A stretch of 59,465 bases of DNA from Tolypothrix carrinoi HA7290-LM1 (GCA_019358935.1 JAHHIK010000046.1:1-59465); one strand, 5' to 3'. Shown: positions 1 to 59,465, counted from the stretch's first letter. Numbers and translations are program-made. Notes: generated by a model not told the origin, from the letters alone.

Positions 1-31
1 TGGATAGTAGATAATGCTAATGAAAGGAACC

Positions 32-116
32 GACACCCTAGAAGGGTGCGGCTATACGAACAAAGCCTGCCTTCGCAGGCTTCATTTGTAGAGCCAGCGG
101 CTTCCAGCCTGAGGGC
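32..116. repeat. REP-like double-hairpin element
   Basis: Two short stems, CACCCT-AGA-AGGGTG and AAGCCTGC-CTTC-GCAGGCTT, downstream of a minus-strand gene. Confidence 0.5.
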
Positions 117-121
117 TTTGT

Positions 122-250
122 GACACCCAACACCCAACAACTATCAACTATCAACCAACACCCAACAACTATCAACTATCAACCAACACCCAACAACTAT
201 CAACTATCAACTATCAACGCTCCAACTATCAACCAACACCCAACAACCCC
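122..250. repeat. Heptameric STRR-type tandem array (CAACTAT/CAACCAA/CACCCAA)
   Basis: Degenerate 7-mer tandem repeats read directly; typical of Nostocales. Confidence 0.85.
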
Positions 251-549
251 TAATAAAGCATCGGATTGGTTTTCGCTTGATAATCAAGACAATTTATCGC
301 TTCTTCTGTATTCGCAGCGCTGGGATGTACAGTGCATTTGAGACGGTAATCGTCGGTAAAAAATTGACAGCCACTACAAGGGATTTGATGCATTTGCTTG
401 GCTACACTGACACTATCTCGCGCTGTCGTCCAAAGACTCCAAACTACAAGAATAATTAATGTCCAAGCAGTAACAAAACAAATCGGCACTACAAACGGTT
501 GAATAGTATGAATTAAAAAATAAAGTGCTTTTAACACAATTAGTTCCAC
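250..549 (-). CDS. Conserved cyanobacterial small membrane protein with a Cys-rich C-terminus
   Basis: 99 aa; TM segment followed by HQIPCSGCQFF..LKCTVHP..C motif; downstream of chlG. Confidence 0.75.
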   Translation of the reverse strand: MELIVLKALYFLIHTIQPFVVPICFVTAWTLIILVVWSLWTTARDSVSVAKQMHQIPCSGCQFFTDDYRLKCTVHPSAANTEEAINCLDYQAKTNPMLY

Positions 550-635
550 GTTAAACCTATAAATTAAGAGTGAGAAGTTATGAAGTTATGTTACTTCTCG
601 CTCCTCACTCTTATCTCCTACTTAGGAAGTATAAA

Positions 636-1670
636 TCAAATCGCCGCATGATGACCTAGTGCTATACCAGTCACAAGCATTCCCAAAACGAGAAACGGTT
701 GAGCGCTTGCTTGGTATTTCACGTCATTGTTTACTGGGTCACGTAGGAAATACATATCCTGGAAGGTGATTTGCGGGATGATTAGCAGTACGAGAATTGC
801 TGCGTATAAATTTTCATGGATGCTGACGAGATAAGCTGCAATCAATCCTTGAAATAAATCAATCATCACCACACAAATCAAAGCAGCATTGGTGACGCCA
901 AACATTACAGGTAGTGATTGTAATCCTAATTGGCGATCGCCTTCGACACTCTTAAAATCATTGACAATGGCAATGCCTAATCCAGCTAAACTGTAGAACA
1001 TTGTCAGAATGACAATAGTTAAATTTAGGTCGCCAAACAAAGCATGACCAGTACACCAAGGAAAGGTAATATAACTTGCACCCAAAGCATAACTACCTAA
1101 CCAGCCGTTTTGTTTCAGCTTTAGAGGTGGGGCAGAGTAGATATAGCCGATGAAAGAGCCGATAATCGCGATTGATGTAATTGTCGGAAATGGATTACCA
1201 GCCCATTTATCGAGAGCAAAGGCGATCGCTAACCCTGCAATAAGCAATACCCATATCTGCGTAATTACCTGGGGTAAAGAAATTGCGCCAGAAGGAATTG
1301 GGCGGTAGGGTTCGTTGATCGCATCGATTTCGCGATCGTAATAATCGTTCATGATTTGTACGTAACCTGCCATCAAAGGTCCTGACAGCAACATACAAAG
1401 TCCTGCCTTCAAGACATTTTCCAGCGTCCAAGTATAGTTTCCACTTGAAGCCGCACCGCAAACTACACCCCAAATTAAGGGAATCCAGGTAATCGGCTTC
1501 ATCAGTTGCAAGCGGATTTTCCATACCGAGGTTTCTCCGGCTGCGGCACCTTTCATGCCCAGGAGTTGCCTAGTTTTAGAACCGCTTTCGACAACAGCTT
1601 TAACTTCCTCGTCGGCATTAATTGCCTCAGTAGAATTAGAATTTGGGGTAATCGGAGTTGATTCAGACAT
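636..1670 (-). CDS. chlG: Chlorophyll synthase (UbiA prenyltransferase family)
   Basis: RLQLMKPITWIPLIWGV, NDYYDREIDAINEPYRPIPSG and NDFKSVEGDR motifs. Confidence 0.97.
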   Translation of the reverse strand: MSESTPITPNSNSTEAINADEEVKAVVESGSKTRQLLGMKGAAAGETSVWKIRLQLMKPITWIPLIWGVVCGAASSGNYTWTLENVLKAGLCMLLSGPLMAGYVQIMNDYYDREIDAINEPYRPIPSGAISLPQVITQIWVLLIAGLAIAFALDKWAGNPFPTITSIAIIGSFIGYIYSAPPLKLKQNGWLGSYALGASYITFPWCTGHALFGDLNLTIVILTMFYSLAGLGIAIVNDFKSVEGDRQLGLQSLPVMFGVTNAALICVVMIDLFQGLIAAYLVSIHENLYAAILVLLIIPQITFQDMYFLRDPVNNDVKYQASAQPFLVLGMLVTGIALGHHAAI

Positions 1671-1685
1671 AAAGCATATTGGTTA

Positions 1686-1829
1686 ATTGGGCATAGGGCA
1701 TAGGGCATTGGGCAATGGGCAATGGGCACGCTCGCATTGGGAATTAGGAATTGGGATGGGAATGCGTTTTTTACCATTACCCATGCCCCATGCCCCATGC
1801 CCCATGCCCCATGCCCCATGCCCCATTCC
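1686..1829. repeat. Inverted STRR arrays (GGGCATA/GGGCAAT ... CCCCATG)
   Basis: 7-mer arrays in opposite orientations between the arsA-like gene and chlG. Confidence 0.85.
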
Positions 1830-2930
1830 CTAAAAAGAAATTATCAAATAATTATTCGCAAACTTCGCTCCAGCAACAGATTTGCCACTTAAAGCCGGAG
1901 GTAGAACAATATTGCGTCGTTGATCTCCGGCTTCTACAGTGACTTCCGGACCGAATTGAGTCAGCTTGACCTGTTTTTTATCGAATCCAGGCAAAAATAA
2001 GCGTACCTGACGACTTGGGACATCAATTTCAATTGGTTTGGGAGCCTGCACTGCTTGTGCTACAAAGTCGGGTAGGGCATTCATTAGTGGTTGCCAATCG
2101 CCTGCTTTTAAGTCAGGAACAACACTAACTGGCAGGGGGGCAAATTCCGGCGACAAATTGGCGCCCGTGTCGGAATTAACCAACAGGACACCGCCAACAG
2201 TTAAACCAACTTGTTGAGCGCTACCCCACAAATAACGGGCAGTGGCAACTTCTATCGGGTCTGGTGTAGTTACCAAAAAAGCCGCCATGCGCTTGGGGTC
2301 TGCAAGAGCGGCTTTACCCTTTTCTAGTAAATTATTCGCGGTGTTGGTGGGTTGGGCGAAATTATCTGCTGTCCAGTTGACGTTAAAAAAGGTACTAACT
2401 AGCGGTTGAATAAAAGGTGATTCAGAAATTGCCTTTCCTAAGTCGGAGTTGACAAATAATTGCCGAAATCGCCGCAGATACCAACTTAGAGACTCTGGCA
2501 AACCGAGCGATCGCAAAGTGGAAGAATCGCCTGTGCCATTGTATACTATGGTGTCATATTTGCCGCTTTCGTCGTGCTGACGAATAGCATTCAAAGCAAG
2601 GGCGCTGTCCATCCCTGGCAACACTGCCAGTTCTTGACCAAAAACCTCTTTGAGGATGGGTGTGCGAAGGTATTGAGCCTCAAGTTTTTTCACTTCTTCC
2701 CAACTGCGTTCTAGCAGTGCGGATGTTTGAAACTGCACTACTTGTAAATTAGGAGCGATTTCTTGGGGGTCTGCTGCTAAAGTCGTACCTAGGAGAATTG
2801 GTAGTTCTGGTTCTGCTAGTCCTGCTAGGAGTACCCGCTTTCCTTGGCTTGCTAATAACTTGGCGGCGGCGATCGCGCAAAAAGTACGAGCAGTGCCGCC
2901 TTTGCCCAAAAATGTCAATATCTGGGTCAT
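1830..2930 (-). CDS. ArsA/Get3-family ATPase-like protein with C-terminal HSP20-like domain (All4481-type)
   Basis: Degenerate P-loop GKGGTART, LPGMDSALAL, C-terminal VRLFLPGFDKKQVKLTQFGPEVTVEAGDQRRNI. Confidence 0.9.
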   Translation of the reverse strand: MTQILTFLGKGGTARTFCAIAAAKLLASQGKRVLLAGLAEPELPILLGTTLAADPQEIAPNLQVVQFQTSALLERSWEEVKKLEAQYLRTPILKEVFGQELAVLPGMDSALALNAIRQHDESGKYDTIVYNGTGDSSTLRSLGLPESLSWYLRRFRQLFVNSDLGKAISESPFIQPLVSTFFNVNWTADNFAQPTNTANNLLEKGKAALADPKRMAAFLVTTPDPIEVATARYLWGSAQQVGLTVGGVLLVNSDTGANLSPEFAPLPVSVVPDLKAGDWQPLMNALPDFVAQAVQAPKPIEIDVPSRQVRLFLPGFDKKQVKLTQFGPEVTVEAGDQRRNIVLPPALSGKSVAGAKFANNYLIISF

Positions 2931-3083
2931 TACTTGATTCTCTTTTTACCGCCGTTTGTGTCAACTCCAACTTAGCACTCGGCAAATCATCCAACTTCTG
3001 CCTTGAAGTGCGATCGCAGAGGCTTCCGGACGAAGTTTCGAGCGGAAGAACTCTATCTTTAGACTTTCTGCTGGAAGTTCTGT

Positions 3084-3278
3084 CTATTGTTCGACTCGGA
3101 GTTCATCTTCAAAAAACCAAGTAGAAAAATTATCTTCAAACTTCACCACCACACCGACACCGCTAGCATCAGTCATTTTGAAGCTTTGGATGACACCGAC
3201 TTGTCCTAGCCTTTTGACCACAGGAGGAGACACGCGATCGCGCAAACGAAAGACTTTAACTTTTTGTCCGATTTCCAT
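3084..3278 (-). CDS. petP: Cytochrome b6f subunit PetP (DUF2862)
   Basis: 64 aa SH3-like protein, KVKVFRLRDRV...KMTDASGVGVVVKFED..TWFFEDEL. Confidence 0.85.
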   Translation of the reverse strand: MEIGQKVKVFRLRDRVSPPVVKRLGQVGVIQSFKMTDASGVGVVVKFEDNFSTWFFEDELRVEQ

Positions 3279-3649
3279 GCCTATTTACAATGCAATAAAC
3301 CACTGATCAGTGTAGCTGAATCCGTGACTCAGGGGGAGTAGTTCTGTGGGGAGCAACACTAACTGTATGGCGATCGCGTTCTTCTTGCAAAAAACAACAC
3401 AAAAGCAGTTGAAATTGATACCAACAATTTGACTACCGCCGATCCCAACCGGGAATATAGCGCTACAAACAATTTATGGTACAATCACCAAGATGATTTT
3501 GAGCTAGCTTTTTAGTGGCTCTTTATTAGAATGGAACTTTCGTAGCTATATAAGCTTCATTGAAAAAAACTAAGTGCATAGATAGCAAGCGAGGAAGCAG
3601 GAATTATTGTTAAACTTTGTTGCCAGACTCATTTCATCCAAATAGCAAA

Positions 3650-4765
3650 ATGTTAATACCACTCATAGGTTTCATCTTAGGAATACCTATACTCGTCTAC
3701 GCAGTTTCTTGTTATACAGGTATTGCCGTTTTTCGTAAAATACCACAATTTAAGAAACAAAAAGGTAATTTGCCTTTAGCGATCGGGCTAGGTTTAGTCG
3801 CAATTGCTTTAATGCTGGGTATTGTCGGCTATTTTAGCTTGGTCGCAGGTAGCGTAGTACGTAATTTTCGAGTCATCATTGGGACTTCTGGCTTGTTTAT
3901 AACTAGCTATCAAATCGGTAAAATTTGGGTAACAAGTGAATCGTTCAAAGCCAGAATTAAACCTTTAAGGCAGCATATAAAGTTGCAATTGAAAGCATTA
4001 CGGCGCTATAGAGAATTGCTGCATGTCTTAGTAAATCGTAATTTGAAAGTGCGCTATCGAGGCTCTTTTTTAGGTGTATATTGGTCACTGCTAAATCCAT
4101 TGATTATGACAGGGTTATACAGTGTGATTTTTGGGACTACTTTTGCATCATATTATAATAACTCAATACTGAATTATGTGTTAGCAGCGTTTACGGGACT
4201 GGTGGTAATAAATTTTTTTTCAGCTTCTACCTCTCAAGCATTAAGTAGTGTAGTAGGTAATGGCTCACTTTTAAATAAAATTCGTCTCCCAGTCAGCATT
4301 TTTCCAGTATCAATGATTGCAGCCAATATATTTCAGTTTGCAGTCGGAGTATTGCCCTTGTTAGCAGTCATGACTTTCATAAATTCCAAGAGTCTGGTTA
4401 ATGTAATAGCTCTACTGTTTCCATTTCTAGCACTAATTTTAGTTTGCACAGGTGTAGGGTTTTTAGTCAGTGCTTTATACGTATTTTTTAGAGATTTGCC
4501 TTATTTTTACGAGTTAGTTGTATTTGTGCTTTGGATTAGCAGTCCTGTGTTTTATCCTCCAGCTATTGTTCCAGTGCAGGTAAGACCGTTTTTAGGGTTA
4601 AATCCGTTATCACCAATTATTGAAAGTCTGCGTCAGATTACATTGTCAACAGAATTACCGGATTTAAATTTAATTTGGGGTGCTTTGCTCAGTGGTGTAA
4701 TTATCTTGTCACTGAGTTGGGTTTGTTTTCAATTGTGGCGACATCAGTTTATGGATTTGCTGTAA
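3650..4765 (+). CDS. wzm: Polysaccharide ABC transporter permease with an N-terminal membrane extension
   Basis: RNLKVRYRGSFLGVYWSLLNPL, LYVFFRDL and LNPLSPIIESLR motifs; ATG at 3650 (ORF open from 3617). Confidence 0.9.
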   Translation: MLIPLIGFILGIPILVYAVSCYTGIAVFRKIPQFKKQKGNLPLAIGLGLVAIALMLGIVGYFSLVAGSVVRNFRVIIGTSGLFITSYQIGKIWVTSESFKARIKPLRQHIKLQLKALRRYRELLHVLVNRNLKVRYRGSFLGVYWSLLNPLIMTGLYSVIFGTTFASYYNNSILNYVLAAFTGLVVINFFSASTSQALSSVVGNGSLLNKIRLPVSIFPVSMIAANIFQFAVGVLPLLAVMTFINSKSLVNVIALLFPFLALILVCTGVGFLVSALYVFFRDLPYFYELVVFVLWISSPVFYPPAIVPVQVRPFLGLNPLSPIIESLRQITLSTELPDLNLIWGALLSGVIILSLSWVCFQLWRHQFMDLL

Positions 4766-5506
4766 ATGGAAGTAATTCGCCTAGATCAAGTATCGCTGTT
4801 ACGACGGACACAAGAAGAGTTTTCTTATGACCTAAAGAAAACTTTCTTGTCAATTTTGGAGGGTAAGTACCGCAAACCAATGAAGAAATTGGTAATAGAC
4901 AAAATTGACTTAGTAGTTACAAGAGGAGAAAAAATAGGCATAGTCGGGTCAAATGGGTCTGGAAAGTCAACGCTGTTAAAAATAATTTCTGGGATTCTTC
5001 AACCAACAACTGGAACGGTCAGAGTACGCGGTAATATTGCACCGTTGATTGAGCTAGTAGCAGGGTTTGATGAAGAAATTTCTGTAATGGATAATATCCT
5101 CTTATATGGGGTGCTATTAGGGTTTTCTATGGCAGAAATGCGAGAAAGATCGCAGTCAATTTTGGAATTTGCAGAATTACAAGATTATGCATTAGTGCCA
5201 GTGAAAGGATTATCTTCTGGTATGGTTGCAAGACTAGGTTTTGCGATCGCTACTGATGTACAACCAGATATCTTGATTTTAGATGAAGTATTGTCAGTAG
5301 GAGACGAAAGTTTTAAGCATAAATGCAAGCAAAGAATTGATAAATTTTGGGATAATAACGCTACAGTCTTGGTGGTTTCGCATGATTTAACTTTTGTGCA
5401 ACAGTCTTGTAATCGTGGTGTATGGTTGGATCAGGGAAAAATACGGTTTATAGGAAACGCAGATGAAACGGTAAAATGTTATTTAGATTCATTAAAAAAT
5501 ATTTAA
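4766..5506 (+). CDS. wzt: Polysaccharide ABC transporter ATPase, no C-terminal carbohydrate-binding domain
   Basis: GSNGSGKST, LSSGMVARLGFA, ILILDEVLSVGD; 246 aa; directly abuts wzm. Confidence 0.93.
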   Translation: MEVIRLDQVSLLRRTQEEFSYDLKKTFLSILEGKYRKPMKKLVIDKIDLVVTRGEKIGIVGSNGSGKSTLLKIISGILQPTTGTVRVRGNIAPLIELVAGFDEEISVMDNILLYGVLLGFSMAEMRERSQSILEFAELQDYALVPVKGLSSGMVARLGFAIATDVQPDILILDEVLSVGDESFKHKCKQRIDKFWDNNATVLVVSHDLTFVQQSCNRGVWLDQGKIRFIGNADETVKCYLDSLKNI

Positions 5507-5781
5507 AGTAAAGTCTATGACATATATCGTTTATCCAGTATTAGCAACTCTAAAAGTATCCCTAAATTTGGTATTTTGGTTAAATATTATGGCAGCAAAT
5601 ACCACATTCTATCATAAGCTATTTTTAGAATGAACTAGATACAATACTACAACATCGATATAGTGACACATAACTCATGAATAGCTTCTTTTAGATTATT
5701 TTTTAATTTAAATAGTCTAAGAAGGTAACTGAAAATTAATTGACGATTATGAATAAAAATATTACACATCAGGAGAACCAG

Positions 5782-7122
5782 ATGAAATCAGAAAAAATCT
5801 TAGATCGTATTAAGAATGTTTACCAAGAATCTACTAGATTTTATCATCCTCGAAATGAACAAAAGGATGAGAATAAAGCAATTAATACAGAGAATAAATC
5901 ACAAAATCAATCAATGCATAATAGTTACGTTACAGAAATAGACGGTAACTATTTGCTATTTTTTAATGAGATATATACAAGTATTTTTAGTAAATGGCTC
6001 AAAAATATTCTTAAAAAACTAGCATGGCCTATTTTGAAAAGACAAGTTTATTTTAATTCTGTTATTAGACAGGTTTTATACAATTTAATGCAGAAAAGCT
6101 ATGAAGATTCTGTAAGAGATAGAGAAATAAATGAAAAGTTAGCTCAAATTGAGCAGCAGTTACAACAGCTACCTCAACTTGAAGAGAAAATAGGACGACT
6201 ACCCCAACTTGAGCAGCAGTTACAACAGCTACCTCAACTTGAAGAGAAAATAAAACGACTACCCCAACTTGAGCAGCAGTTACAACAGCTACCTCAACTT
6301 GAAGAGAAAATAGGACGACTACCCCAACTTGAGCAGCAGTTACAACAACTACCTCAACTTGAAGAGAAATTAGAACAAATTTCTATTGAACTACATGCTG
6401 ATAATAGTGTGATAAGTAAATGTACTTCTGGTGAAGAAGCGAAGATGAAGAGTGGGTTGTGGTTTAACGATCCGATATGGGTGGGTTATCGTGATACCGG
6501 CGAAGCTTATTGGGTTGAGACTACTGAAAGGATTTTAGAAAAAACTTTTGTGATGCATTCTTTAGCTCATTTGTATGAGTCTAAGAATATAGAAATTTTG
6601 GATGTAGGGTCTGCTGAAAGTCTTTTGTCATATGAATTAGCTAGTTTTAATTACTCGGTTACAGCAATAGATATTCGTCCTATAGCTTTATTTCATCCCA
6701 ACTTAAAGTTTGTAAAAACTGATATCTGTAAGCCTGTACTACCACCAGCCAGCTTCGATTGTGTAATTGCTTTATCTACTTTAGAACATATTGGTTTGGG
6801 ATGGTATGGTGACGAACAGGGAGAGAGTTATGATGTTGAAGCTGTCAAACAAATTAAATTACTTTTGAAGTCAAATGGTCATTTCATCATCACAGTTCCT
6901 TATGGCAAAAAAGCTTTAACACCAGTACATCGCATTTATGACAAAGAAGCACTTCAAAAACTAATTCAAGACTTTTTGCTCATTAAAATATCCTATGGAA
7001 TACGCAAGGATGACTTCACATGGACTATTACTGAAAACGAGTTAGAAGCATCTTTAAAAGAACATAACTCAACTAACTACCTTCCCGGCGCGGTAGCTAT
7101 GCTGGTATGTAAAAATAACTGA
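5782..7122 (+). CDS. Coiled-coil repeat + class I SAM-dependent methyltransferase-like protein
   Basis: ILDVGSAES, AIDIR and FDCVIALSTLEHIGLGWYGD motifs; (QLEQQLQQLPQLEEKIGRLP)n repeat; AGGAG RBS before ATG 5782 (alternative start 5749). Confidence 0.8.
   Translation: MKSEKILDRIKNVYQESTRFYHPRNEQKDENKAINTENKSQNQSMHNSYVTEIDGNYLLFFNEIYTSIFSKWLKNILKKLAWPILKRQVYFNSVIRQVLYNLMQKSYEDSVRDREINEKLAQIEQQLQQLPQLEEKIGRLPQLEQQLQQLPQLEEKIKRLPQLEQQLQQLPQLEEKIGRLPQLEQQLQQLPQLEEKLEQISIELHADNSVISKCTSGEEAKMKSGLWFNDPIWVGYRDTGEAYWVETTERILEKTFVMHSLAHLYESKNIEILDVGSAESLLSYELASFNYSVTAIDIRPIALFHPNLKFVKTDICKPVLPPASFDCVIALSTLEHIGLGWYGDEQGESYDVEAVKQIKLLLKSNGHFIITVPYGKKALTPVHRIYDKEALQKLIQDFLLIKISYGIRKDDFTWTITENELEASLKEHNSTNYLPGAVAMLVCKNN
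6151..6369 (+). repeat. Intragenic 60-bp tandem repeat, about 3.6 copies
   Basis: GAGCAGCAGTTACAACAGCTACCTCAACTTGAAGAGAAAATAGGACGACTACCCCAACTT recurs with 60-nt period and near identity. Confidence 0.95.
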
Positions 7123-7159
7123 TATTGTCTCAGAAAATCAAAATTAAAATAGGTGCATT

Positions 7160-9706
7160 ATGAAAATAGCGATTGATATTCAAGCCATTCAAACAAATAA
7201 TTCTAGAAATAGGGGGATTGGTCGTTATACGCAATCTGTTATAGAAGCTCTATTTAGTCAGCAAAATGCTCCTAACTACCAATTATATGCTAACAACACT
7301 TTGCCAGCCCCAGAATTCGATGAAAATAGCTTTCCATATAACTCTGTATATTATCCGTATATTGGAAGTTGTCACCTAAACGATCTACTTCTAAAAACTG
7401 TTTTCATGTCATCAGATGCTGACATAATATTTTTACCTAGTCCGATGGAGGGTTTAGACTCCACAATCCCTGAATATAGTGATTTTCCTAAAAAAGTTTT
7501 TGTAATTTGCTATGATTTGATTCCACTTATATTTGCAGACAGATATTTAAACGATCCAAATATGAATTTTCTGTACATGAAGCGATTAAAGAATGTACAG
7601 AATGCTGATTTTATATTTGCAATTTCTGAATCTACTCGTCAGGATGTAATCAAATACCTGAATATATCTCCTAACAAAGTTCTCAATGTTTCTGGTGGAG
7701 TTTCTCCCTTCTTTACTCCAATTAATATTAATGAACACCAAGCTTGGCTCAAGCTTTTGGCGAATAAGTTTGGCATCTATAAAAAATTTATTCTTTATAC
7801 AGGAGGTGAGGATTGGCGAAAGAACATTGAAGGATTGGTCACTGCTTTTTCTAAGTTACCAAAGACGTTACAGGAATCCTACCAATTAGTTGTTGCGTGT
7901 AAAGTTTCTGAATTTTTCCAGAAAGAAATTATCAGTTTGGCTTCCAAACTACAAGTTGAAAATTCACTTATTTTGACAAATTATATTACAGATGAAGAAT
8001 TGAGAGCTTTATACTCAATTTGCTCATTATTCGTCTTTCCTTCTTTCTATGAAGGGTTTGGCTTACCACTACTAGAAGCTATTTCATGTGGGGCATCTGC
8101 TATTGCAAGCAACAATTCATCCTTACCAGAAATTTTAGGTTCTGCCGATCAGATGTTCGATCCATATTCGACTGATGATACAGCTAGAATGATGCAAAAA
8201 GTTTTATCGGATGAAAACTTTAGTAAAAAAATCTCAGAGAATGCACTTAAACACGCAGCAAAATTTTCTTGGCAATCTGTTGCCGGAAAAATGGTCGATG
8301 TATTTCAAGAACATCAACCATTAAATAAAGTATCTATTTCATTTAAGAAAGTTAAATCGGTTAATTTCAAGCCACAAATGGCTTTTTTTAGCCCATTTGC
8401 ACCCGTTAAATCTGGTATCTCAGATTATAGTCAAGACTTATTGCCATCATTGACACAACATGTTCAACTTGACTTGTATCATGATGAGAGTTATTTACCT
8501 AATGAGAACATAAGTAATAACTTATTTTGTCATAGTAAATTTGAAGAAAGATTACAAGTTAAAGAATATGAAGGTATTATCTATCAAATAGGTAACAGTA
8601 GTTACCATTGCTATATATATTCCCAATTAATGAGATATTCTGGTATATCGGTGTTGCATGACTATTACTTGGGAGGTCTAATTAATTATATGGATGTTCG
8701 TCGTCCAGAACTTGGTGTCAACTTATTAAAAGAATTGGAACATAGTTATGGAAAAGATAGAGCAATAGAAATACTAAACTTACTTCAAACGGGAAACTTG
8801 AATGTTGACGATAAGTTATCTGAAGCCGAAGTTTATATAAATAGGAGAATTTTTACACGTTCTCTGGGTGTTGTTTTGCATAGCCGATGGGCTTATAACT
8901 GTGCAGTCAAAGATTTTAGTTGTGATAATGATTGTATTGTTCACATACCCCAACTTGTTCCTAAGTTTACCTCTAAGGAAAAATCAATTATAGATGAACG
9001 TCAAGAGTTAAAGATTCCAAACGATAGCTTCGTAATTTCTACATTTGGTTTTGTCAATCAAACTAAACGTCCACTGCAAATTCTTCATGCCTTTAACAAA
9101 TACCTAGCAAATCAACCAAATGCTTATTTAATATTTGTAGGTGGTACTGATTACCTCGGTTCAATTAATCTAGAACATGAAATTAGTAAACTGAGTTTAC
9201 AAGGCAAAGTAAAAATCACTGGGTATGTAAATATGCAGGATTTTTACAGATATATAGAAATATCGAATATTTGCCTCAACTTAAGATTTCCATTCAATGG
9301 TGAAAGCTCTGCCTCACTTCTACGAATACTATCTGTTGGTAAGCCGACAATTGTTACAGATATAGGTTCCTTCTCTGATTTTCCTGATGATGTAGTCTTA
9401 AAAATACCCCAGCCTACTCACAGTAATGAAGTTGAGGAGATACTTAAGGCTTTGGTTGTACTAACTGAAAATTCACAGTATAGAAATTCTTTGAGCCGCA
9501 ATGCATTTGAGTATATTGCAAGAGAGCATTCTCCAGAACGATGTGCTAACCTATACGCTGAGTTGATTCAGCAAGTTTTGTGTTCGCCTCAAGCGAAACG
9601 CAAACTGCTTGCTGACTATGTAGGACGGGAAATAGCCAAAGTAGAAGCTAATTTTTCTGAAACCCTACTTACTACCTTTGCCAAAGTAGTTGATACTAAA
9701 GTATGA
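7160..9706 (+). CDS. Two-domain GT4 glycosyltransferase (WbdA-like)
   Basis: RGIGRY, FPSFYEGFGLPLLEA; second module FSPFAPVKSGISDYS...NLRFPFNGESSA; 848 aa. Confidence 0.88.
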   Translation: MKIAIDIQAIQTNNSRNRGIGRYTQSVIEALFSQQNAPNYQLYANNTLPAPEFDENSFPYNSVYYPYIGSCHLNDLLLKTVFMSSDADIIFLPSPMEGLDSTIPEYSDFPKKVFVICYDLIPLIFADRYLNDPNMNFLYMKRLKNVQNADFIFAISESTRQDVIKYLNISPNKVLNVSGGVSPFFTPININEHQAWLKLLANKFGIYKKFILYTGGEDWRKNIEGLVTAFSKLPKTLQESYQLVVACKVSEFFQKEIISLASKLQVENSLILTNYITDEELRALYSICSLFVFPSFYEGFGLPLLEAISCGASAIASNNSSLPEILGSADQMFDPYSTDDTARMMQKVLSDENFSKKISENALKHAAKFSWQSVAGKMVDVFQEHQPLNKVSISFKKVKSVNFKPQMAFFSPFAPVKSGISDYSQDLLPSLTQHVQLDLYHDESYLPNENISNNLFCHSKFEERLQVKEYEGIIYQIGNSSYHCYIYSQLMRYSGISVLHDYYLGGLINYMDVRRPELGVNLLKELEHSYGKDRAIEILNLLQTGNLNVDDKLSEAEVYINRRIFTRSLGVVLHSRWAYNCAVKDFSCDNDCIVHIPQLVPKFTSKEKSIIDERQELKIPNDSFVISTFGFVNQTKRPLQILHAFNKYLANQPNAYLIFVGGTDYLGSINLEHEISKLSLQGKVKITGYVNMQDFYRYIEISNICLNLRFPFNGESSASLLRILSVGKPTIVTDIGSFSDFPDDVVLKIPQPTHSNEVEEILKALVVLTENSQYRNSLSRNAFEYIAREHSPERCANLYAELIQQVLCSPQAKRKLLADYVGREIAKVEANFSETLLTTFAKVVDTKV

Positions 9707-10677
9707 CGATAAAAAAAGCACTCATTACTGGCTTAACCGGACAAGACGGCTCTTATCTTGCTGAACTACTCCTAACGAAAGGCTACCAAGTCTTCGGGTT
9801 AGTTCGTCGCTCTAGCACCAGCAACTTGGAGCGCATTACCCACCTTTCAAGTAACATCCAAATCGTATCCGGTGACCTCCTAGATCAATCTTCACTGATG
9901 GATGTGATCGCCCAAACCCAGCCAGACGAAATTTATAACCTCGCTTCTCAAAGCTATGTTCCTATCTCTTGGACACAACCAGCCCTCACCGCTGAATACA
10001 CAGCCCTCGGTGTTTCCCGCCTTTTAGAATCTATCCGGCGCTGCAAACCAGATGCCAGATTTTATCAAGCCTCGAGCAGCGAAGTTTTTGGTCAACCGGA
10101 CGAATCGCCGCAAACCGAGCGCACCGCTTTCCGTCCTCGCAACCCCTACGGTGTTGCCAAAGCTTACGCCCACTGGATGACAATTAATTATCGCCAACAA
10201 TACAACCTCTACACCTGTTGTGGCATTACCTACACCCACGAATCGCCTCGACGCGGTACGGAATTCGTGTTTCGCAAAATTACACAAGCAGTTGCCCAAA
10301 TAAAACTTGGTTTAGCAAATGAATTAAAATTAGGCAACTTAGATGCTCGTCGTGACTGGTGCTATGCCAAAGATGCTGTTTATGCCATGTGGTTGATGTT
10401 ACAGCAATCTTCACCAGATGATTATATTATTGCTAGCGGTGAAACTCACTCTGTTAAAGAATTGGTTGAGTGCGCTTTCAACTGCATTGGTCTAAATTGG
10501 CAAGATTATGTCTCAGTTGACCCAGCATTTTATCGCCCTGATGAGCCAGTGCAGTTGGTTGGCTGTATTAATAAAAGTAAAACCCAGCTAGGTTGGCAAC
10601 CTCAGCATTCTTTCGAGCAAATGGTGGAGTTAATGGTTGATTATGACCTGAAAAAATTGAGCAATGGCGGATCGTAA
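9703..10677 (+). CDS. gmd: GDP-mannose 4,6-dehydratase
   Basis: ITGLTGQDGSYLAE, FYQASSSEVFG, PRNPYGVAKAYAH, GNLDARRDW. Confidence 0.92.
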   Translation: MTIKKALITGLTGQDGSYLAELLLTKGYQVFGLVRRSSTSNLERITHLSSNIQIVSGDLLDQSSLMDVIAQTQPDEIYNLASQSYVPISWTQPALTAEYTALGVSRLLESIRRCKPDARFYQASSSEVFGQPDESPQTERTAFRPRNPYGVAKAYAHWMTINYRQQYNLYTCCGITYTHESPRRGTEFVFRKITQAVAQIKLGLANELKLGNLDARRDWCYAKDAVYAMWLMLQQSSPDDYIIASGETHSVKELVECAFNCIGLNWQDYVSVDPAFYRPDEPVQLVGCINKSKTQLGWQPQHSFEQMVELMVDYDLKKLSNGGS

Positions 10678-10685
10678 ACACTCTT

Positions 10686-11849
10686 ATGCTAAAAGTTGTA
10701 GTTGATGCCACGCCAGTAGCTCCAAGACCGAGTGGGGTTGGCTTTTATGTTGCTAATTTAATACGCGCACTCAATGCGTTACAAGAAAAAGAAAACTTTC
10801 AATTAGGAATAGTCAATCAACCAGGTGTAAAAAAGTGGCTACGAGGTAACTTAAGTTTTCCTGACAGCCTCCAAGAGTATTGTCATCGGCATATGTTGCC
10901 TATACCTGTGAGAATTTCAGATTTATTATTGGCGATCGCCTTCAAACCAAGTTTGTCTTATTTTGAAAAATACTTTGGCTTTCCAGATATATTGCATGGT
11001 ACGAATTATTCAGTTTATCCATGTAATAAAAGCTTAAAGGTCATGAATATTTATGACCTAACTTTTATTAAATATCCTCACTATGTAGATTCTGTTGTCA
11101 AAACATATACAGAGCGAGTCAAGCGTTGCTTGCAGTGGACAGATTTAGTTATAACGATTTCAGAAAGCTCTAAAAAAGACATTGTTGAGTATTTAAAGGT
11201 AGATCCAGAAAAAGTCTATGTCACGCCTCTAGCTAGTCGTTATTATGCTAATTACTTGTGTACTGAAAATATTTTGGAGTTAGAGAAGCAAGTAAACTAT
11301 GATTTTTCTCAGCCATACCTGCTTTTTGTCAGCACTATCGAACCTAGGAAAAATATTCTAACACTAATATCAGCATTTAATTATTTGAAGCAAAAATATA
11401 ATATTGAACATAAATTAATATTAATTGGTAAGAAAGGATGGAATTACAAACCGATATTTGCTGCTATTGAAAATTCACCTTGGAAACACGATATTCATCA
11501 TCTTGATTATTTATCCGATGAATTAGTTGCCTTATTTTACTCAAAAGCCGATGTTTTCGTTTATCCTTCTCATTATGAAGGATTCGGTTTGCCTGTATTG
11601 GAAGCAATGACGCTTGGCACTTGTGTTGTTAGTTCTCAGACTTCTTCAATTCCGGAGGTTGCGGGAGATGCGGCTTTATTAATTAACCCAAATGAGCCAA
11701 TACAGCTGGCAGAAACTATTTTAAAAGTAATTAGTGATTCTCAGTTGCGTCAGCAGTTAATTGATAAAGGGAAAGAACAGGCTAAATTATTTACTTGGGA
11801 AAGAACGGCTAGGGAAACTTTAAAGGCTTATAAAAGTCTTATTAAGTGA
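10686..11849 (+). CDS. GT4 glycosyltransferase
   Basis: STIEPRKN, YPSHYEGFGLPVLEAM. Confidence 0.92.
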   Translation: MLKVVVDATPVAPRPSGVGFYVANLIRALNALQEKENFQLGIVNQPGVKKWLRGNLSFPDSLQEYCHRHMLPIPVRISDLLLAIAFKPSLSYFEKYFGFPDILHGTNYSVYPCNKSLKVMNIYDLTFIKYPHYVDSVVKTYTERVKRCLQWTDLVITISESSKKDIVEYLKVDPEKVYVTPLASRYYANYLCTENILELEKQVNYDFSQPYLLFVSTIEPRKNILTLISAFNYLKQKYNIEHKLILIGKKGWNYKPIFAAIENSPWKHDIHHLDYLSDELVALFYSKADVFVYPSHYEGFGLPVLEAMTLGTCVVSSQTSSIPEVAGDAALLINPNEPIQLAETILKVISDSQLRQQLIDKGKEQAKLFTWERTARETLKAYKSLIK

Positions 11850-11895
11850 TTAAGAATGTGAATTTACATAAAAGCTAGATAATTTTAACTGATTC

Positions 11896-11919
11896 ATGAT
11901 AGAGCGATCGCTCTATCAT
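11896..11919. terminator. Perfect 24-bp palindrome centred on HIP1, possible terminator or processing hairpin
   Basis: ATGATAGAGCGATCGCTCTATCAT, about 45 bp after the GT4 stop. Confidence 0.45.
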
Positions 11920-12027
11920 CCAACCTCAGTTAAGAAAAGTAGTAAAAGCCTCTATCTAGGTTTCATCTACTACCTGTAAGATATAAAAATGAAATTCTGA
12001 CAACAGTATGACGGCACACCAAAATCC

Positions 12028-12573
12028 ATGAACATTGTGCCTACCGAAATTCCGGAAGTTCTGCAAATACAACCCCAAGTCTTGGCAGATAATCGCGGCT
12101 TCTTCTTTGAATCATACAATCAGCAAAAATTTAGAGATAAAACAGGCATCAATCTCAACTTTGTCCAAGACAATCACTCCTTGTCTAAACAAAACGTTTT
12201 ACGCGGATTACATTACCAAATCATACAACCCCAAGGTAAATTAGTCCGCGTCGTTGTTGGTAGTATCTTCGATGTAGCCGTAGATATTAGAAAAAGCTCA
12301 CCTACATTTGGTCAATGGGTGGGTTGTGAATTGAGCGCTGAAAATAAATGCCAACTGTGGATACCACCAGGCTTTGCTCACGGCTTCTTGGTGCTTTCCG
12401 AAGTTGCGGAAGTTCTTTACAAAACTACAAATTACTATAATCCCCAAGGCGATCGCTCTATTCTCTGGAACGATCCAGATTTAGCCATAGATTGGCATCT
12501 CACTGCACCACCAATTTTATCTGCTAAAGACCAAGCGGGTAAACCTTTTACAGTCGCAGAGGTCTTTTCTTGA
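12028..12573 (+). CDS. rfbC: dTDP-4-dehydrorhamnose 3,5-epimerase
   Basis: DNRGFFFES, FVQDNHSLS, LRGLHYQ, WIPPGFAHGF. Confidence 0.95.
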   Translation: MNIVPTEIPEVLQIQPQVLADNRGFFFESYNQQKFRDKTGINLNFVQDNHSLSKQNVLRGLHYQIIQPQGKLVRVVVGSIFDVAVDIRKSSPTFGQWVGCELSAENKCQLWIPPGFAHGFLVLSEVAEVLYKTTNYYNPQGDRSILWNDPDLAIDWHLTAPPILSAKDQAGKPFTVAEVFS

Positions 12574-12593
12574 GAGTGTATTTATTGATCGTA

Positions 12594-12627
12594 GCGATCG
12601 CACCATTTAAAAACAAAGTGCGATCGC
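12594..12627. terminator. HIP1-based hairpin between convergent genes
   Basis: GCGATCGCAC-N14-GTGCGATCGC between the rfbC and CAP-gene stops. Confidence 0.5.
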
Positions 12628-12655
12628 CATGATTAATCAATTCAATATTTTGACA

Positions 12656-14110
12656 TTAGGTAGAAATTACACCAAAATCTTGCGTCCAGTAGAAGTGCTC
12701 ATTGACATTACCCGTATCATTCGCCAGGTAATAGTAACCAATGCCAACTTCTCGATAACTGGGATTAAAAATATTGGCGCGATGTCCTGGACTGTTAAGC
12801 CATCCTTGAACAACATCTTCAGGTGTAGCGTAGCCTGCGGCAATATTTTCCCCAAGCCGAGAAAAGTTATAGCCCGATGCTTTAGCGCGATCGCCCATTG
12901 AAGATCCGTTTGAACCCTTATGGTCAAAAAAGTCATGAAGTGCCATGTCTTCACTATGCGCTTGAGCAGAATTATTCAACTTACTATTCAACGTTAATGG
13001 CTGTAAACCAGCTTGCAAACGTTGAGCATTCGTCAGTTCCAAAACGCGATTTATAAAAGAATTGCCAGATGATGGCTCCTTGGGTGACTCAACTGTGATA
13101 GACGTAGATGTAATTGTAGGTTTAGCCGGTTCAAGTGTGGCAGGCGTCGCAGACAGGCTCAAATTGTAATTAGTGTCGCTGCCCTCGGCTGCTTGGTACA
13201 CCCGGATGTAGTAAGTACCAGCCTGTAAATTGCTGACATTTAACAATTCACTGGCATTATCAGCATAGTTTCCACGACTTATTGCTTGCCCATCGCTATT
13301 GAGTAGCTCCACATCAGCATTTGCAGTCAAACCATTGAGCAAAATTTTAAAGTTGCTGATTGGAGACGCGAAATTGAAGCTATAAAAGTCAATCGGGTCA
13401 GTATTGCCAACAGAGTCTCTAAAGGTAACTTGCTCTTGGTCTATAGCTATTTTGTGAGCTTGATTCCATAGATTACCGGCGCGATCGCTCTTGATATAGT
13501 CGCTCGCAATGCGACTCTCAGGCAAACCATTAGTTAGGAAGTGTTGCAATGCTTGAGAGTAGCTCAAATATGCTAAATCAGGATTCTTAGACAGATAAAA
13601 CTTTGCATTGAAAGTCTCTGATGATGCACGTCCCTCAATTGAACCAGAAAGTGCAAAATGGTCTAAAAGTTCTTTGTTACTTAGCGTTGTTGCAGCTAAG
13701 TCAGAATTGGCACTTCGATAGTAATTGACATCAAACGTAAGTGAAAATTTGCGTCCTTCATTCAGTCCATAAGTTTCAAAGTGATTAAATGCACCCTCTT
13801 TGTTACCTCCATAAGCTTGAGCTACATCAGGGTTATCAGCAACATAAAAATTGATATCGAACAACGGTGAAAATCTGCGTCCTTCTGCTACACCGTATTT
13901 TTCTAGATGCTCAAATGCTTGTTTGTTACTGAAGCTAGCCAAGTCACTATTGCTTGCACGATAGAAGTTTAGATCCACAATTGGAGAAAAACGAAGACCT
14001 TGGTCTAAACCGTATTTCTCAAAATGTGATAATGCTTGTGCATCATTCAAACCGAGCAAATCAGAATTTGCGGCGCGATAAAAATTCGCGTCGAATAAAT
14101 TTACGGGCAT
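12656..14110 (-). CDS. CAP/SCP-domain protein with N-terminal ~37-aa repeats and a PPC-like domain
   Basis: Repeats FDxNFYRAxNxDL...HFxxYGxxEGR; D(F/Y)YSF..GTYYIRVY PPC-like segment; C-terminal LTNAQR..AHSEDMA..GENIAAG..WLNSPGHRANI..WTQDFG. Confidence 0.88.
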   Translation of the reverse strand: MPVNLFDANFYRAANSDLLGLNDAQALSHFEKYGLDQGLRFSPIVDLNFYRASNSDLASFSNKQAFEHLEKYGVAEGRRFSPLFDINFYVADNPDVAQAYGGNKEGAFNHFETYGLNEGRKFSLTFDVNYYRSANSDLAATTLSNKELLDHFALSGSIEGRASSETFNAKFYLSKNPDLAYLSYSQALQHFLTNGLPESRIASDYIKSDRAGNLWNQAHKIAIDQEQVTFRDSVGNTDPIDFYSFNFASPISNFKILLNGLTANADVELLNSDGQAISRGNYADNASELLNVSNLQAGTYYIRVYQAAEGSDTNYNLSLSATPATLEPAKPTITSTSITVESPKEPSSGNSFINRVLELTNAQRLQAGLQPLTLNSKLNNSAQAHSEDMALHDFFDHKGSNGSSMGDRAKASGYNFSRLGENIAAGYATPEDVVQGWLNSPGHRANIFNPSYREVGIGYYYLANDTGNVNEHFYWTQDFGVIST

Positions 14111-14521
14111 AGGTAAGTTTGACTTATTAGTGTCTACTTTTTTGTTGGAGTTAGTATTCCCTATGCCATAGAACTTCTAACCCTAAAATGAAAAACTTTT
14201 AAGGTTATAAGCACACTTAAATTTTCTGGGAACACACGTAGGCATTGTATCAGAGTGCCTACACCAAAACTTGTATCTGTCACAAGATAGAAATTCTCAA
14301 GCCAGGTATTAATGGTTGCGCGATCGCCCAAAATCATCAAAAAGTCTAAAATTTACCAAAAATTAGACTGAGTAAGCGATCCCCAAAAAAATTCACTCCT
14401 TAGCAAATACTGATTTAACGTGCCATTTTTAATAAGTATAATTTATGTATAAGAATTCTCTGACGGTATAAAAAATAAGTCTTCAAAGCTCTGGAAATTG
14501 ACTTTCTTGATTAAGATTTTT

Positions 14522-14616
14522 AGGAATGAGCGCAAAAATAATTGTAAGGCACATTATACAGTAGCGGTAATTCATGAATTATCGCTTTCAAGCGATCGTA
14601 TGATGCGCTCATTCCT
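14522..14616. mobile_element. MITE-like element with 13-bp terminal inverted repeats and an internal REP-like hairpin
   Basis: AGGAATGAGCGCA ... TGCGCTCATTCCT; internal GTAGCGGTAATTCATGAATTATCGCT. Confidence 0.55.
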
Positions 14617-14721
14617 GATTTTGTAGTACTAAACTCTTAAAAAACTTGCGCCTAATGGTATGGTTAACATTAAACTCTTGATGGGGTTTTGACCCAACCG
14701 CCTTTCTTTATAGCTAATAAA

Positions 14722-15606
14722 ATGAGTCAATCAATTTTGCTGATCGGCAATAACGGTCAACTAGGCAAAGAACTAGAAACAATTCTCGCCCCGTCAGGTA
14801 ATATCATTACAGTTGCACGCCCCACCGTAGACCTTACCCAAGCGGATATTCTCCGCAGCGTCATTGCTTTAAACCAACCACAAATCATCATCAACGCTGC
14901 TGCTTACACCGCTGTTGACAAAGCCGAAAGCGAACCAGAACTAGCAAAAATTATCAATGCAACAGCACCTCTGATTCTCGCTGAAGAAAGCCAAAAATTG
15001 AAAGCTTTTTTAATTCATATTTCCACCGATTACGTCTTTGATGGCTTATGTTGCAGTCCCTACCAAGAAAGTAGCGCAACTAATCCCTTGAGTGTCTATG
15101 GTAAAACTAAACTTGCAGGAGAAGAAGCGATTCAAAATACTTGCAACGATTACCTGATTCTTCGCACTGCTTGGGTTTATGGAACATATGGCAAAAGTAA
15201 CTTTGTCAAAACTATGCTGCGATTGGGTGCCCAAAAAGAAGAAATCCGCGTTGTTGCCGATCAAATTGGTAGTCCCACTTGGGCTCAAGATATAGCGGGT
15301 GCGATCGCTTCTCTAATTAAAAATAGAATTACCACCAAAATTACTGGCATTTATCACTACACAAACAGCGGTGTTGCTAGCTGGTACGACTTCGCCGTTG
15401 CTATCTTTGAAGAAGCCCAGCAATTAGGCTTCCCTTTGAAAATCCAACGAATTGTCCCCATCACCACTCCCGAATATCCCACACCAGCTTGTCGTCCCGC
15501 CTATTCCGTCCTTGCTTGTGAGAAAATATCCGCAGTTCTCGGAACTTATCCCCCCCATTGGCGACAAAGACTTCGGAAAATGTTAAAGGAGTTAGTTGTT
15601 AGTTGA
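14722..15606 (+). CDS. rfbD: dTDP-4-dehydrorhamnose reductase
   Basis: GNNGQLG, NAAAYTAVDKAESE, HISTDYVFDG, YGKTKLAGE, DQIGSPT. Confidence 0.95.
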   Translation: MSQSILLIGNNGQLGKELETILAPSGNIITVARPTVDLTQADILRSVIALNQPQIIINAAAYTAVDKAESEPELAKIINATAPLILAEESQKLKAFLIHISTDYVFDGLCCSPYQESSATNPLSVYGKTKLAGEEAIQNTCNDYLILRTAWVYGTYGKSNFVKTMLRLGAQKEEIRVVADQIGSPTWAQDIAGAIASLIKNRITTKITGIYHYTNSGVASWYDFAVAIFEEAQQLGFPLKIQRIVPITTPEYPTPACRPAYSVLACEKISAVLGTYPPHWRQRLRKMLKELVVS

Positions 15607-15840
15607 TAGTTGTTAGTTGTTAGTTGTTAGTTGATAGTTGTTGGTGAACCACTGCGTTGCGGAGCCAGTGCTGTGCGGAGGTCACGAACGTTGAGGCACC
15701 TGGCGTGGGGTTCCCCCCGTTGTAGCAAGTGGTGAACCCGAAGGGTTGATAGTTGTTAGTTGATAGTTGATAGTTGATAGTTGTTGGTTGAACAAAAACT
15801 ACTAACCACTAACCACTAACCACTAACGACTATCCACTAT
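15592..15840. repeat. STRR arrays (TAGTTGT/AACCACT) enclosing nested 45-nt mini-elements
   Basis: 7-mer arrays flank reverse-complement copies of the CGCCAG..CAACG..GAAC..CGCA..GCACTGGCT element. Confidence 0.8.
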
Positions 15841-15845
15841 CCCTT

Positions 15846-16922
15846 ATGAAAGCACTAATTCTCTCCGGTGGTAAAGGTACGCGCTTGCGCCCCCTTACCT
15901 ACACCGGGGCAAAACAACTCGTACCAGTTGCCAATAAACCAATTTTGTGGTATGGCATCGAAGAAATGGTAACTGCTGGTATTACTGATATTGGCATCAT
16001 CATCAGCCCGGAAACAGGGGCAGAAGTTCAGGCAAAAACAGGAAATGGAGAACGTTTCGGGGCTAACATCACCTACATCTTACAAGATAAGCCAGCAGGA
16101 CTTGCTCATGCAGTGCAAGTTGCCCGTCCCTTCTTAAGAGATTCTTCGTTTGTGATGTACTTGGGCGATAACGTGATTCAACAAGGCGATTTGAGTTACT
16201 TTTTGAAAAAATTTATCCAAGAAACCCAAGATGCGTTGATTTTGCTGCGTCCAGTTGCCAATCCTAGCGCCTTTGGGGTGGCAAAGGTAGATGACACGGG
16301 ACGGGTGTTGCAATTGATTGAGAAACCGAAAATTCCCCCTTCTAATTTGGCATTGGTGGGAGTTTATTTCTTTTCTCATATCATTCATGAGGCGATCGCC
16401 ACCATCCAACCTTCCACCAGAGGTGAACTAGAAATCACCGACGCTATTCAGTGCTTAATTGACCGGAAAAAGCAAGTTATAGCTTGTCAACTTGAAGGCT
16501 GGTGGTTAGATACTGGCAAAAAAGATGACTTGTTAGAAGCTAATCGTTTGATTCTTGACACCTATCTGACAAAATCAATTTTAGGTATGGTGGACTCTGA
16601 AAGTCAGGTTATTGGACGAGTGCAAATCGGTGAAAGGTCTAGAATAATTAATTGCACAATTCGCGGTCCGGTAGTGATTGGTACTGATTGTCATTTAGAA
16701 AACTGCTTCATCGGTTCTTACAGTAGCATCGCCGACAATGTAACCTTAATCGATACTGATTTAGAACATAGCGTTGTTTTAGAAAATGCAAAAATAGTCG
16801 GTATTCATGAACGTATTATTGATAGTGTAATTGGGCAACGCGCACAGTTAACAATTGCACCCCGTCGCCCCAAAGCTTTGCGGTTTATGATAGGAGATGA
16901 CTGTCACATTGAACTGACGTGA
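15846..16922 (+). CDS. rfbA: Glucose-1-phosphate thymidylyltransferase (long form)
   Basis: LSGGKGTRLRPLTYTGAKQLVPVANKP, RGELEITDA, WWLDTGKKDDLLEAN, LbH tail. Confidence 0.94.
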   Translation: MKALILSGGKGTRLRPLTYTGAKQLVPVANKPILWYGIEEMVTAGITDIGIIISPETGAEVQAKTGNGERFGANITYILQDKPAGLAHAVQVARPFLRDSSFVMYLGDNVIQQGDLSYFLKKFIQETQDALILLRPVANPSAFGVAKVDDTGRVLQLIEKPKIPPSNLALVGVYFFSHIIHEAIATIQPSTRGELEITDAIQCLIDRKKQVIACQLEGWWLDTGKKDDLLEANRLILDTYLTKSILGMVDSESQVIGRVQIGERSRIINCTIRGPVVIGTDCHLENCFIGSYSSIADNVTLIDTDLEHSVVLENAKIVGIHERIIDSVIGQRAQLTIAPRRPKALRFMIGDDCHIELT

Positions 16923-17070
16923 TTTACTTTTTAACAGTTAAGATTGCATTCCAACTTACAGTGAAGGCGTATTAATTTATTTTCGGCAATAATCTACACT
17001 TACTGACATTTTTATTAAAAATGCTAAGTTAAAATTATCTTACTCAGTTATAAAGTTACAGGCGATCGCT

Positions 17071-17647
17071 ATGGTTGTAGAAACCCCACCCCGTCACTAC
17101 TCGATTGAGGAGTACTTCGCTCTTGAGGAAACTACCGAGTACCGCAACGAATACCGTAATGGAGAAATTGTTACTATGACAGTCGGCTCAATTAATCATA
17201 ACCAAATTATTGTAAATTTAGTAATTGCTCTGAGCCTTGTTTTGCGCGAGCAAAATTATGGAGTTTACGCAAATGATTTACGCTTGTGGATTCCTCGCTA
17301 TCGCGAATACACTTACCCAGATATTTTAATTATCAAAGACGAACCTGTTTTTGAAGAACGACGCACCGATATTGTAGTTAATCCTTGTATTATCTTTGAG
17401 GTTTTATCAAAATCTACAAGTAGCCGCGATAGAGGTGATAAATTTACTTACTACCGAACAAGATAGCGAATTCCAAGAATATATTTTGATAGACCAATAT
17501 CAAATACATATCGAGCAGTTTAGCAAAACCCCAGAAGGAAACTGGCTACTCACCGAATCTGATGCTGAAGATAAAATTTTGAATTTAGTTTCAGTACAGT
17601 GTCAAATTCCCCACCGTCAGATTTATGAGCGAGTTAAGTTTGAATAA
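17071..17647 (+). pseudogene. Uma2-family (DUF820) endonuclease-like gene, frameshifted near 17460
   Basis: YTYPDI..IFEVLSKST..DRGDKFTYYR in one frame; EFQEYILIDQY.. continues in another. Confidence 0.8.
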
Positions 17648-18916
17648 ATGAGCAATATATTAGTTAACTTATCGATTGTTTTTTCTAAACCAACAGGTAT
17701 AAGTAACTATGCCACAAATCTTTTTCCCTATTTAAAAGCTCTTAACCCAACTTTATTAACGGCACAAAATTACTCTGAATTTAATTGCTATCCTGTACCA
17801 GATAATCTTACTCCGGCTCAAGGCACAAAAGGGCATTTAAATCGCTTACTTTGGACACAATTTGAACTGCCACAAATCTATAAAAAGCTAAAACCTCAAC
17901 TTTTATTTTCTCCTCTGCCGGAAGCACCTTTATTTTCTCACTGTCGATTTGTTGTGATGGTTCACGACTTTATCCCGTTGCGCTTTCCTAAACGCTTTTC
18001 ACCTTTGTTGCCTTATCATCGCTACTATATTCCCCAAGTCGTTGCCCAAGCACAACACGTTATTTGCAATTCTCAGGCTACAGCAAACGACATTATTAAG
18101 TTTTGTCAAATTCCCGCGAGCAAAATTACGCCTATTCCCCTAGCACATGATGGCGATCATTATTATCCTCTCAAAGACCTAACCCCCCTAACCCCACGCC
18201 AGTCGCACGCCAGGTGCTACAACGGAGGGAACCTCCGCAACGCACTGGCTCCTCAACGGAGGGAACCTCCGCACGGCGCTGGCTCCCTTCCCTATGAGGG
18301 AAGGGGGGAATTCTCCCCTCTCCTTGCAGGAGAGGGGACGGGGGAGAGGTCAGCAGGAGAGGGGATGGAAGAGAGGTCAAATTGCCCCTACTATCTTTAT
18401 ATTGGGCGACACGACCCTTACAAGAACCTGCATAGACTAATTGCTGCTTTTGCTGCAATTCCTAACTGCAAGGACTACGAACTCTGGTTAGCAGGATCAA
18501 CTGATGCGCGTTACACTCCAGCTTTGCGATCGCAAGCCGAAGAACTGAACATAAGCGATCGCGTAAAATTCCTCGATTATGTATCTTACAATCAATTGCC
18601 GAAAATAATTAATAACGCGATCGCCCTCGTCTTTCCCAGTCTTTGGGAAGGCTTTGGTTTCCCAGTTTTAGAAGCAATGGCTTGCGGCACTCCTGTCATC
18701 ACCTCGAATCTCTCCTCATTACCAGAAGTCGCCGGTGATGCAGCGATTTTGATTAATCCCTACAACACCAGCGAAATTACAGAGGCAATGCAAACAATTG
18801 CTACTGATAGAGAATTGCGCGATCGCCTTTCTGCCCAAAGCATCATTAGGGCAAATCAATTCAGTTGGGAAAAAACCGGATTTGCTACTGTCGAAGTCCT
18901 CAAACAATATCTTTAA
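17648..18916 (+). CDS. GT4 glycosyltransferase carrying an in-frame repeat-derived insertion
   Basis: PTGISNY, YIGRHDPYKN, FPSLWEGFGFPVLEAM; about 68-aa insert at 18175-18379. Confidence 0.9.
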   Translation: MSNILVNLSIVFSKPTGISNYATNLFPYLKALNPTLLTAQNYSEFNCYPVPDNLTPAQGTKGHLNRLLWTQFELPQIYKKLKPQLLFSPLPEAPLFSHCRFVVMVHDFIPLRFPKRFSPLLPYHRYYIPQVVAQAQHVICNSQATANDIIKFCQIPASKITPIPLAHDGDHYYPLKDLTPLTPRQSHARCYNGGNLRNALAPQRREPPHGAGSLPYEGRGEFSPLLAGEGTGERSAGEGMEERSNCPYYLYIGRHDPYKNLHRLIAAFAAIPNCKDYELWLAGSTDARYTPALRSQAEELNISDRVKFLDYVSYNQLPKIINNAIALVFPSLWEGFGFPVLEAMACGTPVITSNLSSLPEVAGDAAILINPYNTSEITEAMQTIATDRELRDRLSAQSIIRANQFSWEKTGFATVEVLKQYL

Positions 18917-19015
18917 GGGAATGGGGAATGGGTAATAGGTAATGGGTAATGGCAAATAGGGAATAAAAATAATTACCAATCACCAATTACCTCTTCCCCA
19001 ATTACCAATTACCAT
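18917..19015. repeat. Inverted STRR arrays between convergent genes, probable terminator
   Basis: GGTAAT(A/G)G-type units facing ATTACCA-type units. Confidence 0.75.
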
Positions 19016-19017
19016 CT

Positions 19018-20787
19018 TTAAGACGTTCTCACTGCCCCAGAGTAAATTAAACCGCGTTGCATATCCATTGTCAAAATCGCTCCATCGCGAATTACTTGCG
19101 TAGCTTTCTTCACCCCAACAATCACCGGCACGCCGAGACGCAAGCCAATCACTGCTGCGTGACTTGTGAGACTTTCCTCTTCAGTAATAATCCCGGCTGC
19201 TTTTCTAATTGCGTCAACAAAATCAGCACTTGTGCGGGGGGCAACTAAAATATCTCCGTGATTAAAGTTACTTACATCTAAGCCGCTGTTACCGACTCGT
19301 GCGCGACCGCTGACGGAACCTTGTCCGAGTCCAATTCCTTGACCTAGTATTGCCGTTACGACTTCAACTTTAATCAAATCCGTCGAGCCAGAAATCCCTT
19401 GGAGAGTGCCGGCGCTCATTACCACCAAATCCCCTTCAAATAAAAGCTGATTTTCTTGAGCAACATTGATCGCAGCTTGAAAAGTCTGACCGGCGGAAGG
19501 CAATTCTAGCACCAACAGCGGTTTTACTCCCCACACCATCTGTAATTGCCGTGCCACATTGACGTGAGGAGTTACAGCCAAAATCGGTGTTTGCGGACGG
19601 AATTTAGAGACATTGCGAGCTGTTGCGCCGGTTTGCGTTAAAGTCATAATTGCTGCCGCTCCGAGTTGCTCGGCAATTTGCCCCACCGCTTGACTGATGG
19701 CGTTAGGAATTGATCGCCTGGTATCTCTAGAGAGACGATTACTTGATTCTCGCGCTTCTTCCTGCTCAATACGCTCGGCAATTCGTGCCATAGTTGCTAC
19801 AGCTTCCACTGCGTATTCCCCCACCGCAGTTTCATTAGAAAGCATCACCGCATCCGTGCCATCTAAAATCGCGTTTGCCACATCCGACACCTCGGCGCGA
19901 GTTGGACGGGGATTGTTCACCATACTGTCTAACATCTGGGTAGCGGTGATGATGGGAATTCCCATGCGATTTGCCGTGGCAATCAGCCGCTTTTGCAGGA
20001 TAGGCACATCTTCTGCGGGTAATTCTACGCCTAAGTCGCCTCTAGCTACCATCACACCATCACACAAAGCCAGAACTGCTTCCATTTGTTCGATCGCTTC
20101 GTGCTTTTCAATTTTGGCAATTACTGGCACTTGTTTACCCGTGCTAGAAATTAGCTCTTTAATTTCGATCATGTCCTGCGGATTGCGGACAAAGGAAAGT
20201 GCTATCCAATCTACGCCTTGGTCTAGACCGAACATTAGATCCTCGCGGTCTTTGTCAGTCATCGCTTTAATTGAAAGGTAAACTCCGGGAAAGTTCACCC
20301 CCTTGCTGTTAGAAAGTTTACCAGCCACGGTGATGCGACAATGCAAATCGCCTTTTTCGCGGTTAATTTCCTCCACGACCATTTCCACTCGTCCATCGTC
20401 AAGAAGGATTTTTGCGCCAACGGGGACTTCCTCTGCCAAATAATCGTAGGTAACGCAGCTTATATCTTGCGTGCCAATCACCGGACGATTTGTCAAAGTA
20501 AAGCGATCGCCTTTTGCCACAACTATAGATCCATTCTCAAACTTACCCAAACGAATTTTTGGTCCTTGCAAGTCTTGGAGAATACCCACAGGCTGATTTA
20601 GTTCAAAGGCAGTTTGCCGAATTAAGCGAATATTACGTTGATGATCGGCATGACTACCGTGGGAAAAGTTTAGCCGCAGCGTCGTTGCACCAGCCTCAAT
20701 AATAGCTTTGAGCATTTCTGGGCTGCTGGTAGCAGGACCAATCGTAGCGACAATTTTTGTCCGGCGTAGAGAATCTCTTAGTTGCAT
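19018..20787 (-). CDS. pyk: Pyruvate kinase with C-terminal PEP-utiliser mobile domain
   Basis: RRTKIVATIGPA, DGVMVARGDLGVE, DAVMLSNETAVG, SLTSHAAVIG. Confidence 0.97.
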   Translation of the reverse strand: MQLRDSLRRTKIVATIGPATSSPEMLKAIIEAGATTLRLNFSHGSHADHQRNIRLIRQTAFELNQPVGILQDLQGPKIRLGKFENGSIVVAKGDRFTLTNRPVIGTQDISCVTYDYLAEEVPVGAKILLDDGRVEMVVEEINREKGDLHCRITVAGKLSNSKGVNFPGVYLSIKAMTDKDREDLMFGLDQGVDWIALSFVRNPQDMIEIKELISSTGKQVPVIAKIEKHEAIEQMEAVLALCDGVMVARGDLGVELPAEDVPILQKRLIATANRMGIPIITATQMLDSMVNNPRPTRAEVSDVANAILDGTDAVMLSNETAVGEYAVEAVATMARIAERIEQEEARESSNRLSRDTRRSIPNAISQAVGQIAEQLGAAAIMTLTQTGATARNVSKFRPQTPILAVTPHVNVARQLQMVWGVKPLLVLELPSAGQTFQAAINVAQENQLLFEGDLVVMSAGTLQGISGSTDLIKVEVVTAILGQGIGLGQGSVSGRARVGNSGLDVSNFNHGDILVAPRTSADFVDAIRKAAGIITEEESLTSHAAVIGLRLGVPVIVGVKKATQVIRDGAILTMDMQRGLIYSGAVRTS

Positions 20788-20877
20788 AAGGCTGAATAAG
20801 CGCGATCTATCTTGGGAGTCATACTAAGTTAACTGGCGTTTGTTTTCCGTCGCTCCTATATCCAAGCAGTCTTCTTG

Positions 20878-21115
20878 AGTGGGGGAGAGGGGGAGGGGGA
20901 GCACAGGGGGGGCAGGGGGGGCTGTTCTTGAGCAGGGGGAGCAGGGGGAGAGAGTATTAAATTTTGAATTTTCCTTATCCCCTTGTCTCCTTGTCTCCTT
21001 ATCCCCACGCCCGTCGCCCTTGTCCTCCTTGTCCTCCTTGTCCTCCTTGTCCTCCTTGTCCTCCTTGTCTCCTTGTCCCCCCATCTCCCCATCTCCCCAT
21101 CTCCCCATCTCCCCT
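20878..21115. repeat. Low-complexity tandem repeats (GGGGAG/GGGGCA, 9-mer TGTCCTCCT, 8-mer CCCCATCT)
   Basis: Read directly in the pyk-crtR divergent intergenic region. Confidence 0.85.
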
Positions 21116-21252
21116 AAAGGGTTCGTCACAGAATCATATCGTTATTCAGCTACAGATATCCTAAAATGGGGATAAATCTTGCTACACAAAACTTTATTAT
21201 TAATGAGTTTGTATCGTAGTAACTACAAAATTTGATTAACAAGGAGTTAAAA

Positions 21253-22146
21253 ATGGTAACGTCGGAGGCACAAAAGCCACTGACAGTCCCACCGAAGGAA
21301 TTTTTAGCGCCTCCGGGTGATTTTAATCCGACGCTGCTAATGTTACTAACGGCAGTGACAATGCTTGTTTTATCTAACTTCGGTTACTGGCTGTGGGAAT
21401 GGCAGCACTGGCTATGCTTTACTGTGAATACGATCGCTTTGCATATAGCCGGCACGGTGATTCACGATGCTTGTCATCAGTCTGCCCATCGGAACCGGGT
21501 AATTAATGCCATTTTGGGACATGTCAGTGCATTGATGCTCGTTTTTGCCTTTCCTGTGTTTACGCGGGTACATTTGCAGCATCATGCTCATGTGAACGAT
21601 CCAGAAAACGACCCAGACCATTATGTTTCTACTGGGGGACCGCTGTGGTTGCTTCCAGTCCGCTTTTTATACCATGAGGTATTTTTCTTTCAGCGGCAAC
21701 TGTGGCGCAAAAATGAGCTGATAGAATGGTTTCTCAGTCGGTTGTTTGTGGCGGTAATTTTCTATATCTCAGTTCAATACCACTTTTTGGGTTACATTCT
21801 CAACTTTTGGTTTATACCTTCTGCGGTAATTGGTTTAACACTGGGATTATTTTTTGATTATCTGCCACATCGTCCTCATCAAGAGCGCGATCGCTGGAAA
21901 AATGCCAGAGTTTACCCCAACCGAATTCTCAATATGATGATTATGGGGCAGAATTATCACCTAATTCATCATTTGTGGCCCTCTATTCCCTGGTATAATT
22001 ACCAGCCCACATACTATATGATGAAACCCCTTTTAGATGAAAAAGGTTGTCATCAAACTTCCGGACTGTTACAAAAGAAAGACTTTTTCGAGTTCGTCTA
22101 TGACATCTTTTTAGGTATTCGGTTTCATCACAACAAAGTAGAATAA
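21253..22146 (+). CDS. crtR: Beta-carotene hydroxylase
   Basis: His boxes HDACH, HLQHH, HLIHH; FFDYLPHRP; AAGGAG RBS before ATG 21253. Confidence 0.93.
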   Translation: MVTSEAQKPLTVPPKEFLAPPGDFNPTLLMLLTAVTMLVLSNFGYWLWEWQHWLCFTVNTIALHIAGTVIHDACHQSAHRNRVINAILGHVSALMLVFAFPVFTRVHLQHHAHVNDPENDPDHYVSTGGPLWLLPVRFLYHEVFFFQRQLWRKNELIEWFLSRLFVAVIFYISVQYHFLGYILNFWFIPSAVIGLTLGLFFDYLPHRPHQERDRWKNARVYPNRILNMMIMGQNYHLIHHLWPSIPWYNYQPTYYMMKPLLDEKGCHQTSGLLQKKDFFEFVYDIFLGIRFHHNKVE

Positions 22147-22150
22147 TAGG

Positions 22151-22180
22151 GTAGAGACGTTCGGTCCGGAACGTCTCTAC
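22151..22180. repeat. GTAG-type REP palindrome
   Basis: GTAGAGACGTTC-GGTCCG-GAACGTCTCTAC just after the crtR stop. Confidence 0.75.
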
Positions 22181-22242
22181 TAAATATCCCAGTTAAAATC
22201 CAAGAAGAGTAAGCAGTTTATTTAGTATCTCTCAAACTTTAA

Positions 22243-22485
22243 GTAGTAAGCGGCTCTATCCCTTAAAATGTTATGAGCGGTAAACCCTCACCCTCCGCTC
22301 CTCGCCAGTCGCTCATGGGGAGCCAGTGCGTTGGGGAGGCAGTGCGTTGCGTATTTTCCCCCCGTTGTAGCACCTGCCGTCGGCTCTGCCGACTTGAAGC
22401 ACCTGGCGTGGAGACCACGCCACTCTCCTCAACGCGGGGAACCCGCGCACGGAGGTGGCTCCCCAAGACCGCGCTGGCTCACTAC
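22243..22485. mobile_element. REP-like doublet containing four nested mini-elements
   Basis: GTAGTAAG..CTAC frame; CGCCA..TGGCT-type units nested in both orientations within 22303-22480. Confidence 0.7.
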
Positions 22486-22622
22486 GAGCATAGTATATTT
22501 TATGTTTAATTACGCCCACTTACTTATCTCTAAAAGACCCACAGGTAAATACTTTGCTTCTCTTCTTTTTATAGGTCGGCGTAGTAGTTCACGCTGTTTA
22601 AGAAAGCACTGGTAACAATCAT

Positions 22623-22784
22623 ATGAAAATTATGAAAATTTGGATGTGGAGTGCCCTTGGGCTTTTAGTTGTTAACTTATTTGTAGTTGCAATTGTGGCA
22701 TTTTTGATTCACAGAGATAGTACACAATTAAACCAGAATCAATCACAAAGCCAACAAAACCAAGTATACACAAATTGGGTTTAA
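22623..22784 (+). CDS. Small single-pass membrane protein (53 aa), below the ORF-track cutoff
   Basis: Hand translation MKIMKIWMWSALGLLVVNLFVVAIVAFLIHRDSTQLNQNQSQSQQNQVYTNWV*. Confidence 0.55.
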   Translation: MKIMKIWMWSALGLLVVNLFVVAIVAFLIHRDSTQLNQNQSQSQQNQVYTNWV

Positions 22785-22797
22785 TAATTCGCCAAGG

Positions 22798-23943
22798 TTA
22801 ACGAAAAAGCCCTGATGGTTTAGGCTGGGAATTTTCGACTTGAGCAGGAGCAATTACCTGCAAAGACCAATAGCTCACGACCATAAGAATTAAACCAGAA
22901 ACTGCGCCGATTAATAAGCCCATCAGTAAAGCAGATTTACTTGGAAAAATAGAAATAGTGGTATCATTTGTATAATTGTTTAAAAGCTGTGCTGATACCT
23001 CCGATTCAAAAACTTCGTTCGTGTTGTCTGTGGATAAAGGTATTTGAGGTTCAAATGTAAAGTCTTCTGATAGTAGAGTAATATCTGACTCATGCAGTGG
23101 CGTGTATAAATTTTTAAGTGGCAGAAGTGCCTCTAATACTTCTTTTGCCGACTTATATCTATCTTTAAAGTGATAATGCACCATATTATTGAGTACCGAG
23201 GCAAGCTGAGGATTAACCTGAGTTAGGTGTTGCCAAATTAGCTCACCTGTATTGCGATCTTCTGGTAATTGTGTTGGATGTACCCCAGTTAAAGCTTGGA
23301 TGCCAATTATGCCTAAAGCATAAATATCGCTATTAGGACGTGGTTTACCTCGCTGTTGCTCCTGCGGCATGTAGCCCGGAGTGCCGATCGCGATCGTAGA
23401 ATATTCAACAGGAATGAAGTTTTCTTGACCTCTAATCAATTGATTCCAGATTGGCTTGACAGCACCAAAATCAATCAGCACTAACCGATTATCCTGCTTT
23501 CTTCTAATAATATTACTCGGCTTGATATCTCGATGAATCATTCCCTGGCTGTGAACAAAATTCAGGATACCCAAAACTTCTTGCAGTAGTTGAAAAACTT
23601 TATTTTCCGACCAACGTTTACCAGGCAAAAATTCTGCATTTAAAGGATGTCCTTCAATAAACTCTTGCACTAGGTAAAACTCAAGATTGTCTTCAAAATA
23701 AGTCAAAAGATGAGGAACCAAATCGTAGTTATTTAGTTTTTTTAGAGCCTCTGCTTCTCTAGTAAATATCCTTCTACGAATTTCTACCGGGATGGGACAT
23801 TCACTGCTAGGTAAGAAATGTTTAACAATGCAGGTGGGATGCTCGGGCAGATGAGTGTCTTGAGCCATGTAAGTTCGACAGAATAGACCTTGACTTAAAA
23901 CTTGGACAACCTGGTAACGTTGTTTTAGTAACTGGCTTAACAT
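22798..23943 (-). CDS. Hanks-type Ser/Thr protein kinase with C-terminal TM helix
   Basis: IHRDIKPSN, LIDFGAVK, IGTPGYMP, SDIYALG. Confidence 0.95.
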   Translation of the reverse strand: MLSQLLKQRYQVVQVLSQGLFCRTYMAQDTHLPEHPTCIVKHFLPSSECPIPVEIRRRIFTREAEALKKLNNYDLVPHLLTYFEDNLEFYLVQEFIEGHPLNAEFLPGKRWSENKVFQLLQEVLGILNFVHSQGMIHRDIKPSNIIRRKQDNRLVLIDFGAVKPIWNQLIRGQENFIPVEYSTIAIGTPGYMPQEQQRGKPRPNSDIYALGIIGIQALTGVHPTQLPEDRNTGELIWQHLTQVNPQLASVLNNMVHYHFKDRYKSAKEVLEALLPLKNLYTPLHESDITLLSEDFTFEPQIPLSTDNTNEVFESEVSAQLLNNYTNDTTISIFPSKSALLMGLLIGAVSGLILMVVSYWSLQVIAPAQVENSQPKPSGLFR

Positions 23944-24191
23944 GTTACGATCTACCTAACGGTTGTATTAAGTAATTTTACTTAAATAAATTTATCTATA
24001 AAATTAATATATAGTTTTTATGTAAGAAGCTTTACGTAAATTATCTACAGTTGTATTTAAACTTCATAAAAAATGTATCTAGCTCTTGCACTCCTGTTTG
24101 TCAAGCAGGTAAATTGATCGGTGAACCAGAAATTGACATTAAGTACTCATTGCATCCTGTTTATGACTAACTAAATTACAGGAAGAAAAAA

Positions 24192-25250
24192 ATGAAGAAT
24201 ACTAGCAAAAAAATCCCACTAAGCAAAGATGCCCAACAAATGATCAGAGGTCTGATATTTGGCGAACTACTTACAATTGTAATAATTGGCGGACTGTGGT
24301 TGTGGCTAAGACCGCGCTTGTGGGTCAACAATGGTACTTTTTCTTCCTCTGGTCAAGATACAAACACTACCTCTACTTCTGCAACTTCAACCTTTGAAAC
24401 TGTTAGTGATGTGCCAATTGGTGCATTTAAATACGGTGGAAGTACGACTTGGGCACCGATTAGGCAACTCGTAGATTCTTATATTCAAAACACTCGTCCG
24501 GAACTACAACTCCAATATGTAGACCCCACTAACGGTAGCCCTGGTTCCGGAGCAGGTATTAAAATGTTGCTTGATGGGAAATTAGATTTTGCTGAATCTT
24601 CCCGTCCCCTGACTGCCGAAGAGTATGCGCTAGCTAAACAGCGAGGTTTTACACTTGAGCAACGCGAAATAGCTACCGATGGAATAGCAGTAGCAGTCAA
24701 CCAAGCACTTAATTTACCAGGCTTAACCGTTGAGCAGTTGCAACAAATTTATTCAGGGCAAATTACTAACTGGAAGCAAGTAGATGGACCAGACTTGGCG
24801 ATTATCCCTTTGTCGCAGCAGCCAGAGAACGCAGACACAGTATTATTCGACAAGCCATTAAAACAGACGCTTGGTTCTAATGTTCAGTATGTCTATTCTA
24901 CCACGGAAGCACTACGCCGAGTCAGTAAAACTCCTGGCGCTGTATATTACGGTTCTGCGCGAGGTGTAGTACCTCAGTGTACCGTCAAGGCTTTACCTTT
25001 AGGTCGGGTGTCTACGCAGCTAATTTCTCCTTATCGTGAACCGTTAATACCTTCAAATCAGTGTCCGCAAAAGCGCAATCAGGTTAACACCGAAGTTCTC
25101 AAGAACGGTAGTTATCCAATAAAGAGCAAATTATTTGTGATTGTTAAGAAAAACAACGGTCGAGAAGAGAAAGTTGGGGAAGCTTATACTAGACTTTTGC
25201 TGAGTGACCAAGGAAAAAAGGCGATCGCTCAAGCTGGGTTTATCCCCTAG
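24192..25250 (+). CDS. PstS-family (PBP-like) substrate-binding protein, membrane anchored
   Basis: YGGSTTWAP, GSGAGIKML, ESSRPL, ATDGIAVAVN; N-terminal TM. Confidence 0.88.
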   Translation: MKNTSKKIPLSKDAQQMIRGLIFGELLTIVIIGGLWLWLRPRLWVNNGTFSSSGQDTNTTSTSATSTFETVSDVPIGAFKYGGSTTWAPIRQLVDSYIQNTRPELQLQYVDPTNGSPGSGAGIKMLLDGKLDFAESSRPLTAEEYALAKQRGFTLEQREIATDGIAVAVNQALNLPGLTVEQLQQIYSGQITNWKQVDGPDLAIIPLSQQPENADTVLFDKPLKQTLGSNVQYVYSTTEALRRVSKTPGAVYYGSARGVVPQCTVKALPLGRVSTQLISPYREPLIPSNQCPQKRNQVNTEVLKNGSYPIKSKLFVIVKKNNGREEKVGEAYTRLLLSDQGKKAIAQAGFIP

Positions 25251-25253
25251 TTC

Positions 25254-25309
25254 GTCGTCAGCAGTTTACTGCTCATGAAAAAGATTTTAAGGACTGAAGT
25301 CCTTACTAC
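25254..25309. repeat. GTAG-type REP doublet between convergent genes
   Basis: GTCGTCAGCAGTTTACTGCTCA ... TAAGGACTGAAGTCCTTACTAC. Confidence 0.6.
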
Positions 25310-25355
25310 CTGACGGAGCGTTTACTTAATAAAAGTTTATAATTAACTAGAGAAG

Positions 25356-25727
25356 TTAGGGCGAATTCCAGTCTGGGCGCAAGTTAGCAGCGTCACGCAA
25401 ATAGATATGGTGAATTGGTTCGGAGGGTGGGAGGTAGGCGTGAACTAGAAAACGGACGCAACGTTCCAAACTACCCTCAACGTGCATTTGCTGCACATCT
25501 AACATTGCCACATTATCCCAACAAGAACGAGTTCGTGCGATCGCCGCCGGAAAAATAGCATCCAAATCCTGTGTCACTGAGAAAGTAACACTAATCATGT
25601 CTGTTGGATGTAGGTGATTTCGTTTTTCCAGTTCATCTAACAGTTCTACAACCGCTTCACGCATCGCCTCAACGGTATTTTCCGCAACAGTTGTTGCTCC
25701 GCGAATAGCCCGCATTCGCCACTCCAC
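25356..25727 (-). CDS. aroH: AroH-type chorismate mutase
   Basis: MRAIRGATT, FSVTQDLDAIFPA, HIYLRDAANLRPD; GTG start after GGAGG. Confidence 0.93.
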   Translation of the reverse strand: MEWRMRAIRGATTVAENTVEAMREAVVELLDELEKRNHLHPTDMISVTFSVTQDLDAIFPAAIARTRSCWDNVAMLDVQQMHVEGSLERCVRFLVHAYLPPSEPIHHIYLRDAANLRPDWNSP

Positions 25728-25869
25728 GCCAATTTCCTCCTTTTTTCGATTTTGCGAAAAGTTTGAGCGGAGGTTTCCTCCGATCAAAGCTTTTCAAGAC
25801 GGATTTTAGATTTGAGATTTTGGATTTAACAACAATCTCAAATCCAAAATCTCAAATCCAAAATTCCCT

Positions 25870-26691
25870 TTACGGTCGATACAACCACAAAGGCTGACCG
25901 CTGGTGGACATTTCAAATTCCATCCAATCAATTCCAGCCTTTAGTCCTGACGAAACCTGAGCGCTTCCTGGTAGCAAGCGACTCAATAAGGGTTTATGTT
26001 CTTCTAAAGTGTAAGTGAGCGTTTTTTCTGGATCGAGACCCACTAGTTCTGCTGTCCAACGTCGCGCATCTTCTTCTGTTCCCAGTCGGTCTACAACACC
26101 CAACTCTAAAGCTTGCTGTCCGGTAAAAATCCGACCATCGGCGAAACTTTTCACAGTTTCTTCTGCTAAAGAACGCCCTTCGGCTACTGCTTGCACAAAC
26201 TGTTGGTAACTTGTGTCAATTAGCTGTTGTAGGATGTTTTGTTCTGGTTCAGTTAGTTCCCGGTCGAATGACAAAATGTCTTTGTAGGGACCAGATTTAA
26301 CTACCTGAAAAGAAACACCGATTTTTTCCAGCAAGCGTTCTATATTATTTCCACGCAAAATTACACCTATACTACCCGTAATTGTACCAGGGTTAGCAAC
26401 GATGTGTTCGGCTCCCATGCCGATATAGACACCACCAGAAGCGGAAATATTACCAAAACTAGCGACAATTTTGATTTTTTCGCGCAAACGCTTGAGGGCG
26501 CTGTAGATTTCTTGGGAATCTCCGACTGTACCACCAGGACTGTCAATGCGTAGCAGCAATGCGGGGAACTTGCGTTCCTCTACAGTTTTTAGGGCTTCTA
26601 AAACACGTTTGCGAGTAGCACTGGCGATCGCTCCGGTAATTTCAATCCGAGCAATTTGTTTACGAAACTTGGACTTAAAAGGCCAAACCAT
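25870..26691 (-). CDS. sppA: Signal peptide peptidase SppA (S49, short form)
   Basis: RIDSPGG, SASGGVYI, TGSIGVI, KSGPYKD. Confidence 0.94.
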   Translation of the reverse strand: MVWPFKSKFRKQIARIEITGAIASATRKRVLEALKTVEERKFPALLLRIDSPGGTVGDSQEIYSALKRLREKIKIVASFGNISASGGVYIGMGAEHIVANPGTITGSIGVILRGNNIERLLEKIGVSFQVVKSGPYKDILSFDRELTEPEQNILQQLIDTSYQQFVQAVAEGRSLAEETVKSFADGRIFTGQQALELGVVDRLGTEEDARRWTAELVGLDPEKTLTYTLEEHKPLLSRLLPGSAQVSSGLKAGIDWMEFEMSTSGQPLWLYRP

Positions 26692-27040
26692 GAGCAGTCA
26701 AAAACCTCGTTATAAACTTAATATAAAATGCAAGAGCGCGAATCTAACTCGATGAATCTATATAAATAACAACGAGCAAGCCGCAGTGCTATCGGCATTT
26801 TAATTGAATTTTTGTGATTTATGCGTATCTTCATTTATTATCTTATCTCCTACCCATCAAGCCTTTAAGCCGAATCGTGCGTTTTGGGTAGGTGATAACT
26901 TTTAAATTAATATTTAAATAATAATTAAGTTTTACCAATCCCTTTGTAGATAAGGACTAGCAGCTTTTTCAAGTTCTGTTTTATCTATTTTTTAGAAGTT
27001 ATGCAATTTACGAGCGAATCTATAATGCTGTTTGCCGCAC

Positions 27041-27337
27041 TTAAGAACCGCTTCGTAAAATTTGACACCGATAATAAACATACGTATCAAATAGCGCACC
27101 AACGAAACTACAAGTTAAACAAATTACAAATATTCCGCGTAAGGGAGTGCCGCTGCCAAAGGTTGCAAGAAAACGGATAATAGATGTGGCGATCGCGCTA
27201 CTCACATCTTGTATACCTGGAATGTTACCGATCAGCGATAGAGAAAACAAACAAACGCCCACTAAAAACAAAGGAGCGACAAAACTAAAAATAATCGTCA
27301 GCAGCAGCGAGCGGAGAAAATTAGTAAAAATAGTCAT
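27041..27337 (-). CDS. Conserved hypothetical membrane protein
   Basis: 98 aa, two TM segments, FLATFGSG..VGALFDTY. Confidence 0.75.
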   Translation of the reverse strand: MTIFTNFLRSLLLTIIFSFVAPLFLVGVCLFSLSLIGNIPGIQDVSSAIATSIIRFLATFGSGTPLRGIFVICLTCSFVGALFDTYVYYRCQILRSGS

Positions 27338-27631
27338 TTTCGGACAGGCTCCGTGAGTGAATTGGTAAGAGCTATATACCTGTATGTCACTTTCTACAAT
27401 AAGTGCGATCGCCCTCCCACAGACAATATGTCAAAAATCTTAAGTTTTCATTAAAATAATTATCTACCACTTTTACTAGATGCTAAGAGCAGTTATAATA
27501 CCTAAAATTATTAAAAACCTGGATAAATAAAGCTTTCCATCAAAGATTGCCGCACTTAAGAGACTACCAAGCAACCTCAGACACGCTTAATATTCTGAGA
27601 GGAGCTTTAAGCTAAGTTAATATTCCGCCTA

Positions 27632-27850
27632 GGTGGGGAGATGGGGAGACAAGGGCGACGGGCGTGGGTGACAAGGGGAGGACGAGCGCGAGTGCGTATT
27701 TTCCCAAGCCACTGCGTTGCGGTGAGTCCACTCGGCGGTGTCGGTTTGGGTCCCGTCGAAGTGGCGAACCCGAAGGGAGGTTCCCTCCGTTGAAGCATGT
27801 GGCGTCCCCGCCCGTGGAACGTGTCCACTGGACTTGGGGGACAAGGGGAA
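27632..27850. repeat. Composite of GGGGACAAG-type repeats and nested mini-elements
   Basis: AGCCACTGCG..GTGGCG units and GAACCCGAAGGG in reverse orientation. Confidence 0.65.
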
Positions 27851-27852
27851 AA

Positions 27853-27978
27853 AATGCCCAATGCCCAATGCCCAATGCCCAATGCCCAATGCCCAATGCC
27901 CAATGCCCAATGCCCAATGCCCAATGCCCAATGCCCAATGCCCAATGCCCAATGCCCAATGCCCAATGCCCAATGCCC
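27853..27978. repeat. STRR array (AATGCCC)18
   Basis: 18 perfect heptamer copies counted. Confidence 0.95.
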
Positions 27979-28044
27979 AACCACTAACAACAAATAACTG
28001 ACTTTCGCTATTCTTAAGGCAGTTACCGAGTTAAGTTGTAAAGT

Positions 28045-28842
28045 TTGAGCAAGACTACATCCAAATTCAGCTTAGGAATATGGAGTCAGCGATTGCTGGC
28101 GGCAATTCTTTTAGGTGGACAAGTATTAGTTCACCTAATTAGGGGCAAAATCCATCGGCGCAACACCTTAGAGCAAATGGCAGCGGTTGGACCCGATTCG
28201 CTCTTCATTGCTTTATTGACGGCTGTTTTTGTAGGTGCGGTGTTTACCATCCAGGTAGCGCGGGAGTTTATCAATTTTGGGGCAGGAAACGTCGTTGGCG
28301 GAGTGTTGGCGATCGCCTTAACAAGAGAACTCTCACCGGTGCTGACAGCAGTGATTTTGGCGGGACGAGTCGGTTCGGCATTTGCAGCGGAAATCGGCAC
28401 TATGCGCGTCACAGAACAAATTGATGCCCTGCTAATGTTAAAAACCGATCCGATTGATTATCTAGTTATTCCCCGCGTAATTGCTTGCGGCTTGATGTTG
28501 CCAATTTTAACTCTTTTGTCTTTAGTCACAGGCATGTTGGGAGGATTGATAATTGTCACGAATATATACAACCTCTCGGAAACGGCATTTTTAGACTCGG
28601 CTCGTAACTTTCTCGGCATTTGGGATATTTGTAGTGCCTTGATTAAAGCGGGTTTCTTCGGAGTTTTAATCGCCGTTATTGGTTGCAGTTGGGGGATGAC
28701 GACAACCGGCGGAGCCAAAGGTGTGGGACAATCAACCACAACTGCGGTTGTTACCGCTTTGTTGATGATATTTGTCTGCAACTTCTTTCTTTCTTGGTTA
28801 ATGTTTCAGGGAACCGGCAGTGCATCGGTACAAGGATTGTAG
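28045..28842 (+). CDS. mlaE: MlaE/TGD1-family lipid ABC permease
   Basis: [47 protein letters not shown]. Confidence 0.92.
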
Positions 28843-28910
28843 TAGAGGCGGGGTCTGCCCGCTCTAAAATAGGAATAATATCTACATTGAGTCAAGCAGG
28901 ATTTGAGACT

Positions 28911-29297
28911 ATGACCAGAACCTATGCTTCTAACGCGGCATCAACCGTAGAACTCAAGCCTAGTTACAATATACCTGTAGTGTTGGTTATTGCTGCCATT
29001 CCTCTGATTTTGGTGCAACCAATAGTCGGAGGTGCTTTTGCCCTTTTTGGCTTGTTTCTCATGTTTCAAGCAGTAACTCTGCGTTTGCAATTTACCGCTA
29101 CAGACTTAGATATTTACAGAGGTGAAAAATTAATTCGCCGCTTTCCTTACCAGGAATGGCAAAATTGGCGTATCTTCTGGAATGGGGTTCCTATATTGTT
29201 TTACTTTAAAGAAGTCAAAAGTATTCACTTTTTGCCGATTATATTTGACCCCAACACCCTAAAAACTTGTTTAGAAGAACGTTGTCCGCGTATTTGA
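28911..29297 (+). CDS. DUF3119-family protein
   Basis: LFYFKEVKSIHFLPIIFD motif; mlaE-DUF3119-DUF3086-plsY order; ATG at 28911. Confidence 0.85.
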   Translation: MTRTYASNAASTVELKPSYNIPVVLVIAAIPLILVQPIVGGAFALFGLFLMFQAVTLRLQFTATDLDIYRGEKLIRRFPYQEWQNWRIFWNGVPILFYFKEVKSIHFLPIIFDPNTLKTCLEERCPRI

Positions 29298-29443
29298 GTC
29301 AAGAGTCCACAGTCCAAAGTTTATAGTGAAAAAGTCAATATTTTGATTCTTGACTCAAGACTATTGACTTTTAACTCATGACTGCGATCGCAAGTGAATT
29401 GTAATATTTCACTTTTAGCTATCTATATATTGCACTATTGTTT

Positions 29444-30697
29444 ATGAACCCAGAGGAATCTCAAACTCCAGAACCTATTAATGAGTCATTAATGGAAAAA
29501 CAAGAACAAAGCCCAGTAGTTGACCCAACAGAAAACCCATCTGTTGAGTCTGTGGTTGAAATTCAAACACAAAGTCAGATAACCCAAACACAATCAAACT
29601 CAAATTTTGATTTGCCTACACCGCAAGCGCAAAATCTGACTGTTGAACCAACAGAAAATTCATCCGCAGCTACCGCGCTAAAGTCAGAAATAGAAGCATC
29701 AAAAGATAATTCACTTATAGAGTCAGCAGCGCAACGAGTAGCAGAGTTACAACGTACTGAACAAGCGCTCAAAGAAGAAATAGCTAACTTGCAAACTTCT
29801 TACAAAACTCTTCAAGCGCAAGTGAGTGATACCCAAATAACTATGGGAAAAGTAGTGCAAGAAGCTTTGACGCAATTAGAACAGCGCAAACAAGCGCTAC
29901 AAATTTCTGTAGAACAATTGGAAAGGCGTCAAGAACGCATCCGCAACGAAATGCGAACCACTTTTGCAGGTGCTTCTCAAGATTTGGCAATCCGGGTACA
30001 GGGTTTTAAAGATTATCTCACTGGTAGTTTACAAGATTTGGCATCAGCAGCAGAACAGTTGCAATTAATGCCGACTGTTAGAGAACGGGAAAAAGTACCT
30101 GTAAAAGAAGCTAAATCAGTAGATATTGACCCAGGAACGCCTCAATTTGCCCAACAGCAGTTTCAAGATACCACAAAGCAAATTCGCCGCTTAATTGACC
30201 AATACCGTACCAAACCAGATTATTATGGACCGGCTTGGCAACTGCGCCGCACTTTTGAGCCGGTACACGCAGAACGAGTTTCTAACTGGTTTTTCAGCCA
30301 AGGGGGACGCGGTGCTTTGCGGACGATGAATAGCCGCTTGCAAAATATTCTGATTTCCTCAGCGGTGATTTCGATATTACACAAATTGTATGGCGATCGC
30401 CTCCGCACTTTGGTATTAGCAAATACACCAGAGCGTTTAGGTGATTGGCGGCGCGGCTTGCAAGACTGCCTAGGAATCGGTCGTCCAGATTTTGGACCCG
30501 ACAGAGGCGTGGTATTGTTTGAAACAGCCGAAGCGCTAGCGCAAAAAGCCGATCGCTTGACAAAAGCAAATCAACTACCCTTAATCATAATTGACGATTC
30601 TGAGGAGCAAATTAGTTTAGGATTGTTACAATTTCCTCTTTGGTTAGCGTTTGCTCCTGACCCGAAAATGATGCGAAATTCTGATGATGACTATTAA
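29444..30697 (+). CDS. DUF3086-family coiled-coil protein
   Basis: FAGASQDLAIRVQGFKDYL, PDYYGPAWQLRRTFE, LLQFPLWLAFA. Confidence 0.85.
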   Translation: MNPEESQTPEPINESLMEKQEQSPVVDPTENPSVESVVEIQTQSQITQTQSNSNFDLPTPQAQNLTVEPTENSSAATALKSEIEASKDNSLIESAAQRVAELQRTEQALKEEIANLQTSYKTLQAQVSDTQITMGKVVQEALTQLEQRKQALQISVEQLERRQERIRNEMRTTFAGASQDLAIRVQGFKDYLTGSLQDLASAAEQLQLMPTVREREKVPVKEAKSVDIDPGTPQFAQQQFQDTTKQIRRLIDQYRTKPDYYGPAWQLRRTFEPVHAERVSNWFFSQGGRGALRTMNSRLQNILISSAVISILHKLYGDRLRTLVLANTPERLGDWRRGLQDCLGIGRPDFGPDRGVVLFETAEALAQKADRLTKANQLPLIIIDDSEEQISLGLLQFPLWLAFAPDPKMMRNSDDDY

Positions 30698-30965
30698 GAG
30701 TTAGGAGTTAGGAGTTAGGAGGAGCGTGGATAGTGGATAGTGGATAGTGGATAGTAGTAATTTTTGACAGCCGACAACTAACAACTAACAATTAACACTA
30801 CCAACTACCCTTCGGGTTCGCCAGGTGCTTCAAGTCGGCAGAGCCGACGGCAGGTGCTACAACGGGGGGAACCCCCGCAACGCACTGCCTCCCCAACGCA
30901 CTGGCTCACCAACTAACAACTAACAACCACCAACTAACAACTAACTACTAACAAACAACAACTAA
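30696..30965. repeat. STRR arrays enclosing a doubly nested mini-element (30819-30907)
   Basis: GGAGTTA, GTGGATA and ACTAACA heptamers; 45-nt inner unit at 30847-30891. Confidence 0.85.
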
Positions 30966-30969
30966 GAAT

Positions 30970-31668
30970 ATGGCTATTTGGTTGACTTTGTGCGGGGCAA
31001 TTGTGATTGTAGCTTATCTGCTGGGTTCGTTTCCCACGGGTTACATCGCAGTTAAGCAGTTGAAAGGTATTGATATTCGCGCAGTTGGTTCTGGTTCAAC
31101 TGGGGCAACTAATGTGTTAAGAACTTTAGGTAAAGTACCGGGAGCGATCGTTTTACTGATTGATGCTTTAAAGGGAGTATTAGCGATCGCTCTGGCTTAC
31201 TCATTATTTAACTACGCACCTTTACAAAACTTTATCCCTCCAACGGTAGATGCGAATTTATGGCAACCGTGGGTAGTAACTTTAGTTGGGTTAGCAGCGA
31301 TATTAGGACACAGTAAATCGATTTTTTTAGGGTTTACTGGTGGTAAGTCAGTTGCTATCAGCTTAGGTATTTTATTAGCGATGAATTGGCAGATTGGTTT
31401 GGCTACAGCGGGGGTATTTGCGGTTGTAATTGCGATATCGCGGATTGTGTCTTTAAGTTCAATTGTGGGTGCTGTAGCTGTTCCAATTTTCATGACACTT
31501 TTGCATCAACCTTTACCCTACATTTTGTTTGGTGTCGCGGGTGGATTGTATGTGATTTTGCGACATCGCGCTAATATTGAGCGTTTGTTTGCTGGTACAG
31601 AACCAAAAATCGGACAGAAGGTGGAAGTAGAAGCGGAAGAAAGTTTAAATTCGGCTGGAACAACTTAA
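30970..31668 (+). CDS. plsY: Glycerol-3-phosphate acyltransferase
   Basis: YLLGSFP, GSGSTGATNVLR, GHS..F.GGKSVA, RHRANIERL. Confidence 0.95.
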   Translation: MAIWLTLCGAIVIVAYLLGSFPTGYIAVKQLKGIDIRAVGSGSTGATNVLRTLGKVPGAIVLLIDALKGVLAIALAYSLFNYAPLQNFIPPTVDANLWQPWVVTLVGLAAILGHSKSIFLGFTGGKSVAISLGILLAMNWQIGLATAGVFAVVIAISRIVSLSSIVGAVAVPIFMTLLHQPLPYILFGVAGGLYVILRHRANIERLFAGTEPKIGQKVEVEAEESLNSAGTT

Positions 31669-31799
31669 GGTACTTTGCGTAAAATTGTAGCGTTTTGAAA
31701 CGCAGAGGAACGCTGAGTCAGCGCAAAGGAACGCAGAGTTTTTAGTTTATTTAATTGGTGACGAATTTGTGCAATTTTGCACTTAGGAGGATGCATATC

Positions 31800-32363
31800 A
31801 TGGTTAAGGTAAGCAGAGAAAAACAACTTACTTTAGAAGAATTTCTGGTGCTTCCTGAAGGAGATGTAAACTATGAGTTTGTTGATGGTTATGCAGTAGC
31901 GAAGGTACAAGCAAAATATTTTCATTCTACTTTACAAACAGCTTTATTAATCCTCTTACATATATGGTGCAAAGGTAAAGGTAGAGTCGGATCAGAATGG
32001 GCTATTTTGTTAAAGCGTCGGGGTAAAGATTGGGCACCTTTACCGGATGTGACGTATATTTCTTATGAACGATTACCTAAAAGCTGGAAACGTAATGAAG
32101 CTTGTCCAGCAATTCCGGAATTGGTAATTGAAATTATCTCTCCAGACCAAACCATGAAGGAATTTGAAGACAAAGCGAAGGATTATTTTGCGGCTGGAGT
32201 TTCACGAGTTTGGATTGTAGATCCGGAAGCGATAAATATTAAAGTGTTTTTCTCGGCTGATTCAAGTCAAGTTTATACAGATACTACACCGATTGTTGAT
32301 GCGCTGCTTCCTGGTTTGGAGTTAACAGTCAGGCAAATTTTTGAAGAGGCAGAATTGATTTGA
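31800..32363 (+). CDS. Uma2-family (DUF820) endonuclease-like protein
   Basis: PLPDVTYIS, PELVIEIISP, KAKDYFAAGVSRVWIVDP; AGGAGG RBS. Confidence 0.9.
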   Translation: MVKVSREKQLTLEEFLVLPEGDVNYEFVDGYAVAKVQAKYFHSTLQTALLILLHIWCKGKGRVGSEWAILLKRRGKDWAPLPDVTYISYERLPKSWKRNEACPAIPELVIEIISPDQTMKEFEDKAKDYFAAGVSRVWIVDPEAINIKVFFSADSSQVYTDTTPIVDALLPGLELTVRQIFEEAELI

Positions 32364-32396
32364 TTTTTGGGTGGTTTCGCATTTGGTTGAGTCTAC

Positions 32397-33036
32397 CCAC
32401 CTGGGAATGAATTCCCAGGCTAATAGTTAAAGTCGGCTTAAGCCGACTAGAAGATTTTCGTCTTAGTTTGATTTGGTAAAAATCGCGGGAATACTAAACG
32501 GAGGACATTGCAAACAAAAAATTACTTTCATGGCTCTGTGGCGACTTTACTATCATCTCCTGAAGGGGCGACCAAAGAACGTCAGCCGTTAATTACTTGC
32601 GATCGCGAAACCCAACTTTATGGTTATATGATTGGCAAATCGGATGAACTCGGTAGCATTATCCATGCAATTGGCGGTGTAGAAAACCATATTCATTTAG
32701 TGGCTTCCATTCCCCCTAAACTTTCTATCTCTGATTTTGTCCAAAATATCAAAGGTAGTAGCGCTCATTATCTCAATCATCTCTCTTCTGAGCAAGATGC
32801 GTTTGGTTGGCAACGCGGATACGGCGTTTTTTCTTTAGGAAGTAAACAACTTGAGCAAGCTGTGGATTATGTGAAAAATCAGAAGGAACATCATTCAAAT
32901 GGGACTACAATTTCATCTTTAGAACGGCATAATCATGAAGATGATAGTCCAAAACGTACCAAATAAATGATGATATTTGAGCATAGTCAGCTGAAGCTGA
33001 CTTAAGCTATGAGCCTCAGAATTCATTCTGAGGCGG
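32397..33036 (+). mobile_element. Y1/HUH transposase element bounded by inverted 53-bp double hairpins (IS200/RAYT-like)
   Basis: 32397-32449 and 32984-33036 are reverse complements with compensatory stem changes. Confidence 0.75.
32530..32966 (+). pseudogene. tnpA: IS200/IS605-family TnpA, frameshifted near 32560
   Basis: ATG 32530 gives MALWRLYYHL; ATKERQPLI..NHIHL (HUH)..KGSSA..WQRGYGVFS..YVKNQKEHH is in a different frame. Confidence 0.8.
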
Positions 33037-33160
33037 ACTTGTGGCTTTGAGCAATATCTCAGCAATTATCCAAATATATCACAGCTACTGTAACCTGCAA
33101 AAATAAGAATGCGATCGCTTTAGCTTCATGCTCAGAATAGCAAGCAAAGAAGCGGAAGCA

Positions 33161-33544
33161 TTAACTAGATTCTTTCCGTTTAAAAGTTAGCTTAATTGCG
33201 CTTTTACCTCCACCCTTCGCACCGCTTCCTAATAACTTAACTTCTCCTTCACCGCTGATTTCTACCGATAACTCAATTTCCTCTAATTGCATTGCTGTGT
33301 TTCCCTTAGCTTGCGCTTCAGCGTGGCTAAACACCTTTCCCAAAACTTGCAAAAAGCGCGTCATTTCTTGCTCTAATTTTTCCGCGCTAACTTTAACAGC
33401 ATCTCCTACCCCTCTGCTACCGCTATCTCTTTGAACATCGTCGTCCCAGTCACCTCCTCTAGTAACTTTGCGTGTCACTTTTTCAGCAATTGCTATTTGA
33501 GGAGTATCATCAGTGACGATCCAGATTGTTTCTTCGTTCTGCAT
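33161..33544 (-). CDS. Pepco/Trypco-like small adaptor-domain protein
   Basis: LEEIELSVEISGEGEVKLLGSGAKGGGKSAIKLTFKRK C-terminus; ATG 33544. Confidence 0.6.
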   Translation of the reverse strand: MQNEETIWIVTDDTPQIAIAEKVTRKVTRGGDWDDDVQRDSGSRGVGDAVKVSAEKLEQEMTRFLQVLGKVFSHAEAQAKGNTAMQLEEIELSVEISGEGEVKLLGSGAKGGGKSAIKLTFKRKESS

Positions 33545-33617
33545 ATACGTAAAATTTGCCAAATATTTCCGATATAACTACATACTAGAAAGCCTGAATT
33601 TCGTGAAAAAAGCGATA

Positions 33618-34250
33618 TTAAGCATTAATCACTAATTGGCTGAGACGTTTAAGTATTCTGAAAACATCATATAAATCATTTCCTGGGTTGCGAATTGCAA
33701 ACAACTTTGATGTCGCATACTGCGGAATTTCGCTTTTAACTAATTTGATGAAAATGAAGCTACCGCCTGTAGTAATCATACCAAAGCTAGGTTTTTCAAG
33801 ATGAGGATTTGCTAGCATATAAGCGAGAATTTGCGCTAATCCTGCTTCAATAGAATAAGATGCTCTTTTGGATTCAATAACCATCACCCAAAATTGGTCT
33901 TTTAAAACTAAAGTGTCAATTCTTCCTTTGACAATTACACCTTCATCTTCTGTGACAATATCAACAGATTCCTCTGATTTGACATAAAAAGGGTGTAAGT
34001 AGAAGTCGGCGATAAACAGAATTGGATCGAGTACCGCCATTCTGACGATATCTTCTAGCATTGGTGGGTAATTCAGAAGATTGATAAAACCCGCTTTTAC
34101 TTTGTCTAAAAGTTGTCTATCTAAATCAGTTATTTCTGGTAAATCGTCTTGCCACTCGCGGAAAAAATCGTCCTTTTCAACTAGCTGAATACCAAATGTA
34201 TCGATTAAGTAGCGTAAGTTTATATCTTTTGCTTGGATTGCTTGTGTCAT
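33618..34250 (-). CDS. HsdR N-terminal-like PD-(D/E)xK nuclease-fold protein
   Basis: KGRIDTLVL..VIESKR..GLAQILAYM..FGMITTGGSFIF. Confidence 0.8.
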   Translation of the reverse strand: MTQAIQAKDINLRYLIDTFGIQLVEKDDFFREWQDDLPEITDLDRQLLDKVKAGFINLLNYPPMLEDIVRMAVLDPILFIADFYLHPFYVKSEESVDIVTEDEGVIVKGRIDTLVLKDQFWVMVIESKRASYSIEAGLAQILAYMLANPHLEKPSFGMITTGGSFIFIKLVKSEIPQYATSKLFAIRNPGNDLYDVFRILKRLSQLVINA

Positions 34251-34293
34251 AGTATTAAGTTAATTTTGGTGAGACGTTAAAATAAGAAAGCGA

Positions 34294-34696
34294 ATGGTTA
34301 ACTTGGACACTGTAAGCGCTGTGGCTTTCATCGCTGAAGGCTCGGTTGTACGCTATCTGTTGCGACAATATATACAAGAGCAACAAATCGTAAGGAAGGA
34401 AGACAGCTTTCAACGAATTTACAGCTATTGTGCAACAAATTGGGGGGGTATTAGAACAGGCAAGAGCTAGCAGATTTTTACAAAGAATTACTATTATTTA
34501 CGATAATCCTTCATTTAGAGCTTTAAAACTTCAGCCGACTCGGAAGTTAGGAGTGAACGATATTATTATTTTAGGAACAGGCGATCGCTTGGGCATTATA
34601 ACTATTACAGCCGATGCTAAAGCTATCACAGCAAGTGTTCAAGGTGTAGATTTTAATGTTTACATACATCCACCTTGTCCTTTAACAGGTAATTAA
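34294..34696 (+). pseudogene. PIN-like (DUF1308-like) gene, frameshifted near 34393-34402
   Basis: ATG 34294 gives MVNLDT..FIAE; TAFNEF..NDIIILGTGD..ITAD continues in the +1 frame; PIN-type acidic residues D, E, D, D. Confidence 0.6.
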
Positions 34697-34698
34697 TT

Positions 34699-34992
34699 AT
34701 GCAAGTAACTATTGCACCTCATCTGCAAAGCACCTATCAGTTAATTAAATGTGCCTTTCCCAATGGGATAGAATCACAAGTTTATTTGCCGCTTTTGGCA
34801 CTACTTTATGATGAAATGTCAGATCGCAATTTAGCAGAAGTTGTGGCTTGTTACACTGGCAAGGATTATGGCGTTGTGTTGAATGATGTGTATCGGGTAA
34901 AGTCAACTGATATACCAAGTGCTGAAGCAATTACCAAGGTAAAACAGCGTCTACTAGCTTGTGGTTATAAAGACTGGCTTGAAAAAGGGTGA
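34699..34992 (+). CDS. DUF3349-like small helical protein
   Basis: AFPNGI..YLPLLALL..EMSDRNLAEVV; starts 2 bp after the upstream stop. Confidence 0.7.
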   Translation: MQVTIAPHLQSTYQLIKCAFPNGIESQVYLPLLALLYDEMSDRNLAEVVACYTGKDYGVVLNDVYRVKSTDIPSAEAITKVKQRLLACGYKDWLEKG

Positions 34993-35082
34993 GGGTGAGT
35001 GCTATCGCGTTTTATATTGAGAATGCGATCGCACTACCTTAAATTATAAAGCGAGGAGCGATATTCAAACATCGCCAGGATC

Positions 35083-35790
35083 TTAATCTGGAAGTATTAC
35101 CGTCCTAAACGTTAATGAAACCCGTCTTTCCCGCTTAATGATTTCACCTTGCCACTTATCACTTTTCCTTTTAGCTATACCATGATTCCACTCATATCTT
35201 GCTTCACCTCGCAATACAATCAAACTTCTCGGTTCTAAGAAAAGTGACTTTTTTAATTCTTGCTTAGTATTAATAAAATCCATTACGCATGGTGAACCTA
35301 GACTTAGTGAGATGATAGTATCTCTAAAACAAGTCTTACAATCTGTATGGTTTGCTATCCCCTGACCTGGTTCATACTCATTGATAATTACTTGGTCTGG
35401 TAAAGTTTGGCTATAGCTTTGATGTAATTTCTTTGCTACATCTAAAGCCCAATCAGGTAAGGGTGCAATATACATTGCTCTATTAATCTTGTGGTTTGCA
35501 TAATCATACTTATAACCGTAGTGTTGCACTCTTCTCTTTAAGTCAGTTAACCAAGGTTCACTATCTATTTTTTGCAATAGTAAATCATGCTCAGACTGGC
35601 AGATGAAATTACGAACATAAGTCAAACCATTAATTTCATCTATCTGAATTACTTCTGCATCATTTAAATCTATATTATTATTTTTTAAGTTGATGATTTC
35701 TTCTGCTACATCATTTTTAGGAAGCGTGCTAAACAGATCCAGTTGGATACCTTGTGAGGATAGTTGCTCTGTCTTTTTATTTTTCAGCAT
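35083..35790 (-). CDS. AlkB-family 2OG-Fe(II) dioxygenase
   Basis: RRVQHYGYKYDY, INEYEPGQGIANHTD, WNHGI, RRVSLTFR. Confidence 0.9.
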   Translation of the reverse strand: MLKNKKTEQLSSQGIQLDLFSTLPKNDVAEEIINLKNNNIDLNDAEVIQIDEINGLTYVRNFICQSEHDLLLQKIDSEPWLTDLKRRVQHYGYKYDYANHKINRAMYIAPLPDWALDVAKKLHQSYSQTLPDQVIINEYEPGQGIANHTDCKTCFRDTIISLSLGSPCVMDFINTKQELKKSLFLEPRSLIVLRGEARYEWNHGIAKRKSDKWQGEIIKRERRVSLTFRTVILPD

Positions 35791-35806
35791 TTATTAATTA
35801 TCCTAT

Positions 35807-36748
35807 TTATCTAAATAATATGTCATAGAAAAGTTTGGTTTCTCTTAATCCTTGATTGTGAAGATCAAAATATTCAAACGTATCGCTTCTTGCTCCATTT
35901 ATTTTTGTTTTCAATTTTAATACTTGGTTTTGGAAAAAGTGCCAATTTTTATTTAAATTAATTCCTTGTGGGTTTTGAAAAATCAGACATACTTCCTTAT
36001 ATAAATACTTATTTAGCAAATTTTTAACAAAACTAATTAATCTATCAACTTTGAGCGAAGGACTTGCAAATAAGTAAGAAAAATTTAATACTATCAATGT
36101 CTTGTCTGAAATATGATTATCTATATAATCACATAACACCTCGATGAAATTAGGTGAATAATTAGCATAAGTATTGAAAAATTGGAATGTAGTATTACTG
36201 TGAAAAAGACCAGAATACAAACTAAATTCGCTTGCTTTTTCAAGCATTGATTTTGCTTTGTCCATGCCAATGTAATTAAAGTTTATTTTTTCCCCGGAAT
36301 TTTTTGCTGATTTTGCATAGTGCAGCGCAAGTGCTATACCAGAAGTGAGTGGTCCACAACCAAAATCAATAAATAGTAATTTTGTATTTGGATCAAAAAT
36401 ATATTTATCAAATATATCTTTGTGCTTTTCAAAAAGATACTTTTGACTCACAACGTGCTGTTGCATATTGCGGTTACAGTAAACTAGCACTCTTTCTTTT
36501 GGAGTCAAACCCCTAAATGGTGTATCAAAATCTGCCTGTCCTCCTCCTACAATAGCTCGAATTTTTTGAAAATCTTTATTTATGTAAGATTGCAAAACTT
36601 CTTTTTGCCAAGCTTCTGTTTGAGGATGTTCATCAAAAGGCTTCTTGACCATTTCTGCAAAAAACCTTTCTGTGTTGGCTGATTGTTTGTACTCAATCTT
36701 GCCGTCTAGTAAATTTATTATCATTTTGTTATTTTGTCTAGATAACAT
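35807..36748 (-). CDS. Class I SAM-methyltransferase-like protein
   Basis: FIDFGCGPLT (motif I), YIGMD, LNFSYLFAS; AT-rich; 16 bp upstream of the AlkB gene. Confidence 0.6.
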   Translation of the reverse strand: MLSRQNNKMIINLLDGKIEYKQSANTERFFAEMVKKPFDEHPQTEAWQKEVLQSYINKDFQKIRAIVGGGQADFDTPFRGLTPKERVLVYCNRNMQQHVVSQKYLFEKHKDIFDKYIFDPNTKLLFIDFGCGPLTSGIALALHYAKSAKNSGEKINFNYIGMDKAKSMLEKASEFSLYSGLFHSNTTFQFFNTYANYSPNFIEVLCDYIDNHISDKTLIVLNFSYLFASPSLKVDRLISFVKNLLNKYLYKEVCLIFQNPQGINLNKNWHFFQNQVLKLKTKINGARSDTFEYFDLHNQGLRETKLFYDILFR

Positions 36749-36995
36749 TTATTTTTCACTGTCGGAAAAATCCAGCCCAAATGTCATCAGAAAAAATCAC
36801 AAAATAACAAGACACTTATCCACAATTGAGGCAGCAATAAAACTGAAATAAAATTGTATAAAAAACTTTTATCCAGTAATTTTACTTAGTTTAATAACAA
36901 CAACACTTGCACACCCTCCTAAAACTCAATCCAATTCGGTACAATGTGACTCTAACTCGCTACAATAAAGATTTGCAGTATTCTGCATCCTATAC

Positions 36996-38360
36996 ATGAA
37001 GTTACCTATTGTTGCAATTATCGGACGCCCGAATGTGGGCAAATCCACCCTGGTAAATCGTCTTGCCGGACAACAGTCAGCGATTGTTCACGATGAACCA
37101 GGAGTGACACGCGATCGCACTTACTTACCAGCTTACTGGGGCGATCGCGAGTATCTCGTAGTCGATACTGGTGGTTTAGTATTTAATGATGAAACGGAAT
37201 TTTTACCCCTGATTCGTCAACAAGCTTCTTTGGCACTAAAAGAAGCAAGTGCCGCTATATTTGTTGTCGATGGGCAATTAGGATTAACATCAGCTGATGA
37301 GGAAATCGCTGAATGGTTACGCATACAAACTGTACCCGTTTTGCTTGCCGTAAATAAATGTGAATCCCCAGAACAAGGTTTAGTTCAAGCTTCGGAATTT
37401 TGGCAATTAGGATTAGGTGAACCGTTCGCTGTATCTGGTATTCATGGTAACGGTACAGGTGAATTACTCGACGAGTTAATTAACCACCTGCCAATTGTCG
37501 AAAATATACCAGAAAATAATGAAATCAATGTGGCAATTATCGGTCGCCCAAATGTCGGTAAATCAAGCTTATTGAACGCTTTCGTCGGTGAAGAAAGAGC
37601 GATTGTCAGTCCTATTTCTGGTACAACTCGCGATGCAATTGATACCGTCGTCGAAAGAGACGGACAAATTTACCGCTTAATTGACACTGCCGGAATTAGA
37701 AAAAAGAAACACATTGAATACGGTACTGAATTCTTTAGCATCAACCGCGCATTTAAAGCGATTCGCCGCGCCGATGTGGTTTTATTAGTATTAGATGCTG
37801 TAGATGGTGTCACCGAACAAGACCAAAAATTAGCTGGGCGAATTATCGAAGAAGGTCGAGCTTGTGTGGTTGTCGTTAATAAGTGGGATGCTGTCGAAAA
37901 AGACTCTTACACGATTTACGACTACGAAAAAATCTTAACTGAAAAGCTGCATTTCACCGATTGGGCTGAAACGATTTTTGTCAGTGCCGTCACCGGACAA
38001 CGGGTAGAAAAGATTTTAGAATTGGTGAATACCGCAGCCGAAGCACATAAACGTCGCGTCAGCACATCCGTAATTAACGAAGTCTTGGAAGAAGCAGTTA
38101 GCTGGCATTCGCCCCCAGCGACACGCGGCGGACGCCAAGGTAAGATTTATTATGGTACGCAAGTCACCAGCCAACCGCCAACAATAGCGCTGTTTGTCAA
38201 CGAAGCGAAACGCTTCAACGAAAACTATCGGCGTTACATTGAGCGCCAATTCCGGCAACAATTAGGATTTAAAGGCACACCGATTCGTTTACTGTGGCGG
38301 AGTAAGAAAGTGCGTGATATGGAAAGTGGTAGTGTCAATAGAGCAACTCGCGTGAAATGA
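36996..38360 (+). CDS. der: Ribosome biogenesis GTPase Der/EngA
   Basis: Two GRPNVGKS P-loops, DTGG/DTAG, NKWD, KH-like tail. Confidence 0.97.
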
Positions 38361-38478
38361 AGTTATGAGTTATGAGTTATGAGTTATGAGTTATGAGTTA
38401 TGAGTTATGAGTTATAAATTGTGGAGTATTTTAATTTCCAACTCCTAACTCCTAACTCCTCACTCCTCACTCCTAACT
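38361..38478. repeat. STRR (AGTTATG)~8 plus inverted CTCCTAA/CTCCTCA units
   Basis: Read directly. Confidence 0.9.
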
Positions 38479-38483
38479 TTATA

Positions 38484-39413
38484 ATGGATTTACTGCGATC
38501 GCTTCCACTTGGTCTTTACCTCGAACAACCGATAACTTGGCTGCACAAACTCGATCCGCGTGTCAAGTTTTTCTGGTTGATGAGCTTTTTAACTACCTAT
38601 ATATACGCGAGAAACGAGTGGCGGGTATTATTGGTATTAATTTTAATTGTCGCTACCCTCATAGCTAAAATTCCCGTGCGAGTATGGCAACAGCAAATGG
38701 GTTGGCTGTTAACAGTCTCGTTTCTTGTACTTTTAATTGCCGCTATCAGTCCGGATGGATTGGGTATAAATTATCAACCGCGCCTTCCTAGCGTAGAGAA
38801 TTCGCAGTTAAACAAAGCGAACTCAGAACAAGCACAAAGCTCAAAAAATCAAGTTAAGAACCCCAAACAATATACTTACGTAGTTTTGGAAGCTGGAGCC
38901 ATAAAAGTCACGCGCCGCTCTTTAGATTTGGCAGTCAGCTTGAGTGCAATGTTGTTTACTTTAATTTACAGCACCAACTTGTATCTGCTGACAACCGCAC
39001 CCGAAGAAATTACTGCTGCTATAGAAAACTTAATGCAACCGCTACGACGGTTGAAAGTGCCTGTCACCGAATTGACTTTAACTTTAACTTTGTCGTTGCG
39101 GTTTATTCCCCTAGTTTTAGAAGAAGTGCAAAATTTAATTCGCTCTGTGATGACAAGAGCAATAAATTGGAAAAAGCTAGGATTGAAAGGAAGCGTTAAA
39201 GTTTGGCTGCTGGTAGCAGAAAGACTGTTAGAAAATTTGCTATTACGGGCAGAACAAATGGCTAGTGCAATGATGGTGCGCGGCTTTACGAGTCCTCACG
39301 AACATCGGGTACAATGGCACGAATTACGGTTTACAACTCGTGATTGGGTAGCGATCGCGTTGCTTATTTTATTTTGGGGAGTGCGGCTAGCTGTAGGAAG
39401 TGAGGTTTCTTAA
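38484..39413 (+). CDS. ecfT: ECF transporter transmembrane T component (CbiQ family)
   Basis: LHKLDPRVK, LTTAPEEI, LSLRFIPLVLEE, AMMVRGF; ATG 38484. Confidence 0.88.
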   Translation: MDLLRSLPLGLYLEQPITWLHKLDPRVKFFWLMSFLTTYIYARNEWRVLLVLILIVATLIAKIPVRVWQQQMGWLLTVSFLVLLIAAISPDGLGINYQPRLPSVENSQLNKANSEQAQSSKNQVKNPKQYTYVVLEAGAIKVTRRSLDLAVSLSAMLFTLIYSTNLYLLTTAPEEITAAIENLMQPLRRLKVPVTELTLTLTLSLRFIPLVLEEVQNLIRSVMTRAINWKKLGLKGSVKVWLLVAERLLENLLLRAEQMASAMMVRGFTSPHEHRVQWHELRFTTRDWVAIALLILFWGVRLAVGSEVS

Positions 39414-39418
39414 ACGAT

Positions 39419-39556
39419 ACGATCAAGCCTTGGTATTGGCGATCGCTTCCCCTAAAAAATCGCACCGGTTCGGAGGTTTTCGCCACTTTATTTTATAAGA
39501 ACGATTCGGGAATCGCCACTTTACTTGAAAGCCCTTACCCAAATAAAAGCGATCGC
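39419..39556 (+). pseudogene. 5' remnant resembling a cyanobacterial anthranilate-synthase-I/PabB-like gene
   Basis: (ACG)IKPWYWRSLPLKNRTGSEVFATLF..IATLLESPYP; no ATG; resemblance ends at a HIP1 site; family recognised from memory. Confidence 0.55.
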
Positions 39557-40161
39557 CCCCTCTTTAATTTTCATTGCTCATTGCGAGCGTGCCTATTGCC
39601 CATTGCGAGCGTGCCCATTGCGAGCGTGCCCATGTTGAAATAAGCTGCTGTCAAGGATGAGGGAAGATTTCACAGCATCAGGTATACTAAACAGTGAAAT
39701 TTGCATACAGCGATCGCGTCATAGTGGGGGAAGGGTAAAGGTTGAAGAAAAAAGGCAAATCAATTTCTTTAACTGTTGCACTGGCTCCCCTGCTACCAGT
39801 TCATAGTAGTGAAGTTTCAGGTGGATTCTTGGCAATGAAAGCACACGCAAGCGGCAGCAATTATGGCAGCATGGGAAGAGGGTAGGGATTGTTATGTGCC
39901 TTGTTTTGAATAGCAATTGAGTGTAGCCATAACAATGGTTATGCCTTAAACGTACCGCACCTGCTGCAAGTCAAGTGCTACTTTTATTCTCCTTTCTTGA
40001 CATTAGGAACTACATCAATGTCTTAATAACCGCGAATCGACATCAAAAGTTGGTTGTATGCTCGCATTTTAAGCAAATATTGTGTCCAGATAAAGGTATT
40101 ATCGTCTGGATGAAAGTATTTCATGGCGAGAAGATATATGTACTTATACCTTCACTATTAA

Positions 40162-40440
40162 ATGAACTCAGAAAACTCGGAAACTTACATAAATCACCCA
40201 ACTTGGGGTTTGCTCTACAGAATCTGTATGGTTGATGAGAACCAAGAGATGTTTACTACACTGTATGCCCAACGCTTATTTTTTTTGGTGGCAACAGACG
40301 GTAAAGGAATCAAATTTCAGTCTATAGGACGTACCGAAGCTCGAATGATGCTGGAAAATCGCTTGCGAACTTTGCGGCGCACTGGACACTCTCAGGAGTA
40401 CGATCAGCTTCAGAGTGTTTTCCAACGCACCTTCCAATGA
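40162..40440 (+). CDS. pipX: PII/NtcA-interacting protein X
   Basis: ETYINHPTWGLLY, FTTLYAQRLFFLV, VFQRTF. Confidence 0.96.
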   Translation: MNSENSETYINHPTWGLLYRICMVDENQEMFTTLYAQRLFFLVATDGKGIKFQSIGRTEARMMLENRLRTLRRTGHSQEYDQLQSVFQRTFQ

Positions 40441-41108
40441 CTAGTTCGATCAAAGAACGTATTACCATAATCCGCTCCTCACTTCCTGATTCAGTTCGGT
40501 TGATTGCTGTCACCAAGCAAGTTTCTACCGAGGTAATGCGTTCTGCCTATGCCGCAGGACTGCGGGATTTTGCTGAGAGTCGCATTCAAGAAGCTACCAG
40601 CAAACAACTTGAATTACAAGACTTAACAGATATCACCTGGCATTTTATTGGACATTTGCAAAGCAATAAAGCCAAAAAAGCGCTTTCCCAATTCACCTGG
40701 ATTCACTCTGTAGATAATTTACAACTGGCGCAGCGCCTAAATCAATTGGCGCAAGAGTTAGGAGTGAGTCCCCAAGTTTGTCTACAGGTGAAAATTCTTG
40801 TTGATCCCAACAAATCTGGTTGGAGTGCGACCCAATTATTAGCTGACTTACCAGCACTCAATCAATGCGAAAATTTAAAAATTCAAGGTTTGATGACAAT
40901 CCCTCCTGCTGGATTGGATGATGCAGAAATAGCGCGTGTATTTAATCGTACCCGCGAACTAGCTGAAGAAATACAAAGACAAAACTGGTCAAATATAAAA
41001 ATGCAGCATCTTTCGATGGGGATGTCTGGCGATTATAAGTTGGCAGTGCAAGCGGGTGCAACGATGGTAAGATTGGGAACGATCTTGTTTGGCGATCGCT
41101 CTGTGTAA
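40437..41108 (+). CDS. pipY: PLP homeostasis protein PipY (YggS family)
   Basis: LIAVTK, WHFIGHLQSNK, LSMGMSGDY, GATMVRLGT; overlaps the pipX stop. Confidence 0.95.
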   Translation: MTSSIKERITIIRSSLPDSVRLIAVTKQVSTEVMRSAYAAGLRDFAESRIQEATSKQLELQDLTDITWHFIGHLQSNKAKKALSQFTWIHSVDNLQLAQRLNQLAQELGVSPQVCLQVKILVDPNKSGWSATQLLADLPALNQCENLKIQGLMTIPPAGLDDAEIARVFNRTRELAEEIQRQNWSNIKMQHLSMGMSGDYKLAVQAGATMVRLGTILFGDRSV

Positions 41109-41592
41109 AATATTCACATTACCAGTGATTTGAGGCAGTATTACCTCTAAATACAGAATAATTTTTTAACCAGCTGGTTGTGTAGGTAACAAAAGATATA
41201 GTATGAACAAAAGCAAAGAAAAATTAAAATATGGGTAACAAAAAGTTTTTTCAGGACAACTATTAGTATATAATTCGGACTCATTATTGCAATTCGTCAA
41301 GGTCAACTGAAGGCTCAAGTATGAAGGATAAAATACCCCATTCATAAACAAATGGGGCTTGAACTAAGAAAAAATCTTTTACATTGGTGTCCACATCGGA
41401 CGAACCTTGTACCAAATGACACATTTATTTTTCATCACTTATCCTTTATACTTCAAATCATGACCAGAGCTTGTAATAGATGCTACAAACAGCGCTAAAA
41501 TTGCATACCTGTCAGTTCTTTGTAGCGATGAAAGCTGAGTGAATCAACTTTTGTCACATCAGTAAAGGTGGTTAATTCTTGGAGCGTAAACC

Positions 41593-42183
41593 ATGAACAA
41601 TATATTTTCCAAACTCAGAGACTTCGTTGGTCTAAACGAGCAAGTCGAATACGAGTACTACGAAGAAGATCCAGATACCAAAAGTTACCAAAATATATAT
41701 CAAGAACAAAACGTCACTCCAGCACCACAAGAGCAAAGCCAACAAAATCGACGTTGGCGCGAACCCATGCCTACAATGGAAACTGATGTAACAACAGGTT
41801 CAAAGCCTATGAGTAATGTTATTGGGATGCCAGGAGCGATAAATGGAATTTCCGAAGTATTGGTGTTAGAACCACGCACCTTTGAGGAAATGCCCCAGGC
41901 AATTCAAGCATTGCGAGAACGAAAGTCCATAGTGTTAAATTTGACAATAATGGACCCGGATCAAGCACAACGCGCCGTCGATTTTGTCGCAGGTGGAACT
42001 TACGCACTCGACGGACATCAAGAGCGCATCGGTGAAAGTATATTTTTGTTTACGCCAAGCTGTGTACAAGTTAGCACTCATGGTGGCGTACTTCACGAAG
42101 TACCCCAACCCCCAGTTCGTCCCGCACGTCCTACAGGTGCAACTCCCACTTGGGGAAATGAAGCCAATCGGATGGCACAATAA
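41593..42183 (+). CDS. sepF: Cell division protein SepF
   Basis: [32 protein letters not shown]. Confidence 0.96.
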
Positions 42184-42314
42184 AGTTAGTCGAAAGTCAA
42201 GAGGAGCCAGTTGCGTGGGCGGCTGTGCCGACTTGAGCAATCTGGCGTTCAAAAGTCCAGAGTTTATAGTTTTTGACTCTTGACTTTTGACTAATGACCT
42301 TTGACTATTAACGA

Positions 42315-43127
42315 ATGACTATTAAATTTGGCTTAATTGGTGGTGGGGTAATGGGAGAAGCGCTGTTATCCCGCCTTATTGACAGAGGCATTTACCAACC
42401 ATCAGAAGTCATAGTAAGTGAACCCCAACCTTCACGTCAGAGCTATTTAGAGCAGAAATACGCTGTAACGGTGACACCAGATAATCGGCTGGTTTTTACA
42501 GCTGCAACAGAAGTTGTATTTTTAGCAGTGAAGCCGCAGGTGTTCAGCGCGATCGCTCAAGAATTAGCAGATGTCATCAGTACAAATTCCTCACCCCTAG
42601 TAATTTCTATCTTGGCAGGTGTGCCCATCAGTCAGCTAGAAGCCGGATTTCCGCAGTTACCAGTAATTAGGGCAATGCCGAATACCCCAGCAACTGTAGG
42701 AGCCGGAATTACCGCAATTTGCTTAGGTGCATATACACATGCAAACCATTATCAAAAAGCACAGGAAATCTTTGCCGCAGTCGGGGAAGTTGTCGAAGTT
42801 TCCGAAAATTTGATCGACGCAGTAACAGGACTTTCCGGTAGTGGTCCGGCTTATGTAGCGTTGATGGTAGAAGCATTAGCTGATGGTGGAGTAGCCGCAG
42901 GTTTACCCAGAGCGATCGCCTATCAATTAGCTCTCTCTACCGTACTGGGAACCGCAACACTGCTGCATGAAACCAAATTGCACCCAGCAGAACTCAAAGA
43001 CCGCGTTACCAGTCCTGGTGGCACCACAATCGCCGGTATTGCTCAACTAGAAAAAGCTGGTTTTCGTTCAGCTTTAATTGAAGCAGTCAAAGCAGCCACA
43101 ACGCGATCGCTTGAATTGGGGAAATAG
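42315..43127 (+). CDS. proC: Pyrroline-5-carboxylate reductase
   Basis: IGGGVMG, RAMPNTP, GLSGSGPAY, VTSPGGTT. Confidence 0.97.
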   Translation: MTIKFGLIGGGVMGEALLSRLIDRGIYQPSEVIVSEPQPSRQSYLEQKYAVTVTPDNRLVFTAATEVVFLAVKPQVFSAIAQELADVISTNSSPLVISILAGVPISQLEAGFPQLPVIRAMPNTPATVGAGITAICLGAYTHANHYQKAQEIFAAVGEVVEVSENLIDAVTGLSGSGPAYVALMVEALADGGVAAGLPRAIAYQLALSTVLGTATLLHETKLHPAELKDRVTSPGGTTIAGIAQLEKAGFRSALIEAVKAATTRSLELGK

Positions 43128-43367
43128 AGAATGGGGAATGGGGCATGGGGCACGGGGCATGGGGCATGGGAAAAAAATTTGACTTTATTCTCACGTTCCT
43201 AATTATCAATGCCCATTGCCCATTGCCCAATGACGGCAGGTGCGTGACTGTCGGCGGAGCCTTTCCAACGCACTGCCTCCCCAATTCCCCATTACCCATT
43301 GACTAATGACAAAGTTGACAAAATAGCCGTTAATATAGTAAAAAGACTGGTTGCAAATGTCCCATAC

Positions 43368-46040
43368 GTGAATTATCCTGCGCTGTCTCCAGAACTTGAC
43401 CCGCATACGATATTTCCCTTTGAGTTGGATCAATTTCAGAAGGATGCGATCGCCTCGCTGAACGCTGGAAGCTCCGTTGTTGTCTGTGCGCCCACCGGCA
43501 GCGGCAAAACTTTAATCGGGGAATACGCCATTTATCGCGCTTTGTCGCGGGGTAAACGTGTATTTTACACGACGCCTCTAAAGGCGCTGTCAAATCAAAA
43601 GTTACGTGATTTTCGCTCAAAATTCGGTTCCGATCTCGTCGGACTGTTAACTGGCGATATCTCTGTTAACAGAGATGCGCCGATTGTAGTCATGACTACA
43701 GAAATTTTCCGAAATATGCTCTATGGCACACCCATCGGGCAAGTCGGCACTTCATTGGTAGACGTTGAGGTGGTGGTGCTGGATGAGTGCCACTACATGA
43801 ACGACCGTCAACGGGGCACAGTTTGGGAAGAATCGATTATTTATTGCCCAGGTGAAGTTCAACTGGTAGCGCTTTCCGCCACAGTTGCCAATAGCGACCA
43901 ACTCACCGACTGGCTAAATCAAGTTCACGGTCCAACTGACCTGATTTACTCGGATTTTCGCCCAGTTCCCTTAGATTTTAGCTTTGGCAATCCCAAGGGG
44001 CTGTTTCCCTTGTTGAATGAAAGCAAAAATAAAATCAACCCCCGCTTAGTTAAGAGAGGGAAAAGAGGACCGCAAGACAGAGGTAGAGGTGGTAGACCAG
44101 AAGCTCCCAGCATAGAATACACCCTGAGCCAGCTACAGCAAAGGGATATGCTACCCGCAATTTACTTTATCTTCAGCCGCCGGGGATGTGATAAAGCCGT
44201 GGCTGAGGTGGGTGATTTGTGGCTGGTGGATAATGACGAGTCCCAAGTGTTGCGGCGGCAAATTGACGATTTTTTATCTCGCAATCCCGAAGCCGGACGT
44301 TCTGGACAAATTGCCCCTTTATATAGGGGAATTGCCGCACACCATGCGGGAATTTTACCAGCGTGGAAAGTCTTGGTAGAAGAACTTTTTCAGCAAGGAC
44401 TGATTAAAGTCGTCTTTGCTACCGAGACATTGGCAGCAGGAATTAACATGCCAGCCCGGACAACTGTGATTTCCACCCTTTCCAAGCGTACTGACACCGG
44501 ACACCGCCTGTTAAACGCTTCCGAATTTCTGCAAATGGCGGGAAGAGCCGGACGCCGGGGGATGGACAAGCAAGGTTACGTGGTGACGTTGCAAACTCCC
44601 TTTGAAGGAGCCAAAGAAGCGGCATATCTAGCAACATCTAAACCTGACCCTTTGGTTAGCCAATTTACACCAAGTTACGGTATGGTACTGAACTTACTGC
44701 AAACTCACACCTTGGAAGAAGCCAAGGAATTGATAGAGCGCAGTTTTGGGCAGTACATGGCGACGTTGCATTTAAGACCAGATTATGAGGAGATTGGCGA
44801 ACTGCAAGCAGAATTGGCACAACTTCAAGCGCAAATAGCCGCAGTAGATGAAAAGGAAATTGCTGTTTATGAGAAATTGCGCCAACGGCTAAAAGTAGAA
44901 CGGCAACTTTTGAAAACTCTGCAAGAACAGGCTCAGTCAGATAGGCAAGAAGAATTGGGCATGATGTTGAGCTTTGCAGTGTCGGGGACGCTTTTAGGTT
45001 TGAAGGGGAAGAATATTCCCGTATCTACACCTGTAACAGCGGTGTTGGTGGGGAAAACCCCAGGCTCCGGTCAATCGCCTTACTTGGTATGCTTGGGGCA
45101 AGATAACCGCTGGTATGTAGCGACGACTGGGGATGTCGTGGATTTGTATGCGGAACTACCGCGAGTTGAAGTTGAGGCTGATTTGTTACCACCGCCGGAA
45201 ATGCCTTTAAAACCAGGACAGTCACGTCGGGGTAATGAAGAAACAGCAGCGATCGCTTCTATAATTCCCGATCCGAGCGAGTTTGTGCAATTACCTCCAG
45301 AAGTAGCCGAACAACTTAGCCGCACTGCTGCTGTGCAAGAGCAAATAGAAGCTCATCCCATACATCAAGCCGGCAATCTCCCAGCAATTTTTAAACGCAA
45401 AGCCCGCTGTGTCGAACTCGAAGCCGAAATTCAACTAATGCAGGAACAAGTTGAGCAACAATCCCAACGTCATTGGGAAGAATTTGTCAACTTAATTGAA
45501 ATTTTGCAACACTTTAACGCATTGGTTAACTTAGTCCCAACTCAATTAGGGCAAATCGCCGCCGCTATGCGCGGAGAAAATGAATTGTGGCTGGGTTTGG
45601 CGCTCGCCAGTGGGGAGTTGGATAATTTAGATCCGCACCATTTAGCAGCAGCAGCTGCGGCTTTGGTGACAGAAACTCCGCGTCCAGATAGTAAAGTACA
45701 CTTCGACTTAAGTGATGAAGTAGTAGAAGCACTAGGAAAATTGCGGGGAATTCGCCGCCAAATGTTTCAATTACAACGCCGGTATAGCGTGGCGTTGCCT
45801 ATTTGGTTGGAATTTGAGTTAATTGCCATAATCGAACAATGGGCACTGGGTATGCCGTGGACACAACTGTGCGAACATACCACTTTAGATGAAGGTGATG
45901 TAGTCAGGTTGCTGCGCCGCACTTTGGATTTATTATCCCAGATACCCCACGTCCCCCATCTGCCGGAATCGTTGCGCCGCAATGCTCATCGGGCAATGCA
46001 ATTGATTGACAGGTTCCCGGTTAATGAGGAGGTTGAATAA
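43368..46040 (+). CDS. Ski2/HelY-like DExH RNA helicase
   Basis: APTGSGKT, LDECHY, ALSAT, QMAGRAGRRG, C-terminal DEGDVVRLLRR (DSHCT); likely GTG start 43368. Confidence 0.93.
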   Translation: MNYPALSPELDPHTIFPFELDQFQKDAIASLNAGSSVVVCAPTGSGKTLIGEYAIYRALSRGKRVFYTTPLKALSNQKLRDFRSKFGSDLVGLLTGDISVNRDAPIVVMTTEIFRNMLYGTPIGQVGTSLVDVEVVVLDECHYMNDRQRGTVWEESIIYCPGEVQLVALSATVANSDQLTDWLNQVHGPTDLIYSDFRPVPLDFSFGNPKGLFPLLNESKNKINPRLVKRGKRGPQDRGRGGRPEAPSIEYTLSQLQQRDMLPAIYFIFSRRGCDKAVAEVGDLWLVDNDESQVLRRQIDDFLSRNPEAGRSGQIAPLYRGIAAHHAGILPAWKVLVEELFQQGLIKVVFATETLAAGINMPARTTVISTLSKRTDTGHRLLNASEFLQMAGRAGRRGMDKQGYVVTLQTPFEGAKEAAYLATSKPDPLVSQFTPSYGMVLNLLQTHTLEEAKELIERSFGQYMATLHLRPDYEEIGELQAELAQLQAQIAAVDEKEIAVYEKLRQRLKVERQLLKTLQEQAQSDRQEELGMMLSFAVSGTLLGLKGKNIPVSTPVTAVLVGKTPGSGQSPYLVCLGQDNRWYVATTGDVVDLYAELPRVEVEADLLPPPEMPLKPGQSRRGNEETAAIASIIPDPSEFVQLPPEVAEQLSRTAAVQEQIEAHPIHQAGNLPAIFKRKARCVELEAEIQLMQEQVEQQSQRHWEEFVNLIEILQHFNALVNLVPTQLGQIAAAMRGENELWLGLALASGELDNLDPHHLAAAAAALVTETPRPDSKVHFDLSDEVVEALGKLRGIRRQMFQLQRRYSVALPIWLEFELIAIIEQWALGMPWTQLCEHTTLDEGDVVRLLRRTLDLLSQIPHVPHLPESLRRNAHRAMQLIDRFPVNEEVE

Positions 46041-46041
46041 T

Positions 46042-46162
46042 TTGGGGCATTGGGCATGGGGAATGGGGCAGGGGGGCAGGGGGGCAGGGGGGGCAGGGGG
46101 GCAGGGGGAGAAATATTTCTTCTTTCTTAACGATGCCCATTGCCCAATGCCCATTGCCCAAT
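46042..46162. repeat. STRR/G-rich repeats between convergent genes
   Basis: GGGCATT/GGGGGCA units facing TGCCCAT/TGCCCAA units. Confidence 0.8.
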
Positions 46163-46169
46163 TCGCAAT

Positions 46170-46526
46170 TTAATAGACTAAAGGTTGCCCACCTTTGAGA
46201 TTACGTAAAGTATTTACACAATATGGGCAGTCGCAACCAAATAAAGCGATCGCCTCATGGCTTTCTTCTTCCGAAAAGTCCAACATGGCAACATTTTTAT
46301 CAGATTGCTGTACTGAACTCACTTTAGGTGGGGGTGTTGTCTGTGAAACCCGCGTACAAACAAAGTTGTTATACCCTGCATGTGGATGACGTACACATGC
46401 TTGACCATCTTTCATACGCAGAACTGGCTGTGACGCATGTGCTGGGTTTACTACCCCAATGATAGACATCATAGATGCAAAAATAGTCGGGCTGGAAAGT
46501 AAAGTCAGTATTAATTTTCTGTTCAT
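46170..46526 (-). CDS. Exported hypothetical protein with GCDCxxC motif
   Basis: Signal peptide ending PAHA; LDFSEEES..FGCDCPYC. Confidence 0.75.
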   Translation of the reverse strand: MNRKLILTLLSSPTIFASMMSIIGVVNPAHASQPVLRMKDGQACVRHPHAGYNNFVCTRVSQTTPPPKVSSVQQSDKNVAMLDFSEEESHEAIALFGCDCPYCVNTLRNLKGGQPLVY

Positions 46527-46642
46527 AAGTTTTTCGGGAACGTCTTACTGAACGATTAGGTTATCCGATTAACTGTTACAGGTCAAGAGAGTTTTTTCAG
46601 GAAAATAATTAGTTCTACTTTTGATTTTTAGATTTCTAATTT

Positions 46643-46689
46643 GTAGTAGGCGTTTTAATGCCTGTTTTAAGCACTGAAGTGCTTACTAC
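46643..46689. repeat. GTAG-type REP doublet overlapping the GH3 gene stop
   Basis: GTAGTAGGCGTTTTAATGCCTG...TAAGCACTGAAGTGCTTACTAC. Confidence 0.65.
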
Positions 46690-48199
46690 GAATCAATTCA
46701 ATTTCAGCGAGTAGTTCTGATTCGATGGGTGTGGTTGAGAGAATATCGTGTTTCAAGTCACCCCATTTTTTACTTGATCGCGTTTTATATAAAGCGATAA
46801 TTTCCGGGATGCGTGAAGATACCAATACTCGCACGGGTTGAAGTTGATTTAGAAGTCTGGCATGGCGATATTGAGGAGATTGTTGCAATGCATCATCTAA
46901 TTGTTGAGCGAGTTCTTGGGGATTTACATTCGTTTGGTCGAGTAACAAAACGTAATGTTGCGGCTGCTTGACAGGTACTAAACTTTTAAAGGATGTTCCT
47001 TGTAATGGTAAGGAATCGAGAATTTGACGGACAAATTCAGAATTTAGTTTCTCGCCTACTAAATCGCTGATTTCTTGTGTGCGTCCGAGAAATTGCAAAC
47101 AAGGTGTATTTAAATAGAAATGGGTAACGCTCAGGCGATCGCCTATTCGATAACGATACAATCCTCCTTTCTGAGAAATAATTATCTCATAAATGCCGTC
47201 TTTTTCCAATTCATGCAAACGGTAAATTTTGCCGGTTTCATCCTCAAACTCAAAAAACACCTCATTCAGCATTGGTACGCATCCCCGCGCTTCAATTAAG
47301 GGGATAGTTAGCGGTGCTTCGGTAGCGAGGAGTCCTTTACCCTGTACTAAAACGTTGGGAAACAATAAACGCAAAAATTCCGCACCATCCGCAGCGTTAG
47401 CGCTATCCCAACAAGAGATAAGTTTGAGTTCTTGCCAAAGTTGCGTCCAAGGAATCTCTGTATTGAGAAGCATTTGGTGTCGTTGAGGTGAAAGGCGATC
47501 GCCTATTTCTAATAAAAGTCGTGTACGATTATTTTGAATATAATCGAGGATAACTTTAAGAAAACTCGGACTCCAAATAGAGATAATTTCCAACTGATCT
47601 TCAAGTAAAAGTGTCTGAGAAAGCTTATTTTTAAATTCTTCCGCATCACCAACGCGATTTAATCCGCGAGGTGAAATCAAAAAAGGACTGAGAAACCATC
47701 TTAACCATTTATCTAAATATTCTGAATCATTGTTTAATCCGATTTCATCTGCTTTTTCTCCCAATTGTGGCGAAATGCAAAAGTATATTTTACCTGTTGA
47801 AAAATTTGCCCCATGTACAATTAAATCATGTGCCCAAACGCAGAACATTTGATTAAAAGAACTCAGCAAAGATTTCGTGTAAGGAATTAATTTAGCAGCA
47901 CCGCGACTTCCGGAAGTTTTTTCATAAAAAAGGATTGATTCAGATGTTAGGAAAGGCTTTTTGGTTTCCTTTTGTTGCAAAATCGACTTTTCAATATCGT
48001 GGTATGCAACTATGGGTATGCGATGCCAATCAGCAATAGATGTGACATTTAAAGATTTACCATATTCACTTTGAATAAGACGTTTGATAATCGCTTTTTG
48101 TACTGCTTGCTGCGACGCTTGGGGATTTTTAAGTGCAGAATGAAATCTTTTAGCAGCAGGGGTGAGAAGCTTTGCGAATAGTTTAATAATAAAGCGCAT
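46667..48199 (-). CDS. GH3-family acyl-adenylate/amide ligase
   Basis: EKTSGSRGAAKLIPYT, SIWSPSF, QGKGLLATEA, GGLYRYRIGD, FLGR..SDLVGEKL. Confidence 0.88.
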   Translation of the reverse strand: MRFIIKLFAKLLTPAAKRFHSALKNPQASQQAVQKAIIKRLIQSEYGKSLNVTSIADWHRIPIVAYHDIEKSILQQKETKKPFLTSESILFYEKTSGSRGAAKLIPYTKSLLSSFNQMFCVWAHDLIVHGANFSTGKIYFCISPQLGEKADEIGLNNDSEYLDKWLRWFLSPFLISPRGLNRVGDAEEFKNKLSQTLLLEDQLEIISIWSPSFLKVILDYIQNNRTRLLLEIGDRLSPQRHQMLLNTEIPWTQLWQELKLISCWDSANAADGAEFLRLLFPNVLVQGKGLLATEAPLTIPLIEARGCVPMLNEVFFEFEDETGKIYRLHELEKDGIYEIIISQKGGLYRYRIGDRLSVTHFYLNTPCLQFLGRTQEISDLVGEKLNSEFVRQILDSLPLQGTSFKSLVPVKQPQHYVLLLDQTNVNPQELAQQLDDALQQSPQYRHARLLNQLQPVRVLVSSRIPEIIALYKTRSSKKWGDLKHDILSTTPIESELLAEIELIRSKHFSA

Positions 48200-48252
48200 T
48201 TATGGATGAAACCTCACGCAAAGGCGCAAAGACGCAAAGAAAGAGTTTAAAA

Positions 48253-48897
48253 TTAAGTTTCTGAGTTTTCGCTGTTGACTTTTGACTCTTGACTAAATTT
48301 TTTGTTTGGATAAATATGAGTGAAAACAGGAACATAAGTTCCATCTAAAATTGTAACTCCTGGTGCGATGTGATTCCAAGCTCCTAAAAAGACATTATTG
48401 CCGATTTTCACTTTTTTAACATATAGCAGTAAATCTTGTTTTTTCGGTTTGATGATGTGAGAATAAATGCCGACACCGTTACCAAATACGACATTATCGC
48501 CGATTTCGATTAAAGCGCGATCGCTTATTTCTAACTGCGGTGTCCAATAAACATTTTTACCCACTTTTGCCCCCCACAACCGCAACCACAATGAGAATGC
48601 ACCAGGGATAAGCCGCAACAGTGTTTCTAATGCGGGAAAGGCAATATATATTAGTTGTATTTGGTGACTTCCCCACCAAGGTGAATAATTTTTACCACCT
48701 AAATAACTGATTCCTTCTTTTAAAGGATAGAAATATTCGTGTATTGTATATACCAATAAGGGCAAACAGTACAGAGAAAAAATAAGCGCCATAATACTTA
48801 ATATTCCTGGATGAAAGCAAATCCCCAGGAAAGCTGCCAAAGTCATGAGAATAACAAAGGCAGGAAAGCCGGAAAGCATTATGCTAAGTGGAGTCAT
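48253..48897 (-). CDS. Membrane-anchored left-handed beta-helix acyltransferase
   Basis: Two N-terminal TMs; LRLWGAKVGKNVYW, IEIGDNVVFG, VKIGNNVFLG hexapeptides. Confidence 0.85.
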   Translation of the reverse strand: MTPLSIMLSGFPAFVILMTLAAFLGICFHPGILSIMALIFSLYCLPLLVYTIHEYFYPLKEGISYLGGKNYSPWWGSHQIQLIYIAFPALETLLRLIPGAFSLWLRLWGAKVGKNVYWTPQLEISDRALIEIGDNVVFGNGVGIYSHIIKPKKQDLLLYVKKVKIGNNVFLGAWNHIAPGVTILDGTYVPVFTHIYPNKKFSQESKVNSENSET

Positions 48898-49285
48898 ACG
48901 TTTTACAAACTGAGTCTCTCAAGCAGTGGAAGCAAGACGGAACAACATAATGTTACTAATGTAAACACTACTTTAATAGTACTTTTTTTAACAATTATTT
49001 AATTAAATTTTATGAAAAAATATCAAATTTACATTAATTATATGTAATTTATACTCATGTAGATGATAAAAGTCAGATAAATATTATTGCTTCTACCGAC
49101 ATGTACCTTACATCTGCGTACCGTAACTTAATCAACAGAAAAATATATCTGCTTTTTACCAGCAAAGTCATTAAAGATTGAGTCAGGAGAGCTTCTAATG
49201 TAACAATTTATCAAGTGTAAAAGCTTTTAGTGTGTAGTTTTTCTGAGTTTTATCGTCAACCAAGCTTACGTATTGAGGTAAATAA

Positions 49286-50365
49286 TTGAAAATATATTTA
49301 AAGTCAAGTCGAGCGATCGCAACTTTTTTTGCATTTTCTTTTCTACTAAGTAGCTGTGGTCGCAATATCCCATCATTTAAAGAACTTGAAGGAATGACAA
49401 GTTCTCTTAAATCAGGAGCCAGTAGCATGGCTGAAGACATTTATAACTCTTGTATTACCAAAACTAAATATATATCTTTTCTGGTAGTTCCAGATTCCGC
49501 AGGGTCATTTACCCAAAGAGAAGAGCAGGAGAAAATTTGCGAAACAAGTAGCAAACCTACTTCTAAAAATGTAGCAAGAGCAAATGCAATTCTTACAGAA
49601 TATATAGATGCTTTAGTTTATCTGGCTAATGGGAAAAATTTATCTGGTCAGACTATATCTTTTGATGAAAATTTTACTAAACTTGGTAATTCACTAAAAA
49701 GCTTGAGCATTCCAGGAGCAGCAGGAACCCAATCTAGAGCTATTTTTAATGAGTCGGAAGTTAACGCGGGAATAAGTATTGCCAAATTCCTAACTAATGT
49801 ATTTACAAAGGAGTTTCGCCGGGACAAGTTGAAGCAAGCTATTTTGTGTACCGATAAGGATATTCAAACTTATATTAAAGGATCATCAACGTCTGAACAA
49901 CCTACAGGAGGATTAATTGCACTCACACAACAAGGCTATATCAACTTGACTTTGGAGATAGAAGAAGAAAAGATTCGAGGGTATTTTACTGATTACATAG
50001 CTGTACTTGGTAGTAATCCAAATAGTCGTATTTTAGATTTTCGACAGTTAGAAGAAAAATATAACGAGGCTATGGATAATTTGAGAAAAAGAAGAGATAA
50101 TGCTGAAACTTATATAGAGGTACTTAGTAAAGTAGCTGAAATGCACGCCAAGCTTAAAACTGAATTTGAAGGTAAAAACAATTTAAATGATGCTCAGTTA
50201 CAAAACTATTGTAAAGACTTCTTTCAACCAAAGACCGAGAAAGTTGCCAGCAAAGATAAGTCAGTTAAATACGATGCTGAAGAACTGAGAAAAGTGACAA
50301 ATATAGTATCTGAATACACGAAAGTTTTAAAACCCTTAATTCAGAAGCTAGATGAAACTAGATAA
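49286..50365 (+). CDS. Hypothetical alpha-helical lipoprotein
   Basis: TTG start after GAGG; lipobox FLLSSC; AT-rich. Confidence 0.75.
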   Translation: MKIYLKSSRAIATFFAFSFLLSSCGRNIPSFKELEGMTSSLKSGASSMAEDIYNSCITKTKYISFLVVPDSAGSFTQREEQEKICETSSKPTSKNVARANAILTEYIDALVYLANGKNLSGQTISFDENFTKLGNSLKSLSIPGAAGTQSRAIFNESEVNAGISIAKFLTNVFTKEFRRDKLKQAILCTDKDIQTYIKGSSTSEQPTGGLIALTQQGYINLTLEIEEEKIRGYFTDYIAVLGSNPNSRILDFRQLEEKYNEAMDNLRKRRDNAETYIEVLSKVAEMHAKLKTEFEGKNNLNDAQLQNYCKDFFQPKTEKVASKDKSVKYDAEELRKVTNIVSEYTKVLKPLIQKLDETR

Positions 50366-50417
50366 ATGACTTTTTATTCAATTTTTAGGAGAATTTTGAA
50401 ATAACAGGAGATGAAAT

Positions 50418-50852
50418 ATGGCAGACAAGAAACTTAGCTCACAAGAGTTATTCACTATCAGTCAAATGATAATTGAGATTGTGAGTATTAGTCGAGTTAG
50501 AAGATTAATCTTACATCAGAGTGGTAAAATAACTTTAGCGGAGTTATTAAATATTTCCACAGCAGAAAGCACTCTTTTAGGAGATGCAACTGAGCTCTCT
50601 AATCAATTTATTAATGGCATAGTTACAGACTTAGAATCTCCAGGAGATAGAATTAAAATAGCTACAAAAAAGGCACAAGATTCTATTAATAAGATAGAAA
50701 ATTTTCAAAACTTCATAGGTATATTAGGAAGTGTAATTGAGCTTTTAGGACAAATTGTCACTGCTGCGCCTTCTGTTATAATCGGACAAGTTCCATTTGC
50801 CGCAATAGCTAGTGGAGTAGATAAATTTGAAAACCTGTTAAAACAGTTATAG
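50418..50852 (+). CDS. Hypothetical helical protein with hydrophobic C-terminus
   Basis: AGGAG RBS, 144 aa, follows the lipoprotein gene. Confidence 0.75.
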   Translation: MADKKLSSQELFTISQMIIEIVSISRVRRLILHQSGKITLAELLNISTAESTLLGDATELSNQFINGIVTDLESPGDRIKIATKKAQDSINKIENFQNFIGILGSVIELLGQIVTAAPSVIIGQVPFAAIASGVDKFENLLKQL

Positions 50853-50879
50853 AATGACTCTAATTAAATGGAGTCATGC

Positions 50880-50920
50880 GGAAAGTTATAAGTTATTAAA
50901 TTAATAACTCATAACTTTCC
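50880..50920. terminator. Long hairpin between convergent genes
   Basis: GGAAAGTTATAAGTTATTAA-A-TTAATAACTCATAACTTTCC. Confidence 0.65.
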
Positions 50921-50936
50921 CAGACAAAATCGTTAA

Positions 50937-51662
50937 TCAAAACGGCAAAAATAGCTTTTGGGTTAAGCTTAACTTCGTCTCTACACCTAAAGAATCTGGT
51001 ATTTTGTCACATTCAAAATAAGTCCCGTGCATTTTATCCCAAAGCTTGAAATTTGCTCCATAATTACCACAAATACCGCTGCTGGCGTGATGCCAAGCAT
51101 GATTCTGGGGTAAAATTAGCCAAGGTGACAAACAGCGGTAAAATAAAGATGTTGGTGTCGGTGTAAAAATACTGTGTCTCCACAAATCTAAAGCCGAACT
51201 TAAGCTGACACCCGCAACATACCAGCTAGAATCTTGCAGCACATAGATAAATAAAGCGTGAACCCACAAGTAAATAATTAGGAAACTTGTCCACAAAGTA
51301 TTGCGAGAAGTTCCTAAAATATCCATTTGTGTAACTGTGTGATGCACTTGATGCACATACCACAGCCAACGGGTATGAAATAAGCGATGATTCCAGTAGT
51401 AAAGATAATCTACAAATACGAAGCTGAAGCAAAATGCAACGATGGGGTGCAGATTTAGTGCAGATTGAAAATTGGAAAGCAAATGCTGATAAAGTTGATA
51501 TATAACAGTTATTTGCAGGATGGGAATCAAAATTCCCTGAAAAAATAGATTAATTCCATCCACAAACCAGTCTTCACGCTTCTTTAAGCGAAATAAAGTA
51601 AGTTTGTTGTCATTAGCCACAGTCAGCGTCAGCAAAATCACGAAGGCAAAAAAAACTAACAT
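50937..51662 (-). CDS. Sterol desaturase / fatty-acid hydroxylase family protein
   Basis: DYLYYWNHRLFH, HQVHH, WRHS, HAWHH, NYGANF..WDKMHGT. Confidence 0.9.
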   Translation of the reverse strand: MLVFFAFVILLTLTVANDNKLTLFRLKKREDWFVDGINLFFQGILIPILQITVIYQLYQHLLSNFQSALNLHPIVAFCFSFVFVDYLYYWNHRLFHTRWLWYVHQVHHTVTQMDILGTSRNTLWTSFLIIYLWVHALFIYVLQDSSWYVAGVSLSSALDLWRHSIFTPTPTSLFYRCLSPWLILPQNHAWHHASSGICGNYGANFKLWDKMHGTYFECDKIPDSLGVETKLSLTQKLFLPF

Positions 51663-51776
51663 TTCAAAAAACAGTGTCTCTTTACACCATTTGCAAGTTG
51701 AATTTTATTTATAATTTTTCTCAGGTTCTACCTGGGAATTATGAAGTGGCTTTATTTTGCCACTTCTTTTTGTGAA

Positions 51777-51869
51777 CAGGACTTACGCACTCTTTCACGG
51801 AGAAACGAACCACGAAGAGACGAAGGACACGAAGGAAGAAGGATGAGAGAGATTTTTGCGTAAGTTCTA
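51777..51869. mobile_element. MITE-like element with AGGACTTACGCA terminal repeats
   Basis: CAGGACTTACGCA ... TGCGTAAGTTCTA with internal ACGAAG-type repeats. Confidence 0.65.
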
Positions 51870-51879
51870 TGAATATAGT

Positions 51880-52902
51880 TCACACCCAAAATTTGATTTC
51901 TACAGATTTTTCTGGTAAGTTTCTTGGATCTTCCCCTTGAGCGATTTTGTTGCGGATAGATTCGACAAAGACGTGGATGGTATCTGCGGGGGTGTTGGCA
52001 AAATTGCTGCCGTATTTTTCAATTACTTGCCACTGGATGTTTAAAGCTTCGACATCTTGGCGGATAATATATTGAGCAGTCCATTTGACAAAAGGTCGTG
52101 CTAACTTGTTCCAAATGCCGTAGTTGAAGGTTACATCAGTGTAAACTAAAGTTGAGTCCGCAGCTTCGGGAATCGATTGGCTGGTGATGAAAAGTTTTCT
52201 GTGCGTTCCCATATCATACTCAACGCTGGTGATATTCGGCATATGAAAGCTGTCGATATGACGAATTTCGTAACCTTGAGAGTTGAGGAAGTGTGTAAAC
52301 CAACCGAGATTTGTTGTCTCGTTACGGTAGGATGCGAATACTGAACCGTTGCGTCTTTGGACTGTCATTTCTAGCTGTGAAGCGCTAGGTGTGCGGAAGA
52401 CTCCGGGATGAACTGATGCGGTGTGGGGAATGTCGATGAAGTTTTCAGCGCAGTTGGTGACGTTGTTGCGAAAGCGGTTGATGACACGTACTGTTTCCCA
52501 TCCTGGTTGTTTATAGGAAGGCATTTTGAAAGGCGCAAATTCTTGACTTGGATTTTGCGTCAGTCGCACATAAACATATCCATCTTGCTCTTTTGTGTCA
52601 TAAGATAACACGCGACGAGCATCGCTAACTTGAAAATTTTCACCTTCAGCAGGTACAGCTACCACCTTGCCGGTTTTATCGTAAACCCAACCGTGGTAAG
52701 GACACTGGATTTTGCCTCCACAGATTTTACCATGAGACAGACGGCTGTTTCTGTGCATACAGCGATCGCGCAATACAACCGCTTTCCCATCATCACCACG
52801 AAACACCACCAGCCATTCATCTAAAACTGTGCGTTGCAGTATCGTCTTCAATTTTAGTTGCTTGCTTTCACAAACAATATACCAAAAATCCTCAAATCTC
52901 AC
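51880..52902 (-). CDS. Rieske non-heme iron oxygenase (3)
   Basis: CMH..CPYHGW Rieske ligands; NFIDIPHTASVH; GTG start overlaps the ferredoxin TGA (GTGA). Confidence 0.92.
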   Translation of the reverse strand: MRFEDFWYIVCESKQLKLKTILQRTVLDEWLVVFRGDDGKAVVLRDRCMHRNSRLSHGKICGGKIQCPYHGWVYDKTGKVVAVPAEGENFQVSDARRVLSYDTKEQDGYVYVRLTQNPSQEFAPFKMPSYKQPGWETVRVINRFRNNVTNCAENFIDIPHTASVHPGVFRTPSASQLEMTVQRRNGSVFASYRNETTNLGWFTHFLNSQGYEIRHIDSFHMPNITSVEYDMGTHRKLFITSQSIPEAADSTLVYTDVTFNYGIWNKLARPFVKWTAQYIIRQDVEALNIQWQVIEKYGSNFANTPADTIHVFVESIRNKIAQGEDPRNLPEKSVEIKFWV

Positions 52903-53192
52903 TTTTCCCCCGCATAACTTTTTATTTCTATATCGTTTGTTAAATCTATCTGGCAAGCAAGTCTTGCTTGTTGATTTCCCGGTGCAAATATCTCTAAAAT
53001 TTCTTTTTCTTCTTCGCTAGGAGGTGGAATATCACCTTCTACAACTACCAGACAAGTTCCACAAATTCCCGTCCGACAACCAAATAACACCGGAGAATTT
53101 TGTACTGTCAGATGTTCAGAAAGTTTTTCATGTCTTTCCAAACTAATTGGTTGATAATTGCTTTGAGGAAAACGGATAATATGTTTATTCAT
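52899..53192 (-). CDS. 2Fe-2S ferredoxin
   Basis: GCRTGICGTC...RLACQ; ATG overlaps the upstream TAA (TAATG). Confidence 0.92.
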   Translation of the reverse strand: MNKHIIRFPQSNYQPISLERHEKLSEHLTVQNSPVLFGCRTGICGTCLVVVEGDIPPPSEEEKEILEIFAPGNQQARLACQIDLTNDIEIKSYAGEK

Positions 53193-54367
53193 TAGGACTT
53201 ACGCAAAAATTCTCTCTCTTCCTCATTCCTCTGTGAACTCTGCGTCGCGCCAGTCGCTACAACGGGGGGAACCCCCGCAACGCGCTGGCTTCTCTGCGGT
53301 TCGTTAAATAAATCTTCTTTGGCTAATAAAAACTTATTTTTCGACCAGACAGACGCTTCCAGTTGATTTACATACTGCATATATTTAACCAACGGAATAT
53401 CTATATTAAGAATTGCATTGGGATTGTAGCGAATATTGTCATAAATCATGCCATCTTCACCACGCAAGAAATAGTAAGCTAATTTCGTCAGCAAAAGCAA
53501 CATTCGCGTAATAACCCAACCGAAAATACCTTTTCTTTCTTCTGCAACATAAATAGGTTGAATCCGCGTTCTACCCGTTTCTTGTGGGGTGTAAGCGTAA
53601 ATCATATGTAATGGTGGCACAATACGAACTTTTTTCATAATAGTTAAAAGCCCGATACAGCCATCTGCATATCTCATAGTATATTCGTAATGTTCGCCGA
53701 TAATTTTTCGCCCAATTCGCTCTCTGGTTGTCGTTTGAGGAAATTCACCGCTCAGTGTAAAATCAACAATTGTACCGGATTCATCTTGTTGTAAATATAA
53801 ATCCATTTTAATATTTAATTTATGTACGGTTTGCAGATGTTGAGCATCAATGCCATTCATCATGCAAATGTGGTGATGACAACTTCTCTCAAAAGCTTTG
53901 TCGTGTATTGTCACGAGAGATTTATCTTTAAGTTCATCAAATTCAACTACTTTATTTGGTGCTTTCGTATCTGGATAAACCCAAATAAAATCATATTTTT
54001 CATCTGTAGCGTAAGATTGCAGTTTCGCTTTGTCGGGAATTGTTGATTGACAAGGAATATCCTGACAGTTTCCCTCACCATCAAATGCCCAATGATGAAA
54101 AAAACAGCGAATGAAATTACCATCAACTCGTCCAATTCCTAAATCAGTTCCTAAATGTGGGCAATAAGCATCTAATGCGCGAATCTTTCCATCTTGTCCG
54201 CGAAAGATAACGATTTGTTGTCCGCAAAGATTTAAAGATTTTGCTTGACCTTTTGGTATTTCTTTGCTTGGACAAGCAATATACCAGCCTTTTGCGATAA
54301 TATCCCAATTGTTAAAGATTTTCATCTTCAGAATCGGTTGTGTGTTTTGATTTTGAAATTGATTCAT
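53192..54367 (-). CDS. Rieske non-heme iron oxygenase (2) with repeat-derived C-terminal tail
   Basis: CPHLG..CFFHHW; NGIDAQHLQTVH. Confidence 0.92.
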   Translation of the reverse strand: MNQFQNQNTQPILKMKIFNNWDIIAKGWYIACPSKEIPKGQAKSLNLCGQQIVIFRGQDGKIRALDAYCPHLGTDLGIGRVDGNFIRCFFHHWAFDGEGNCQDIPCQSTIPDKAKLQSYATDEKYDFIWVYPDTKAPNKVVEFDELKDKSLVTIHDKAFERSCHHHICMMNGIDAQHLQTVHKLNIKMDLYLQQDESGTIVDFTLSGEFPQTTTRERIGRKIIGEHYEYTMRYADGCIGLLTIMKKVRIVPPLHMIYAYTPQETGRTRIQPIYVAEERKGIFGWVITRMLLLLTKLAYYFLRGEDGMIYDNIRYNPNAILNIDIPLVKYMQYVNQLEASVWSKNKFLLAKEDLFNEPQRSQRVAGVPPVVATGATQSSQRNEEEREFLRKS

Positions 54368-54400
54368 TATAAGATAAGTAAATAATTAATCTGGAAATAT

Positions 54401-54435
54401 GTAGTAAGCGCTGTCTTCGCTGAAGCGCTTACTAC
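54401..54435. repeat. GTAG-type REP palindrome containing the stop of the CylC/AurF-like gene
   Basis: GTAGTAAGCGCT-N11-AGCGCTTACTAC. Confidence 0.75.
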
Positions 54436-55625
54436 GAATTTTCAGAAAACGAGGATGATGAAAAGGCTTTTGTTTGCGTTGCTAAATATTTAGGAATAGA
54501 ATTTGATGCCATTAGGGACATTTGTTTATTACTTTGCCAAACGTAGTCAAGTTTATCGAGGTAAACTTTATAAGATTCCATCGCTTCGGTGTGGGTTTGA
54601 TAGCTGCGATGCAGTCCTTCTGATTCTTGGGTGAAGCTAAGACGCATCATTTCTTTTGCTTCAATATCGGTCATACTAAAAGATGGCGATCGCAAGACTT
54701 GATAAATCGCTGCATACAATGCCGGATCGTACCAAAAAATCCCGTTTATAACCGCACTAAAATGATAATGGTCTTTTTGACAACCACGCAAACCCAAGTT
54801 AGCGACTAACTTCTCAAATGCTGTCGGTGGTTGCAAACACGAAATCACATCATGGGATATAATTGTCGAACTGTTAAAATGAAAGCTTTCATCCATGAAG
54901 TGATAGTAAGATATCTTTGCAGGGATGGGAGCGTTTTCTTGGTCGGGATGTTTCTGATAAAAATTGCTTAATTTGTGCTGTACTAACTTACCGTTGAGTG
55001 TTCGCACACCCCGCACGGTGAAGTATTGGCAAGCTAAGAAGGTATTATCTGATGATAAAAGTCCAAAGGTTTGTAGTTGCAGCTTTTTCCAGAATCTTTT
55101 GAAGGTGTTGGTATCAGCAAAAATCATCGTTTCCGCAAATGGTCCGCGCATTGTATAAGAGAAAATTCGCTTGCCAAATAATGCGGCTTCTACTTGGTGG
55201 GAAATTGTTTTAAAAGCGTGAATATGTGCGCGTTCTTGGGCAGATTCTAAGTCGAGCATATCACAAACTAGACGAAAGTCTTCTTGGGCATAAAGTCCGG
55301 CTGCGCTAGTTTGATTAAAGAAGATTGTCGCAATTTCTGCGGAGATAATTTGCGAATAATAAGCTACCCAATAAAGTTGATTTAAGATAACTTTTTGACT
55401 TTGGCTTGCTTGTGACCATACAGGTGTACCGTAAAGTAAAGAGAATTCCTCTGGGTTCCAGTAGACATCTTTGCAATCTTCATATTTAAATGCGGCAGCA
55501 GCTTCGTCAAGCAGTTGCGTGTGGTCTTGTTGTTTGTTGCGTGTGTGGTTAATTTGTAGTTTGCGGTAAACTTTGGGATTTTCTAGAAGTGTGTTTTGTT
55601 TAAGTTCGTTGAGTGTTGTGTTCAT
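54432..55625 (-). CDS. CylC/AurF-type dimetal-carboxylate enzyme (halogenase/oxygenase)
   Basis: YWNPEEFSLLYGTP..LNQLYW..E.AT..FNQ, ESAQERAHIHAF, HFMDESFH; resembles CylC-family proteins from memory. Confidence 0.8.
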   Translation of the reverse strand: MNTTLNELKQNTLLENPKVYRKLQINHTRNKQQDHTQLLDEAAAAFKYEDCKDVYWNPEEFSLLYGTPVWSQASQSQKVILNQLYWVAYYSQIISAEIATIFFNQTSAAGLYAQEDFRLVCDMLDLESAQERAHIHAFKTISHQVEAALFGKRIFSYTMRGPFAETMIFADTNTFKRFWKKLQLQTFGLLSSDNTFLACQYFTVRGVRTLNGKLVQHKLSNFYQKHPDQENAPIPAKISYYHFMDESFHFNSSTIISHDVISCLQPPTAFEKLVANLGLRGCQKDHYHFSAVINGIFWYDPALYAAIYQVLRSPSFSMTDIEAKEMMRLSFTQESEGLHRSYQTHTEAMESYKVYLDKLDYVWQSNKQMSLMASNSIPKYLATQTKAFSSSSFSENS

Positions 55626-55649
55626 GTTAAATATTTATAAATATAAGAA

Positions 55650-55786
55650 AAACCTAACCCCCTACCCCCTTTCCTACGAGGAAAGGGGGAATTTTTACTC
55701 CCCTCTCCGTTTCGGAGAGGGGTTGGGGGAGCGGAAAGTTTGAGCGGAGGTTTCCTCCGATCAAAGCGCATCCTCGACAGAGGTTC
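55650..55786. repeat. Composite hairpin element (CCCCTCTCC..GGAGAGGGG family) with an inserted AAAGTTTGAGCGGAGGTTTCCTCCGATCAAAGC unit
   Basis: Same host element as the insert in the GT4 gene at 18175; the inner unit also occurs near 25758. Confidence 0.7.
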
Positions 55787-55788
55787 TT

Positions 55789-56817
55789 TTATACACATTT
55801 GTGGGGTGGGAAAGGGTGAAATGATTTTTGCTGGTCGAGTTGTTGAAGTATAATTTCTGCATGGGAGTGACTCATGAGCGATCGCAACAATTTCAAACGA
55901 CTACCACTGTGAGTTTCTGTATCCAATTCGGCAAAAATCTTTACTTTCTGTTGACGTGATAAATCACCTTTGACTTTCTCTATTGCAGTTACGACGCTTT
56001 GCGGTCCGACTTGCACCATCTGCAAAAATGATGCTAGTGTCTCGATTATCGTATTTTGGCTTGATTGGGTAACATCTATTCGGTCAAATAGCGTTACTCC
56101 TGTACCGTGGTGACGGCTTTCGTCTTGCAAAAACGAATGTAACATCAAACTTAAATCTCTATTTACACAGTCTTTAGCGAGACTGCGATAATGGCTTAAA
56201 CCCCAACCTTCAAGCACCACTTGTAGCACGAACAGCAGCACGGTTTTATCTTGACTTTCTATCAAATCTCCTAAAAAGCGTAGGAAAAAGTTATTTCCCA
56301 CAGGTTCGGGAGTTGGCAGAAATTGGCTAATCTGGGCAAAATGGCTAGCTTCATCAGCACAAAAAAGAGCATAAAGCATCCTTTCTTCTGTCGTTTCTGC
56401 CAGCAGCACCATTTTTGCCATGTAACCCATACCCGCTTTCTCGATGAAGTAGGATTCTTCTAGCAGTCCGCAGCTACAAAGTTGTAAAATCTCAGCTTGC
56501 TCGTTTGGAGTAGCATCGGTAAAGATTTGTACATTATGTAAGTTGAAGTGGGTGGCGTCCCAAGGGGGATGGGGGGACAAGGGGGACAAGGAGGACAAGG
56601 GGGACAAGGGGGACAAGGAGGACAAGGAGGACAAGGGGGAATTTGCTTTCTTATCTCCCCCCTCTCCCTTGTCTCCCTTGTCTCCCTTGTCCCCTTGTCC
56701 CCTTGTCTCCCCCTCTCCCCCTCTCTTCAAAAGAGCTGAGGACAATAAGCGATGCAGTTTGTCTTGCTGTTGCAGGTGGGGTAGGTCGAATCCAGCGGTT
56801 TTGTGTTGAATATTCAT
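55789..56817 (-). CDS. Ferritin-like diiron protein with in-frame repeat insertion
   Basis: E..IEK, ADEASH, LEGWGLSHY, DESRHH ligand pattern. Confidence 0.85.
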   Translation of the reverse strand: MNIQHKTAGFDLPHLQQQDKLHRLLSSALLKRGGEGETRGQGDKGDKGDKGEGGDKKANSPLSSLSSLSPLSPLSSLSPLSPHPPWDATHFNLHNVQIFTDATPNEQAEILQLCSCGLLEESYFIEKAGMGYMAKMVLLAETTEERMLYALFCADEASHFAQISQFLPTPEPVGNNFFLRFLGDLIESQDKTVLLFVLQVVLEGWGLSHYRSLAKDCVNRDLSLMLHSFLQDESRHHGTGVTLFDRIDVTQSSQNTIIETLASFLQMVQVGPQSVVTAIEKVKGDLSRQQKVKIFAELDTETHSGSRLKLLRSLMSHSHAEIILQQLDQQKSFHPFPPHKCV

Positions 56818-56837
56818 TGGACTTATTGCGAAATTTT

Positions 56838-56901
56838 GCCCCCTGCCCCCTGCCCCTGCCCCCTGCCCCCTGCCCCTGCCCCCTGCCCCCTGCCCCCTGC
56901 C
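56838..56901. repeat. (CCCCCTG/CCCCTG)n array
   Basis: Read directly between Rieske 1 and the ferritin-like gene. Confidence 0.9.
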
Positions 56902-56905
56902 TTTA

Positions 56906-57991
56906 TCAGTCGCTAGTCATTTCGTCTCGCCATTTTGAGCGATCGCTACTTTCTATGTCACGCGATCGCGCATCTAGCCAAGTTTCCCAAGATAAAGCTC
57001 TCTGTCTTTCCACATGATTGATAAACTGCATAATGGATTGATCTGCCTTAATCGGGGTTCTCATGTCAAACTTAATTGTTTGGAAAATCTTAGTATCACC
57101 TTTAGCAAAGTAGTTGCCCACCATCTTCGTAAGTGATAGCACAACTGAGTTAAATAACCAACCGAAAATACCTTTGCGTTTTTTCGTAATTAACAAAGTT
57201 TGACCTTCGGCTTTTCCTTGTTCCGTCATACGCAGGGTAAACATGATGTGGAAGTGCAAAAAGTCGGGTCCAACTGTAACTGTACCGGTGCTACCGTACC
57301 AATAACACATGCTGTAGGTGACGGCGTTTTTGTAGAAAGGACGAATCAACTTGATAAAAAACGAATCTTCACCACCGCGTGTAGTATTGCTGAAGGTAAT
57401 TGCATTTTCATTCAGTTCGTCTTTCTCGAAGACAATTTCTAATGGTAGGTTGTGAACTGTATTGAAGTGTTGAGCGTCAATTGCATTAATCATCACCACA
57501 TTGGGATGACAATTTTTGATGAATCGCGAACCTAAAGCGCTGTAACATTCTTCATCTTCCAACTCTGGGACAAAGGGTAACGGTTGGTGCGGAGTTTCCC
57601 CAGTCCAAACCCAAATCATCCCGTATTTCTCAGCTGTGTGCCAAGATTTCAACTTCATCGGCAGCGGTTCTGACAAACAGGGGATATCAACACAAATCCC
57701 ATCAGCATCAAACTTCCAGTTGTGGAAAAAACAGCGCAATTCATTACCCTCAACTTTACCTTCCGCTAAATGAGCACCCATATGCGGACAGTAAGCGTCA
57801 AAGGTAATTACTCTTTTGTCTTGACCTCGGTAAATAACTAGTTCGCGACCGAGAACTGTGACAGCTTTTACCTCACCCTTCCTTAAATTGCGCGAGGGTA
57901 ATACCCAATACCACCCCTCGATAAAGCGCTGGGGATTATTGAAAGTCTTTTTTTGGCTTCTTGCGCTAAAAATCTGCGAGTTGACGTTCAT
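56906..57991 (-). CDS. Rieske non-heme iron oxygenase (1)
   Basis: CPHMG..CFFHNW; NAIDAQHFNTVH. Confidence 0.92.
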   Translation of the reverse strand: MNVNSQIFSARSQKKTFNNPQRFIEGWYWVLPSRNLRKGEVKAVTVLGRELVIYRGQDKRVITFDAYCPHMGAHLAEGKVEGNELRCFFHNWKFDADGICVDIPCLSEPLPMKLKSWHTAEKYGMIWVWTGETPHQPLPFVPELEDEECYSALGSRFIKNCHPNVVMINAIDAQHFNTVHNLPLEIVFEKDELNENAITFSNTTRGGEDSFFIKLIRPFYKNAVTYSMCYWYGSTGTVTVGPDFLHFHIMFTLRMTEQGKAEGQTLLITKKRKGIFGWLFNSVVLSLTKMVGNYFAKGDTKIFQTIKFDMRTPIKADQSIMQFINHVERQRALSWETWLDARSRDIESSDRSKWRDEMTSD

Positions 57992-58048
57992 GTTGAGGTT
58001 TTCACTTCTGGTGAAGCAGCTGATATATAATTCTTAATTTAATAGCCC

Positions 58049-58840
58049 TCAAAATGTTGCGATTGCAGGTTTTGCTTGAGGAGTATTTTTTTCTATCCCC
58101 CATTCTGCTGAAAACTGTTGCTGCTGCTTCACACAAGAATTAGCGAACCACATTCTTCTCCCTGCCGAAGTCAGGTTTTCTTCACAAATCTCTGTCAAGC
58201 AAACGAGTTCGGCGCCTTGGAGATGATCGGGGTTACATTGCTCAAAAAAGCGGATGTGAGGATCTTGCAGTCTTTCTTGAGGAATTCCCCGCAGACAGTC
58301 TCGCAGCACATGGGGATGAGGAAAGCGGACAACTCCCGCTTTTGTGTCATAATAATTGCCAAAGCGATCGCCTGCAAGAAACTCGATCAACGAGGAAATA
58401 TAAACTGGTGTAACTGCATCATATCGCGGATAAAACTCTTGCCAAAAAATCGGCAGAAAACGATAGGTACGATATCCCCCAGAAATGAGCAGCCAATATA
58501 GTCTACCCTGAGCATAATCTCGCCGAAGCTGGTTTACTGAAGTTATCCAACAGCGAGAAAGCGCAGAACTCGACCACCCGCTAGGGTCCATTATCGTGTC
58601 CCCAGAATAGACTACACTTAGTTTTTCCCCTTCAAACTCAGTGTTATACATCAACAGAGTAGAAAAACCTTGCAGCCGATCTGTTTTTTCATCTTTGAGC
58701 AGAATTACCCAGTTTTTCTGACTTAAGTCTGTCTCAAAAACATCTCGCTTTACACCTTCAAAATAAATGCTAAGTAGCGAGTACATAGCTTCCTTATCTT
58801 CTGGTGATAAATCCTCCGTGTGAACCAGTCGGCTTTTCAT
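58049..58840 (-). CDS. Hypothetical protein, probable GNAT/acyltransferase fold; first gene of the cluster
   Basis: LQGFSTL, VVYSGDTIMDP, LYWLLISGGYRTYRFLP, NP..GAELVCL; fold is inferred. Confidence 0.6.
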   Translation of the reverse strand: MKSRLVHTEDLSPEDKEAMYSLLSIYFEGVKRDVFETDLSQKNWVILLKDEKTDRLQGFSTLLMYNTEFEGEKLSVVYSGDTIMDPSGWSSSALSRCWITSVNQLRRDYAQGRLYWLLISGGYRTYRFLPIFWQEFYPRYDAVTPVYISSLIEFLAGDRFGNYYDTKAGVVRFPHPHVLRDCLRGIPQERLQDPHIRFFEQCNPDHLQGAELVCLTEICEENLTSAGRRMWFANSCVKQQQQFSAEWGIEKNTPQAKPAIATF

Positions 58841-59030
58841 TGCTTCATCAAAACAAATTTTGTCGTTCCATTATATGAACTGTAATCATTTGTTTGATGT
58901 AATTATAAAGTTCTGTGTCAGAAACTCATCTGTCCTTCTTTCTCAGTCCTCGATCCGCAGTCCCCAGTTTCCAGTCTGTAGTGTTAAAACAGATGTCAGG
59001 CTTTGCAAAAAGGCTGGTGAATCAAGTTTC

Positions 59031-59340
59031 ATGAGGCTTTGATACTCTTTAATGAGGCTTTTATATAGATGAATGAGGCTTTTATACTCTTTAATGAGGC
59101 TTTTATATAGATGAATGAGGCTTTTATACTCTTTAATGAGGCTTTTATATAGATGAATGAGGCTTTTATACTCTTTAATGAGGCTTTTATATAGATGAAT
59201 GAGGCTTTTATATAGATGAATGAGGCTTTTATATAGATGAATGAGGCTTTTATATAGATGAATGAGGCTTTTATATAGATGAACGAGGCTTTTATATAGA
59301 TGAACGAGGCTTTTATATAGATGAACGAGGCTTTTATATA
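59031..59340. repeat. 21-bp tandem array, 14 full copies plus one partial
   Basis: Units ATGAGGCTTTTATATAGATGA, ATGAGGCTTTTATACTCTTTA and ACGAGGCTTTTATATAGATGA. Confidence 0.95.
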
Positions 59341-59465
59341 CAGGACTTACGCAACTGGCACATTGCGATCGCCAATTAGTAGTAATTTAGTACTAGAAAC
59401 AAGTATTTCTGAAATCAGCCCTTTTTAGAATTGTTGATAGAAATGAATCAAGTAGATTCCGGGAA
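59341..59465. mobile_element. Probable end of an IS/MITE that runs off the window
   Basis: CAGGACTTACGCA, the same terminus as at 51777 and 53193, cuts the 21-bp array mid-unit. Confidence 0.5.

Follow-up and report, generated by a model that had tools for sequence, protein, structure and literature searches.

The window analysed here is the whole 59,465-nucleotide stretch of Tolypothrix carrinoi HA7290-LM1 DNA (GCA_019358935.1 JAHHIK010000046.1:1-59465). An ORF survey of the window found ten co-oriented genes, A through J, on the minus strand from 58840 to 46667, all present in the order that an earlier sequence-only reading had proposed, together with a two-ORF insert:

58049..58840, minus strand: A, acyltransferase with a GNAT fold that partners the GH3 enzyme; its Synechocystis orthologue is sll0263 (structure model, Foldseek, co-occurrence)
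56906..57991, minus strand: B, Rieske oxygenase 1 (PF00355, invariant ligands)
55789..56817, minus strand: C, ferritin-like diiron protein whose ligands form a 2-His/4-carboxylate set (ligand alignment, Atlas neighbours)
54432..55625, minus strand: D, CylC homologue of the Rieske clade, with 8 of 9 family residues and Gln216 replacing Glu (alignment)
53192..54367, minus strand: E, Rieske oxygenase 2, sll1849 orthologue (Pfam, alignment)
52899..53192, minus strand: F, 2Fe-2S ferredoxin of the Fed6 (ssl2559) type (PF00111, cysteines, gene order)
51880..52902, minus strand: G, Rieske oxygenase 3 of the pobA/sll1297 type (PF00355, VanA_C, ligands)
50937..51662, minus strand: H, membrane diiron enzyme of the fatty-acid-hydroxylase/sterol-desaturase superfamily (PF04116, His boxes)
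49286..50852, plus strand: insert of two ORFs (359 aa and 144 aa), low in GC and strain-specific (GC, absence from relatives)
48253..48897, minus strand: I, acyltransferase of the left-handed beta-helix type whose N-terminus is hydrophobic, sll1511 orthologue (Hexapep, weak models)
46667..48199, minus strand: J, acyl acid-amide ligase of the GH3 family whose motif II is subfamily-specific (GH3 N, M and C domains)

The insert is foreign and outside the pathway, because its GC content is 0.32 versus 0.42 and it is present in 0 of 57 fully covered related loci; its two ORFs have no Pfam match. The TAATG and GTGA overlaps previously noted on either side of the ferredoxin gene are both in the sequence. 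The GTGA overlap between the F stop and the G start is kept in 23 of the 45 loci having a G start close behind F, and this conservation places the start of Rieske G at the GTG at 52902, giving a protein of 340 aa. The TAATG overlap was considered as a sign of translational coupling and rejected as accidental: beyond its conserved end, Rieske E continues for 49 residues across a dispersed repeat, whereas most relatives have only 3 to 11 residues there, followed by a gap before the ferredoxin.

Promoter and terminator scans gave counts near the level of shuffled sequence (43 versus 35.4 +/- 5.8, and 16 versus 10.3 +/- 3.2), and a Pho-box-like pattern had no site in 46000-59465. Contigs from four RNA runs in two studies, mostly 90% to 99% alike, match portions of A-H and J and span the A-B and F-G junctions, but contigs of this kind cannot show transcription. 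The ssl2559-sll1297 pair of Synechocystis shows phosphate induction, which may reflect only its place behind a chemotaxis operon. The F-G orthologues of genome G184 sit behind a CheA-like gene, as ssl2559-sll1297 does in TU679, but genomes G139 and G185 do not share this chemotaxis operon. Because the upstream operon differs among all three, we gave the phosphate response less weight as evidence that the product is a phosphorus-sparing lipid.

Conservation and the acyl-transfer genes

Gene order was compared in the best 80 of 308 relatives, with 57 of these 80 loci having 10 kb on each side. All nine core genes are present in 45 of the 57 fully covered loci and stand in a single order in 44, bearing out the expectation, set as a check beforehand, that gene content would be co-conserved. 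In a survey of 151 genomes, D occurs in 19, all of which carry GH3, while D and GH3 orthologues coincide in the same 16 of 41 genomes; since the genomes compared include kin and are not independent, the co-occurrence counts, including those for gene A, are overstated. The distribution is patchy, with gene decay in some strains. Genome G139 keeps all ten genes spread over five separate places, and such a scattered yet complete set fits a cellular function.

The conserved core is the pair of GNAT-fold A and GH3 rather than the CylC homologue, because all 28 genomes with gene A (28 of 151) have GH3 and 9 of these lack D. In 7 of the 9, A and GH3 lie within 5 kb of each other, and the D-less loci add a fatty-acid desaturase, a G-like Rieske protein, a P450, an MMPL protein or an I-like gene.

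Gene A has no Pfam match and no match in a sequence search of solved structures, but its structure model (pLDDT 85) has the GNAT fold, as the label "GNAT-like" had anticipated. Foldseek matched the model to AAC(2') at E 4e-7, and VIA gave Z scores of 10 to 12 to many GNATs, including LasI and FeeM; the LasI match (Z 11.8, rmsd 3.2, 164 aligned) is tied with GCN5 and NatD. The second of the two acyltransferase-like genes called earlier, I, has a Hexapep match, weak matches to Pls/PosA and WcaF models and a hydrophobic segment at residues 2-39. J contains the three GH3 domains N, M and C and three nucleotide-binding motifs, with the motif residues kept in 49 to 55 of 55 orthologues and plant GH3 structures matching at E 2e-9. 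It scores 25.7 bits against the OlsH model NF052613, far below the cut-off of 620 that would class it as OlsH, and the Pfam family of the hydrolase-fold partner OlsI does not occur among the ten genes.

Five query proteins found no FAAL, ACP or PKS in the window contig and loci L001-L090, in agreement with the original account. The accompanying description of the pathway as carrier-independent holds in that the cluster has no carrier of its own, but GNAT-fold A or an acyl-ACP-desaturase-like protein could use a housekeeping ACP.

Iron enzymes and the CylC homologue

The three Rieske domains are recognised by Pfam (E 7e-24, 7e-26 and 1e-24), and each of B, E and G has the CxH...CxxH motif, the NxxDxxHxxxxH motif and the C-terminal Asp of Rieske non-heme iron oxygenases. 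Their Rieske and mononuclear-iron ligands show no variation among the orthologues aligned, which number 66 to 82 across the iron proteins. In B, C68 H70 C87 H90, N169 D172 H175 H180 and D299 are invariant in 80 of 80 sequences; the ligands of G, which matches PF00355 and VanA_C, are invariant in 73 of 73. E is a paralogue of B (34% identity) whose position within the cluster is mobile. The nearest solved structures to B are SxtT/GxtA-type enzymes and KshA, over the N-terminal half only. Protein C has an E...ExxH...E...ExxH set (E126, E156, H159, E203, E233 and H236 in 82/82) and a short-repeat insertion near residues 31-85. It scores below the Ferritin_2 cut-off (20.4 versus 24.7 bits), solved-structure sequence searches gave no significant match, and its Atlas neighbours are AurF-like proteins and acyl-ACP desaturase. 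The profiles of C and D do not align (probability 1.6% in a profile comparison). H matches PF04116 at E 2e-22 with His boxes in 66 of 66 sequences, and reaches 46 bits against the OlsE model, for which the cut-off is 475. F matches PF00111, with C39, C44, C47 and C80 in 82 of 82; it was equated with Fed6 (ssl2559) by gene order and is likely an electron donor.

D keeps the first-helix Glu, QExxH and HxxDExxH of the CylC/NocO dimetal halogenases (E97, Q130, E131, H134, H242, D245, E246 and H249 in 209 of 209 sequences) but differs at the ninth position, where Q216 is Gln in 209 of 209 Rieske-clade sequences versus Glu in 10 of 10 carrier-type homologues. Intact ligand motifs had been claimed for all six iron enzymes, which is accurate for B, C, E, G and H but not for D at this position. 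Gln216 corresponds to NocO E252, as mapped through alignment to carrier-type homologues and through spacing. Wang et al. (2025, PMC12101540) report that NocO E252A has no chlorination activity, that E252 is thought not to bind iron, and that a small subset of CylC/NocO homologues carries Gln, with no clade link drawn in their passages on this residue. D also has Gln at the places of both AurF E196 and AurF D135, and so departs from the 3-His/4-carboxylate set; it scores 17.4 bits against the AurF Pfam family PF11583 (cut-off 29.6). It shares 30% to 35% identity with homologues from carrier/PKS-type loci, the only four CylC homologues in the plasmid collection are all distant (27% to 32%), and a solved-structure sequence search gave no match.

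Because Gln replaces the Glu that NocO needs, chlorination by D appears doubtful, and an oxygenase or oxidase is probably the better description than a halogenase; the "halogenated" product of the sequence-only reading is weakened accordingly. That D is nevertheless a genuine dimetal halogenase, whose substrate is an acyl chain either free or bound to a housekeeping ACP and whose action leads to a halogenated acyl amide, seems rather unlikely to us. D retains eight of nine family residues, including the QExxH Gln that separates CylC-type enzymes from AurF, a Gln might keep the hydrogen bond of a residue that probably does not bind iron, and Rieske-clade proteins were counted among halogenases in a published survey (PMC8406957). 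Against this stand the inactive E252A variant, the fixation of Gln across the clade (42 of 42 diverse sequences) within a clade-specific stretch, the failure to find a cognate ACP or FAAL near the cluster, and a class without an associated product.

Candidate product and rival pathways

The reading we favour, tentatively and at somewhat less than an even chance, is that the ten-gene unit makes an oxidised, phosphorus-free, amide-linked (acyl-amide) membrane lipid, oxidised rather than chlorinated. The genes form a co-conserved orphan pathway of the Rieske-containing CylC class, whose product is most likely an acyl-amide or lipid, as had been suggested. J would adenylate a free fatty acid with ATP and then couple it through an amide bond to an amino acid or amine, like OlsH, while A would add a further acyl group, as OlsI does for OlsH, and the membrane-anchored acyltransferase I would add an acetyl or acyl group. 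The ferredoxin could pass electrons to its constant neighbours G and D, and probably also to B, C and E, so that H, C, D and the Rieske enzymes would hydroxylate or desaturate the chain and head group. In many relatives a GT2 enzyme might glycosylate the product, and a module of an amidohydrolase and an Mpo1-like protein might cleave the amide and then trim the 2-hydroxy fatty acid so released. Of the 151 genomes, 7 have the amidohydrolase orthologue, and each of these also carries D. The orthologue has an Mpo1-like neighbour in 29 of 29 loci, and in two lineages the two are fused. In G139 and G163 a fatty-acid desaturase gene precedes A-B-C-D by 45 bp.

The only characterised bacterial GH3 found in a literature search was OlsH, which uses ATP to make N-acyl ornithine from a free fatty acid (Rivera-Najera et al. 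2025, PMC12493201). The low OlsH score of J counts against the lipid reading, plant GH3 enzymes also use aromatic acids and jasmonate, and according to a review (PMC12971839) no ornithine lipids have been identified in cyanobacteria. The hydrophobic segments of H and I lend the lipid reading some support. Six oxidative enzymes are many for a membrane lipid, and the patchy (19/151), decaying distribution also counts against one, as does the absence of the recycling module from the Tolypothrix carrinoi genome, where it was not found.

A small secreted N-acyl amide, a signal or defence compound rather than a structural lipid, would suit the patchy distribution, the structural tie of A with LasI, FeeM, RpaI and TofI, all makers of diffusible N-acyl compounds, and a cyclic-peptide-type ABC exporter after D in G012 and L153. 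We consider it unlikely, as A matches histone, N-terminal and aminoglycoside acetyltransferases just as well, H and I appear membrane-bound, and the ORF families common to most of the best 80 of 308 loci include no exporter or regulator. Degradation is less probable again: Rieske-ferredoxin pairs are typical of degradation pathways, and genes for an amidohydrolase, an Mpo1-like protein and an SDR occur alongside the cluster, so that the Rieske and diiron enzymes and ferredoxin might break down an aromatic or lipid substrate activated by J. What stays fixed in the cluster, however, is an amide ligase with two acyltransferases, the hydrolase being an optional addition that Tolypothrix carrinoi lacks, and neither a ring-cleavage enzyme nor a flavin reductase is among the families shared by the best 80 of 308 loci.

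Tailoring of hopanoids or sterols is very improbable and largely refuted. The best NCBIfam match of B, E and G is the sterol demethylase SdmA, far below cut-off, KshA is among the nearest structures, H is assigned to the "sterol desaturase family", and MMPL, SDR and B12 radical-SAM neighbours occur in some loci. Hopanoids are nonetheless unlikely substrates because 11 of the 19 genomes with D, all 90% to 100% complete, gave no match to the triterpene cyclase family PF13243 (squalene/oxidosqualene cyclase); the Tolypothrix carrinoi genome has one such cyclase.

A bolder extension of the favoured lipid reading, speculative and of low probability, is that the GH3-GNAT pair founds an undescribed ceramide-like amide-lipid route (a 2-hydroxyacyl amide, optionally glycosylated and recycled by an amidohydrolase-Mpo1 fusion) common to oxygenic cyanobacteria and to distant lineages that are flagellated. 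In that case the D clade with Gln would be a non-halogenating oxygenase branch ancestral to CylC halogenases, with one residue separating hydroxylation from chlorination.

Relation to known systems and significance

The locus is a further member of a published orphan class. Cassier-Chauvat and Chauvat (2014, PMC4284462) drew a fed6 "cluster f" of a hypothetical gene, a Rieske gene, two hypotheticals, fed6, pobA, a sterol desaturase and a hypothetical, an order matching A, B, C, D, F, G, H and I. It differs in that Rieske E sits between D and F in Tolypothrix carrinoi, and the figure legend includes neither GH3 nor Rieske E and gives the hypothetical genes without function. Eusebio et al. (2021, PMC8406957) described "Rieske-containing" and "PriA-containing" CylC clusters with 2 to 4 Rieske proteins, a sterol desaturase, one CylC homologue and acyl transferases. 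These clusters, given there as having no carrier and no known product, were proposed to act on fatty-acid intermediates. The present cluster resembles them in its three Rieske proteins, sterol desaturase-family H, single CylC homologue and lack of a nearby FAAL, ACP or PKS. Passages of that survey on these clusters make no mention of GH3, the GNAT-GH3 core or the Glu-to-Gln change, although its supplement (Fig. S4, Table S4) may. The statement that such clusters had been surveyed without a product was correct, but that account of prior knowledge missed the 2014 cluster f and the GNAT-GH3 pair as the core. A literature search, with subscription papers mostly beyond its reach, found no product for the class. 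The OlsH/OlsI ornithine-lipid pathway (PMC12493201) likewise pairs a bacterial GH3 bearing three nucleotide motifs with a partner acyltransferase, but J is far below the OlsH cut-off, A has a GNAT rather than an alpha/beta-hydrolase fold, and six iron enzymes are added.

New here are the GNAT-GH3 core, the Gln216 clade marker, the lack of a cyclase match in 11 of 19 D carriers, the amidohydrolase-Mpo1-like module confined to D carriers and the mapping to Synechocystis genes. The latter (sll0263, sll1511, sll1849 and Fed6) are scattered in the genome, so knockouts are feasible, although sll1849 of PCC 6803 has a listed length of 211 aa, compared with 344 aa in relatives. The candidates slr0224/slr0226 proved not to be members on a literature check, and a literature search found no paper on sll0225, sll1510 or sll1511. 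The Fed6 ferredoxin was called essential (PMC4284462) but its gene has been fully deleted (PMC8887894), leaving its essentiality disputed. The mapping to this ferredoxin and to the other Synechocystis genes makes the pathway testable in a model strain. The Rieske-containing type is the commonest CylC-homologue cluster architecture in the published survey (36 of 95; PMC8406957). If D does not halogenate, about one third of catalogued "dimetal halogenases" would be mislabelled, and the Gln clade would be the obvious counterpart for studying how chloride is selected by diiron enzymes. A lipid product would represent a new phosphorus-free lipid class in cyanobacteria.

Gene content and inheritance of the cluster

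The ten minus-strand genes follow the order that the sequence-only reading had given them, running from A (a GNAT-fold protein) through B (Rieske oxygenase 1), C (ferritin-like diiron protein), D (CylC homologue), E (Rieske 2), F (Fed6-type ferredoxin), G (Rieske 3), H (fatty-acid-hydroxylase/sterol-desaturase family) and I (LbH acyltransferase) to J (GH3), with these outer ORFs:

58049-58840, minus strand: A, first gene of the ten
46667-48199, minus strand: J, last gene of the ten

Pfam and NCBIfam confirm the proposed three Rieske proteins, ferredoxin, fatty-acid-hydroxylase-family enzyme, hexapeptide acyltransferase and GH3; for C and D the ferritin-like and AurF models, respectively, score below cut-off, and A has no match in either collection. 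The metal ligands are unvarying in alignments of 66-82 orthologues per gene. Of the two overlaps proposed around the ferredoxin, GTGA is kept in relatives, while TAATG is the product of a 49-residue tail carrying E through a repeat that recurs on many contigs of this genome.

With D as query, 308 relatives were found and the best 80 loci retained, among which D occurs in 80, C in 77, F in 75, B in 74, A in 72, G in 70, E in 67, H in 62, I in 57 and J in 54, counts affected by the many loci that end at contig edges. In the 57 of these 80 with 10 kb on either side, all ten genes are present in 41 and the nine apart from E in 45, 44 of which have the window's order, so the gene content is co-conserved. 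Orthologues of D at 68% or above and of J at 43% or above turn up in one and the same set of 16 among 41 related genomes, including those with J located elsewhere; G039 has J in fragments only. Phylum-wide, D occurs in 19 of 151 genomes, and J in all 19. One distant family carries the cluster as two blocks, D-F-G-H-I-J and B-A-C, in 8 of 9 genomes, some blocks adjoining a flagellar FliI gene, and the same genes occur on metagenome contigs of 65-69% GC. In G139, one of two Synechocystis-like genomes (with G163), the ten are spread over five sites (A-B-C-D, F-G, H-I, E and J). Locus and genome counts show co-inheritance; the relatives are kin rather than independent samples, and no p-value is attached. 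The nearest named relatives of D are Tolypothrix and Hassallia proteins (95-96%).

Two plus-strand ORFs sit between H and I in the window, an insert of GC 0.32 seen in none of those 57 loci. This H-I gap (48898-50936; L218-L220) is an insertion hotspot in the genus, holding differing multi-gene inserts in G001, G003 and G009; the 359-aa ORF of the window's insert has a lipoprotein-like start as read from the sequence. The Nostoc F-G gap holds variable cargo, such as toxin-deaminase-family and SMI1/KNR4 ORFs (L050:11566-11958; L057:11937-12401). A 21-bp tandem repeat (13.8 copies, 59051-59340) lies directly upstream of A near the contig end, and 7-9 bp repeats occur between B and C (56837-56901) and within C (56561-56719), there as an in-frame low-complexity insertion missing from most relatives. 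Between J and a DEAD/DSHCT helicase, a 118-aa ORF (46170-46526; paralogue on contig C133) is kept within the genus and is not part of the cluster elsewhere. E is short or split in places: 211 aa in PCC 6803 (P0306, sll1849) versus 344, and divided in two in G003 and likewise in a single G001 stretch that is cut off at its edge (L218, L220). Decaying cluster copies occur at L102, L097, L212 and L213. The G006 stretch examined has no A or B and only a small part of C; in G012, B and J are broken into pieces, a whole B lies elsewhere, and D is followed by a 486-aa ORF and a cyclic-peptide-type exporter.

The predicted diiron proteins D and C

Nine residues are each required for chlorination by the dimetal halogenase NocO, and in a small subset of homologues Gln takes the place of E252 (Wang et al. 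2025, PMC12101540). D keeps eight of the nine; the ninth is Gln216, mapped to E252 by alignment and spacing without the NocO sequence itself. Gln216 occurs in 209 of 209 Rieske-clade sequences, a redundant set (the window, 88 locus ORFs and 120 database proteins), and in all 42 members of a diverse set including distant lineages, versus Glu in 10 of 10 homologues whose carrier/PKS-type label was assigned from neighbour genes. FastTree (48 rows) places the Gln clade apart from carrier-type rows. D is an atypical CylC homologue. The inactive NocO variant has Ala at E252, a harsher change than one to Gln, so halogenation by D is doubtful rather than excluded. The "CylC/AurF-type" label stands for CylC and falls for AurF: D has Gln at the two positions where AurF has its specific carboxylates. 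The 2-His/4-carboxylate set of C is the usual one of hydroxylases and desaturases, and in the Atlas C lies next to AurF-like proteins and acyl-ACP desaturases.

The A-J core and accessory genes

A and J form the core of the cluster. Members of the A family were found in 28 of 151 genomes, each of them among the 30 that have a GH3 match. Nine genomes have A without D, with A and GH3 within 5 kb in seven and on different contigs in two; these D-less loci carry instead a fatty-acid desaturase, G-like Rieske, P450, B12 radical-SAM, MMPL or I-like gene. An unusual motif II is common to the GH3 proteins of D-bearing and D-less loci, and an unlinked GH3 is without it. At L023 the usual A is swapped for one of the D-less kind, behind J. 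The second, D-less family of A-GH3 loci (L223-L230, L233, L234) also has neighbours such as a further GNAT of ~370 aa and a ~930-aa RnfD/FG-GAP/UnbV protein.

A is modelled with a GNAT fold (pLDDT 85) that matches LasI, FeeM, GCN5 and NatD equally well, a structural tie that favours no one acyl donor. The Gly-rich loop after the fourth strand that marks the acetyl-CoA type was not found in that stretch of A. The bacterial GH3 OlsH uses ATP to turn free fatty acid into N-acyl ornithine and has an acyltransferase as its partner (PMC12493201). By model score J falls outside OlsH, but it likely works in the same manner.

An amide lipid is also suggested by the accessory genes. Among 151 genomes, 7 have an amidohydrolase orthologue, and 3 of 41 relatives have one at high identity, D carriers every time; it was not found in the T. 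carrinoi genome. It adjoins an Mpo1-like gene (2-hydroxy-palmitic acid dioxygenase in Pfam) in 29 of 29 loci having it among the best 80 of 308, forms a fusion with that gene at L189 and L199, and follows a GT2 glycosyltransferase in several loci. The pairing parallels yeast ceramide turnover. Several distant loci have an SDR between B or A and C, and in G139 and G163 A-B-C-D comes 45 bp after a gene for a fatty-acid desaturase (L193:8388-13468; L195:4754-9829) that we take to be desD. A recurring block (L199:6418-11968; L201:13221-18961) comprises a sterol desaturase/SDR bifunctional protein, SnoaL-like protein, GT2, amidohydrolase, Mpo1-like protein and Rieske E.

Published counterparts and the candidate product

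The cluster is real, and of a kind already published yet uncharacterised. Eusebio et al. (2021, PMC8406957) catalogue 36 "Rieske-containing" clusters, none with a known product, as the sequence-only reading had said, and propose action on fatty-acid intermediates; our literature search found no report of a product for such clusters. The same order was drawn around fed6 as "cluster f" (Cassier-Chauvat and Chauvat 2014, PMC4284462), where fed6 was reported essential; Wang et al. (2022, PMC8887894) fully deleted it. By exact look-up, A, I and E share 90% clusters with sll0263, sll1511 and sll1849 of PCC 6803; by gene order, F-G corresponds to ssl2559-sll1297. Phosphate starvation induces this pair (PMC4195498; PMC11126600), but as the tail of a chemotaxis operon, a setting that neither G139 nor G185 has. 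Under iron deprivation sll0266 falls (PMC3516471); its identification as the D counterpart rests on numbering after sll0263.

All the chemistry proposed here is what we infer for the cluster. A halogenated amide is unlikely: D keeps most of the NocO set but has Gln216 where NocO needs Glu. A secreted amide is somewhat less probable still, and a catabolic cluster would be a long shot. Triterpenoid tailoring is very improbable, because a search for the triterpene cyclase family PF13243 gave no match in 11 of the 19 D carriers, all 90-100% complete. Our leading, still tentative, suggestion is an oxidised acyl-amide membrane lipid, which J, A and I would build while F would supply electrons to the six iron enzymes.
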